A DNA stretch of 64,000 bases from Eukaryota sp. TZLM1-RC (Eukaryota > Protista > Metamonada: BaSk clade): contig JAUPSS010000004.1 in assembly GCA_040285825.1 (NCBI GenBank), forward strand, positions 248,001-312,000, in the 5' to 3' direction. The notes beneath the pieces were generated by a model. That model searched no databases. It was given only the letters and a program-made list of their open reading frames with translations, and was not told where the DNA came from. Shown piece after piece: positions 1-64,000 of the stretch. Every line of letters starts with the position of its first letter. Within the stretch, counting starts at the first letter, position 1. Position numbers and translations under genes: made by a program.

Positions 1-319
1 TACACAATAATTTCCATATAAAGGTGAACAACACATGAAAATCATAAAAATCATCTTAGTCAAACTTTTGTTTCAGAAATTCGACCAGTTTGTTGGAGTC
101 TATTTCACCATCTAAGCTGTTCAATGTTAAACTCATTGTGGGTTGCCAGTTCTCAATTGGTTTTGCTACCCACGGGGAAAAATCAGTGCAAGTATCATTT
201 CTATTACAAGATACATTAAAACCAGAAAGTTGACAATTCATAAAAGCAAAAATATTCCATGTAAGCATCATCTGAAACAATCTATTCGATTTTTGATTCC
301 AGCATCAAAATGCAGCAAT

Positions 320-1112
320 CATCATTACAACAAGCAATGCTCAATTCATCTTCCACTAGGTCAACAATAATTTGTAGAATGCATTTAACTTCGCTCTTAA
401 GAATCAATTTGTTTTTGAATGTGCTCACCAATATGTCAATTCTTGATACCGCATAAATGTATCAATTCTTATTTACAAGTCACCTTTTATAATTCAGCAT
501 CCATTGTTTTCCCGAACTTGGCTACTTGTCCATTTATTTTGTTCTTCGACCAACAAAAATCAGTTTTCTAGCTTTCAAATGGAATAAGTTTTGTCTTTCC
601 ATACGAATTTCTTTTTTTCCATTATTTCAACCTTGAAAACAGTATCAAAAAGAATTTGCATTTCACAATTTGACCTTTTTTGTACAATAGGGGAAGATCG
701 GGAAAACCAAAGTCGCCACTGAACTTGAGTAAATATGAATAATCGACATTATCAGCTTTAGAGACCCGTAGCAAAGATTTCAAAATTCTAATCAACATGA
801 ATTAAATAATAGTTTCAATGAAGTATTTGTCAAAACCTACCTAAAAATTGCGGAAGACATAATTCAATTATTTTGGCGTATATGGTGGGCAATAATGATC
901 GATTCTGAAGTTGCTTTATTATATCTGAAACACCTCTTGAATTGGTAATTGCTCTTACACCCCCTGTCATTGCAGTAATTCATTAAATAATGGAATATAT
1001 GCTTTTGGATAAAAGGTCTTTGCTAACAGATTTATATTTACATTAGGTGTGATAAAAATAGAATAAATTCAGTCGAAAAATGCAGCTCTATCAGAAAATA
1101 CGTTTTCCCAAG
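320..1112. repeat. Dispersed repeat, copy 1 (copy 2 at ~27115-27910); probably a decayed TE or gene fragment
   Basis: Long near-identical blocks shared with 27115-27910, e.g. gcatttaacttcgctcttaagaatcaatttgtttttgaatgtgctcacc and gattctgaagttgctttattatatctgaaacacctc; no intact ORF. Confidence 0.85.
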
Positions 1113-2129
1113 ATGTAGTGTTTTGAAAAATTTCTGATTCACTCTCTTCTTTTGAGAAATTTTCTGAATCTTTAGCAATTAATTGTTTTGATGTAGGGGA
1201 GGCAGGTTTTGAGGATGTGGAGTTTTAATTGTGTATTTTATGTTTCGATATTTCTTATCAAATGAATAAAAATACTCAGAAAAAATGAAAATGTTCCACA
1301 ATTGTTCCATACGTACCACATTCTGTTTTCTCTAAGCTTTGTATATGGACTTCTCTGATCTTCAGACAGACAGTTTCGCAAACTTAAAGACATCCCTTTA
1401 AGAACGCTGCTTTGCCTGATGAACGGCACTCGTCCAACTTTGGTATCCGTCATCCTTTCAACTTTTTCAACTATTTGAAAGCAGAAACCGACTTTTACTC
1501 GATTTATTCCATCTCCAGTGGCATTTGGAGCATTCTCATGTACCCATTAATATCCCCGCACACCCACAAGTTCCTATAGCAACTGAAACAACGTTCTCTT
1601 CTCGGCTACGTTATTCGAAGAACAGTGTGAATTTGTGAGATCCTCTTTGTGAACTCGCCAAAGCCCTTCCTCCTTCGAAGTGCCTCCCGTAAAACGTCCA
1701 CGTGGTAAACAACGCAAAAACTGTTATAGTTATAGATGTTCCAATGTCTGTACTATGGTTATCTTGTTTTCTCCAATATAGATATTTTGATTACCTCATT
1801 TCCATACAAATCACATTTATGGTGCATTCGATGGTACATTTGGTCAAAGTCAATAATAAATAGTAATTTTAAACAAATAACTTGAACTATTGCCGCGTCA
1901 TCGCACGTGTTTTGATGTTATCAAAACATCTAACATTATCCCTTGTGCACCTCATCTCTTTTATGATGGCAAATTTTTTGTTAAAGGATTGAGTACAACT
2001 TCGTACGGCTCTTTATCTGGGGAATCACTATCATAAACATGCAGCACATCACCAAGGCAGGAGTTAGAAGAGCTACTGAATCTACTTCATTTACAGCACA
2101 AAAAACTGTGTTCAGCTTTTCTAATTCTA

Positions 2130-2880
2130 TTACACTGTGACCAATGGCGGATCTTTTGGTGTCGTAATTCTGAACATTTTTATTGTGCAGAGGGCAATTA
2201 ACAGCAATATGACCTGGCTTATGACATCTGTAGCCAACTTTGGCGGCAACATCTGTGTTTCTAGGAGCTGAACGGTGTATGTAGTATACATTTTAGATCT
2301 ATCATGATCAACAATTTTTTCAGTAGCGTTTTGCACAAGAGTTTTGAAATCCGGAATCAATTGGTCATTGATACGAGAGACAAGGGATTCCGCAAGTCCT
2401 TTGGAAGTAATACCAGCGGTAAATCGTTTCATAAATGTTATAGTTGCTGATCAATAAGGTTAGTAGTTATTTCAGTATTTCACTTGATGACCCGGCACTC
2501 GTTGAAGAACGGGTTTCTTTATTAATAAACTGTCTTTTTCTCTCCTTACTTCTTTGGTATTTCTGCCTAACGGCATCATAAACACAGATTTAGGGATGAC
2601 GACACAATCAGTCTTTTCATTCACCCTCAGAAAATGTCTGAGGTAATCGTTCATACTTCTTCTGGCACTTGTAATTTTTACATTCATTTTCAACCGATGA
2701 ACGGTCTCGTTAAATGTTGTTTAGGAAAAAAACTTGTTCTGGTACTTCAGAAATTCCTTTATTTATTGAACCGAATAAGAAGGTTTAAAATTTTCAAGAA
2801 TTTGGAACTAGATTTACAACCCGTATACACCTTTCATCATGTATGTTGACTCCTGGTTATGTTTAGCTATTAAAATTGTG
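2130..2880 (-). pseudogene. Decayed retrotransposon gag, homolog of the 11464-12219 gag, split by a solo LTR
   Basis: MKMNVKITSARRSMNDYLRHFL and KRFTAGITSKGLAESLVSRINDQLIPDF align to LKLDVRIGDVRERMSCYLRRFL and NRFARGILPVGLQRSLLARIRDDVFPDL; shifted frame reads GYRCHKPGHIAVNC (degenerate zinc knuckle); upstream limit approximate. Confidence 0.8.
2436..2578 (+). mobile_element. Solo LTR, TGTT...GGCATCA family, TSD TAAA
   Basis: TG...CA ends; ends in tctgcctaacggcatca like the 11283-12385 LTRs; TAAA at 2432-2435 and 2579-2582; removing it rejoins the gag frame (SVFMKRF). Confidence 0.88.
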
Positions 2881-3691
2881 TTTACATCTATCACGTTATA
2901 CCACATCATCACTCATTCAATTAGATTATCGTTTAATTTATTTTGATTATTCCAACCCGCTGTCATAAACTACCCGTTTTCTGTTCCGTAGTTTGTTACC
3001 AAGATAAATGCCAATATTGACTCAACATGTTACTGTTCGCCAACTGGATTGGATGTCGTATCTCGTCATGCAAAGATACAAGAAACCAATCTGAATCTCT
3101 GAACTCAACCATCATTTAAGAAAGGTTGAGAAGTCGTTGCACGTTGTAGTATTTTCTTACTATGTATACAATTATTTTTTCAATTATTCAATGTATGAAT
3201 TTTCCAGGCAAACACAAAACATTTGGTACTCTGATCTGAGCAAAATAGAATTGTGTTCTCTACTTCTAAGGGGATGTTGAAGATGGTTCCTTATGCATTC
3301 CGTTCTCTTCGAACTCACTGAGAGCGAATTTCATCTAGTTGTTGTGTTTTGGCAGAAATTGATTAGTATGATGTTGATTTAAAACTTGTTTAATGAATGA
3401 ATAAAGCTTTAAAATTTGAAAATTATTTGATTTCTCTTATGTCAAATAACACCATTAAATCAATCATAGATCTAATATAGTCTAATTCTCCTCTTTTAAA
3501 ACTTTATTATTTAATGTATCTTTATTATAAGAACCGTGAGAAATGGTTCTGGTTCTCTTTGAGATTTCGGATAAACAACCATCCATCAGAAGGAAGAAAC
3601 TGATCCCCATTCAGCGTGATCAGTGTTGGTTCCAGAAATCGATTTCCAAAGAGCAGGTATGAATGTGGCTGAAGAGGTGGTCATGATGAGG

Positions 3692-5322
3692 CAGAAAACC
3701 AATCAAAATTAACCTATCAATCATGACACACCTCCCTCCAAATGTGCATCTTTATCCTCACACAGGATATCCTTCGACAATTGGAGACGTCCACACTGTT
3801 CCAGGATCAAATCGTGCTCCTATTGATTATCTTAAGCGTTGTCAATGGGTCGTGTTAATCTTGATCTTCACAGCTGTGGCCTTCATCTCTGTCATGTTTC
3901 GATTTATCTTTACAAATCCTTCTCAACCCTTTCTAGACATTCTTTTCTTTATTCACCTATTGATAATCGCTTTCAGCACATTCTATTTTTACCATCGCCT
4001 TGGGACAGTGAATTTCAGAAAGCAGAGATTCTTCGGTACTGTCCTCTTATTTGTTTCTTGGTTCATTTGCTCTTTGTTTCCAATAGTAAATAGAATCAGT
4101 ATCATCTGGTTTATCCCCAGACTGTTTTATCCTTTCATGTACTTATTTCTCATTTTCATTTCATTTCTCATACCATTTGTGGCTCTTAAATTAGCGCTAA
4201 GAAAAGCAGCGGAAACTGATTTAATTCTTGGTTTAACTTATGGTTCTGTCTTTGGTTTTGCACTTGGAAATAGATGGCAGCTTCCATTTGAGGTCTATGG
4301 ATCTCCTCGTTTTTTCTCTTATCGTGATGATTATGTGGATGTGGACATACATGGGGCCCTTGTTTTCTCCTTGTTAGAGTTATCCACCCTGGCAGCTATG
4401 ATCGTAATGGGAATGGCTTTTGGACTTGCAGTAGTGATTAGAAGGAGGAAAATTGGAACCAGAAAACATTATATTAATTTGTTTCTCTTTTCTATAATTC
4501 CATCATGTTTGTTGTGCTTTGTTGTGGATGAGCTTCACTTCTACGTAGTTATTATTTACTGGTATGGTTATCAGTATGAACCCCGTGTGGGTGGGGGTTA
4601 TTACTTGACATCTTACTTTCTAATTGTTGTTTCCTGTGTTTATTGTTATTTTATGGGCATGAAACTCAAGCTTCTTATGCATAAGTTTCAAAATGAAGTA
4701 GAGGAAAGTATTACTACTAATCCCATGACTACTGCCAAAGTTTGAGTCATTGTATTGATTTTTATTGAGGCTGACAATAAATTTTTTGTAAAATTTTAAC
4801 GTGTTTGAAATATACCACCTCTACTGGTACATGTATTAACCGAGGCCACTTGTGAAGTTCTGTTTCACATCGGGTGCATAATTGACAATTCATGAATTTT
4901 AATATTTCGAAATAATGTCTTTTCTATAAACACATAATTGCAGAAATTCATAAAAGCGATTTGTTTTAAGATTCATTAGACAGTACTAATGAGACAAGAA
5001 ATCAATCAGAGGAAAACAGGTGTTAATAAAGAAATAGAAGATAACTAATAATTATTACTATTGAATATTAACAGCGACTATTACATTATTGATGTAATTA
5101 GTTTTTTGCAATTGTATTTCAATACCGCTTTCACAAAGAACATTAGTGGTTTTCGAACGAAATCATAAAAATAACGAGGGCTGTGATTAAGGCCCTTTGG
5201 ACCTATTTAATTGAAACTGTTTTGCACTAGCATGTTACGAATTTGATGCGTCATAGAAAAGTAAGGACTCGTGGCAGTATATAATACATGGCTTGATCAT
5301 TGTTTCATTTCCAAAAAGGCAA
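3692..5322 (+). repeat. Segmental duplication with ~24128-25793 (8-TM gene plus ~580 bp 3' flank)
   Basis: 3' flanks nearly identical by eye (gtcattgtattgatttttattgaggc ... ggcttgatcattgtttcatttcc). Confidence 0.92.
3723..4745 (+). CDS. Uncharacterised ~8-TM membrane protein, paralog 1
   Basis: 340-aa ORF, about 8 hydrophobic segments; paralog at 24154-25215 with same start and identical C-terminus; AATAAA-like signal after stop. Confidence 0.88.
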   Translation: MTHLPPNVHLYPHTGYPSTIGDVHTVPGSNRAPIDYLKRCQWVVLILIFTAVAFISVMFRFIFTNPSQPFLDILFFIHLLIIAFSTFYFYHRLGTVNFRKQRFFGTVLLFVSWFICSLFPIVNRISIIWFIPRLFYPFMYLFLIFISFLIPFVALKLALRKAAETDLILGLTYGSVFGFALGNRWQLPFEVYGSPRFFSYRDDYVDVDIHGALVFSLLELSTLAAMIVMGMAFGLAVVIRRRKIGTRKHYINLFLFSIIPSCLLCFVVDELHFYVVIIYWYGYQYEPRVGGGYYLTSYFLIVVSCVYCYFMGMKLKLLMHKFQNEVEESITTNPMTTAKV

Positions 5323-5412
5323 AATTTGCGTCCGGTTTTCCGAATCCCTCATTGTTATATCATTTAAAGATCGGAACATTGCACAACCTTATTTTTGAAA
5401 ACTTCTTCCCAG

Positions 5413-5497
5413 AAAAAATAATAAAAAATAATAAAAAATAATAAAAAATAATAAAAAATAATGAAGAATAATAAAAAATAACAAAAAATAATAATAC
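5413..5497 (+). repeat. (AAAAATAAT/AAAAAATAAT)n minisatellite
   Basis: Directly visible tandem A-rich units. Confidence 0.85.
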
Positions 5498-5504
5498 AAT
5501 GAGG

Positions 5505-6030
5505 AATTGTTTTACAAATATCATTAAAAACCTATAAATCATCATCTAGATAATCCATATCTCCTAAAACATAAATGCTAGATGCAACTCTCTCATAGTG
5601 AGATCCAAGAGAGCAAAGCATCAGAAACCATCTTTCAAACATTCCCTTGAAAATAGAAAATACAATTCTATTTTCCCAAAGAAATTTGTTGAAATTTCTT
5701 TTTACAATCATTTCAAAATCCAAAAACCGTATAGCCGTTGGAGCAAGTTAACCAAAAAATGAAAATGCAAATGGATACAAATTGTATTATGTATACTGTT
5801 GACTGGACAATTTGGACAATGGTTCACTGTATTTGTACATTTTTAGATTTTCAGCATTTGAAAGAGGATTATGAATTTCTGAATTATGGCTGTCTTTCTT
5901 TTGAGGTATTACAAGGATCAACAGACATTACATCCAATGAAATGAAGCTTCCATCTAAATCAGGTAATATGACATCACCTCTATTATTCCTATGAAAATC
6001 ATCTTCAGATTTGACATTAAGGAATATTAT
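5505..6030 (-). mobile_element. 3' fragment of CRE-like non-LTR element (RLE domain), same subfamily as 36165-38696
   Basis: EDDFHRNNRGDVILPDLDGSFISLDVMSVDPCN and LWENRIVFSIFKGM...LGSHYERVASS match the 37541-38647 ORF. Confidence 0.9.
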
Positions 6031-6634
6031 AATTTTTTTGCTTTGTACAGAAGTGTTTCCAAGTATTTTAAATTTAATGATTTTTAAGCTTTCCAAGAAT
6101 TCATCAAGATTTGGAAGTCGAAAATATTGTTTCATTTGTGTTATAGTTTGTTCTGATTTGTTTTGTCTTGTCTTTGCGTGGAAAATAAATAATACAAAGA
6201 AAAAAATAAATAAAATTCAAAAGAATATTATTTTCTTTATTTTATTAATTTTGTACCGTGTAGACTGAAAAATAATTTAAAATTATTTTTGAAGAATGTT
6301 CCTGGATTAGATTAAATCAAAGTTGACTTAACACGATGGGCTTTTCAGAAGTTTCCAGGATGATTAACAAGAGCTTTAGTGGATGTGGATTTCAGAACCC
6401 AACTTCCCTTTACTGTCATCTTTGTGTATTTGATGTTGTCATCATTTGATAATAAACATTGTTTTGAAACAAAAGATGTTGACAAAGATATAGTTATTGA
6501 TTTATTGGGTTATTTATTTATATTATCCTTGTTGAAATAAACCACAACAGACTTGAATCATTGATCTAGAATATTATTCAAGACAACCATCATCATAAAG
6601 AGCATACACAAAATTTCGTTATAAAAGAACTATA

Positions 6635-9600
6635 TTACAACAAAATTTTCGTGGGAACAAACCTTGTTTTTGTGTCACCAACTCCCAACTGTCCTTCAGT
6701 GTTACTTCCCCAGCCAAATAATTCCCCCTCTCCATAAGCAAAAGCATGAGAAAATCCGGCACTGATATGATCAATATTTTCAAGTCCTATTAGTTCTGGC
6801 GTGTTAATTTTCTCCAAAGCTTGACCTAAACCAAGCCTTCCATCTTTATTTGAGCCCCACATGTAGACCTTCCTGTCCGCAGTCAAAGCCATTGAAAATT
6901 TTCCTCCACAAGCAATAGCCTGTATTTTTGGTAAAGATTCAACTGGAATTGGGCGATTTCTACTCTGATTGGTCCCATTACCAAGTTGTCCTTCTGAATT
7001 CAACCCCCAGCAGTAAACTTTTCCTTGCTTATTCAAAGCTATAAAATGATCAAAACCAGCAGCAACAGAGGAAGCCATAAAATCAGGAATCTTGGTGAAA
7101 TTTTTGTTTCTGTATGTGATAACAGATCCGTCCTTATCAAGGAGGATCAAGTTATCAAATTTACAATCAAAATCGACAATGAAATTTTCAATATCCAAAA
7201 CAGTTTTACGTTCATCATTTCCTACTTTGATTACTTCACCAGTCTTTGTTAAAAAGAACGAACAATACCTTCCAGCAGTTACCTTGATAATATCATGGAG
7301 ATCTTGTATGTGGGTGGGTCTACAATAAGACTTTGTGAGCAACCATTTGTTCTTTGGTAAATTTAGCTGGTTTTCATCGTTGTTACCAAAGCCATAAACT
7401 CGTTTGTCAAGACCAATTGCGAAACTATGGAAATGTCCAACTGAAAGTTGAGTACATTCAAAATTTTCAATAAGCGTGGGGTCATGTCTATCAAGCTTAT
7501 CACCATTTCCTAATTGACCAAAATAATTGCTTCCAAACATGAAAATTTCAGTGCCTTTGAGTAGACCACTGAACTTTGATGCTACAAGAGTGATTTTTGG
7601 GAAAACGACCTTCCTTGTTTCAGCTTTAACTACTGGAGATTCAATTTCTTTATCAGAACTAGATACAAATTCAAGGTCCAGATCTGAGTCTTCTAAATCT
7701 GTGTCATGGACAACGGCTGAGGAAACAGATAGATGGTCGGAATTTTTCGAATTCTCGACTGGTAACTCAGCAAGAACCTTGAATCTTCTTTCAAGGACAT
7801 TTAAAACTTTGACTTTCCGCTCCACCAAGGAAGTAGGTGTGTAATGATGCTGCTCAATCACCTCAAAAACTGATTTTAATTTGTTCGCTAGGCCTAAAGT
7901 ATAACATGATTCTAATAACTGTATAATTGTACCATAAAGCTCTAAAATCTGATCTTTCTTTTGTTCAACAAAACTTTTGTCAATTAGGGACAATCCAAAG
8001 GTACATAAAACTCTACTATTCAAAGTAAGACACTCTATGGGATCAGTTTTGTATCTAAAAGCAAGTAAAACATCAACAACTTCACTAACGGAGGGTCTTT
8101 GATGATAATCAAACTTTAAACATTCATTAATGACATCAACCAAACAAACTGGAAGATTTTCATCAGCAAAGACAGTTGGAATATCTCCAGATCTGAGAGC
8201 ATTAACAACCAATTGGTCTCTATTCACAAGACCTTCAAAATCCTGCCAAATGGACTCCCTTGTCAGTACAAAAATGATAATTAAAGCAAAAGAAAACACA
8301 TCAATCTTATCAGTGTAGATAGTTTCGTCCAAAACTAGCTCAGGACTAGTCCAAAGAGGAGTCAAAACTCTATTACCATTAATAGACATTGAGACATTTG
8401 AATTACCAATATTTTTACCACTGCCCCAGTCAATTATAACAGGACAACCCTCTCTAAATAGAATGTTATCAGGTTTGAGATCTCGATGTAGAAGTTTACA
8501 TTCATGACAAGCAGCCAAGGCTTTTCCAATGTTGATCAAGACATCAAATTTCTTAGTTTCCTTATTTAAACTCGAAACTTTCTCTTTGAGAGTAAATTCT
8601 GATAAACGTTCCATAACAAGCCCATATCTTGGTCTATTGGTCTTGACCACACATGTTAGACCATATACTCTGGGGAGCGAAGGAACAGACGGTAAAGAGT
8701 TGATTATAGAATATTCTCTTGCTAATTCACGACTTATTCCATCAGAAGAGTAATACAGCTTAATGACGACATTACTCAACCTGTACTCTGCTTGGATGAC
8801 CTCCGACTGGCCACTGAACTGAGAGGTAGACCAATCGATATCTAATTCGTCTTCAGGAATAGATACCTTCATTTGTTCTTGACAATCATGATTGAGATCT
8901 TTCTGCAATTGCTTTCGTTGTTCATTGTACACTTTTTGTTGTTCCTCAATGGCTGCTTTAACGCTAGCCTCGGTGGCATTTGAAAGTTTTTGCTGAAGTT
9001 TTTTGAATTCCTGTCTCATTTCTTTAAGCAACATTTGTTTATGGCTTGCCAAAGCATTCTGAAATTCTTCATGATCAAAACCAACAATTGCTTCCACTTT
9101 TTGATTGGATAAAGTTGGTAATTTTTCAATTGTTTTGCCCGTGAAACCAATCAGTAATTCTGTTGAGAAATCATCCAAGAGTTTGTTACATTGTTCGAAT
9201 TCTCTTCGGAATTTCTCAATTGAAAACGCTTTTTTATACCACTTTGCATCATCATGCTGCATGATTACAGTGTTGATTCGTGTACATACTTCGGTAAAGT
9301 TGCGGAGAACGTCAACCAGTGCGGGACTTTCGGCGAGTTCTGGAGTGGTTTCGAGAGGGGAAAACGTGAGCTTGGTGAGACGAAGTACCCTGCCAACTAG
9401 CACACACGATTGCGCTTTATTAAGTTTGATTCCTTTGATTGTGGAGAAAAGAGTACCCAATGCTGATCCTACAGGACCAAAAAGTTTAGATTGGCGTGAA
9501 ATGAAATCAACAGTGTTGGACAATGGACCACTTATTGCAGTGATGAAAGACTTTGGTTCCCATTCAGCCAGATCAATGTTGATTTCAGAAATGGATTTGC

Positions 9601-9637
9601 ACAGAACAGGTATGAATGAGGTTGAAGAGGTAGTCAT
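6635..9637 (-). CDS. MLKL-NTD-like four-helix bundle + coiled linker + TKL-type protein kinase + RCC1 repeats
   Basis: 1000-aa intact ORF; kinase motifs VIK, HRDLKPDN, DWG, TSPE, DVFSF, RPS; RCC1 repeats (FGSNYFGQLG, WGLNSEGQLG, WGSNKDGRLG, WGSNTEGQLG); N-terminal NKAQSCVLVGRV...KWYKKAF...FEQCNKLLD pattern. Kinase and RCC1 calls are stronger than the 4HB call. Confidence 0.9.
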   Translation of the reverse strand: MTTSSTSFIPVLCKSISEINIDLAEWEPKSFITAISGPLSNTVDFISRQSKLFGPVGSALGTLFSTIKGIKLNKAQSCVLVGRVLRLTKLTFSPLETTPELAESPALVDVLRNFTEVCTRINTVIMQHDDAKWYKKAFSIEKFRREFEQCNKLLDDFSTELLIGFTGKTIEKLPTLSNQKVEAIVGFDHEEFQNALASHKQMLLKEMRQEFKKLQQKLSNATEASVKAAIEEQQKVYNEQRKQLQKDLNHDCQEQMKVSIPEDELDIDWSTSQFSGQSEVIQAEYRLSNVVIKLYYSSDGISRELAREYSIINSLPSVPSLPRVYGLTCVVKTNRPRYGLVMERLSEFTLKEKVSSLNKETKKFDVLINIGKALAACHECKLLHRDLKPDNILFREGCPVIIDWGSGKNIGNSNVSMSINGNRVLTPLWTSPELVLDETIYTDKIDVFSFALIIIFVLTRESIWQDFEGLVNRDQLVVNALRSGDIPTVFADENLPVCLVDVINECLKFDYHQRPSVSEVVDVLLAFRYKTDPIECLTLNSRVLCTFGLSLIDKSFVEQKKDQILELYGTIIQLLESCYTLGLANKLKSVFEVIEQHHYTPTSLVERKVKVLNVLERRFKVLAELPVENSKNSDHLSVSSAVVHDTDLEDSDLDLEFVSSSDKEIESPVVKAETRKVVFPKITLVASKFSGLLKGTEIFMFGSNYFGQLGNGDKLDRHDPTLIENFECTQLSVGHFHSFAIGLDKRVYGFGNNDENQLNLPKNKWLLTKSYCRPTHIQDLHDIIKVTAGRYCSFFLTKTGEVIKVGNDERKTVLDIENFIVDFDCKFDNLILLDKDGSVITYRNKNFTKIPDFMASSVAAGFDHFIALNKQGKVYCWGLNSEGQLGNGTNQSRNRPIPVESLPKIQAIACGGKFSMALTADRKVYMWGSNKDGRLGLGQALEKINTPELIGLENIDHISAGFSHAFAYGEGELFGWGSNTEGQLGVGDTKTRFVPTKILL

Positions 9638-10106
9638 GAAGTAGATTTATATCGACATTTGGGTCATTCTGAACTATTTGTTCCTCTTGACTTGATTCAT
9701 CAACTGACTTTTTCTTTCCTGTTCGGTTTCATTGTGAGAAACGATAGTCAATTTTTGATCAGTTTTTTTACTCTCAAAGAAGAATAAGTCACGTTTTCAA
9801 GGATCACATACAACAATTGATGATTGAAAAGTATCAACATCAACATCATCAATAAACAAATCACAAATAATGGCCTTGTTTTTTTTATTGTCAATTGATT
9901 CAAGAGCCCCAGTGTCTTAGTTGCCCTAATCTCAAAAAGTACGCAACGTATGTACTCCAAATTGTTCAACCCGAAAAGTCAATTTCACAATGGTATTAAG
10001 CAAAGCACGGGACATATTTTGATCCACTGGCTAATAATCACAGCCAATCCCTACATAGGTGAATGTCAAAATATGTTATAAATTTCAATTAGAAATGAAC
10101 GATTCA

Positions 10107-10729
10107 CTATCAATAAAAATTCTGTGGCCACATTCTTTCAGTCAGCACAACATATTTTGTATTTTCTAGAAGATAACTGTCCTGAGGTTATGAAAGGGTA
10201 ATCCCTTCGTTTAGTCCAGATGGCACCATGCTTTTTGAGATTGAATCACAAAACAGAACCCTATTTGACAGAGTAAAGATATCAGTGACCTGCTGAACAA
10301 CCCTTATCGGTTTTAATGAATTTATTTCTTTAACTATACCGTAATAGTTGCTGGTAAATAGGGTAAGTAGATATCTCCGGATTCCCCGTGATGATGTAGC
10401 ACTCGTTGAAAAGAACGGGTTTCTTTACTATTAAAAGCTCTTTTTCTCTCTATGCTTTTTTGGAATTTTTGTCCAACGTCATCAATACCACTCTTTCAAG
10501 TAATGATTCTTTGCTGTTCATGTTCTTCCAGAAATTCAGAAAAACATAACCTCGGCCAATTTAAGCGGAATTTGAGTCAAGTTGGGTCTCTAGAAATTAT
10601 GATTTTCATAACTTTTTAAAGGATGCATGTCCTTGTTTCTAGAACGTGGTGATCACTTGAGATATTTTGTGAAAAAAATGCTGTAGATAATGTGTGTTGT
10701 AACCTACAGTGTGGCGCAAGAAAAACAAC
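10107..10729 (+). mobile_element. 5' LTR (partial, ends CCTACA at 10708) plus PBS-like TGGCGC of a TGTAGG...CCTACA Ty3/Gypsy family
   Basis: Inverted copy at 15032-15653; CCTACA is the inverted repeat of TGTAGG that starts the PPT-preceded LTRs at 12552 and 49000; TGG begins at 10712. Confidence 0.7.
10340..10484 (+). mobile_element. Old solo LTR (TGTT...CATCA family) nested inside the larger LTR, TSD ATAC
   Basis: Shares gcactcgttgaa..gaacgggtttcttta with the 2436-2578 solo LTR; ATAC on both sides; terminal T changed to C. Confidence 0.75.
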
Positions 10730-11282
10730 GAACTGATGTTTGGGTCATCTATCAGCCCAAAATCAGATCCTGCTAACATTCTAGGAGGCATTTTCGATTT
10801 TGAATCTGATGAACCACTTTTGCAAGACCTCAAATTTAAGAATGAACGTCCTTAAAGAAGATGGGAAGAAGCAGAGCATCACCAACTATTAAATACACCC
10901 AGTCATACGAAAAACATAGATGAAAATACATTTAATATTGGTGACTATATTCTTTGAAAGATTAAACAACCTAAAAAATTGCAAGGATCTTGGTTAGGCC
11001 TGTATCTGGTTTTAGAAACGCCTTCCAACTCCACTTTATTAATAAAGAACCTGACGACTGGTGAACAAACTAAAATATCGAAAAGGGACTGTAAAATTCA
11101 CAACGCTGACGTTCCTAACGATGTCGATCTACTTAGGGCCATCGCAACCACAGATTCAGGTAAACATGTCATCGAGGAAATCCTTGACAAGTATAATACT
11201 GCTCAAGGACCCTTCTGTACTGTAAGATGGTTTGGTGGAGATACTACCGAGAAACCACTCCATTCTATCAGATATTCAGAAG

Positions 11283-12385
11283 TGATGCCGTTAGGCAGAT
11301 GAACACACGAAGGAGAGAGAGAAATCTGTTGTTTATTAATAAAACTGATTCATAAATGAGTATCACGTCATCAGTCGAAATACAAAGAAACCTACTAATT
11401 CAATTTGAGTTCAACAACAACACTACTTTTTCCCACTTTTCTGAGGACAAATACAGTACTGGCTCAATAGAGGGAAGATATGGGGTTTGTTAAACTCTTT
11501 GGTGCATCGTTTGTGTGACACAAATAATTTACCTCATGTTTGATTTTAGATGGACAATCGCGGGAGATGTGTCCAGGCTTGTGGCACTTGAAGCACGATT
11601 GATTTTTTAAATCCTGAGAGCGCCAAGAGGACCTCGTTTTAGTGCCAGCCGTACGTTCCACATCATTCACTGAGGTTTTGAAACCACGAGTCCATGAAGC
11701 AACCCTAGAGCAGTCCAACAGCTCATCAGTAGTGGTTTCGACAAGAGAGTGAAGATCTGGGAATACATCATCTCGAATTCTCGCTAGTAGAGAACGTTGA
11801 AGACCTACGGGAAGAATTCCTCTGGCAAATCGATTCAGAAAAGCTGTGTCTGGTAACTTCAGTCCGGAAGCCCTACTCTTTACCTGGAGGAAACGTCGCA
11901 GGTAACAGGACATACGTTCTCGGACGTCACCAATACGGACATCAAGCTTCAGTTCTGACATAGCCAGACTAAAATCTTCGTACGTGGCGAACGATACGAC
12001 AGATTGAAGATGTCTAAGAAGAACATCGTCACTGGAAGAGACGTCGGATTTCTGGAGAGATAGGGACTCTAACAGAAAAGAATCGACCAAGAGTCTTGCT
12101 GGAACAAGCTCTTTCTTAGAAGTCACAGAAGAATAGATCTTCCACTCTTGTAGGAACAAGAGAACACTTTCAACTTTCATGGAAGAAAGAGACGGGAGGT
12201 TGACAGAAGGAACAGTCATCTGAAATAAGAAGGGCCAATAATTATTGATGCCGTTAGGCAGATGAACACACGAAGGAGAGAGAGAAATCTGTTGTTTATT
12301 AATAAAACTGATTCATAAATGAGTATCACGTCATCAGTCGAAATACAAAGAAACCTACTAATTCAATTTGAGTTCAACAACAACA
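11283..12385 (-). mobile_element. Gag-only miniature LTR retroelement, 1103 bp, identical 140-bp LTRs (11283-11422, 12246-12385), TSD GAAG
   Basis: LTRs identical, TG...CA; GAAG at 11279-11282 and 12386-12389; minus-strand PPT agaaaagtgggaaaaagtag next to the 3' LTR. Confidence 0.95.
11464..12219 (-). CDS. gag: Retrotransposon Gag with CCHC zinc knuckle
   Basis: 251-aa intact ORF, CFKCHKPGHISRDC; fills the space between the two LTRs. Confidence 0.92.
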   Translation of the reverse strand: MTVPSVNLPSLSSMKVESVLLFLQEWKIYSSVTSKKELVPARLLVDSFLLESLSLQKSDVSSSDDVLLRHLQSVVSFATYEDFSLAMSELKLDVRIGDVRERMSCYLRRFLQVKSRASGLKLPDTAFLNRFARGILPVGLQRSLLARIRDDVFPDLHSLVETTTDELLDCSRVASWTRGFKTSVNDVERTAGTKTRSSWRSQDLKNQSCFKCHKPGHISRDCPSKIKHEVNYLCHTNDAPKSLTNPISSLY

Positions 12386-12609
12386 GAAGCGTATCAACGA
12401 TTTAATAAGAAACCAAATAAAAGAAAACGTAGATCTATTAAATCCAACAACGCAGCTCGGGCTCTCCCCGTGCCTCAGCAAAAGCGTTATGCGCAAAGGA
12501 AGCAGAAGAACAGTTGTACATAATTTTAATTAAGAAAACGGGAAAAGGTAGTGTAGGTATCTCACTAGTGAGTACCTAAGTAAATAGAATAACATTAAAT
12601 AAACTTTAT

Positions 12610-14445
12610 TTATTTATTTATTATAAAAAAGTAACAAAACATAACAAAACAAACTAAAACACATAAGAAACAAAATTCTCCACGCCAACTCTTGATGAAT
12701 CCTTATACAGCTTGGACATCATTAAACTCAAGTACTTGGGAACACTTCTGTACAAAGCGAAAATGATACGATTCTTCCATAAATTCCCTGCAAAATTCTT
12801 ACCACTTGAACGACACTAAATAAAACATCATCACGATAAATAAAAGCAAAGGGATCAACTGTAGTAAAATCAACAACAACTTGGGAGGAATCCACAAAAG
12901 GAGCAATTAAATCACCTCGACGTGAATTAAACAGATTATTATTGCTATAATGCTTCAACAACGGCTACTTTGCAACTAAAATTGTAACACTTGAACATCT
13001 CATATGTCACATCACGAACAGCATTATGAAGAACTGACCGATATTGAAGGAATTTCTTACAACTAACAATATGACGGAAATTGGCAGTAGGTTTTTCGTT
13101 ACAGATCCAAACAGAATTATCCAAAAGACCACTTGGATACAGCCCCAATCTCAACCGAATGTTTTGTTTCCAAGCTTCATTTGTTAAGTGAAGACCAAAT
13201 GGCCTTGGTTGCTGAGATATTAAACTAGTGCAGTTCTGGATGTCTGATAAAAAGGCAGCAAAGACGTTAAATAAAATTATCTTTATCTTAACCCGCCTTA
13301 CACATAACATAACATAACAATAACATAACATTATATAATAACAGAATAAAATTAATTAATTTTGAATTTGGAACATTTTACATCCCAGTAATTGTGACAA
13401 AACTTTTGCACGTAACTCATTAAACTTCTGGGCCAAAGGCCTAGTGATAAGAGGATTTGTAGATCGAAATATATGATTAAGGTTGAAACTGAAACACAGT
13501 CTTGAAATTGTAAATTTGATGTGTTTTTTTATATCTAAATTCATCATTCGGTCAATTTTGTCAGAAATTGAGTTCAACTTTTCAAACAATTTTTTGGTAA
13601 TTTCATCATTATTTCCTAAAAACGAACCCAAATGACGAATAGCATCAATTGAATATAATTTGGCTTGAATTTCAATACCATCAACTATTGTGGAAACTGG
13701 AGAATTCGATAACAAAACACATTTAAGTAAATTAAGTCGGAGACCAATTTTGGTAAATAATTCTTTAAAACATACAGTTGCTTTTTTCACAAAATTTAAA
13801 TCACCTGTAAGAACAACATCATCCACATATGCAATCACTTTCAGTGAAGGAAACATCCCTTGAATTTGTAATGAAATAGGATGAATGGATAAACAAAACA
13901 AAAGAGGTCCTAACGGATCTCCTTGTTTTACACCACTTGATGAACTCAAAATGGAATTACCAAAATGTAAATTAGAACTTGTGCTATATGTTGATTGGAA
14001 ATACGGCATTAGTTCCGGCATATATTGCAACAAAGCACCATGAATACTGCAACCACTGAGTGAATTGAATGCATTGCTAAAATCCAATGACATACAAACA
14101 TTGGATTCATTTTGGCGAAGTAATACATCTGTAGGAAATATCGCTGAAGAAACTCCATCAGTGGTATTATTTTCATATTGAAAGGGCAATAAATTTTTTT
14201 TTGCTTTCTCATTGAACCTGCTTAAGAAACACGCAGAATAAATATTTTGTAAGCTCTCAGAAACTGCAATAGGACGAACATCCATTTTTAAATTCTTGAC
14301 AAGTGCAGTCAAACGAGAACTTCTTAATTCTTCTGGGTATTTGAGTTGACCAGTCACTATTCTATTGAAAAATTCAATTAATAGAACAAGACAATCCTCT
14401 GATGAAATAATTGCGGCTTTTATATGATCAATAGAAATACCTATC
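12610..14445 (-). mobile_element. Decayed CRE-like non-LTR element (RT + partial RLE)
   Basis: RPIAVSE, LDFSNAFNS, GVKQGDPLGPLLFC, AYVDD, GLRLNLLKC; HIVSC...HNAVRD; RRGDL...VDFT; internal (AACAT)n tract at ~13300-13340; ends approximate. Confidence 0.9.
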
Positions 14446-15031
14446 CAACTAAAAACATAAAAATGATAATGCGTCTTATTTCATTAATGGCGCAGTATGA
14501 TAGATTTACCACAGTGATTGTTTTCAATGTCTAGAATTGTCTCGAAGAATCTGTCAGAGGGTTTTGATTCTGCGTTTAGATGATTTCTTCATGATTTCCG
14601 AGCTACATATACTATTATAAAGCTCATCTTCATAAATTCCAGTCAATAGCTTTAAATGCAATGGTTCTGGCCTAGCACCAGTAAAATACATGCTGATTAC
14701 AATCTCCAATCAATTTCTGAAGGCTGAGGTGTCCCTATACCAGTTGGTCTGACATCAAGGGCAATCAAATTTAGTGTCATTTACTCTTCCATCATCATCA
14801 TGGCATAACTGTATAAATAAAATTTTTTGCAGCAATTCACTGTTGCTGAAGTCATCATTGTATTAGAGATATATGGTTTATCGGTAAAAATTTGAAACTA
14901 TTAAATTTTGTGACACTATTACAAAATTCATGATTTGTCATGACGTCCTGACGTAATCTTCAGCTATGGTTTTAATAAAACTAGTCAGTCTCTTTCATTT
15001 TCGCATGAAAAATCAAACTGATTACCTCTAA

Positions 15032-15653
15032 GTTGTTTTTCTTGTACCACACTGTAGGTTACCACACACATTATCTACAGCATTTTCTTCACAAAATATT
15101 TCTAGTGATCACCGCGATCTAGAAACAAGGATATGCATCCTTTTAAAACGTTATGAAAATCATAATTTCAAGAGACCCAACTTGACTCAAATTCCGCTTA
15201 GATTGGCCGAGGTTATGTTTTTCTGGATTTCTGGAACAACATGAACAGCAAAGAATCACCATTTGAAAGAGTGGTATTGATGACGTTGGGCAAAAATTCC
15301 AAACAAGCATAGAGAGAAAAAGAGCTTTTATTAGTGAAGATACCCGTTCTTTAATGAGTGCCACATCATCACGGGGAATCCGCAGATATCTACTTACCCT
15401 ATTTATCAGCAACTATTACGGTATAGTTAAAGAAATAAATTCATTAAAACCGATAAGGGTTGTTCAGCAGGTCACTGATATTTTTACTCTGTCAAATAGA
15501 GTTCTGCCTGTTTATTCAATCTCAAAAAGCATGGAGCCAACTAAACAAAAGGAAGGGAGTGTCTTTTAATAACCTCAGGACAGTTATCTTTTAGAAAGGA
15601 CAAGATATGTTGTGCTGATTGACAGTTTGTGGCTACAGATTGTTTATTGATAG
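15032..15653 (-). mobile_element. Second LTR+PBS copy, inverted relative to 10107-10729, with the same nested solo LTR (15278-15420, TSD GTAT)
   Basis: Reverse-complement match over ~620 bp; TGTAGG at 15053. Confidence 0.8.
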
Positions 15654-15899
15654 AAAATTGTTGTATTGTGGACAAAAACAGTGCTTTTCTCCTCAGGGGG
15701 ACTACACTTTCCAAAGGAAATGCTATTCTTTTCGAAGAAAAAATTACAATCTTTTGTAGGAGGACTCTCCTGGTGAGGGGATTGTTATTGTCCTGGCCGA
15801 CTGAGCCATTAATTAATGGTGCTTTAAGTTACAGTCACTGAATAGAGATAAGATTATTTACTAAATTCACCGGTCCTTATAAGGGCCATCAGAAGTGAA

Positions 15900-18800
15900 A
15901 ATATCTATAATAAATGTACTAGCCTAATTACCTGTGAAGAATGCTCCTCTTGCGAACAGTAACATAGGCGACCACACCTATGACCCAGATAACAATTTCC
16001 TCTAAGTTACCTCTTGGTGTGGGAAACCAACGGCTTCCTTCTGAAATGATGAAGGAGATAGAGAGGATATCCTCCTCCCTACCCGCCCGAAAAAGCTCAT
16101 GAGGACTCATATTCTGTGACTGTTACCTCCATTCAGACGGAACATCTAACCCAAATGATGGGACTGGAGATGGGGATAAAGATGAACCCCCTACTGACCC
16201 TTCTGAGAATCAATTGACAGACACAGAATACCGCACTTCTCAAAAATGATATCGTAAAGAATTGAAGAAACGAGACGCCCATACGGTTGCAGATTTCTTC
16301 CAGTCCATTATTGCTAGCCCACCTGATGATATCAGAGATTGGAGCAATAATGAGTGTGTGGGTGCCATTGAGAATGAATCAGGTAATATTGTAAATCCTT
16401 CTTGTAAATGGACAACAAAATCAACAACAAAATCAATATATCGACCTTTTGGCACGATTAGATCAATGTTCCGAGAGCTCTGCTAGTTCTGTAGCTGAAG
16501 ATCCAAAAAATTGTTACTTTGACGCACCGGGTACAATGAATCAGGCAGCTACTACTAAACCTACATTTTGGCACAAGGATACCATTTCTGAAAAACGACT
16601 CTGCATGGGAAACAACTTTTTATTCGGAAGTGATCAGTTTAAAGACAGGTTTTTTTGATTGCCAACTTGTTCACCATCACAACAATCATTTACTCAGAGC
16701 AACAATAAGGCACTTCCTGGTAGAAAATGTGATAGGAAATGATCCAGAAGACAGAATGAATGATGTTCTGTTGGTGTTGAGAGGTCGATTCGTTGCGGAC
16801 AGAGGTGATACTATCCAAATTCATCACAAGGAAACCTTTGTAAGAACAAAATGAAGCAAAATCAATGAACTGAGAAAACAACGAGTCGAACCCAACAAGA
16901 TCAAATTGATGTATCCCAACGCATGGATTGCGAAACTCAAGGCATGGATATATAGTTACCCTGACCAAAGAGTTCTCGACAATGCGTTGATCAAGGGTAG
17001 TTGTCTACCATATAAACACAATGCGGAAGACAATTTTTAAAGGTCTCAGAGTGTCCCTGATTGGGCCGAATTCAAACCTAAGACCCCGAAACCTGCAGAA
17101 CGAGATAAAACTCTAAAATATAAACACCTCCTAGACTTGAATGAAATCCTACCTTTGGAAGAAGTAAATAATCTGTTTGTAACTCCTGTAGTGTAGTTTC
17201 CAGGAAGAAGTTTGTCATCTGTTCCGTTTTCTGGACAAAGAACATCAATTTCGTCAACTGTACTGGTAGCTACAGGCAGCTCATAAGCACCTACAGCACC
17301 GAGAAATCTTCTTGTCTTTTCCACATGCTTATATGATAAACCTGTAACCGATGAGGAGAAACTAATCAAAACCATCAAGAAAAGGAAAAAACAATTAAAT
17401 AAACTGGATGACGGATTCGAGAGTAAGAAATTTTGGACTTTAAAGTCAATTTCGCAATTTAGGCAAAGACTGAAAGGAACCGTGATGGACCTATTAGACC
17501 CTTTCAAGTGTTCACTTAAACAACAAACCTTTGTTCAGAGGACCTAGCCAGTCAAGAGGTTCCTCAAGAATGCACCCTAGAGGATCGAAGGGTAGTGTCA
17601 AACATAAACATCAACCCAAGCAATTTCCTCCTGGGCAATGGTGTGAAATCTGTAATACGGATAGACACGTTGAAGACAAATGTTTCTCAGTGGTAAATAG
17701 ACTTGTCAACAAAAGACGAAGAGGTGGTCCAGGTGACAAACGAAGAATGTTAAGTAGGGGTAATTTATCAGATAAATTTCATCTTTAAACCTTCCACATA
17801 ATTCGACCAATATCATTTACAAAATGAGAAAAGTTTGCATCTAAATCCGTTAAAAAGATTTAAAGAGTCGTCCAAACCTGTGGGTTCTATCCACAGTGTT
17901 AGACTATCCAGGTTGACAGGAGAACAAGCAAGTTCTAACGGGGAACTTTGGTTTGACTGTTCAATAAACAACGTGGCTGTACAGGGCAAAGTCGATAATG
18001 GAGCTGCATTCTCAGCATTATCGAAGGACTTAGCTCTAAAATGTAATATTACGGTGAATGACAATAAATGGTAAATGATATTCGCTTCACGACCCTAGGA
18101 TTTGCAAATGGTGTTTTGGCTCTCAATGTCGGTAGCTTGGCCACTCAAGTGTTTTTAAGGATCGAATTGCACATCATTTGTGGTAACAACAGTTTTATGA
18201 TCGGAAGAGACTTATTACAAATTCTTTGGCTACGCACGGAGCATGCTTTCAATATTAGTTTGAGATCGCGAACATAGCACCATCTCAAATGCTGAATGTG
18301 AGCTTGATATTAGAATTTGCCAACCAATTAGATTCATAGATCAATTGAGTAATAAATCAGACTTAGGTAAATATTTTGGGCACTCCACATCCAGACATTA
18401 TTTGGATGCAGAATATGTCTGGACGACATTGGGGACGAGGAAAGCCAAGTTGTGCTACTCGAAAAATAGAGAGATGAAATTGGTGGGCTACCTCACCGGG
18501 ATGGAATTGATTGTCAGCCGATGACCATTTTATGAAAAAAGTACGGTCGTCAAAAGGAAATAATATTAAAAATTCCAGGTATTATTTTCGTAAACAAAAC
18601 CCGTTATATGGATGAACGCAGGATTGAGACACTCTTTAACCTACCAAAACCTAGGACATTACCTAAAGTCAGTAGTTTCTTAGGTTCGATCAATTATATA
18701 TGTGACTGGTTGCCAAATTTGTCTGATTTGATAGAACCAATCAACAAATTAACCAAAAACAAACCGTCAAAAATCAAGTGTACTTCTGATCATGACCAGG

Positions 18801-20130
18801 CCTTTGTTAAGATTATAAATCTTATTAAAGCAATATCCCCTTGAGAATTGCCCTCAGAAGACAAGCATATTTTAATAAGTGCTGACGCGTCTGACGTGGT
18901 TGTAGGTGGAGTAATATGGCAAAAAGCTAAACCACCTGAAGATCCTGCAACACCGCTAATTAGGAGAAAGGTTGTAAATATTGCCTTTTTTAGCAGATTA
19001 TTATCAACTTCACAAAAGAATTGGTCTGTACTTCAGAAAGAGTTGTATGCAATTTTACTAATTCTCACTGACAGTAGTTATTATTTAATTTCGAGGAAAT
19101 TCACTATATTCACTGGTCACAGAAATTTAGCATACCTTATATCAGCTCCTGAAAAGAACAGAATTGTGATTTAATTTAATTGACACTTGGATCACCAAGA
19201 TTAGGCAAGAACAACTCATAGACGTTGATTCTAAACCTGACTATTATAAAGATTACAATTATAATTCAGATATTCAATTGTATACAAAAAATCGTGGGAA
19301 GATTGTTATCCCAGATAGTTTAAAGAAGCAGACTTTAACTATCATTCATGGACATGCAAATGTTGGCCATCCTAGTTCGACGACTAGCGTAAAGAAATTA
19401 CTCAATAGTGATTACTTTTGGCCCGACATGCGCAAAGAAATGATTAATCATATTAAGAGATGTCCAGCATGTCAAAAGACGGCACATGTGCCTAAAAGTG
19501 TCATTGAATCATCTGGCTCTCTTTGGGCTGATCGACCTTTTGCACGATTAAACGCCGACACTTTTGGACCATTACAACAAGATGATAATGGATTCAAATA
19601 TTTAATAGTTTTTGTAGATTCGTTCACTAGGAATACGATCATTTGCCCTGCAAAGGAATTGAATGCAGTGGAGGCAACCAATCACCTCCTATGGAGTGTA
19701 GTATCAATTTTTGGTATCCCACTGTTGATTCATAGTGACAATGGTATTGAATTTGCAAATGCCATATTCAAAGGGTTATGCGATTTATTAAACATTGAAG
19801 TAAGTCGTTCACTAACTAGCTTTTCACAAAGCAATGGTTTAGTAGAAAGACGACACAGAGACATTTTACAAAGTCTAAGAAAGATTTTGGTGGACTCTGG
19901 CGATTATAGCAATTGGAGTGAATATATCCCAATTGTACAACTTCAAATCAATTCAACTATTAGTAGAGTTACTGGTCATTCGCCCTACAATTTAATGTTT
20001 GATAGCGACCACAACCCTAGAGCTGATCCTAGTAACATGTTTGAGCTAATAAAATCAGTCAATATTAATATTCCCTTTGTTGAAGATCTTGAAGCAAAAC
20101 TGGAAAGGATTTCAAAGAAGAGAGAGGTTC
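15900..20130 (+). mobile_element. Degraded Ty3/Gypsy gag-pol (gag knuckle, aspartic protease, partial RT, RNase H, integrase)
   Basis: CEICNTDRHVEDKC; VDNGAAFS; SFLGSINY; ADASD...ELYAI...FTGHRNL; integrase H..H..CPAC, ADT/SDNG/VER; order PR-RT-RH-IN; many frameshifts; 5' limit approximate. Confidence 0.9.
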
Positions 20131-20198
20131 TACATTATGTATGTACGTACTCTGTATGTACGGTTCTATTCTTCTTGACCACAATTGACTACATTTGA
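19278..20198 (+). pseudogene. Ty3/Gypsy integrase, C-terminally truncated
   Basis: HHCC zinc domain and DDE core intact in a 306-aa ORF; tail runs into unrelated sequence at ~20130. Confidence 0.9.
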
Positions 20199-20620
20199 AT
20201 GTTGTTCTGCATTTTGAAAGGAGGTGGATGATAGTGGATGTTCCACTATGGGCTCAATGAACTGGTTTTGACTGAATTAAGACCTGATCTAATCCTAATG
20301 TCAAAAAACACCGATGAATCAAGAAGGAAGACAGTCCTGATTTGTGAGTTAGCATCACCGATGGAACAATATTCAGATAGTAGACGTACATTAAAAAGTA
20401 CGAAATATCACAGTCTAATATTTCTATCGTTGGTTGAATCATTTCCTTTTGAAGTTTCAACAAGAGGAATAGTTGCTAGTAGCTGCATTTCATTGATGAA
20501 AAGATTACTGGTTGTTAATGGTTGTTAACCTGTTGATTTCTTAATACTTTCCTCCACTTCAACTTTGCGGCTACATACCGCAGATATGATGGTTGCCATA
20601 TAGTATTGATGGGATACCCA
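20130..20620 (+). mobile_element. RLE endonuclease fragment of a different non-LTR clade (HERO/NeSL/R2-like)
   Basis: TELRPDLILMS...ICELASPME...KSTKYHSL...FPFEVSTRG. Confidence 0.7.
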
Positions 20621-20870
20621 GAGGAGATAATAGTGCATGGTGGATTTGAAAATTTTTGTATTTGTAATAAACAGTTCTGGTCTGTTTGGTTTTTGATTCC
20701 ACCTTTGATTCCACCAGTAGTCACACGGTACATATATATTCTTTGGCACCAGTTTTTATTTTAGAGAGATACCAAGCTGTGTGTTGTACGTAGAAAAATT
20801 TATTAGTTTAAGTAAATGTAATGTGAAGTGATGTGACGGTGGAGGGATGGTTATGTAAGATAAGCAGCCT

Positions 20871-23800
20871 AATAAGACTGTTCGAAAACTTTTATTACGT
20901 GGGAGATATGGTTCTGGTAAAAATGCTCTTTTCTCTTCTGATCTTGCTCCTGTGACTGATGAAACTGTAAATCAATTGGTTGATCTGCATCCAGCTGAAT
21001 TTCTTAATTTGGATAAACCATCTGCTTCACAATTTTGGAAACAAAATCCACTTTCTGAAAAAGGAGTCGAAACTGCCATTTTTCGTCTTCCATCTGGAAA
21101 AGCTCCAGGCCCATCTGGAATAACTTTTGATATGCTGAAATCCGTGTGCCGCCAAAATTCCTTCATTATTAAAGATTTATGTTCCTTTTTTCAAGATGTT
21201 TTGACAATGAAAATTGTTCCATTCAAAGAATTAAGTGCATCACGTTTAGTGGCTTTAACTAAACCTAATGGAAAAGTTCGCCCAATTGCGATTGGTGAAG
21301 CCATTTATCGACTGATGTCTTCAGTAATTTTTAACAGAGTTTCAACAAAAGCTAAAGAATACTTTTCTCCATTACAATATGGAACTATACGCAATGTGCA
21401 AAAGTCATCACATCGAAGCTTTTGTTGAACCACTTGTGCGAAGGTTGTCATCTGAAAATGAAGATGAAAATACTTTTGGGAAACGCCGTGCTGATTTAAT
21501 TACCCCTGCGTCTGATGGTGTTATTAAAGTTGTTGATGTTGTTACTGTTGATGTTTGTAAAGACTCAGCAATTGATTTTGCTAGAAGAGACGAAACTCCA
21601 CTTTGCTTTGCTGAAAAGAGCAAAATCAAAAAGTACAATGAACCCTTATCGCAGCTAGGACGTATTGAGCATGTCAAGTATCAGTTGGTTCCATTTGCTG
21701 TTTCTCTTTTTGGTAACATTGGAATATCTGGCATTAAATTTCTTGAAGGTTTCAGAAGTTTAATAAACGAAAGAGCAGGAAAAGAATTGAACTTCAATTT
21801 CTGGCACAATAGAATTGTTTTTAGTATTCTTAAAGCAATTCCAGAAATGTTGACCAAAGCACTGTTACAATTAGGAATAGAGTATGAAAATCGCGCGCTT
21901 AAAAGATTTGATGATGTTGATGCGTGTATTGAGGATATTGAGTTCTAGTTCTTTGTTTAATGTTTTGTTAGCGTTGAAAATAAAATTGAGTACTGTAAAA
22001 AAATATGGAATCAAAACCATAGATGGAGCTTCAGTTGCGGCTTTGACATCTGATTTATTCTTCAATTGTCACGAAAATAGTTGCATTTTTAATCTTGATT
22101 TCAAAAATGCTTTCAATTCAGTGAAAAGAGATTCAATTTGGAAAGAAATCAAATCAAATTTTCCTGAACTCGAAACCTTTTTATATAGGTTTTATGTTGA
22201 TTCATCTGATTTAATTTTTAATTCCTTTAATCTTGATTCTTTATCAGGAGTTAAACAAGGAGACCCTTTAGGTCCTTTCTTTTTTTGTCTTGCGATACAC
22301 CCTAATTTGAAAAAATTAAAAGAAGATAATTTTGAACTTCAAGTGGTAGCCTATATGGATGACATTTCTTGTATTGGTCCAGAAAGTACAATTAATAGAG
22401 TTGCTGATGAAGCTGCTACATTATACCAATCCATAGGTCTTGAGTTGAATGTTCAAAAATGTTTTTGTATTTCTAGGAAAAATGTTAAGTTAATAATTAA
22501 TTCCCTCGAAGTTCCATATATTGATTATACTTCAGCTAGTTTCTGCTTTCTTGGTTGCTATTTAGGTTCTGCCGAAAAGACACTTGATAGCCTTGAAAAC
22601 TATTTAAATTCAATTAAAAAAGAGCTAGAAGTCATAAAGACCCTTGAATTGGAAAAACATCTTAAGTTTTTTCTTTTGGGAATTTGTTATGCTGGAAAAA
22701 TTACTCATTAACTTAGATCATTACCTCCATCCCTAACTTACAATTTTTGTAGACAATTTAACAAAATACGTACAGAATTTTTGGCTTATTTAATGTCTGT
22801 TGATCCATCAATTTTGAAAAATCATATTTTTTCTGATGTTCAACTTAGCGGTGTTGGATTCAATTCATCAAAGTATTTGACCAAAGCTGCATTTATTGGT
22901 GGTGGAAAAAATTTTGTATTTGAATTCTCTAGAAGATATCCTTTTGCTGAAAATCTTCTTGAAACTACAAATAGCCTATACCTCGATAACTTAAGAGAAG
23001 AAGTATCCAGTTTATCTCCCGACTTATGGCGATCATGTTTCCCCATATAAATTCAAGAAATTCCAGACAGAAGTTTGTATTCATTAAAATTTGCGTTGAA
23101 AAAGCTCCAACGACATCTTTTGAAAAAATTTGAAAGCAAGGATTTTATTGTTCGACTTAGCACGGCTAAGAAAGAAAATCCTGCTTTTGCAAATTTTTTG
23201 ATTGATTTGAAGAACAGTTCATCCGCAGTTTTGATAAATCAAATTCCCCAGATTTATGGCCTATTTTTAAATGACCGCCAATGGACCACTGCCATGAGAA
23301 TGCGTTGTTATTTATGGCCTTGTAATTTGCCCAATTATTTGTTTTGCAAATGTGGAGCTGGTTTGACATTATCACATTTATTCAATTGTGATAGATTTAT
23401 TTCCTATCGTTTTACGTTGCATGATGCAGTCAGAGATCAAATCCATGCAATGTGTAATTCCTATCATATTGAATCTTTTGTAGAACCATTGTTGAGGTCT
23501 CTTGATATAAATGAAAACGTGAGAGATTCAGAATATGGAAAACGACGTGCTGATGTTGTTGTGCCCTCGTTTGATGATGTCTTGAATGTTGTTGATGTTG
23601 TAACAGTGGATGTTTGCAAGAAAAATGCCTTGAGAAATGCACAAACCGAAGTATCTCCCCTTGATGACTCTGAATTGTAGAAACGAAAAAAATATGCAAA
23701 TCCTTTAAAAGAATTGAAACATGTTCGCCATGTAGATTACCAAATTTGCCCATTTGCTATATCGTTATATGGTCGTCTTGGAAAAACTGCTATTAATTTT

Positions 23801-24047
23801 ATTGATGATTTTGAAAACCTTGTAAAAAGAAGAATGAATAAGCGTTTTGATCGTCGCTTGTGGCTGAATCGTATTGTTTTTACTATTTTCAAATCAATTC
23901 CTAAACTGATTCCGAAAGCTTTGATGTCTGTCAGTGCACATTACGAAGACATTGCTGCTGTGAGGTTTGAAGGTGTGGAAGCTTGTTTTGAAGATATTGA
24001 CTTTTAGACTGTGGTTTGGAAAATAAATTAAAAAGATGTATTAAAAA
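20871..24047 (+). mobile_element. 5'-truncated CRE-like non-LTR element, poly(A) tail, TSD AAGCAGCCT
   Basis: KAPGPSG, RPIAIGE, LDFKNAFNSV, GVKQGDPLGP, AYMDD, CKC..HLFNC..HDAVRD, RRAD; AAGCAGCCT at 20862-20870 and 24048-24056; several stops. Confidence 0.93.
21385..22001 (+). mobile_element. Nested short CRE-like 3' fragment (RLE), poly(A), TSD AATATGGAA
   Basis: TSD at 21376-21384 and 22002-22010; excision restores PLQYGIKTIDG; same subfamily as ~50935-51546. Confidence 0.92.
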
Positions 24048-24153
24048 AAGCAGCCTGTGTAAATAATCTGCTCCTGAATTGCATCACCCTATTTTCAAGC
24101 AATTGTTTTTATTCGACTATACGGAGTCAGAAAACCAATCAATCTAATCGATC

Positions 24154-25215
24154 ATGACACACCTCCCTCCAAATGTTCATCTTTATCCTCACGCAGAATG
24201 TCCTTCAACAATGGGAGATGTAAACACTTTTTCAAAACCAAGTAGTGTTCCTGTTGATCCCCTTCAGTGTTGTCAATGGACAGTCTTAACCCTGATCTTT
24301 ACAGTTGTGGTTATTGTCTCTATCGCCTGGAGAGCTGGATATCCCACTAATTCCACACTTTTTCTGGACTCTCTTTTCTTTATTCATCTGCTGATAATCA
24401 CTGCCAGTACATTCTATTCATTCTATCGTTTACCATCAGTGAACTTCGAAAAGCAGAGGTTCTTCGGTACTGTTCTGTTGTTTGTTTCTTGGTTCATTTG
24501 CTCTATATTGCCAATTGTACCTACTTTCTTCAGCATGCGTGTTATAGTTAGACCGCTCTATGTGTTCCTAGACTTATTTTTCATTCTCATCAGTTTTATT
24601 ATACCATTTGTGGCTCTTAAATTAGTGCTAAGAAAAGCATCAGAAACCGACTTAATTCTTGGTTTAACTTATGGTTCCATATTTGGATTTACACTGGCAA
24701 ATAGATGGCAGATTCCATTTGAACTGTTCGCAATTTATCATTTTCATGGCTACCTCATTTCTTACGATAGATACGACTACAGAATTCATGAGAATGTACC
24801 TGCTGCCCTTGTTTTCTTCTTGTTAAGTCTCTTCAGCCTGGCAGCTCTAATTGTAATGGGAATGGCTTTTGGACTTGCAGTAGTTATTAAACGAAGGAAA
24901 ATTGGAACCAGAAAACATTATATTAATTTGTTTCTCTTTTCTATAATTCCATCATGTTTGTTGTGCTATGTTGTGGATGAGGTTCACATGTACGTGCTAG
25001 CGCTTAATGCGGCTAGGTCGCCAAACAACTATGATGATGATCCGTATTTCCCTACTGTGGACTGGGGTTATTACTTGACATCTTACTTTGTAATTATTGT
25101 TTCCTGTGTTTATTGTTATTTTATGGGCATGAAACTCAAGCTTCTTATGCATAAGTTTCAAAATGAAGTAGAGGAAAGTATTACTACTAATCCCATGACT
25201 ACTGCCAAAGTTTGA
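24154..25215 (+). CDS. Uncharacterised ~8-TM membrane protein, paralog 2
   Basis: 353-aa ORF homologous to 3723-4745. Confidence 0.88.
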   Translation: MTHLPPNVHLYPHAECPSTMGDVNTFSKPSSVPVDPLQCCQWTVLTLIFTVVVIVSIAWRAGYPTNSTLFLDSLFFIHLLIITASTFYSFYRLPSVNFEKQRFFGTVLLFVSWFICSILPIVPTFFSMRVIVRPLYVFLDLFFILISFIIPFVALKLVLRKASETDLILGLTYGSIFGFTLANRWQIPFELFAIYHFHGYLISYDRYDYRIHENVPAALVFFLLSLFSLAALIVMGMAFGLAVVIKRRKIGTRKHYINLFLFSIIPSCLLCYVVDEVHMYVLALNAARSPNNYDDDPYFPTVDWGYYLTSYFVIIVSCVYCYFMGMKLKLLMHKFQNEVEESITTNPMTTAKV

Positions 25216-25899
25216 GTCATTGTATTGATTTTTATTGAGGCTGACAATAAATTTTTTGTAAAATTTTAACGTGTTTGAAATATACCACCTCTACGGGTAC
25301 ATTTATTTGCTGAGGCCACTTGTGAAGTTCTGTTTCACATCGGGTGCGCTAATTGACAATTTATGAATTTTAATATTTCGAAATAATGTCTTTTCTATAA
25401 ACACATAATTGCAGAAATTCATAAAAGCGATTTGTTTTAAGATTCATTAGACAGTACTAATGAGACAAGAAATCAATCAGAGGAATACAGGTGTTTATAA
25501 AAAAAGTGAAGATAACTAATAATTATAACTATTGAATATTAACAGCGACTATTACATTATTGATGTAATTAGTTTTTTGCGATTGTATTTCAATACCGCT
25601 TACACAAAGAACATTAGTGGTTCTCGAATGAAATCATAAAAATAACGAGGGCTGTGATTAAGGCCCTTTGGACCTATTTAATTAAAACTGTTTTGCACTA
25701 GCATGTTACGAATTTGATGCGTCATAGAAAAGTAAGGACTCGTGGCAGTATATAATACATGGCTTGATCATTGTTTCATTTCCAGAAGGGCAATTATTGA
25801 GTGCCCCTTTCTCAAATATAGAGTGATAATGGAATTGCAGTAAACTAATAATTGTTCGATCACTATATTTTCAGGGAATGTCTAAATCCACAGCTTATG

Positions 25900-27050
25900 A
25901 CACAACTGCACATTTTGATGATGATCGTTGATCAAAACAAACACACGGCCATCACCAAAAGAATTTCTTTCAGATACATCAGCCAAATTTGAAAACAAAG
26001 GTTCTAAAAAAATTCGATTTTGTAAGACTTAAACATACAATAAAGCTGATCACGTGCTGCATCATGCACTTTTGATGTAAAAGTAATAAAACGATTACAT
26101 TTAAATAAATGGGTTGGAGTGATAGCCTTTTCACATTTTCAAATTAATCCATGAGGAAGATTACCAGGCCAAATAAAAGATCGAAGACGTATAGATTATA
26201 CAAAGCAAGGGTCATCTAAAAACAAACCATAAATTCTTGGTACGTGATTAATTAAACAAGACTCATAACTATCACAAACATCCATTAAAAAATTGGCAGA
26301 AGCGGTATTCTTTGGTTTGGCTATGCCAAGACGTACTTCAGAAATCCAAGTCTTCAAATATTACTGTCAGGATATGTTGAAGTGTTTTCATACAATAACT
26401 TAAATTAGCTAAGTTTCGTGGAGAAATCTCTTGAACTGAGTCGGGAAAACAATGACACCAAATTTCTGGTGCAATTTTATCAATACCAACATCAAGGTCA
26501 TACAAATTTTTGGAAAATGTTGGATTAAGCAAATGGCTATCTTTAGGAAAACGATTGAGAAATTCTAAAATACAATTATTCCACCACCAAGAAAAGCTGC
26601 TTGACAAAGAAATGAAGATTTGCTAAAGCCAACACCACCAAATTGTGAAAAAGAAAACAAGTGAGCTCGAATTAGCTCAGGATTCATTTCTAATAGAAAA
26701 GGAAAGCAATGAAAGTTGCACAAAGTTGACAAAATGACCGGCAAAAGTCGATAGATAATGCAGGGGCTGCCGACCTCAATTAGTGAGTATTTTTTCCGGA
26801 GTAACAAATTTTGAAAATACAAAATTTGATATGTTTTTCACTTTTCTAATTCAGAAATTAATTGAAGCTCATTACCAAGTTTTGCAACAATTTCGTTAAG
26901 ATTTTTAGTTATTCCATCAACATTTCCTAACCAACATCCTAGAAAACGAAATGCTTCTTGTGAATAATTGGTAAATGAATTTTACAATCATTAATCTTAA
27001 ACTCTTTGAAATCATTACCAATTAATAAACAATTTCGGGGTTTGAGAATT
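25900..27050 (-). mobile_element. Decayed CRE-like fragment (post-RT region and zinc knuckle), subfamily of the 33258-39100 host
   Basis: PELIRAHLFSFSQFGGVGFSKSSFLCQAAFLGGG, EFLNRFPKDSHLLNP; ends approximate. Confidence 0.85.
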
Positions 27051-27114
27051 TTACGGATTTAGCTGAGGTATTTGAGCATTAAGGATTTTAGTATTAAAAC
27101 GCAGCAACACTGTT

Positions 27115-27910
27115 TCATCATCATTGGAACCATCAATGCTCAATTCATCTTCCACTGGGCCAACAATACTTTTCGGACTGCATTTAACTTCGCTCTTAAG
27201 AATCAATTTGTTTTTGAATGTGCTCACCAATATGTCAATTCTTTATACTGAATAAATGTATCAATTCTTATTTACAAGTCATCTGTTTTAATTCAGAATC
27301 CATTGTTTTCCCGAACATGGCTACTTGTCCATTTATTTTGTTCTTCGACCAACAAAAATCAGTTTTCTAGCTTTCAAATAGAATAAGTTTTGTCTTTCCA
27401 TACGAATTTCTTTTTTTCCATTATTTGAACCTTGAAAACAGTATCAAAAAGAATGTACATTTCACAATTTGACTTTATTAGTACAATAGGGGAAGATCGG
27501 GAAAACCAAAGTCGCCACTGAACTTGAGTAAGTATGCATAATCGATATTATCAGCTTTAGGGATCCGGAGCAAAGATTTCCAAATTCTAATAAACATAAA
27601 ATAATTAATAATTTCAATGAAGCATTTGTCAAAACCAACGTAAAAATTGCGGAAGACATAATTATTTTGGCGTTTATGGGTGGCAATAATGATCGATTCT
27701 GAAGTTGCTTTATTATATCTGAAACACCTCTTGAATTGGTAATTGCTCTTACACCCCCTGTCCTTGCATTAATTCATTGAGTGGTGAAATATATGCTTAT
27801 GGACAAAAGGTCTTTGCTAACAGATTTATATTTACATTATTTGTGATAAAAATAGAATAAATTCAGTCGAAAAAGCAGTTCTATCAGAAAATACGTTTTC
27901 CCAAGATGAA
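27115..27910. repeat. Dispersed repeat, copy 2 (see 320-1112)
   Basis: Direct sequence match to 320-1112. Confidence 0.85.
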
Positions 27911-28152
27911 ATGTTCTAAAATATGATTGATCAACTTCACGTTTAGGACACTGCAAAAGCAATTTGCTGAAAGTTGATGGTCATTTCATTATTGGAGACC
28001 AATTTTTAAGGAAACAATTAAATCAAGACCATAAAGATCCTTTGTTTCAATTATCATTTGAGCAAATATTTCTGCAAAGTTGTAATGAACACACAAAATG
28101 ATTTAGAAAAATTTACAAAACAAATTTACATAGAGACCCTCTACAGATGGAG

Positions 28153-28879
28153 TTATTGCCATTGTTGTTGTTGACCAGGGAATCCACCTTGTTGAGGTTG
28201 TTGACCAGGGAATCCACCTTGTTGAGGTTGTTGACCAGGGAATCCACCTTGTTGAGGTTGTTGACCAGGGAATCCACCTTGTTGAGGTTGTTGACCAGGG
28301 AATCCACCTTGTTGAGGTTGTTGACCAGGGAATCCACCTTGTTGAGGATGCTGCCATTGTTGTTGTTGTTGACCAGAATAACCGCCTTGTTGTTGACCAG
28401 GAAAGCCTCCAGATTGCATACCACTAGATTGGAGGTTCCAGGTTTGATTAGGAGCAGAGGAATTCTTGGTGTTCCAGAGATTGACGGGTTGATTTTCTTG
28501 CGCTTGATTGCGGGGCACATCCAAACACATCTGCTGGTTGGCTCTGACACAGATCTGACCATTTTGATTGACAGAGAAGATTTGGTTTTGCTTATTGTTA
28601 CCACGGTCCCAAAGTACAAGATTAGCTCCAGCACGGTCAATCTCGTTCTTTGCAACGTCCATAACTAGACCAGAAGCTTGGTGACGGATTGTACCATCAC
28701 GATCGATGTTCCATTGTTGACTAGAGTTAATATGAAAGCCACACAAACGAAGGATCGTTAGGACGGAGTTGCTGAGTGACAACACGAGCACCTTTTGGGT
28801 CGCGACCATGCTCTACGCCCAATACCCAGTTGTTACCTAATCCAGATATAATGTTTACGGGACCTTGATTGGGATGCAT
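28153..28879 (-). CDS. Ricin-B (beta-trefoil) lectin with C-terminal [10 protein letters not shown] repeats; two exons (28879-28749, 28720-28153)
   Basis: QxW motifs ([18 protein letters not shown]), LVMDV, MCLDV; splicing GT-AG 28748-28721 joins [22 protein letters not shown]...NDP in frame. Confidence 0.88.
28165..28410 (-). repeat. 30-bp coding tandem repeat (about 6 copies plus degenerate ones)
   Basis: ttgaccagggaatccaccttgttgaggttg repeated. Confidence 0.97.
28721..28748 (-). other. 28-nt spliceosomal intron
   Basis: gtttgtgtggctttcatattaactctag: GT-AG, branch-like TTAAC next to the 3' site, restores the reading frame. Confidence 0.8.
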
Positions 28880-30514
28880 AATTGAAACGAGAAAAAGTGA
28901 TTATGATTGGCCAGTTGCCAAATTGCCCAATCACATCCAAGAATAGAATTCCTACTTGTTCATTTGAACTCAAGTAGTTTGGTCTACGTTTTGCAGTTAT
29001 TGATTCGTTCAGTTAGGTTGGCATCTCAGTTCGTTTCTGTAGTACCACACCACTGTTTTTCCACTCTCACTTTATACTATTACCTTATCTAGCAAACAAG
29101 AAAAACTTTTATTCGAAATGTTCTACAACATGTCAAAACAGGTCATTATCCTGACCAAATATGACAATAAAGAAAGTTGGGGAAAAATGAATGTTTGCAA
29201 ATGTGAGTGCAGATTTCTCCACAAATAGATCCACTACAGTTGAAATAGAGGTATAGCAAAATGTTTTCGAACAAAACCTGCTAAAGTTGCTGAAATTGCC
29301 AGATATACATTAACGAAAATAGTTCAATCAAATGTTCAGAATTCCAGCATTGATTACAAATTATGAATATCTTTCATCCATTGAATTGACAATTACAACA
29401 ATTGAATCTAGGTTTTGAAATTAGAAGAAATTAAAAATAAATTTACAACTCCCATACTGCATTCACCATCTAAAAGTTTCCCAAAGAAGATTGATAGCAA
29501 GAACGTACAAGTACTTAATCTCAATCCCTCAACTCCAAAATCACTTAAGAAAGGTTGTCAAGTCGTTCCAAAAGTAAATTGACATTTGCCTTTTTCAGTT
29601 ATTCATCAATATACCCACCCTAAGTGAAGATAAAACAACTGGTCAACAGATATAACAAATCTAAATAATTTCAATATCCCAAAACGGACTATACGTTCAA
29701 CACCTATGAACAGATAGTAAAGCGTTTAACTGAAGCAACAGTGGGATATCACAATGATTTGAGGCTATTAGGATTCGTGAGGATGGAATCATGGAAGTCG
29801 AACAAAGATAAATAGAAAACAACATACAAATAGAAAATCAATCAGACTTTCTTTAACCACATAAGACTTTGGGCAACAATACAATTAATTTTAATATTCC
29901 TTCAACAAATCTGCATGCATATAATCAATGAAATAAAAAAATGAATTGATAGATCGATTGATTGACACCCAAATTGAGGTGTAGTAAGAGTTTTGAGACA
30001 GAACTAAGGGGATAGGATCTCACAACGGGAGTTGATATTTAACAACATTATGGATATTGACACTCCCCGGTCAAACAATGATATGTCATTAAACTACAAT
30101 GCATTGATGAAATTAATTCATCGCAATAGTGTCTAAACAAGGTCTCAACAAAGGGACAATAGTCACTCAATTTCCCAATTTCAAACCCATCACTAGTTAG
30201 GTATCAATATTGGAATAATCAATTTTTTCTGAATAATATATTTCCGAGAATATTCAAGTAGGTCATGGCAAATGTGTACTTGTACTGAGTGTCAAATAGA
30301 TTATGACATAGAAATTTCCGCTACAAAAGATATTCAAATTAAAAAGAAAGCGAAATTGTGACCGGCAAAATACATTTGCTCAGAAGATCTGTTGAGAAGA
30401 TGAATGGGGAACCTGAGCACACAGAAATTTAAATTTTCGAAAAACTTTTATTCTATTTTGATTTTTTGTATTCTATTTTAAATTTTAATAAAAATTTTTG
30501 GAGACTGATCTACA

Positions 30515-30680
30515 AATGCCTTAGTGGCGCTTACTAGATCCACTTTGATACATCAAGTCGCGAGGCATTGTTCTGTGAAAGCAGTAGGTGTATTTAAGTG
30601 AGGTAGCCCACTGATGAAGATCATGATTGTCTTTGTCAAATGATGCTACATGTCTCTTACAACCTGTGAGTAGACATTTA
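30515..30680 (+). ncRNA. Candidate structured ncRNA, identity unknown
   Basis: Four consecutive stems in a GC-richer intergenic patch, one with a GAAA loop and several G-U pairs; no known family motif recognised. Confidence 0.3.
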
Positions 30681-30772
30681 GAAAGTTGAAAACAGGAGTG
30701 AATTTCACAGTATGTTACAACATTTCACCTAGGGAAACACCTTGACGCTTTCATCATATACCACTATCACCA

Positions 30773-31387
30773 ATGATTCCACTTCCCTTCACTCGTCCAT
30801 CATCACAAGAAAGGGCTAGATTTCCAGGTTATGGAGGCTATCTTCCTTCAAAAGCCGATGTCAAATCACCAGACAAAGATCCTGCTCTTACACATGGTCC
30901 TAAATACTCCGAGTCTCTTATCCCAAAATACCAAGGTTACATACCTGGTCTGCGGGAAACTTTTGGAAAGGGTTACACACAAGGAGCTGATCTGGCCAAA
31001 ACCACAATCCGCAAAGGTCCCACCATGGATGATACAGAAGCAGTCACTGTTCGTATAGACAGGTCTTCCATTTCTGACCCCTCACCTTCCCTTCTGCAAC
31101 CTACGTTCAAGGACAAGTGCCTGAAGGATAAGCTCTCCGTGCCGGGTTATGGTGGATTCATCCCCCAGAAGCATTTCCTTCACGGTAAGTCCAATAAGAG
31201 AATTATTGATGAAGCTGCGGAACTCAACAACAGCCTGAAAAGACCAATCAATTCAAATGAACCTTCCTCTCCGTACTCTCCACGGCCAGGGTCGTTGCCT
31301 GGGTATTGTGGTCATGTTCCAGGTCTTAACACTGCTGTAGGTACCAGTTTTGGTAAAGCTACTTGTAATTTAAATAAATTTAATTGA
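30773..31387 (+). CDS. FAM166/CIMIP2-like ciliary microtubule inner protein
   Basis: Four PxY repeats (PGYGGYLP, PKYQGYIPG, PGYGGFIP, PGYCGHVPG), three followed by FGK/HGK/GTSFG. Confidence 0.8.
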   Translation: MIPLPFTRPSSQERARFPGYGGYLPSKADVKSPDKDPALTHGPKYSESLIPKYQGYIPGLRETFGKGYTQGADLAKTTIRKGPTMDDTEAVTVRIDRSSISDPSPSLLQPTFKDKCLKDKLSVPGYGGFIPQKHFLHGKSNKRIIDEAAELNNSLKRPINSNEPSSPYSPRPGSLPGYCGHVPGLNTAVGTSFGKATCNLNKFN

Positions 31388-32039
31388 TTGCTTGGGAATA
31401 GTTATCTATGTTTTTTAGTCGCTATTTAATAAATTTTTGTAGTATTTCATTCTTTTTTTACCCACAAATGATGTGTTTTGTTTAAACAGATCTATCACGC
31501 TCTATAGGAATGTTTATCTGCAGGTTTTCTCATTTGAATCAGATGAACATTGGTACACTTACATCAGTTGCTCCACTGATGTTAGTGAACAAGCATTGTA
31601 GAAGTTGAAACTTGAGTAGATTTGTTCAATTTAAAGTTTATTTGTCAATCAAAGATAATGCACATGAGAACTTTAACTCATTCCTTTGTTTCGTGAATTC
31701 ACACACATAATATGTGACGTTGATGGTGTTTGACAGCAGAATCAGGTTGAAACCTCAACAATAACAGAAATTAGTGTCAGAGCAGTTACCTCGTTACTGG
31801 CCCAAAATCATTTTAGTATATGAAAAAATTTGTTTCTGGCAATTAAACCACGGCAAGGACATAATTTCAGAAAGTTCTTGAAATTCAATAACAATCAATT
31901 TCTATTAAACAAAGAGTGTCAAATTTGAACAGGAGATTAAATAATAAAAATTGATTAAATTGAATAATAGTTTTATCAATATTATCGATCTCTTAATTAA
32001 TAATCAATCAATAATAATCTTATTAATTATCGATTTGGT

Positions 32040-32672
32040 CTCTTTAAAAGTCTTTCCTCCACCTGAGCTTACTGCTGCACGTCTCATTGCTTTAGTAAAA
32101 CCTGGTAGAGAAACTAAACCCTCGGGAATTCGTCCCATTGCAGTAGGTGAATCTCTCTCTCTCGTTTGTTTGCCTCAATTATTTTTAATAGAATTGTGAA
32201 AAATGCCAGTAAATTTTTGTCGCCATTGCAATTTGGTATACTAACAATTGATTGAGCTTCAGTTGCTGCTCTAACATCTGACTTGTTTTTTAACTCCAAA
32301 GGAAACAATTTTATTTTCGATTTAAATTTCAGCAATGCTTTCAACAGTGTAAAAAGAACAGCAATTTACGAAGTAATTGAAAAACATTTCCCTGAACTAT
32401 CAAGTTATTTCTACTTGTTTTTCGGTAAGTCCAGTGAATTGGTGTATGATGTATTTTCTTTAAAGTCTTCCTCTGGTGTAAAGCATGGGGGCCCTTTGGG
32501 CACATTACTATTTTGTATCGCAATCCAGGAATTTTTGATAGCAATTGATGAAAAATACCCTTCTCTAAAAATTGTAGGTCATGTGGATGACATTTCCCTT
32601 ATTGGTCCTGTTGATGTCGTTCAAAAAGCTTCAATTGAAATTGCTTCCCAATATGAAAATATAGGACTTCAC
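32040..32672 (+). mobile_element. Decayed CRE-like RT fragment
   Basis: RLIALVKP...RPIAVGE, FSNAFNSV, GVKHGGPLG, HVDD. Confidence 0.88.
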
Positions 32673-33255
32673 TATGGCACAAACTGCAAGGATATCGTGT
32701 ATCAAAGAGCCCCTGCTGAAAGAAACACTTTCTCTGAATAATTTTAGTTCTGATGATAGAGGTGATGTATACTGTGATTGGATTGATAATTCTGAAGCTA
32801 TTGTTGACTTTGTCTCATGTAATGTTGCAAACGATACTTTGGTTCACAGAAGAAAACTTAATCCTGTGGCTGCTCTGGATTTTAAAGCAAAAGAAAAACA
32901 TAGAAAATATGATAAAGAAATTGAAGATGCAAATATCGATAGAAATACACAGCTGGTTTTTATTGCTTTTCCATTTTCGATAAATGGAAGATTATCAGTT
33001 GAAGCAGAAACTTTTTTGGATGACTTCCAAAAAATGGTGAAAGAAAAAACAATGAAAAGATTTGATATTTTTTTATGGCGTTCACGGATTCAATTTGCCA
33101 TTATTAATAGATTACCGCGGTTTTTCAATCGAATTAGAGAAGCTTTAGCTAGACAGCAAGCAAATCAAGATTTTGTAGAGGAAATCTTGGTTTAATGATA
33201 GTCGTCCCATTAGTTATGATTTAATTTAATCAAGTGTGCAAATTCAATAAATTAA
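32673..33255 (+). mobile_element. CRE-like RLE 3' fragment of another subfamily
   Basis: KEP...DRGDVY...VDF...KAKEKHRKY...FPFSING...WRSRIQF; no clear TSD. Confidence 0.8.
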
Positions 33256-33723
33256 TGAATTGGTAATGAATTCAAAGAGTTTGAAATTAGTAAATGTAAA
33301 AAATTTTTCCAATTATTCTCAAGAAGCTTTTCCTTCTTTTAAGTTGTTGTTTAGAAAATGTTCATGATATAACTAAAAATCTTAATGAATTTGCTGAAAA
33401 ACTTGGTAATGAGCGTTAATCAATTTCTGAATTGGAAATAGAGAAACATATCAAATTTTTTATTTTGAAAATCTGTTACTCCGGAAAAATTACTCACTTA
33501 TTGAGGTAGACTGTACCATCTTTGTCTATCGAACTTTGCCGATCATCTGATCAACTTCGTGCAACTTTCATTGCTTCCGTATTAGAAGTGAAGCCGGATC
33601 TAATTCGAGCCCACTTGTTCTCATCTTCACAATTTGGTAGTGTTGGCTTTATTAAATCTTCAATTCTTTCTCAAGCAGCTTTTGTTGGTGGTGGAAAAAA
33701 TTCATTTTTGTATTTCTCAATCG

Positions 33724-35453
33724 TGATGCCGTAGGTTGGAAAAGTGGTTAAGATAGAGCTAATGAGGAAAAGTTGATTCATTTCCTGATCATAACATATA
33801 AGCCTTAGAGCGCCAACACTGCTTCTTCCCTTTTTCAAAGTAAATCAGCTAATATGAATATGAAACAAAACTATAACAAATACCTAAATAACTATAAATA
33901 CTAAGAACTGAATACTAAATTCTGATGTTTTCTATTGTCTACAATTATCTTTGTAGTGATTGGGATTTACAGAAACACTGGTTTCACTTTTTTAAGATCG
34001 ACACTGGATGTACTATGACTCTCCTACAATAATATTAGTATAAGGTAGTAAGCAATAACTGAAAAGGGCCTCGTTCCAAAATCTGTGTGCTTGAGTACTT
34101 TGTTGTGTCAGGTTTTAATCGCTACATAAAGACGCTCTGTTTCTTTTCTTTTTCGTAAACGAGAAACGTGGTAGTGTCGTTTAGAAAAGGTATCATGGAA
34201 TCGAAGAACGGATTCGTTAAAGATCATGCAGGGTCTATGTTCGATCAAAAACAACAGTAAGCAAAGTAACAAACCTCAGAAACCTGAAGGCGGCGCCTTT
34301 TGTTCTTAAAGTACTGGTTTTACGATTAAAAATATCACAGGAACAAGGACCGTATCTTTGCATTGTAGTACAATAACAGCGGAGGTGGAGTTTCTAATCA
34401 TAACCTCATATTTGGTCGACTTTTCTCGTGTTTGGCTCCATAAGGAAGGGAGCTGCTCGGATGGATAAGAGTCCATTGCTTCGAGATAACGCTCCGCGTC
34501 GTTGCTAGGAGTTTGTAGAATTCATCACTGGAGCCATCTTCCCCTTCCGTAATATGTACTCTCCAGAAGGGGTTGATTATGTAAAGTGGGATTTTCATCC
34601 GTTTCTTTACTAGATGCTAGATTAGGGAGGGGAGAGGGAACTGGTCCGTTTTCGTGGCCTCCTCTGACTCTTCTAGGTTCTACTTCCTTTGTGGGGGAGA
34701 GGAAACCGGGTCCGTATTCTTAAACTCTGTTAGGGTCCCCCTTATAGCCCAAAGTTGGAAATCCAACGTTTCTGCCTATCTTTGGAAATTCCTTCCATAA
34801 AGGAGGGAGCTGCTCAAACAAACAGTAATCTGTAGGTTCGAGGTAAGCCTCCGCGTCCTTCATAATTTGTTGACGAAGTTCTTTCCCTTCGTCGTCTATT
34901 TCATCTAGAACGGATTAAAGTGCTTCGTAATCCTTTAGAACAGACGGAGTTTCTGAACTTGACCCAACATTTGTGGCTTTAGGTGAGGAGGGGGGTGGTT
35001 CCGTTATTGAAACCTTTTCTGGCTTGTTGGACTTGAAGGGGCGGGAGCTGGTTCCGTGCCTGGTTCCATTGTTTTGTGTTTGTAGGAGGCAGGAGGTGAT
35101 TCCGTGCCTGAATCCACGGGTTTTCCTTGAGGGGGGGGGGAGGCTGTCTCGAGCCCGAATCCTCATCACTCGTTGCTACTTCTCCTGTTGATGTAAATGT
35201 GTTATAAGCATCCCTGTCGTGTTTGTGGATGATATTTTTAAAGAAGTCAGTGCTCTGGCTGGAAGGAACTGACGTGATATCTGCTAAAAATATCCTCTGT
35301 ACGAAAGCTGTGTGTTGTTAAAAGTGGCATACCTAAACCTAATGTGGCCAATAATTATTGATGCCGTAGGTTAAAGAAGTGGTTAAGATAAAGCTAATGA
35401 GGAAAAGTTGATTTTTTTTCTGATCATAAAATATAAGCCTTAGGGCGCCAACA
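33724..35453 (-). mobile_element. Non-autonomous LTR element, 95-bp LTRs (33724-33818, 35359-35453), TSD ATCG, decayed internal ORF
   Basis: TG...CA LTRs with several mismatches; ATCG at 33720-33723 and 35454-35457; minus-strand PPT aaaaagggaagaagcag; same GGCATCA-ATAATTATTGGCC junction as 11283-12385. Confidence 0.92.
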
Positions 35454-36164
35454 ATCGTTTTCCTGAAGATAGCCATTTGCTTAATCCATCATTTTCCAAA
35501 TATTTGTATGACCTTGACGTTGCTTTTAATAAAATTGCACCAGAAATTTGGTGTCAATGTCTTCCCGACTGAGTTCAAGAGATTCCTCCACGAAATTTAG
35601 TCAATTTAAGGTATTGTGTAAAGAAGCTTCCACAAAAACTGGCACTACTATTTGAAGGCTTGGATTATGAAATACGTCTTGGCATGGCCAAACATAGAAA
35701 TAACGCTTTTGTAAATTTTGTACTGGATGTTTGTGATAGTTCTGCGTCTTGTTTAATTAATCGCGTGCCAAGAATTTAAGGTTTGTTTCTAGATGACCCT
35801 TGCTCTTTATTATCTATGCGTCTTCGATCTTTTATTTGGTCGGATAATCTTCCCCATGGTTCAATTTATAAATGTCGAAAGCCTGTCGCTACAAACCATT
35901 TATTTAATTGTAATCGTTTTATTACTTTTAGATCAAAAGTGCATGAAACAGTCCGTGATCAGTTCTATTGTATATTTAAGTCCTACAAAATCAAATCATT
36001 TTTAGAACCTTTACTTTCAAATTTGGCTAATGAAGCTGACAGAAATTTTTTTGGTGATTGCCACGGTGATCTGTTAGTTCCCGGTCTTCATGGATCAATG
36101 ATCATTATTGATGTCAGATCTACTGCTGTATCAAACAGCTCAAATGAAAAACTGGCACAATCTT

Positions 36165-38696
36165 GCTTACGTGGTCGTTATGATGCCGCTAAACAGTCCT
36201 TGCTTTCCTCTTCTTTGGCTGATGCAAACTCGGTTACCCTTGAAAAACTTCAAAAGTTGCATCTTCAAGAAAATTTCAAGTGCAGCAAGCCTGAAGTGTG
36301 TCCTTTTTGGATTGAAAATCCTATTACTGCAATCGAAGTTCTTAAAGCTATTCAAAAATTGCCAAAGGGGAAAGCAGCAGGCCCATCTGGAATTTCTTTT
36401 GATCTGTTAAAAATAGCGTGTTGCAGTGCTCCCGAAATTGCTGATGATCTAGCCCAGTATTTTCAACAATTAATTGTTTTGAAAATTAATCCTCCTTTTG
36501 AATTACTTGCTGTACGTCTGATTGCTTTGGTAAAGCCTGGTAATGGAATTAAACCGGATGGAATACACCCAATTGCTGTTGGTGAATCTCTATCTCGTTT
36601 GCTGGCATCAATTGTCTTCGATCGTGTCAAAGACAAAGCTTCTACATTTTTGAATCCTCATCAATTTGGAATTAAAACAATTGATGGTGCTTCTGTTGCT
36701 GCTATTGCCTCAGATACTTTTTTTAGTGCAGAGGAAAATAATTTTATTTTTAATCTTGACTTTAAAAATGCTTTTAATTCTGTAAAGCGAGAAGCGATTT
36801 TTGAAGTAATTAAATCTGATTTTCCTGAGCTATCGAGTTTTTTCTACCATTTTTATGGGAAAGAATCAGATTTAATTTATAATTCATTTGGTCTTAAATC
36901 ATCTTCTGGTGTGAAGCAAGGTGATCCTTTAGGCCCATTATTGTTTTGTTTAGCTATTCACAAAAATTTTAAATATCATTAAGCAAAAACACCCTTCTGT
37001 AAAAATAGTTGCTGATATGGATGATATATTTTTGATTGGTTCATTTGATTTACTAGAATTGGTTGCTCAAGAAATTGCCGATTCATATGAAAATATTGGG
37101 CTTTATCTGAATGCGAGCAAATGCCTTCTGATTGGCTCTTCTGCTCAAGATCTTGTGATAAACGATTCTATTGTCCCTTTTACCCATTATAGTAGTGATG
37201 CTTTTAAGTTCCTTGGTTGTTGGTTAGGAAACGTGCCTCAAATTCAGAATGAATTGCAAGTTATTTTGGAAAAAATGAAAATTGAACTTGATTCAATTTC
37301 TTCTTTAGATATAGAAAAGCATATTAAATTTTTCATGCTTAAAATTTGCTACACTTGGAGAATAACCCACATTTTGAGATCTTGTGCTCCTTCCATAGCA
37401 TTAGATTTTTGTCGTTCATTTAATTCATTGAGAACAGAATTTTTTGCTGATTTATTGGATGTAGAACCAGGAATGTTGAAAAGTCACTTATTTTCTTCAG
37501 CAAATTTGGGTGGTTTTGGATTTACTAAATCTTCAATTTTGTGTCAATCAGCATTCTTGGTGGTGACAAAAATTTTATTTATGAATTTTCTCGTAGATTT
37601 CCTGATGATTCTCATCTGTTAGTTCCCAATTGCAGTCCTTATTTGTATGAGTTATCTTGTGAACTTGAAAAATTGCCGCCACAAATTTGGACCAAATGTT
37701 CTCCTCAATCAATTCAAGAAATTCCAAACCGATCTCTTTTTAATTTACAGTTTTGCTGTAAAAAGCTTCAACAAAAATTGTCAAAGATTTTTGAAAGCTT
37801 GGCTTTTGATGTTAGACTTGGGTTGGCCAAGAAAAAGAATCCCGCTTTTGCAAATCTTTTACAAGATATGTGTGACAGTACTTCTTCTGCCTTAGAAACA
37901 ACAATTCCACAAGTTTATGGTACTCTCTTAACCGATTCTGCTTGGACTCTAAATATGAGATTTCGTTCCTTTATCTGGCCTGATAATTTACCTCATAATT
38001 TAATTTGTAAATGTTCTCGAGAAATTACAACTACTCATTTGTTAAATTGTAAAAATTTTATGACTTTTAGAAGCAAGGTTCATGATGCTGTAAGAGACCA
38101 GCTATATTGTATGTGTAAATCTCATAGAATTGAATCCTTCTTGGAACCTCTCTTGTCAAATCTGTTTGATGCTGAAGATGATTTTTGTAAGAATAATAGA
38201 GGTGATGTTATATTACCTGGATTAGATGGAAGTTTCATTTTATTGGATGTAATGTCTGTTGATCCTTGTAATGCTTCAAATGAAAGGCCAGTTAATTCTG
38301 AAATTCATAATCCCCTTTCAAATGCTGAAAATTTTAAATTCAAAAAATACAATGAACCTTTGTCCAAATTGGCCAGCCTGCAGCATGCAAAATACAATTT
38401 GTATCCATTTGTATTTTCCCTTTTTGGTTCCCTTGCACCAACTGCTTTACGTTTTTTGGATGACTTTGAAATGATTGTAAAGAAAAGAACTGGCAGAAAT
38501 TTTAACAGATTGTTTTGGCAAAATAGAATTGTGTTTTCTAATTTTAAGGGGATGTTGAAGATGGTTTCTGATGCTTTGCTTTCTCTTGGATCTCACTATG
38601 AGAGAGTTGCATCTAGGGTTTTTGTTCTGGGAGAGATGGATTTTTAGATGTTGATTTATAGGTTTTGAATAAAATTAAAATTTTGGTAAAAACAAA
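36165..38696 (+). mobile_element. 5'-truncated CRE-like element (RT, zinc knuckle, RLE), TSD GGCACAATCTT
   Basis: TSD at 36154-36164 and 38697-38707; RT and RLE motifs with few frameshifts; A-rich tail. Confidence 0.93.
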
Positions 38697-39797
38697 GGCA
38701 CAATCTTATAATTCACCTTTACGTAGAGCTTAAGAAGCGAAAATTATAAGTACACAGAAAAGTCAATAATCTAAATTCCAACTCACATACTCAATACCTT
38801 CTTTGTCCTTTTGCTATTTCTTTATTTGGAACCTCAAGTAAAACTGCGTTATTTTTTATGGACGATTTTTCATACATTGTCAAAAACAGAACTGAAAGAA
38901 TATTTGACCGAACCTTTTGGCAAAATAGAATTGTATTTTCTATTTTTAAAGGCATAGCCTTGTTTCTAGCTCGTTGTTATCACTAGGAAGATTTAATAAA
39001 GAAAATGCTCTAGGTAAATTTTCAATGGTAGATGTGGAGTTTGAGGACATTGATTTTTAGTTTTTAACAATTTCTTTTGAATAAAATAAGTTTCCAAAAA
39101 TATTGTTATCAATCCACATTATTTCTGTTAAATCGAGAATAAATAGAGAATTTGAAATTAAACTTTTTCTGCAATTTCAACAAAAGCCTTTTGCACCAAC
39201 AAGGAAGTAAATTAGAAGCAAAGACTATCGTTAGAATATTTGTCCTGAAGCCATACTAGAATTTCTCGTGAACACAACTAATAGTTTCTAAATCAACACC
39301 ATCAAGATTTCCACAATGAATGGCCCATCCATTTGTCAGTTTTTGTCATTTTTCTATTGTTAGTAACATAGTCATCAAGGTTTGTGTTGAATTGAAACAA
39401 GATAGAATTAGAACAAGACAGTGGACTAGTTAGTTAAGGTGTAATGCTTGCAGTGACAGCGGTACAATCCTTCCGTTGCAACATCTACAACAACTATCTG
39501 TTCAAGGTCAAATCTTTGCCTTACGATTTGAGATGTATTCACATGTCACCAATCAATCAGCACCAGAATGATGATCTTTCTAGCACTCTAGCTCACCTTC
39601 TCATGTCATCTAAGGAGACAATCTCCATTGTGGACTATGTTGAACGCAACTATCCCTGTCCAGATCCTACTTATCAACCGTTCGATCTCAACTGTGATGA
39701 TCCTAAAGAGTTCCGTATCTCCCCTTTGAGTATGTCGCTTTGATCATCGCTTATCCCAGAACTGGCTTTATGGACATCAATACTGATTCTGATCATT

Positions 39798-42700
39798 GTG
39801 ACAATAATAACGTTTTCAACACCTTCTGTTCCTCTCTCTGGTACTATTGTTGATAGGCGAACAGACCTTCCCATCGAATCTGCCACTGTTACACTGTTCA
39901 TTCAAAACGAGAAACCTCTGACCACACAAACCAACAGTAAAGGAAGGTTCATTTTCTCCCATGTCAAAGTAGGAAAGTACCAGCTCCTTTTGGATCATCC
40001 GAGCTATTATAATCAGTCATTACAGGTAGGTGCCGTCAGCAATGATGAAAACAGTATACGTCTTGCTCTAGACCCCTTCTATTACGTGTATACTGGTGTA
40101 GTTGCTGATGCGGACTCTGATCATCTCTTGCAACATGTTCATGTCACACTAACCACTGATGCAGAACAGGTCGAAACAACAACCAACTCTCAAGGGGTTT
40201 TCATGACTGAATTATGGTCTGGAATCTACCACATAACACTCCAACTCAATGGCTACCACGAACTTTCCCAATCGTTGGCTCTTGCTTCCTCCACATCCCC
40301 TATTCCTTTTAGATTATCCAAGATCTTGTTTGATATAAACATAGTTGTTGTTGACTCTCTCTCTAAACTCCCCATTCCCAACACAGTCGTGGTTCTCGAG
40401 TCTTTTGACGTTTTTGCCATAACCGACCAATTAGGGCAGGTCTTATTCAATAATCAGCGTCCCTTAGTGTATTTCATTTCACTTTTTCATCATTTGTACC
40501 ACAATGCCACGCTTTCCGTAACTCATCAAAGTTCGGATGTTGTTGAAACCATGCTTGTGCCAATTACTGAACAAGTTTCGTTTTCAGTTTTTGATTCTTC
40601 CACTTCCACGCCAATTGAAGGAGTGACTGTGAAACTTGACTCTGTTCAGGAAGTATCTTCACCAGAAGGCATTGTACAGTTTGAAGGGGTTCGTTTAGAT
40701 ACTTACAACGTTGAATTTGTTCATGAATTATTTCATCCCCAAAATGTCTCTCTTGAAGTCGTGCCGTACTTCAACTCTCTCACCATATTCCTTGACGCTG
40801 TTCTGGTCAACGTGTCGGTAGCTGTTATTGATCATAATGGAGACCATGTTCCCAATGCTGAAGTGTCGAGCATGAATCAAATCACTTCTACTAACTCTGT
40901 TGGTATGTTTCAGCTGACCGGACTGAGGTTGAGTTCCAACACAAATGTTAATGTTGATCACCCCAAGTTTCATCAAAACAGCTTTTCATTGAATGTAGAA
41001 GTACCCAATCCCGAATCACCATTGTACATTGTCGAGTTGCTTCCAATTACCTTTGATTTGAAAGTTCTTGTTTATGATCAAACTAACAGTCTTCCAGTAA
41101 CAAGTGCCACAGCTGACCTTTCAATCGATGGAGCTTCAATTCAAGTTGGTGTAGGTAATAATAAGGGTATTATTGATTTAAAAGAGCTATTGGTTGCTGA
41201 TTACTCGATCATTTTGAATTCGATAGGTTATTACTCTGGTTCGTTTGAACTTGGAAGATTGAACTCAAAACAAACAATTGAATTTTCATTAGAACCAAAG
41301 CTGTTCACTGTGTCTGGAAATGCTGGTGGAATTAAAGATGTAGAAGTAAGTCTAAAAGGCACTGAATGGTCAGCAACAACTGATGAAGAAGGAGAGTTCT
41401 CCATCCAACACGTTCGCTATGGAACCTATACCATTGTTTACCAACATTCTGATTATGAAGTTGTGGAGCAGGAAAATGTTGATGTACATGGAGATCTTGC
41501 ACTGGACGGTATTCAACTCGCAATCAAAACTTTTTCTGTTCAATTAACCATTTACGATCAAGAATCCTTGATTTTACTGTCAGGTGTGAGCGTTCAACTT
41601 ACTGATTCTGCTGAAGCGGTCATCACAGACTCATCAAATGACCGTGGGGTTGTTTTATTTGAAGATGTTGACCTTGGACAGTACACAATTCTACTGGAAA
41701 GTACTGGATTTGAAAGCAAAACTCTAACTGAAATCGACATTCAAGCTGATCATTTCAGTAACATTTACCTTGAATCAAAGCTGTTCACTGTGTCTGGAAA
41801 TGCTGGTGGTATTGAACATGTGAAAGTAAGTCTAAAAGGTACTGAAAGGTCAACAACATCTAATGAAGATGGAGACTTTTCCATCGATAATGTTCGCTAT
41901 GGAACCTATACCATTGTTTACCAACATTCTGACTATGAAGTTTTGGAGCAGGAAGATGTTGATGTACATGGAGATCTTGCACTGGACGTTATTCAACTCG
42001 CAATCAAAACCTTTTCTGTTCAATTAACCATTTACGATCAAGAATCCTTGATTTTACTGTCAGGTGTGAGCGTTCAACTTACTGATTCTGCTGAAGCGGT
42101 CATCACAGACTCATCAAATGACCGTGGGGTTGTTTTATTTGAAGATGTTGACCTTGGACAGTACACAATTCTACTAGAAAGTACCGGATTTGAAAGCAAA
42201 ACTCTATCTGAAATCGACATTCAAGCTGATTATTTCAGTAACATTTACCTTGAATCAAAGCTATTCACTGTGTCTGGAAATGCTGGTGGTATTGAACATG
42301 TGAAAGTAAGTCTAAAAGGTACTGAAAGGTCAACAACATCTAATGAAGATGGAGACTTTTCCTTCCAACACGTTCGCTATGGAACCTATACCATTGTTTA
42401 CCAACATTCTGACTATGAAGTTTTGGAGCAGGAAGATGTTGATGTACATGGAGATCTTGCACTGGACGTTATTCAACTCGCAATCAAAACCTTTTTGTTC
42501 AATTAACCATTTACGATCAAGAATCCTTGATTTTACTGTCAGGTGTGAGCGTTCAACTTACTGATTCTGCTGAAGCGGTCATCACAGACTCATCAAATGA
42601 CCGTGGGGTTGTTTTATTTGAAGACGTTGACCTTGGACAGTACACAATTCTACTAGAAAGTACTGGATTTGAAAGCAAAACTCTAACTGAAATCGACATT

Positions 42701-45598
42701 CAAGCTGATCATTTCAGTAACATTTACCTTGAATCAAAGCTGTTCACTGTGTCTGGAAATGCTGGTGGTATTGAACATGTGAAAGTAAGTCTAAAAGGTA
42801 CTGAAAGGTCAACAACATCTAATGAAGATGGAGACTTTTCCATCGATAATGTTCGCTATGGAACCTATACCATTGTTTACCAACATTCTGATTATGAAGT
42901 TTTGGAGCAGGAAAATGTTGACGTACATGGGGATCTTGCACTGGACGGTATTCAACTCGCAATCAAAACTTTTTCTGTTCAATTAACCATTTACGATCAA
43001 GAATCCTTGATTTTACTGTCAGGTGTGAGCGTTCAACTTACTGATTCTGCTGAAGCGGTCATCACAGACTCATCAAATGACCGTGGGGTTGTTTTATTTG
43101 AAGATGTTGACCTTGGACAGTACACAATTCTACTAGAAAGTACTGGATTTGAAAGCAAAACTCTATCTGAAATCGACATTCAAGCTGATCATTTCAGTAA
43201 CATTTACCTTGAATCAAAGCTATTCACTGTGTCTGGAAATGCTGGTGGAATTGAAGATGTAGAAGTAAGTCTAAAAGGCACTGAATGGTCAGCAACAACT
43301 GATGAAGAAGGAGAGTTCTCCATCAAACACGTTCGCTATGGAACCTATACCATTGTTTACCAACATTCTGATTATGAAGTTTTGGAGCAGGAAAATGTTG
43401 ACGTACATGGAGATCTTGCACTGGACGGTATTCAACTCGCAATCAAAACTTTTTCTGTTCAATTAACCATTTACGATCAAGAATCCTTGATTTTACTGTC
43501 AGGTGTGAGCGTTCAACTTACTGATTCTGCTGAAGCGGTCATCACAGACTCATCAAATGACCGTGGGGTTGTTTTATTTGAAGATGTTGACCTTGGACAG
43601 TACACAATTCTACTGGAAAGTACTGGATTTGAAAGCAAAACTATAACTGAAATCGACATTCAAGCTGATCATTTCAGTAACATTTACCTTGAATCAAAGC
43701 TGTTCACTGTGTCTGGAAATGCTGGTGGTATTGAACATGTGAAAGTAAGTCTAAAAGGTACTGAAAGGTCAACAACATCTAATGAAGATGGAGACTTTTC
43801 CATCGATAATGTTCGCTATGGAACCTATACCATTGTTTACCAACATTCTGACTATGAAGTTTTGGAGCAGGAAGATGTTGATGTACATGGAGATCTTGCA
43901 CTGGACGTTATTCAACTCGCAATCAAAACCTTTTCTGTTCAATTAACCATTTACGATCAAGAATCCTTGATTTTACTGTCAGGTGTGAGCGTTCAACTTA
44001 CTGATTCTGCTGAAGCGGTCATCACAGACTCATCAAATGACCGTGGGGTTGTTTTATTTGAAGATGTTGACCTTGGACAGTACACAATTCTACTAGAAAG
44101 TACCGGATTTGAAAGCAAAACTCTATCTGAAATCGACATTCAAGCTGATTATTTCAGTAACATTTACCTTGAATCAAAGCTATTCACTGTGTCTGGAAAT
44201 GCTGGTGGTATTGAACATGTGAAAGTAAGTCTAAAAGGTACTGAAAGGTCAACAACATCTAATGAAGATGGAGACTTTTCCTTCCAACACGTTCGCTATG
44301 GAACCTATACCATTGTTTACCAACATTCTGACTATGAAGTTTTGGAGCAGGAAGATGTTGATGTACATGGAGATCTTGCACTGGACGTTATTCAACTCGC
44401 AATCAAAACCTTTTTTGTTCAATTAACCATTTACGATCAAGAATCCTTGATTTTACTGTCAGGTGTGAGCGTTCAACTTACTGATTCTGCTGAAGCGGTC
44501 ATCACAGACTCATCAAATGACCGTGGGGTTGTTTTATTTGAAGATGTTGACCTTGGACAGTACACAATTCTACTAGTAAGTACTGGATTTGAAAGCAAAA
44601 CTCTAACTGAAATCGACATTCAAGCTGATCATTTCAGTAACATTTACCTTGAATCAAAGCTGTTCACTGTGTCTGGAAATGCTGGTGGTATTGAACATGT
44701 GAAAGTAAGTCTAAAAGGTACTGAAAGGTCAACAACATCTAATGAAGATGGAGACTTTTCCATCGATAATGTTCGCTATGGAACCTATACCATTGTTTAC
44801 CAACATTCTGATTATGAAGTTTTGGAGCAGGAAAATGTTGACGTACATGGAGATCTTGCACTGGACGGTATTCAACTCGCAATCAAAACTTTTTCTGTTC
44901 AATTAACCGTTTACGATCAAGAATCCTTGATTTTACTGTCAGGTGTGAGCGTTCAACTTACTGATTCTGCTGAAGCGGTCATCACAGACCCATCAAATGA
45001 CCGTGGGGTTGTTTTATTTGAAGATGTTGACCTTGGACAGTACACAATTCTACTAGAAAGCACTGGATTTGAAAGCAAAACTCTATCTGAAATCGACATT
45101 CAAGCTGATCATTTCAGTAACATTTACCTTGAATCAAAGCTATTCACTGTGTCTGGAAATGCTGGTGGAATTGAAGATGTAGAAGTAAGTCTAAAAGGCA
45201 CTGAATGGTCAGCAACAACTGATGAAGAAGGAGAGTTCTCCATCCAACACGTTCGCTATGGAACCTATACCATTGTTTACCAACATTCTGATTATGAAGT
45301 TTTGGAGCAGGAAAATTTTGACGTACATGATGACGTCACAGATCTGACTGTCACATTGAATTTGCATTCATTCAATGTCAATGGCTATGTGGTTAACGAG
45401 AATGGAGACCGGCTGGAAGATGTTAAAGTCCAAGTAGATTCCTTGGAAGAGGCCACAACTGATAGTTCAGGATTCTTTACTCTTGCTCTGTCCAATGGTG
45501 CATATGATGTGACGTTTGAATTCAATGAAAGCACAATCACTCAAACAATAACGATTGATGACCAAGATGTTTTTAAACTTTTCATTTTTGATTTGTAG
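39798..45598 (+). CDS. Giant carboxypeptidase-regulatory-like (CarboxypepD_reg/PEGA-like) repeat protein; frameshift at ~42492; true 5' end probably ~39317
   Basis: Repeated beta-sandwich pattern (G.V.D...PI..A.V.L...T.S.G.F...G.Y.I...GY); ORFs of 902 and 1023 aa joined by T5 vs T6; signal-peptide-like and intron-like sequence at 39317-39455 is disrupted. Confidence 0.8.
41298..45330 (+). repeat. 480-bp (160-aa) tandem repeat, ~8.4 units, with a 1920-bp higher-order period
   Basis: Unit starts near 41298, 41778, 42258, 42737, 43217, 43697, 44177, 44657, 45137. Confidence 0.97.
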
Positions 45599-45646
45599 AT
45601 AAAGATATAAACAATGATTATAAAATGGTAATAAACAACTGTATAA

Positions 45647-47614
45647 TCAACAACAACAACAAAATAATCTAAACAAGCAATTTCGCTTTGGAGGCAAATC
45701 AATGACTTCCTTTTCAGGCTTGATAGGACCCGGTTGGGGGACAGGACGTGGTTGGGGAGCAGGACCTGGTGGAGGGTTAGGACCTGGTTGGGGAACAGGA
45801 CGTGATTGGGGGACAGGATTGACGGTTATGATTGGTTCTCTTCTTGCCAAGTAGAGACTTTTCAGAGAGCAACACGCTTCTTGACGTAGATTCTCATCAA
45901 TGTTGGGATTATCAACAACTCTTTTAGCATTTTTGAAGAATCCATTGCCACTTAAAAACAACTCATACTTTTGTTTTAAACACTCAGCATCTGACACATC
46001 ATTTACAGACTCCAAAAGTCGGTTAGCAAGGGGAATAAGAAAATTACATCGACTTTTCTTGAGTTCATTTGCCAGGGAAACCAATTGGGAGGAAGAAACG
46101 ACTTGTTTTTCTGGTTGCATCCGAATCTCATCACTGAATTCTGATAGTGTTTGATTCCACAAAGCGACTCTAGCAGTTTGCTTCTTTTGTGCCACAAGAA
46201 AGCTCGTGGACAATAGATCAGGATTCGAGTCTTGGGCAATATTGGCAAAGTAATCTCTCAAATCATTAGTTGAATTGCGTTCACAATTAAACCATAGAAA
46301 AGCATCAATTGTTTCAAAGTAAGGATTCTTGAGCAGACTCTTGAGCTTGGTTAATTTTGAATCAGAAACAGAACAATTTCTTTCACAAAGGATATTTCTG
46401 ACCAAGTCAAATCTACCATTTATCAAATACACTTTTAAAGTGATTTCTTCTAGTTTGGCTTTATCCGATCCATTTACATAGTGGAGATAAGAACATCCTT
46501 CATGTACAAAGACAAAAGCTTCAGCAAACATCATTCGGTTGTAGTAAACATTGGCGATATCAAAGAAGTTCTGGACACAACTTTTTTCCATCTCTGCAGT
46601 AACTTGAAAACCTTGAACCTTGTCAAGCAGACACATCGCAGATCCAAGACTCGCCCCATTAGATAAGCGACAGCGGCGAGCAGGAAAGTTTGTGGAGTCA
46701 AGATAAGTGGCGATAAGATACTGAAATGTGGCCAGGTTTTGGCCAATGTGTTCTTTCTGAAAGGTGAGCAAACGAGAGAATGTTGCCTGAAGTGATGAAC
46801 TTCCAATAAGGAATTTCAAATCAGAAAGTCCTTTGGGTTGAAGGTCGTTAAGAGTGCTTATCAGATCGTTCCGAATGGTTTCTAACTTACGGGGAATATT
46901 GTTGACGACGTCGTGGCAACCTTCATAAAGAGCAACCCAGAAAATAGCATTGTCCGGAGTATCAGCAAATAAGGAATTCATAGACCCACCACTCTTGATC
47001 ATTGGTCTGATTCTTTCGATTTGATGCTTGATATATAGAAATAGAGCTTTCTCAGCAAGATAAAAGACAATGTCATCAGGAGGTTGATCATCAAAAGCGT
47101 TTCTTAATTCTGGATATTGATTCCATTCAGATAAATGGTTGGAGAACACGTTGACGAACTTTTGTGCTTCCTCTTTGGAGGCAAGGAAGTGAGGAAAGTG
47201 GTAAATGAGCAATAGGAGCACAAAGTACTGAACATGAGGATTCTTATACTGACGCAGCAACAACGAGTGATCAATCATGTGGTCAGCATTGATGGGGTGA
47301 TTCTTCTCTCTGGAATGCCTGATGGGAAGGTATTCCTTGTAAAAGAGGTACAGCGCTTCTTCATGGCCCTTCTTTGCTGCTTGTGTGAAGTAATCCAGGG
47401 CGAGCATAAGATCAGGCTGTTCCTGCTTAAGAAGAACCGTTGCAGCAGTGTACAAAAAATCCACATTACCTCCTTCTGCCACAGTCACCAGAGCACGTGT
47501 ACCATCAGCATTGTGTGGTCCGAGTGACTCATACTTTGCGATTAGCTGTGCTTTTGAAGGAGCTATTGGCTGGTCCTGAAGGACAAGCTGGACATCATTC
47601 GTGCTGATTGACAT
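45647..47614 (-). CDS. Helical protein with Sel1-like repeat, Pro-rich tail and C-terminal CCCC
   Basis: 655-aa ORF; LALDYFTQAAKKGHEEALY; PVPQPGP repeats; ends CLFRLFCCCC. Confidence 0.85.
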   Translation of the reverse strand: MSISTNDVQLVLQDQPIAPSKAQLIAKYESLGPHNADGTRALVTVAEGGNVDFLYTAATVLLKQEQPDLMLALDYFTQAAKKGHEEALYLFYKEYLPIRHSREKNHPINADHMIDHSLLLRQYKNPHVQYFVLLLLIYHFPHFLASKEEAQKFVNVFSNHLSEWNQYPELRNAFDDQPPDDIVFYLAEKALFLYIKHQIERIRPMIKSGGSMNSLFADTPDNAIFWVALYEGCHDVVNNIPRKLETIRNDLISTLNDLQPKGLSDLKFLIGSSSLQATFSRLLTFQKEHIGQNLATFQYLIATYLDSTNFPARRCRLSNGASLGSAMCLLDKVQGFQVTAEMEKSCVQNFFDIANVYYNRMMFAEAFVFVHEGCSYLHYVNGSDKAKLEEITLKVYLINGRFDLVRNILCERNCSVSDSKLTKLKSLLKNPYFETIDAFLWFNCERNSTNDLRDYFANIAQDSNPDLLSTSFLVAQKKQTARVALWNQTLSEFSDEIRMQPEKQVVSSSQLVSLANELKKSRCNFLIPLANRLLESVNDVSDAECLKQKYELFLSGNGFFKNAKRVVDNPNIDENLRQEACCSLKSLYLARREPIITVNPVPQSRPVPQPGPNPPPGPAPQPRPVPQPGPIKPEKEVIDLPPKRNCLFRLFCCCC

Positions 47615-48029
47615 TGATTTGAAATTGATAAAGTTCTGTCATGTTTGGTTTTAAGGTGAGATGACAAGTTGGACATGTTCTTATGTTTCTCTACGTCAAA
47701 TGTTGATCTCTGCAACGTACTATTGTACACCTGGGATGAAATCTCAACTTGATATACATCGACTGTTGTGTTGTTGTACAGTTCGATTGAAATGGGATAC
47801 TATCAAACAATCCAAAATTCTTATTATCGTTAATATCGTTCTTCACAATTTAAAAACTTGCTTTGGTTTGAGGGTTGAGTTCCTGGAGTTCCTTGAGACT
47901 TGCTCGTGAAAATATTTTAAACCTGATGGATGATGAATTATCAGATATAAGTCGAGAACATGATATTGAAAACAATGATCGAGGCGAAAACTAATATCCA
48001 AATCCATTTGTGTACCTTTAATTCAATAA

Positions 48030-49060
48030 TCAATAAATTCAATTAAAAGAACAATTACAAATCACACCCCATGAGAACTCATGTTTGGGTCTTCAATTAT
48101 CCAAAGATCAGATTGTGATACCATCATTGGAGGCCTCTTAGATTTCGAATCCATTGTCCCCTTTTGGCAGGACCACAACTCAAAACCGAACGCTTCCACA
48201 AATATGAGAACATGCAAAGAAGCACCGATTTTAAATCAATAACAATATTTTTAAAAGAAACAATAGAGAAAAAACATTTAATAATGGTGATCTTTCCTGA
48301 TATGTTGTTGTTACTAATATACTAACTTGGTAGACAGATGAGGAATTTACATGATGACGTGGCACTTGTTCAAGAACAAGTATTTCTATTAATAAAGCAC
48401 TCTTTTCTTCTTTAGTATTTCTGCCTAACGGCATCAGATAGTCAAAACAAGATAATAAATTACACAAATCTTAGTTTACCACATTCAAAATTGCAAAGAT
48501 CTCCTCCAATTCCAGATTAACAAACACGAACCTGGGTACTTGTATGACAGAAGTGTTAGATGTAGAATAAGATCAGATCACGTATGAAGACCACACAGTA
48601 ATTGGATTTAATGAAGCTTTTCCATTGGTCACTGCAATAAAAACCAGCAGAAGCACTGTAAACTTTGAAGCACCGACTTTTTTGATGCTTTTGATTTTCT
48701 GAGCCCAATCACATCCACTAACAAAAGCAACCATGCCATCGAAGAAATCCTTGAAAATTATCACCTAAAACCTTTCTATATTATACGATAGATTAAGTGG
48801 CAAGACTACCGAGGAATTTTGTTTCATTCAATCAGTTATTCAGAAGCATATCCGCGAGTTTATGGAAACTAAATCAAACAAATGTAAATACACTCAATTC
48901 ATTAGCTCAACTCAAACTCTTCCTGAGCCAAATCATTTTCTGATAAGCAGGTGGAAGAACAATCGTAAAAAATTTGAATTAGGAAACCTGAGAAGGTGGT
49001 GTAGGTTTCTCACTAGTGAACACCCCCATATAGAATGGAATTAAATAAAACTTTATGTCA
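48030..49060 (+). mobile_element. Second decayed copy of the integrase-tail/chromodomain/PPT/LTR-start region (family of 10730-12610)
   Basis: gaactcatgtttgggtc vs gaactgatgtttgggtc; PPT then tgtaggtttctcactagtga at 49000 vs tgtaggtatctcactagtga at 12552. Confidence 0.75.
48303..48436 (+). mobile_element. Solo LTR, TGTT...GGCATCA family, TSD GATA
   Basis: tgttgttgtt...tctgcctaacggcatca; GATA at 48299-48302 and 48437-48440. Confidence 0.9.
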
Positions 49061-49509
49061 ATGCAGTTTATTCAGCTAGTGGAATGCCTTTGGCAATTCA
49101 AGTGTGCCTCAACTTTTTATCAGTGGTTATGGTTTAAACTGCCCTAAAAATTTGAACAATTTGAAGGTGATAGATGGATTCAATTTCATGAACAAAAAAA
49201 ATTTGACGTATTTTCGAACAAATTACCCTGTTTGTTTTGACAATGTTTGAACATTCCTGATATCAAATACCAGACTCTATGACAGGTGAAAGAACCTTTG
49301 TTAATGTGTCATAATTGATTAACTTCCATTAGTCAAAATTGTAAACTTTGAAACAAAGATTCAATACGGATTCTTAAATAGAAACTGAATAGAAGCTGGT
49401 ACACCAGATTTTACAGGTAAATAATTGATGTTAGTGCGAGTGATAATAAAGGTTCTCAATAGTTGAGCTGAATATATAGTGTATTACATATTATTATACT
49501 GTATATGTA

Positions 49510-51546
49510 TTTAAGATGAAGCTTCCCTCTGACATGGCCAGTTTACGGTTGATTGCATCAAGAAAGAACGAATCGAAAATCAGACCAATTGCAATGGGTG
49601 AATTATTATCTCGTATTCTTGCTTCTGCTGTGTTTGGTAGGATTGGTAAAAAAGCCAAAACAATTTTTAGCCTTTTTCAATTGGAAATTGAAACAGTTAA
49701 TGGAGCATTTTCTGCGGCACTCTTTTTTGATGTTTTTTTAATTCAAGTAATTCGAATTATATTTGTAATTTAGATTTTAAAAACGCTTTAAATGCAGTGA
49801 AGAGGTCGTCGATCTTGCCCGTGTTCCAAAGTCATTTTCCGGAAGCTGAGTCGTTGGCTCACAGTCAACACTTGTCTATGAAGATTTTGATTTGATATCA
49901 TCATCTGGTGTTAAACAAGGTGATCCATTAGGTCCTTTCTTTTTCTGCATTGCTATTCATTCTCTGATGAGTGAATTAAAACTAAAATTTCCAGTTGACA
50001 TTTCAATAATTAGTCCAATTGATTCATTGAGAAAAATTGCTAGAATTATTCAACAGTGCTATTATCAAATTGGTCTTTCATTAAACATGTCCAAATGTTT
50101 GTTGATTGGTGGAGAGCCTGCTGAACTTATTATTGATGATCAAATTGTTCCTTTCATCAACTATTTTGAATCAGGATTTCGTTTTTTAGGTTGTTATTTA
50201 GGCAATTTTGATGAAATTGAAAATCAATTTTCCTCTCTTTTAGCAAATTTTGAAGGAAAACTAATTGTTCCTTCAGATTTAGATCTTGAAAAACATTTTG
50301 AATTCTTCCTTCTCAGAAATTGTTATTCATGGAAATTTACTCATAACCTACAATCAACCTCGCCATCCTTATCTCTCGAATTCTGCAAGAAATTTTAATG
50401 AATTAAGAAACATTTCCTGAGACCCAATATTTAATAGTACTTTGTGTTAGTGACTAGTTAGTGTATTTGCAGATTGAAATTGAATGCATTTCTCCTCATA
50501 TCTGGTCGAAATGCTGTCTTGCCGATATTCAAGAAATTCCACTCAGAAGATTGGTTTCCTTGAGATTTACATGGGCCAAATTGCAGAAAAAGCTATTCAA
50601 AGTTTTTGAAAACTTGGATTTTAGTGTTCGTCTCAGCTTGGCTAAGAAAAATAATCCCGTTTTTGCCAACTTTTTGATTGATCCTATGGAAAGTAGCTCA
50701 AGTTGTCCAATTTCTTAGATTCCAAATGTTTATGGTATATTGTTAAATGACCATCAATGGACAACTGCCTTAAGGATGAGGTGTTTTCTGTGGCAATACA
50801 GTGTGCCAAATGATTTGATTTGTCGCTGTGGTCAGCTTATTACTTTGAATCATTAATTTAATTGCAAATTTAATACTAAATATCGCTCAGTCGTTCATGA
50901 TGCTGTTAGAGAGTCTCTAACTTAGAGACCAACTGTATGCCATGTGCAAAAACCACCATATTGAAGCTTTTGTTGAACCACTTGTGCGTAAATTGTGACC
51001 TGAATATGAAGATGATAATACTTTCAACGCCGTGCTGATTTAATTACTCCTGGGTCTGATGGTGTGATCAAAGTTCTTGTTGTTGTCACTGTGGATGTTT
51101 GTAAAGAATCAGCAATTGATTTTGCTAAAAAAAGATGAAACTCTACTTTGCTTTGCTGAGAAGGGGTAAAAGCAAAAGGCACAAAATGCTTTTATTTTAG
51201 CTTGGTCGTGTTGAGCATACCAGCTGGTTCCATTTGTTGTTCTGTTTTTGGTAACCTTGGAAAATCTGGTATCAAATTTTCTCGAAGGTTTCATATGTTG
51301 AATCAAAGAAACAGCAGGAAAAGAGTTAAAGTTTAATTTCTGGCACGATAAAACTGTTTTTAGTATACTTAAAGCAATTCCCGAAAAGATAAACAAAGCG
51401 TTGTTACAATTGGGAATAGAGTATGAAAATAGCACATTGAAGAGATTTGATGATGATGATGTGTGTATTGAGGATATTGAGTTCTTGGTTTTTTGTTTAG
51501 TTGTCTTGTTTGTGTTCCAAAATAAATGGATTTAATTCAAAAAAAT
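49510..51546 (+). mobile_element. Heavily decayed CRE-like element
   Basis: RPIAMGE, GVKQGDPLGPFFFC, GLSLNMSKC; 3' part matches 21385-22001. Confidence 0.9.
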
Positions 51547-52984
51547 GTGAGCAAAAATAAATGTTTTTGATTGTTCTGCTCAATGTGATGTACTATATCA
51601 CGTTACTTTGGGTCAATCTGGATTCCAGGTCTTTTACACCAATCAATTCCAATGGCCAAAATTTAACTACTGCTATGTTATGTCACACATAACAACAGTT
51701 TACTTTAACAGATTTTACACCACGTCCTTTCAAGCAAAGTCATGAATAACATCAAAGTTCACTCCCTTACCAGAACTATTCAGGTTTTTCAAAATCATTA
51801 ATCAGGAGTCAAATCATATGGTGATGTCTGCAAAGGGGAGGATGAAGAGCAAGATAAATAAGTTGTGGTGAATGGTAAAAGAGGTGTTCATTTGAGTGTA
51901 CAATTTCATTAAGATGATTATAATTTGCATTTTCATTTTTTAAAATATTATATTTTGGTAAGTGTAGTGAGTTTGTTGAGATGTTCTGACAGGTTTCTTA
52001 AGTGTTTATACATGGACCAAAAAAACTTAACCTGTGTCAGGTGTTCAGTTACTAGGAAGTACCAGACTCAATCGTAGAGCCGTTCTATTTAAGAACAAAT
52101 CAGGTAACATATCGAGACAGTTGGTAAAAATACTTTTAAATAAATCAACAACTTTACTGCAATGAGATCCTCTGACAACAACGAATTGTTGTCATTTTCA
52201 TCTTCAATATTGTTCTTTTTTTTCATAGCAGAATCAACTTTTCAAATTCATTTGTGTTTTTATTGCTGGACTATTTAGTGGACAACAAAATATGAGCAAA
52301 ATCTTCAAAATACAAAAGAAATAATGTTTTACTTTTATTAAACTTACACATTGAGTTCAATTTTTCAAAAAAAAATTGTGATCAGAGTGGGGTTTGTGAT
52401 ACATGGAGTCGAAACTGCATTCCAAAGTTGTCTCAAATCTTGCACATAATTATCTACAACGAAAAGCCTTCTGTTGTTCAATATTGAATGTCTCAAATGA
52501 AATCTTAACTGGATAACCCACCAGTCTTAAAACAGAGCACTGCCACAGAAATAGATAGGTGTTAAGGGACTACCACGTTCCTTGAGTGTGAGAAAACTAA
52601 AAAAATGTTTCAATATTTTAGAAACTTTTCAAAACTGAAACAAACATCACAAAAAATTTGATTTACTAGTGTGTTTCAATGTTTGTATAAAGAAATCGTT
52701 GTCAACAATCGAGTACATAGAGTTGTTTAAGATGAGAAATTGAAACAAGTTGCACTCAAACTCTACGAAATTTGGGGTTTTGAGCATTTCTGATTATACT
52801 AAACTCCTATACTATACTACAAGTACTGTGATAAAGAAACTGGACAAACAAAAAACTGATAAAAAAACATGTACTCCTAGTTGATAAACACGTGTGCACA
52901 TTGGGAAAAGTCAGTGTCAAAAATCCCAGAAAAGTTCCGACCTACCGACCTACCGACCCAAATAAGGTAAAATTCATGTGTCAT

Positions 52985-53585
52985 CACTCCGCTTCACTGA
53001 CCCACTCATCAATAGATGTTTATGACGTGCAGAAATTGAACCATTATCTGCTTGAAATAGCAACTATCGGTGACTATAAGGACTATGAAGGCAATAACGT
53101 AAGACGATCATCGCTAAAGCAACAATTATATCTGAGTGCTCGAAAAGCATTGAGGAGAAACACTTTTGACTTCTTTATAAGAAAACAAAAAAGATTCAGC
53201 TCCATTATCAACAAAGTGAAAAAATTTGCAGACGGTCAAGAAGTAAAGGTGTGGTTTGGCAATGGAGGTGGTGGTACATCACGTCAAAAAGTGAAAACTC
53301 CATGTAAGGCGTTTCTCAAGTTGTTACAATGTTCATTTGCTAATGTGAAGATCGGATGAATATATGACATCTGCAAAGGTGAACTGCTGCAAGATGCTAC
53401 ACCAAAAGATCTATCAAGAAGTTGATGGTGAAGTTAAAGTTCACAACGCCTATTTCAGTTGTGCGGAATGTAATCAAGTGTGGTCTAGAGACATTGCTGC
53501 ATCATTAAATCAGCTAGAAATTTCAATTAGTGAGCACTACTATGGAACAAGACCACAAGCGTTCCAGAGAACACAAAGAAACTAG
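52985..53585 (+). pseudogene. Fanzor1 (eukaryotic TnpB/Cas12-like) C-terminal half, frameshift at ~53354
   Basis: FDFFIRKQK...VWFGNG...P...L; DEYMTS (RuvC-II) across the frameshift; CC...CAEC zinc finger; WSRDIAASLN (RuvC-III); GTRPQAFQR tail; RuvC-I not found. Confidence 0.85.
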
Positions 53586-53730
53586 CTTCAAAGCTACGTA
53601 TTATTCTAGAGGAGAAATGGGCTCACTGAGAATGGTGGCCAATTATTCGAGGATTCTAGAACATCTGTGGACCATCTCACCAAGGATGAAAGTTCTTGGA
53701 ATAAGTTTGAATGATGCTTGACGAAAGTAT
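53583..53730 (+). ncRNA. Putative Fanzor omegaRNA scaffold
   Basis: Starts at the stop codon; hairpins TAGCT-TCAA-AGCTA and CCAAGGAT-GAAA-GTTCTTGG; long-range TGAGAATGGTGGCCA/TGGACCATCTCA pairing. Confidence 0.5.
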
Positions 53731-53762
53731 ACATTTCAAATGAAAACCACAGATGTCAGTTG

Positions 53763-55854
53763 ATGTCTTGTACCTTTTACCCCCCCCCACTCTCTGATGG
53801 TCTTAAGAAGCTCCAAGAATTTCGTTCTTCTTCTTTCCTTATAGACATTGTACTTTCCTTTGAAGATCATCACTTTCTCGCCCACAGGTTCGTTCTTTCT
53901 TCATTTAGCAACTTTCTGGACTCAAGCACCGTTGTCAATAACCATCTGAGTCTGAACTTTGGTGAATCATCGCCTGATGCTGATACCCTTTCTTTGGTTC
54001 TATTGTCTCTCTACAATGTCCCTTTTTCAGTAAATTCTAACAATATTGTTGATGTTTATAGCTTATTATTGCGACCAAGCTTGGGTTTACTTCTCTTATT
54101 AATTTTTGCGATAGGGTCAAAAATACAAGACTTCATTTGGTTTCTGAGTTTAATTTTGACCTGGAAACCTATTTTTCGGCTAATAAAAACTAAAAAATTA
54201 GTTCGAATAAGTTCCATGATTTTATGGTAATTCTACAATAGAAACAAATAGAATTGTTTTATCTTTATTCTCTTCATTTTTTGAAAAGAAATTCACTACT
54301 GATTGGAAAGAGCTCACTGAAATTGATTTCAAAAATTTCGATGTTGATTTAAGTATTTTTTTAATTTTTTTCGATTCAATTTTGGGAAAATGTATCAACA
54401 TTTCAACCGAGAATGTTTACAAAATTCGCTTTTTTGCAGATTTTTTTGGTTTCTCAGCCGTATTTTCTTTTTGTGACGAGTTATTGCTTGAAAAATTACT
54501 AAAAAATTCAGACTGTAATTTTGAAAAGGAAGCACCAGTTGAATTAATTCCCAGTTGTTTTGAAAAATTAATGATAAATTGCCCAAATATTGATGTAGAG
54601 TGGTTGGTGGAAAGTCTTGTGCTTTCTTGGAGGAAAATGAGCTCTTCTTGGACAGTTGAAAATTTTACCAAAATTTTGAATTCATTGACAATCAAAAGCG
54701 ACAACATTGTGAGCTTTCAATCAATCATTTCGGAGTTGTTAACCCTTTCAGAATTAGAAACAGTCATTAATCGCTTTATTTTGAGAAACATTTCAATTTT
54801 TACTACTTTTATTATCAATACTCAAAAAGAATTGTTGATTCTACAATGGGGTACGATGCGTGCGATGATAGAAAAAGAACAATCGAAAAGAGAGGAGCTT
54901 GAACAAACTACTGAATATTTACAAAAATCTATAAAAGATATCTGCAAATTATTTGAAAATAATGCTCAATTAGCCTCTCTGAAAAGGATGTTTGCTCCAT
55001 CACAAAGCTTTAAAATTAATTTTAAATTCACAAATGCTGGTGCCACTGGTCGCTTTGGACCTTCTCTCAATGATTGTATTAATTATTACCAAGTAGGTTG
55101 GCCCAGTAATGGTGATTTATTTGATGTTATTGGAGGTATTCAACTCTGGACTGTTCCTTTTTCAGGAACCTTTCGTATTGAATGTGCTGGTGCTAGTGGT
55201 GGTCGGAGTGGAGACAACGTGAAAACCAAGCCAGGAAGAGGTGTGGTCACTGTTGGTGAATTCAACCTCAACTCAGGCAAATTTTGTCAGGCATTAAAGA
55301 TATTGGTTGGTCAAAGGGGGTGCGATGCGTGCGATGGTGATGTCATTACAGCACAAGGGGCTGGAGGTGGAGGTGCTTCCTTTGTAGTTTTTCAAAATAC
55401 CCCTTTGATCATTTCGGGTGGTGGAAGTGGTCAAAATGAAGAAAATTGGCAGACTAATGGCACCGATGCGAGATTTGACAATCTTCCTAATGGTCCTAAT
55501 GGTCCTAATGGTGGTTCTGGTGAAAGAGGAAGTGGTGGTGGTGGATTCAGTGGCAATGGAGAGAATGCATGTGAAGGGGACAGTACTGGTGGTAAAGCGT
55601 TCATCAATGGAGGTTTTGGTGGTACTGGTGATTCTGATTATGCTGTCACTGTCCATGGAGGCTTTGGGGGAGGTGGCGGTGGTAGATTTGAAGGTGGTGG
55701 AGGCGGTGGGTTTAGTGGAGGTAGGGTCGTTCCTATGAATCAATGGAACAAGTCCTTTCCCACTTATGGTGCTGGTTCTTTTAATTCAGGAATGAATTCA
55801 GGAAACCAGGGATTTAATGAAGGTCATCGATACTTTTTAATCAGCTCTTTATAG
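53763..55854 (+). pseudogene. Tandem BTB + coiled coil + ALK/LTK-like glycine-rich domain; frameshifts at ~54060-54380
   Basis: DIVLSFEDHHFLAHRFVLSSFS (BTB); INISTENVYKIRFFADFF (second BTB end); FTNAGATGRFGP, GIQLWTVP.SGTFRIECAGASGG, LKILVGQRG, GGGGASFV. Confidence 0.75.
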
Positions 55855-56868
55855 TATAGTTTTTTGTCAATAAATAAATAGTGTTTATTTATTAAAAAGT
55901 TGTTTTTTTTAAATATTGATATAAACCTTATATATTCAGTTTCAAAGATTTAGTTTTGGAAATACTTCACAACGTTGTTCAAGAAGTTGAAGTTTGATTC
56001 CACACTGCTGATTAATCAAAATGATTGAGGTTAAGTGATCTTTTTCATTTTAAAACGTAGAAATTGTATATTTTATTTTGAGCCATTGAAAGTCATAATT
56101 TGCCGATAATGTTGATTAGCGGTCAATTGTTGCGGAAATGTACCAATTAGTTATTACTTATTAATTACAAATTACTGTAAGCCAAATATTTATAAAAAAT
56201 GTAACAGTGGAAAATACAATAGTCTCCCCAAAATTATCTTTTTAAAGTCAAGTTAATCTTTACAGTTAATTGAACATTGTTGTAGAGGTTTTATACTATA
56301 CAATCTGCTGGAATGAAGTTGAGATGACTCTGACAATTCTGTGTTTCATACAAAATAAATATAAACAATTAATTAGTAGACTTTATAATGATAAATCAGT
56401 TTGATTATTATTGAACTATATTAAAAACTTATAAAAGCAGTTGAATTTTTGCAAAAACAAGTATCAGGTTGTATATCAAGAAGGAGTAACAAAGCACGTT
56501 CATTCTGTTTAAAATCACTTGAGGGAATTCTTATTTAAACCACTTGTTGTGTTATTGAAAGACTAGTTTCTTATCCTTGTATTTTTGAATAGCGAAATTG
56601 CAACATCCGACAAATAATATTGTTCTAGCATTTTTTTGGTTAAATGTCATGTATGAATCTGATGATTGAGTTTTGAAATGGAGGAAATGTTGAAGTTACT
56701 GTGCCCAAATATAAGATCAAAATCAAATAATCGTCCAATCGATTATTGCGATTAATCTTAGATTAAACGGTAAATTTGAAGTATACAAGTTGACTGGATT
56801 TTATTTTATTTTTGCAGTTTACTAAAAAAGACATTCAGATTCTGAACCAAATAGTATCGAGCAAACAG

Positions 56869-56940
56869 AATTTCTCAAACCTTTTCTTTATCTTTTAATT
56901 ACAATTCTCAAACCTTTTCTTTATCTTTTAATTACAATTA
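56869..56940. repeat. Two-copy ~34-bp tandem duplication in the Brr2 3' UTR
   Basis: ttctcaaaccttttctttatcttttaattacaatt occurs twice with a one-T difference. Confidence 0.85.
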
Positions 56941-56945
56941 AGAAA

Positions 56946-59900
56946 CTATTCCACAACAACTCCGATATCTACTTCTTGATCACAACCAATGTAGGAATCA
57001 GAAACTACAAACAAAGACCAATTAAAATGACCCTTATTACTAGGAGCAATAAACTTCAACTCAACATCAATACTTTCTTGGAAGGCAACTCTTTTGATAG
57101 CATATACTGTATTGGTTTCCCTATTTCCCAACAACAACCACCAGTTCTCCACTTTTTTATAAGGTAAATCACCTAAAACATTGGTGAATAATTGAGGAGA
57201 CTCTCTAAAAAGAGTGACTTTAAAACTTGATTGAGTGCTACTCTTAACCTGTAAACTCTCAGCACATTCCACCTCAATTGAAGGAAAAGAATTACAAAAT
57301 TCAGCTATAACCGCTAATTCAGAATCATTAAAACCATCAAATAAAATGCTACGATCTTCATCTTCTAAATCACCAATCACTAGTGGACTATCGATTTCAA
57401 TTCCTTTGATAATCAATTGATTTGTACAATGATAGTGTTCAAGAAGCAAATCGATTCGTTCTTGACTGAAAAAAGGAATTTGTAAAAGAGGAGAAGTTGG
57501 ATTGTTTTGGTCGATAAAGATTCGCTGACATGCAAATTTGGAAATCTCCATCGCTGCCAAAGAAGGGATCAACCATCCAGAACTTGCAAGAAAATCAACC
57601 ATGCAATGGACTAAATTGATTAAAATTGGAAAAATTAAATTTAAATCTTGTTGAAGAACGGGCTCAAGCTCAATTCTGAACATTCTGGCTTGTAACAAAA
57701 CCAAAATTTTAGAAGTTCCATCTGTCAGTGATCCCTTCTGTGGGAAAGGTATCTTGGAATTGAGCTCCCTCAAATTTTCATCTTCCTCGTGTCGAACGAC
57801 CACTCTAGATACTTCCTCAGAGGCACCAAGGGCTTCTAGACAGGCAAAAACACGTGATGAAGAGGTCAAAATTGTTGAAAATGATTGAATTGTCGACACA
57901 AAGGTACAATAATATGAAGCAATCACCGAGTTATTGATTGGAATTAACTTATCTTCCTTTTGGGCAATAAAACTTGACTCTGAAAGGGTTTCTAGCGACT
58001 CATCAATCAATTCTGATAGAAAATCAGACACAGATTCCTCAGAAGTGTCTGTCAGGCCATAATAATTTGGATTCTTCAAGAGTCTTGCTAATAACAAGGA
58101 AGGCTCCAAAATTTTGATTGATTCTTCACGATTCTCGACAACTTTCCCAATTAATTGATAGTTTAGATAATCAGTAAGTGATTGATCGAGGTTTGATTCG
58201 ATTGGCGGGGATGATTCTAAATTGAACATCTCAAGTTGATCCTTTTTAGATCGCAAACAGTAGATGTACAACTTAGCCGTCAGATCAGAAGAACTCTCTT
58301 GACTTCCAGCAGTTCCCATCATTTTTGATAAATTTTGATTGGAATAATCAATGAATCTCCTTGCACGACCATCAAATTTCACAGTGTCTAGAATATAAAC
58401 ATATTTTGAGTTGAACTTTGATGATGCTACAAAAGATTCTTCAACTGACACAACTAATAATCCAAGTTGATTGGAATTAAATAAGGATTGAATGCCCTTC
58501 TTGTCAGACATGGTCAAATTTTCGTGGTAAAAAGCAACACCAGAACCAACTAGTCTTGTCAGATCAGTGTTGACAAGCTCAATAATTGACCCATCCATTG
58601 ACTTTTGTTGAAAAAGATCTGGCTTATGAGCTGTTGAAGCAAAGGTTAATAAAGCACGTGCACAATGTTCAGCTAATTTGCTCGAAGGAACGAAAACAAC
58701 TGTTTTGCCAGAACCAAACTCCTTGAAATCCCTGCAGATTGACAGAAAACATGGCCTAAACATGGCCAAAACACGAATATTTGGGAACAACTCGTCAAAC
58801 GTCACCATTGACACACTGAGATCAGGTATTCTGGCCCCCTGAGAATAAGGAAATACACATTGATGAGTTTTTGTGTCAAAAATTCCCAACCAATGAGCAA
58901 TCTCTGTCCCGTTTGCTGTACAATCCGAAAGAGCAATTATTCTTGGCTTAGTTTTTAGTAAAAGTTTAATATTGTTGATTATAATTTCCGTATTATGGTC
59001 ATAATTCAAAAGATAGTCAAGACCATCAAAAATAATTAAGCCAATATTGGAGTAATCAGATCTTCTTTTCCATTTTGATGAGAATGATTGATAGTTTTGG
59101 GGGGTAGAAATCAGAATGTTGACGTTCACAAAAGAGTCAGTGATGACGTCGCCTGTCAAACAACCAACTGACAAGCCGAAATTTTTAAATTTTTGACTCC
59201 AACACTCAACTCTATCAAAAACTTCCTCTGAATTCATTAGACAAATGATCTTTATTGATCCAAATTTATCATTGTTTACCATTTCCTTGAAAATTGAAAG
59301 TTCAGCAAGGACGGACTTTCCACTACCAGAAGGAGCTGATACAAAAACTGAGTTATTGGTGTTAAAAACTGAGTCAAAACATTGAGATTGTATTGCATTG
59401 AAACTAGAAAAAGAAAAGAAATCTCCAATTAATTCACGATATTGATTCAAATTAGTATTTTCAACTGACATTTTTACCATTGAAGTAGGTAATTTTTCTA
59501 ATGGTAATTCTTCAATCAAGGGATTGAACTTTGAGGGTAACAACAACGACCTAAAACTCAAAGTCAAAGTGGTTTTGGACCCCAACCATCTATCACTAAT
59601 CAAATGCACGAAATAATGTGGAGATAATGGTTCTATTAAAGGAACCCTAAAAGAGAAAAGAGATTCATCATTAGAAAATCTCTTTGATAGTATATAAAAC
59701 TCTGAATGCACGACCAACTCTTCATCAGAATCCGTTACGAATATCCAAAAAGGTTCTGACCGACTGTGAATATCATCAGACCAATCAAAATCAGCAATCA
59801 AACTCAAATCAATTTTGATTGATCCACGAGTGATTGGCTGAACCGAGGCTTCGATTTTCAACCTTGGAATATACCGAATATACTGCAAAAGCTTCCTCCC

Positions 59901-62855
59901 CACCTCATAATCACTTCCAATCCTCTGATCCTTTATCCTGGCACCACGAACCAGTTCAGCAAGCTGAGACTCCTCTAACTGTAGGAAATGCTCAAAAGGA
60001 ACACCTCCTTGCTCTAAACGAGAAAGAATGCCATCTGGGATAGCTTTGAATTGACGTAGAGGAGATTCAACTGACCAAGTTTTGGAATCGATGGACTTTG
60101 CCAGTTCCAACAACAAAAGACTAGCTTGTGACCATTTTCTAAATAAGCAAATAGAAAACAAAGCTCTGAAAAGCCTCATTGCTGATTGGTGAATGTAAAC
60201 CATATCAGCATTAACCGCGAAACCTTCCAAAGGCAGATTGGAAATGTAAGCTTGTAACAAAACATTGATCTTGGCTAGTCTGGCTGTAGGTCCTGTTAAT
60301 GAATCTCTAACGGGAATAGGGCAGAGTTCTAGAAGTTTCTCTAATTCAATCACTTCTTCGTTGCGAATGACAATGTTCTTAAATTCGCCAGCAAGGGAAA
60401 AGATTCTAAATACATCCATAATGGTGATATCTTTGTGTAAGTGTTCGTTAAACGTCTTGACAGTTTCAAAATCAACATAGAAATGAGCAGAAACTCTACC
60501 CAATTCAGTAGAAGTAATAGCTCCTGATTGTCTGTCATAATTGATTAATAAATAATGGTCAAGTAAAGTCAATGCCTGGTCAATCAAATTCTCCTTAAAC
60601 TGAGCTAATGACGTGTCAGAAGGCACCTCATAAACCGTTGGAGATTCACCCAATCTAACATTGAAGTAAGTAGAATTCAACCACTCAACGGCTTGAGAAA
60701 AATTAGAAACAAACCCCAAAACTACCTCAGCGTTTAAAACATCTGGTAATCTTGATAATAGTTGACTCTCAACTGGTAATTGTTGGTTTAAAAGGGACAG
60801 GTAGAGTAATAAATTATGATGTTCTGTAATCACAATGCCTAAACCAGTGGTGTCAAATGCAGGCCTCCCCGCCCTACCCAGCATCTGACCCAAATCCAAG
60901 GATGAAAGCTCTGTCCATTTACCTTGATCCGCAGAATAAACCTTGGTGGATTTAATAATTACGGCATAAGCAGGAAGATTCACTCCCCAGGAGAGGGTTG
61001 CTGTTGAGACCAAAACCCTTACATGACCATCAGAGAAAAGATCTTCGACGGTGTTTCTATCAGAACGGGAAAGTCCTGCATGATGAATGGCAACTCCAGA
61101 TGGTATTAAACCTGCAAGTGATTGATTAATGATTGATTGAGATTCTGATTGTAATACTTTTCTTGAAAAATCTGTTTCCCTATCGGGTAACAGTCGTTTT
61201 ATACTGCCATCTTCCTCCATTCTCTTAACAATCAGCTCCCCAACTCTGACCGTCTCCTTTCTTGAGTGTACAAATACTAATACTTGTTGTCTACTATCAT
61301 CACCAGCAGCAATTTCTCTGACTTTGGTGTAAGCCACCAAATCTTCAAGTTCTCTCCTTCTGAGAGGTCTTTTTTCCTTTAAACCTACAAACTGAGTTTC
61401 TAAAGGAACCGGTCGAAAAGAAGGATCAAAAACAAAAAGACCACGGTCAGAAACCCGAAGAAATGACGCAACATCTTGAAAATTCGGTAGTGTTGCTGAC
61501 AAACCCACCAATCTTATAGAAAGACCTGATTGGCCATTGAGCCGATGAATTCTGGTGACCAAAGACTCTAAGACTGGACCACGCAAATCATGTAACAGAT
61601 GAATTTCATCAATGATAACACAGCCGTAATTACTGGCGAATAGGGCTTCACCACTTTTTCTGGTAATGACATCCCATTTTTCAGGGGTAGTGACAATAAT
61701 ATTAGTTTTTTGGATTTGTTGACGTGACATGGTGACGTCACCAGTAAGTTCAGAAACGGAAAGTCCAAAATCAGCGAATCTGACTGTGAAAGAGTTGACC
61801 ATTTCAGCCACTAAGGATTTCATTGGAGCAACATAAACTACTTTAACTTGTGAATAATTGAATCTATTCTCATTTAATTCCCTTATTCTACTCAATTCAG
61901 ATAATATAGTTAAAACAGCCACGTTAGTTTTCCCGGCCCCGGTTGGTGCGCACAAAAGGATGTTATCACGTGTATTTAGAGCTGTATTTTTGACCTTTGA
62001 TTGGACAATGTTGAGTGTTTTCATTCCTTTAAAAGCAGGAACCATCCATTGAGGAAACACACTTCCATCAGAAAGTTCAATCAATCGCTCCCCAGGTTTT
62101 AAACTGGGGGTTTCCCTTGCTGGAATGTGAATTTCTTCGTAATCTTGGTGCGGGAATCGTGAAGAGCCTTGGGGAAGGTCTACGTCTGTTGGGATTATTG
62201 GTTTAATTGGAGTAAATCTAAAGGTGTGAGTGAGAGAAGAAACTGATTTAGTGGTGACGTCACCACTCACGTCACCAGTTTCCGTTTCAACTTCATCCAA
62301 GACAACTTCCTCCATTACTTCCCCTTCCATATCTTCTTCTTCCTCCTCATCAATTGAGTATGCAATGTCCTCGTCAGCTGTCTCTCCCGGAAAGGTGGTG
62401 GGGGTAAAGTCTGTGAGGAGGAGGGAGAGTTCGGATAGTGTGCGATAGTCTTGATCAGATATAGGACCTAAGAGTTCACTAGTGGAGTCTCTTCGTTCTC
62501 TGTCTGAAATAGCTGATGATTTAAGTATAGAGAGCGACTCTTCAGCTGCAGCATATAGGGTTTCAGATGGTAGATCTCCAAGAATTGTAGTGATAATGTC
62601 AAGGAATCGACGATATGCGGAGGCTGTGGCTTCAGTAGCGGGGTGATAAACACCCTCAGCTTGTAGAAATTGGGAAGTTGGTTGGGGTTTAATGATGGGT
62701 GCTGATTTTGTCTCTGGACCACCATAGAAAGCTCTAGAGCCCATTTCCTCAACGGAAATCTTTCCACGAAGAGAGGATATCTCAGGAACATCCTTGTCGA
62801 CCTTAGGACGGTCAGAAGTTTGAACTATAAGAGAAGGCTGATATCGAGGGTCCAT
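56946..62855 (-). CDS. BRR2: U5 snRNP 200-kDa helicase Brr2
   Basis: 1969 aa; APTGAGKT, DEIH, GLSATLPN, QMLGRAGRP, two helicase-Sec63 cassettes, ENWWL...SDSYIGCDQE terminus. Confidence 0.96.
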   Translation of the reverse strand: MDPRYQPSLIVQTSDRPKVDKDVPEISSLRGKISVEEMGSRAFYGGPETKSAPIIKPQPTSQFLQAEGVYHPATEATASAYRRFLDIITTILGDLPSETLYAAAEESLSILKSSAISDRERRDSTSELLGPISDQDYRTLSELSLLLTDFTPTTFPGETADEDIAYSIDEEEEEDMEGEVMEEVVLDEVETETGDVSGDVTTKSVSSLTHTFRFTPIKPIIPTDVDLPQGSSRFPHQDYEEIHIPARETPSLKPGERLIELSDGSVFPQWMVPAFKGMKTLNIVQSKVKNTALNTRDNILLCAPTGAGKTNVAVLTILSELSRIRELNENRFNYSQVKVVYVAPMKSLVAEMVNSFTVRFADFGLSVSELTGDVTMSRQQIQKTNIIVTTPEKWDVITRKSGEALFASNYGCVIIDEIHLLHDLRGPVLESLVTRIHRLNGQSGLSIRLVGLSATLPNFQDVASFLRVSDRGLFVFDPSFRPVPLETQFVGLKEKRPLRRRELEDLVAYTKVREIAAGDDSRQQVLVFVHSRKETVRVGELIVKRMEEDGSIKRLLPDRETDFSRKVLQSESQSIINQSLAGLIPSGVAIHHAGLSRSDRNTVEDLFSDGHVRVLVSTATLSWGVNLPAYAVIIKSTKVYSADQGKWTELSSLDLGQMLGRAGRPAFDTTGLGIVITEHHNLLLYLSLLNQQLPVESQLLSRLPDVLNAEVVLGFVSNFSQAVEWLNSTYFNVRLGESPTVYEVPSDTSLAQFKENLIDQALTLLDHYLLINYDRQSGAITSTELGRVSAHFYVDFETVKTFNEHLHKDITIMDVFRIFSLAGEFKNIVIRNEEVIELEKLLELCPIPVRDSLTGPTARLAKINVLLQAYISNLPLEGFAVNADMVYIHQSAMRLFRALFSICLFRKWSQASLLLLELAKSIDSKTWSVESPLRQFKAIPDGILSRLEQGGVPFEHFLQLEESQLAELVRGARIKDQRIGSDYEVGRKLLQYIRYIPRLKIEASVQPITRGSIKIDLSLIADFDWSDDIHSRSEPFWIFVTDSDEELVVHSEFYILSKRFSNDESLFSFRVPLIEPLSPHYFVHLISDRWLGSKTTLTLSFRSLLLPSKFNPLIEELPLEKLPTSMVKMSVENTNLNQYRELIGDFFSFSSFNAIQSQCFDSVFNTNNSVFVSAPSGSGKSVLAELSIFKEMVNNDKFGSIKIICLMNSEEVFDRVECWSQKFKNFGLSVGCLTGDVITDSFVNVNILISTPQNYQSFSSKWKRRSDYSNIGLIIFDGLDYLLNYDHNTEIIINNIKLLLKTKPRIIALSDCTANGTEIAHWLGIFDTKTHQCVFPYSQGARIPDLSVSMVTFDELFPNIRVLAMFRPCFLSICRDFKEFGSGKTVVFVPSSKLAEHCARALLTFASTAHKPDLFQQKSMDGSIIELVNTDLTRLVGSGVAFYHENLTMSDKKGIQSLFNSNQLGLLVVSVEESFVASSKFNSKYVYILDTVKFDGRARRFIDYSNQNLSKMMGTAGSQESSSDLTAKLYIYCLRSKKDQLEMFNLESSPPIESNLDQSLTDYLNYQLIGKVVENREESIKILEPSLLLARLLKNPNYYGLTDTSEESVSDFLSELIDESLETLSESSFIAQKEDKLIPINNSVIASYYCTFVSTIQSFSTILTSSSRVFACLEALGASEEVSRVVVRHEEDENLRELNSKIPFPQKGSLTDGTSKILVLLQARMFRIELEPVLQQDLNLIFPILINLVHCMVDFLASSGWLIPSLAAMEISKFACQRIFIDQNNPTSPLLQIPFFSQERIDLLLEHYHCTNQLIIKGIEIDSPLVIGDLEDEDRSILFDGFNDSELAVIAEFCNSFPSIEVECAESLQVKSSTQSSFKVTLFRESPQLFTNVLGDLPYKKVENWWLLLGNRETNTVYAIKRVAFQESIDVELKFIAPSNKGHFNWSLFVVSDSYIGCDQEVDIGVVVE

Positions 62856-62943
62856 TTGTTGTTTTAGGGCTATGAGAACTGGAGGTTCCTACAATGAAAA
62901 TTCAATCTCATTCTCCAAACGATTTTTTACACAATATCTCAAC
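62856..62943. promoter_or_regulatory. Probable bidirectional promoter between BRR2 and RPB11
   Basis: Head-to-head genes 88 bp apart; no motif identified. Confidence 0.5.
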
Positions 62944-63264
62944 ATGGAGCAACCACCAATAGTCTTTACTCCAGACTCTGAGATACATAATGCAGCATTA
63001 TTTACCTTGTCCAACGAAGACCATACTCTAGGGAATCTCATACATGACCACATTCTCAATAACAACAGAAAAGTTATCTTTTGTGGATACAGGGTACCCC
63101 ATCCTTATGAAACACAAGTAGAACTGCGTATAAGAACAGCGGAAAACCAACCCTATGGTCCGGATGATGCCTTTATGGAAGGTATTGAACAACTTCTCCA
63201 TGACGACATTGCGAGAATCATTCTTGAAACACATGGTCTAGTTGACGTCAGTAGAAGGGATTAA
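62944..63264 (+). CDS. RPB11: RNA polymerase II subunit RPB11 (AC19/RPAC2 not excluded)
   Basis: NAALFTLSNEDHTLGN...FCGYRVPHP...YGPDDAF; start placed at the second Met. Confidence 0.82.
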   Translation: MEQPPIVFTPDSEIHNAALFTLSNEDHTLGNLIHDHILNNNRKVIFCGYRVPHPYETQVELRIRTAENQPYGPDDAFMEGIEQLLHDDIARIILETHGLVDVSRRD

Positions 63265-63812
63265 GTTGTTGTTTGATCTCTCAAGGGCTTTTGGTCCACA
63301 TTTGTAGGTTATGCTTATGTGAGTAATTTCATTAAACTTGATGATGTTGATGATTTGATACAGAAAACTTTATTACAATCTTTTACTGCAACTACACGTT
63401 GTCGCACGTTATCACATTGTTATATAGGAGGAGTTATATAGAAGTTGAATCTTTGTTGTTGAGGATTTCAGTGGAAATTTGAACCAGAAAAGATGGTAGT
63501 AAGCGCAGTGGTTCATTTTGAAAAAATTTTGCTATATTTAAGTCATTTCTAATTATACTTATCGAGAAACATTGTGTTAAGTGGGTATAAATTCGTTGTT
63601 TCGACACCAATTCATCTCCAGTTTCAGGAGCATCAAAATAGGGAGAATGTCATTATACAGCCCAGATTATATGCCCTTCATAACTGATTTGCTTCTGGAG
63701 AGAGATGACTGAAGCATTTTAATAAATAAATAAATTGGAGAAGAAACACAGCTTTTGATAGGAGATTTAAGATTTCAGACTTAGCTAAGGAAAATCATTG
63801 TTCTCTTACATT

Positions 63813-64000
63813 ATGCGAGTCCTTCCCTTTCTCTGTGTTTTGATGGTCACTTATGCGTGCTCACATCATCATAATAGCCATCGTGGTCAAAATCGACACC
63901 ACATTCACCAGCACAACTCATGCAACTGTGCTGCTGATCAGGACTGTGCGTGTACTCTCCCTACCAAAGTTCTCCCTGCTGATGATTCGTCATCATCCAT
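63813..64000 (+). CDS. Secreted His/Cys-rich protein, 5' part (runs off the window)
   Basis: MRVLPFLCVLMVTYA signal-like, then CSHHHNSHRGQNRHHIHQHNSCNCAADQDCAC; open to window end. Confidence 0.6.
   Translation, partial: MRVLPFLCVLMVTYACSHHHNSHRGQNRHHIHQHNSCNCAADQDCACTLPTKVLPADDSSSS

Follow-up and report, generated by a model that had tools for sequence, protein, structure and literature searches.

An MLKL-type bundle-kinase cassette with an RCC1 propeller in a metamonad protist: a tentative one-chain defence switch

The closest known protein to the one analysed here is, by its described architecture, the wheat/Aegilops kinase fusion protein Pm13 (MLKL-K). Pm13 is reported to consist of an MLKL_NTD four-helix bundle (4HB), a brace and a Ser/Thr kinase that lacks none of the catalytic residues (PMC11297308, PMC10951266). 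According to the same work, neither the 4HB nor the 4HB-brace of Pm13 killed, and killing required the kinase (PMC11297308). Animal MLKL (4BTF, 4M68, 6UX8) and the plant AtMLKLs (6KA4) share the 4HB-brace-kinase-fold order and a reduced Gly-loop, but they are pseudokinases switched by other proteins. The nearest 4HB homologs outside the present family belong to the MLKL-like or HeLo-like kinases of bdelloid rotifers and fungi. The N-terminal domain of a bdelloid MLKL is described as killing human cells (PMC11476962), and a review mentions that HELL domains of fungi occur in fusion with kinases or pseudokinases (PMC12881547). All-in-one fungal NLRs with a HeLo/MLKL-like effector and plant CC-R NLRs also place an effector, a switch and variable repeats in a single chain, as described in PMC9815663 and PMC12881547. 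NEK8 and NEK9 are reported to have an N-terminal kinase followed by an RCC1 propeller (PMC11974183).

The gene studied here is located in a window of 64,000 nucleotides, the whole stretch of DNA that was analysed, and codes for an MLKL-type cassette followed by an RCC1 propeller (Table 1). Pm13, for which an independent fusion is reported, has 476 aa and nothing behind the kinase. The window protein has cap helices in front, a HEAT-like domain behind the kinase and, after this, an exchangeable add-on, and its family occurs in a unicellular lineage instead of wheat/Aegilops. It exceeds animal and plant MLKLs by about 45 N-terminal and 470 C-terminal residues, and its family keeps HRD and DWG. 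The switch of the fungal and plant NLRs is a NACHT or NB-ARC ATPase, whereas here it would be a kinase; no NACHT or NB-ARC match was found by Pfam at E 0.1. An in-frame stop lies three codons upstream of the ATG, and the stretch 9640-11400 shows no sign of a preceding exon that would code for a signal peptide or a membrane span.

Table 1. Location of the gene, the parts of its product and a partial second copy (positions in the window).
Feature	Position	Strand	Basis and remarks
Whole gene P0001	6635..9637	-	1,000 aa, one intron-free ATG-to-stop frame
N-terminal cap, aa 5-49	9491..9625	-	model, alignment; helices 5-17 and 28-49 ahead of the 4HB
MLKL-type four-helix bundle (4HB), aa 50-172	9122..9490	-	helices 54-68, 74-97, 105-127, 133-172
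Brace and Q/E/K-rich coiled-coil-like linker, aa 173-258	8864..9121	-	model helix 178-214, sequence
Protein kinase domain, aa 259-528	8054..8863	-	catalytic residues intact, reduced Gly-loop, DWG replacing DFG
Conserved helical domain, aa 529-630	7748..8053	-	HEAT/ARM-like arrangement, without specific family
Acidic Ser-rich linker, aa 631-679	7601..7747	-	composition; point of divergence among relatives
RCC1-type propeller, aa 680-1000	6638..7600	-	seven repeats by eye, two shortened
Second copy of the 5' end of the gene, remnant	3589..3686	-	98 nt

The Pfam scan placed MLKL_N at aa 63-163 (E 1.8e-5; 24.8 bits, just below the cut-off of 27), Pkinase at aa 302-521 (E 3.4e-27), RCC1 in five stretches (E 3.2e-56) and WD40_RLD (E 1.9e-61), while the NCBIfam scan gave generic kinase matches only. 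The initial annotation had described a helical N-terminus at aa ~50-165, a Q/E/K-rich helical linker, a kinase keeping Lys, HRD and DWG with a degenerate Gly-loop, and a C-terminal RCC1 propeller. All four were confirmed. The cap helices and the conserved helical domain were absent from that description. The helical domain shares 34-40% identity with its counterparts in the four closest relatives and is modelled at pLDDT 92; fold searches with it returned HEAT/ARM solenoids at Z 8-9. These solenoids fill the lists, and a KEN nuclease of the IRE1/RNase L type, considered as a candidate behind the kinase, is absent among the matches listed. The linker that follows contains 13 D/E and 10 S per 57 residues.

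Family-wide sequence evidence assigns the N-terminus to the MLKL_N family of four-helix bundles, as the initial annotation had suspected from its pattern. The score of the window protein itself falls below the cut-off, which is a point against our preferred reading. Six of the 20 family proteins scanned exceed the cut-off, 11 remain below it with E 0.007 or better and three have no match. A profile of the N-terminal region, compared with 1.84 billion proteins, gave 19 matches: 15 family members and four outside proteins (two from bdelloid rotifers, one from Blastocladiella and one from a metagenome), all four of which pass MLKL_N. A reciprocal profile built from these four recognised aa 68-169 at 51.4 bits (300 shuffled versions stayed at or below 4.1 bits, and the reversed protein scored 0.2), a score which is partly circular because the four had come from the family-profile search. 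An Atlas feature search with aa 1-215 had top scores of 0.90-0.92, and in two of the best three clusters MLKL_N is present in 30-36% of the members. Identity to the four closest relatives is 64-69% in the 4HB and 59-68% in the kinase, so the bundle is as conserved as the kinase. The cap helices are family-specific: by alignment, they are missing from the four outside proteins, those of the rotifers and Blastocladiella included. Comparison of the N-terminal amino acid sequence with solved structures by phmmer and by a four-sequence profile produced chance matches only, with MLKL not listed.

The predicted model of the N-terminus is a confident four-helix bundle with cap helices at pLDDT about 90. 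It superposes on the human MLKL NTD 6UX8 (Z 8.9, rmsd 3.0, 117 aligned), AtMLKL3 6KA4 (Z 8.7, rmsd 2.6, 125 aligned) and 4BTF (Z 8.6, rmsd 3.2, 100 aligned), and these structures start to align at model residue 50-51. The highest identities among the 50 fold matches listed belong to 4BTF (20%) and 6UX8 (19%). Z values of 8.6-8.9 are common among helical bundles generally. In a wide fold search MLKL entries took the 13th, 15th and 17th places, beneath designed bundles, CAMP factor and CheA P1; a repeat structural alignment put the MLKL NTD entries in the middle of the list (Z 7.6-8.1). Foldseek found nothing at E 0.001 with either the N-terminal or the aa 529-630 model. Prediction of a homotrimer of aa 5-254 scored 0.11.

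Eight out of eleven residues required for killing by the rotifer protein could be mapped via the proxy P0017: R83, F147, N151, L154 and L161 are identical, V56, L63 and I163 similar. The position of rotifer C31 is Ser or Ala family-wide, C31S being reported to weaken killing by the rotifer protein (PMC11476962), and T77-K78 is not retained. Most of the retained residues are core positions and as such reflect the fold rather than killing.

Judged by its sequence, the family kinase has intact catalytic residues, unlike the canonical MLKL pseudokinase. The window protein has K293, E308, HRD 384-386, K388, N391, DWG 403-405, SPE 431-433, D446 and R514, and its Gly-loop reads FSGQSEVI with a single Gly. 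Lys, Glu, HRD, N and DWG are retained in 14 of the 15 complete family kinases, the exception being P0011, which has lost catalytic residues; the Ser-rich activation loop, at 412-421 in the window protein, is conserved across the family. Among 922 solved kinase matches mouse MLKL ranks first and second by best hit (60.0 bits; next non-MLKL 49.8). The family profile matched residues 19-464 of mouse MLKL (4BTF) in one stretch spanning the brace, first of 113, but the lead over other kinases was small in this search (61.6 vs 57.7 bits). Atlas look-alikes of aa 1-630 include kinases from Basidiomycota and Mucoromycota, some of them long.

The cassette (residues ~5-630) was found in 20 proteins, 19 of them from three isolates described as skoliomonad metamonads. 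We consider these proteins to be a lineage-expanded family in which a predicted 4HB, brace and intact kinase are joined to an exchangeable add-on. About ten kinds of add-on can be distinguished on this cassette, including RCC1, LRRs, B-box, Sel1, a Rab-like GTPase and membrane spans. P0002 and P0004 consist of the cassette without an add-on, P0009 combines the N-terminal domain with a B-box and LRRs and has no kinase, and several members are predicted to be membrane-anchored in the manner of receptor kinases. The alignment of P0025 with the cassette begins at aa 12, but no MLKL_N signal is present. The possibility that P0015 starts with an additional 4HB is unsupported (best E 0.22). In the cassette tree add-ons differ over the tree, LRR_6 and B-box each being confined to their own well-supported clade. 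In the best tree the two members with RCC1 do not form sister branches, but their grouping is not rejected by the AU test (p 0.064), which used 12 of the 15 rows (P0015, P0021 and P0025 left out). No further paralog from the window's own genome surfaced in searches limited by length and word, and related loci were confirmed for none of 123 pattern matches in metagenome contigs and none of 18 in viral contigs. We found no published description of this MLKL-like kinase family, in agreement with the earlier remark that the architecture is not known as a characterised system; the main text of PMC11316075 has no occurrence of MLKL, kinase or RCC1. The literature on fungal and rotifer MLKL-like kinases, as far as consulted, likewise yielded neither an RCC1 add-on nor a comparable range of add-ons.

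A sense-and-respond switch in one chain is suggested by relatives that share this core but differ widely in their add-ons, and the types of these add-ons (LRR, RCC1, Sel1, B-box, ectodomains) suggest a putative sensing role. That the window protein is a defence switch built on the MLKL-type cassette is our tentative reading, which we rate slightly short of an even chance. Once the RCC1 propeller had bound a trigger, the kinase would act by phosphorylation on its own chain or on that of a partner, and the 4HB, now released, would damage a membrane, either the cell's own or that of a food vacuole with bacterial prey. The jobs of RIPK3 and MLKL would be united in a single chain. By analogy with MLKL biology, the resting protein may be auto-inhibited, possibly with the aid of cap helices 5-49, while the brace would drive clustering and the bundle would attack the membrane. 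The broader proposal that skoliomonad-type protists have turned an MLKL chassis into an NLR-like family of receptors, in which a 4HB-kinase cassette phosphorylates itself and is combined with exchangeable cytosolic and extracellular sensors, is speculative and rather doubtful.

It is possible, though somewhat unlikely, that the protein acts as a defence kinase of the Pm13 type, in which the output comes from the kinase and the 4HB serves as inhibitor or decoy. Binding of a trigger to RCC1 or the 4HB would then free the kinase, which would dimerise through the brace and phosphorylate downstream proteins. The retention of K, E, HRD, N and DWG in 14 of 15 complete kinases and the conserved Ser-rich activation loop agree with this, as do the membrane anchors of several members, and the additional helices of the cap may hide the bundle. 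Pm13 itself shares this core; killing by its brace-kinase fragment is reported to have been kinase-dependent, while the 4HB did not kill (PMC11297308). However, the 4HB is conserved to the same degree as the kinase, and the nearest outside homologs include proteins of bdelloids, in which an MLKL NTD is said to kill (PMC11476962). In addition, P0009 has no kinase, so the bundle can pair with sensor-type domains alone if the gene model is right.

A defence role is not needed if an MLKL-derived cassette was recruited as a signalling kinase to flagella, trafficking or encystment, with RCC1 and other add-ons setting location or substrates; we regard this as improbable. Several add-ons (Rab-like GTPase, B-box, RCC1) belong to the common scaffolding modules, the RCC1 domain of NEK8 is reported to send it to cilia and to bind partners (PMC11974183), and the Pfam scan revealed no defence gene adjoining the MLKL-like kinase gene within the window. 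On the other hand, add-on turnover, truncated copies, the 5' remnant and the retroelement-rich setting would fit fast-evolving receptors better than housekeeping kinases, and the relatives of this 4HB that were tested in the literature consulted act in cell death or immunity.

The propeller itself is best matched among solved structures by UVR8 (E 2.7e-51). C-terminal RCC1 is present in one of 15 full-length family members, the window protein; 13 have no RCC1, and in the remaining relative RCC1 is predicted to be extracellular. RCC1 is therefore one exchangeable add-on and not a fixed element of the architecture. Its absence from the C-terminus of the 14 other complete members and the location of the gene amid retroelement remains would also suit an assembly error or a recent dead-end fusion, leaving the 630-residue cassette as the working unit. 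We find this very improbable: the frame stays open for 3,000 bases over the junction via a typical low-complexity linker, relatives attach other domains at the same point and the propeller seems complete. One low-depth DNA sequencing run, possibly from the same source, contains exact pieces of the locus, including 7701-7971, with no piece bridging the linker-RCC1 junction near 7600 among the matches listed. An NEK8/NEK9-type protein with an incidental helical extension, the outcome that the initial annotation had named as contrary to its view, would explain the order of kinase and RCC1 (PMC11974183) but is hardly credible, as the window kinase starts at aa 259 behind an MLKL-type N-terminus of 258 residues, MLKL and TKL-type kinases head the solved matches with no NEK in the best 60 of 922 or the best 60 of 113, none of the Atlas look-alikes of aa 1-630 listed is named NEK, and RCC1 is missing from 13 of 15 complete members.

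A survey of 67 protists, in which MLKL was sought by sequence homology only, is reported to have found no homologs of mammalian necroptosis regulators (PMC7539657), and in a recent review necroptosis-like death is a phenomenon of animals, plants and fungi (PMC12881547). An MLKL-like family expanded in a metamonad lineage extends this range to unicellular anaerobes. Its natural variants (with a kinase of apparently active type, degenerate, kinase-less, bare or sensor-fused) could tell the 4HB from the kinase as output, which is the question raised by Pm13, and every domain is amenable to heterologous expression. If the broader proposal of an NLR-like receptor family is true, a free-living unicellular organism whose mitochondria are extremely reduced would undergo necroptosis-like lysis, and the family would provide a living model of the active-kinase state ancestral to the MLKL pseudokinase.

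The surroundings of the gene in the window are rich in retroelements. The partial second copy has 81% nucleotide identity to the gene and covers codons 1-26 with 69% amino-acid identity, and its frame closes shortly after. It lies 6 kb away.

P0001 is a real feature and a variant of the MLKL-like kinases. Its initial annotation, a helical N-terminus followed by a kinase keeping Lys, HRD and DWG but having a reduced Gly-loop, and then RCC1, agrees with the Pfam matches and the kinase residues. In Pfam, MLKL_N (MLKL N-terminal domain) matches aa 63-163 (E 1.8e-5; 24.8 bits, under the cut-off of 27), followed by the kinase domain (aa 302-521) and by C-terminal RCC1 repeats. The kinase retains K293, E308, HRD 384-386, N391, DWG 403-405 and SPE, with one glycine in the Gly-loop.

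Judged by sequence, the N-terminus is an MLKL bundle, as had been proposed. MLKL_N scanning of 20 family proteins gave six matches passing the cut-off and 11 under it, while three proteins were without a match. A profile of aa 1-200 found 19 matches among 1.84 billion proteins, four of them outside the family (two bdelloid rotifers, one blastocladian fungus and one unnamed metagenome protein), and all four pass MLKL_N. Against a profile of these four, P0001 scored 51.4 bits, compared to at most 4.1 in 300 shuffles, in a partly circular test. MLKL_N is also present in 30-36% of the members of two of the three best feature clusters in the Atlas database. Structural comparison is consistent with an MLKL bundle without being decisive: the predicted structure of aa 1-215 has high confidence (pLDDT 85) and from residue 50 aligns with the first residues of the MLKL entries 6UX8, 6KA4 and 4BTF (Z 8.6-8.9), which ranked 13, 15 and 17 among generic bundles. 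Foldseek gave no significant match for the N-terminal model, and MLKL was not among the matches listed in N-terminal sequence searches against solved structures.

Two elements had been overlooked. Helices 5-17 and 28-49 sit in front of the bundle, are missing from the homologs outside the family and may act as a cap; a mere analogy is an echinoderm MLKL, where loss of 17 N-terminal residues was reported to cause activation (PMC11932488). Behind the kinase lies a helical domain of about 100 residues, conserved across the family, which is similar to HEAT/ARM repeats but matches no specific family.

The top solved-structure match of the P0001 kinase is mouse MLKL (60.0 bits vs 49.8 for the next kinase; 922 matches). 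With a five-sequence family profile, mouse MLKL ranked first of 113, its residues 19-464 matching as one stretch, with LRRK2 close behind. These sequence rankings amount to likeness to MLKL, short of proof of orthology. Unlike in MLKL, all catalytic residues are kept in 14 of the 15 complete family kinases, which are predicted to be active; the kinase of family member P0011 has HGD and GWG and is without an activation loop.

We tentatively read P0001 as a one-chain switch, at somewhat below even chances. The exchangeable add-on domain would bind a trigger, the kinase would phosphorylate itself or a neighbouring copy, and the released bundle would then damage a membrane. Two observations count for this switch: conservation is as high in the bundle as in the kinase, and a bdelloid MLKL N-terminal domain was reported to be lethal to human cells (PMC11476962). 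Mapped via the rotifer protein P0017 as a proxy, 8 of the 11 residues reported as needed for bdelloid killing are identical or similar, but the position of rotifer C31 is Ser or Ala in the family (C31S reportedly impaired killing), and T77-K78 is not retained. The main rival, less likely in our opinion, holds the kinase and not the four-helix bundle (4HB) to be the output, as described for wheat Pm13, where the brace-kinase killed, catalysis was required and 4HB alone did not kill (PMC11297308, PMC10951266). A non-immune signalling role is unlikely; in its favour, the RCC1 domain is described as a localisation module in NEK8 (PMC11974183). That the RCC1 fusion is artefactual is very improbable; P0001 is encoded by a single open frame of 1,000 aa with a stop codon three codons upstream of the ATG. 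Membership in NEK8/9, the grouping initially named as part of a refutation, is extremely unlikely, with no NEK in the best 60 of 922 or the best 60 of 113 solved kinase matches.

The family comprises at least 20 distinct proteins and one isoform: P0001, 11 from Eukaryota sp. GEM-RC1, seven from TZLM1-RC and one from TZLM3-RCL. Its members were gathered by homolog searches and a profile search, supplemented by cluster look-ups, all counts being lower bounds. According to published descriptions the isolates are skoliomonads, metamonad flagellates that live anaerobically and feed on bacteria (PMC11603281, PMC11316075). With 52-58% identity to the four closest relatives over the shared cassette (aa ~5-630), P0001 probably comes from an organism of this lineage. 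In the 15 complete members, the add-on is C-terminal RCC1 in P0001, LRR_6 in P0011, P0012 and P0024, LRR_4 in P0015, a B-box in P0023, a B-box with membrane spans in P0010, one membrane span in P0013 and several in P0003; P0008 and P0021 have a membrane span, a large region without domain assignment and further spans, and P0002 and P0004 have no add-on. P0005 (TZLM1-RC, 1,254 aa) carries a hydrophobic N-terminus, an RCC1-bearing ectodomain and one membrane span, all before the cassette, and is predicted to be a type I receptor whose entire MLKL-like cassette would be cytosolic. P0025 (TZLM3-RCL, 1,261 aa) has a Rab-like GTPase before a diverged cassette and Sel1 repeats after it. P0009 combines the N-terminal domain of the family with a B-box and LRRs, without a kinase.

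Since the RCC1 domains of P0001 and P0005 occupy opposite ends of the chain and share 27-33% identity over longer alignments, separate gains are suggested; the tree does not reject grouping of both RCC1-bearing members (p-AU 0.064). The LRR_6 forms make one strongly supported clade across two isolates, as do the B-box forms, and these fusions are therefore older than the isolate split. The relatives are known as gene models, and fusions that occur in a single copy, for example P0005, P0006 and P0025, may stem from merged gene predictions.

A 4HB-brace-active kinase core is already known from wheat Pm13 (PMC11297308, PMC10951266). Fungal HeLo-like domain fusions to kinases are mentioned in a review (PMC12881547), and MLKL-like domains in fungal NLRs (PMC9815663) and viral MLKL copies (PMC10583209) are described. 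A survey of 67 protists reports no necroptosis regulators (PMC7539657). In the literature covered, mostly open-access main texts, we found no description of the MLKL-like cassette family or of any MLKL-kinase-RCC1 protein.

Around the P0001 gene lie remnants of retroelements, with a gag zinc knuckle, reverse transcriptases and an integrase; together with a remnant of the gene's own 5' end, they fit duplication and shuffling. No partner gene is evident within the window.

Positions of the P0001 gene and of other features in the window
Feature	Position	Strand	Remarks
P0001 gene	6635-9637	minus	
Remnant of P0001 5' end	3589-3686		98 nt
Hydrophobic ORF	3723-4745	plus	340 aa, probably multi-membrane-span, no Pfam match; ATG 38 bases from the remnant's ATG, head to head
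Gag-like ORF	11464-12312	minus	zinc knuckle; between the direct repeats
Direct repeats	11283-11422, 12246-12385		140 nt, identical
Inverted repeat	10098-10729, 15032-15662		88-94%
Ricin-B lectin domain protein	28153-28812	minus	ordinary eukaryotic gene
Ciliary microtubule inner protein, CMI2B-like	30746-31387	plus	ordinary eukaryotic gene
CarboxypepD_reg-type beta-sandwich repeats	39744-45598	plus	two long frames, 920 and 1,051 aa; overlap 42443-42506
663-aa frame	45647-47638	minus	weak TPR match
BTB protein	54220-55854	plus	Gly-rich C-terminal region, weak ALK/LTK glycine-rich match (E 0.051)
Brr2-type Sec63 helicase	56946-62888	minus	ordinary eukaryotic gene

The two beta-sandwich frames may belong to a single giant surface protein, interrupted by a short intron or a frameshift. 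The 663-aa frame weakly matches the Sel1 repeats of P0025 (E 4e-4).
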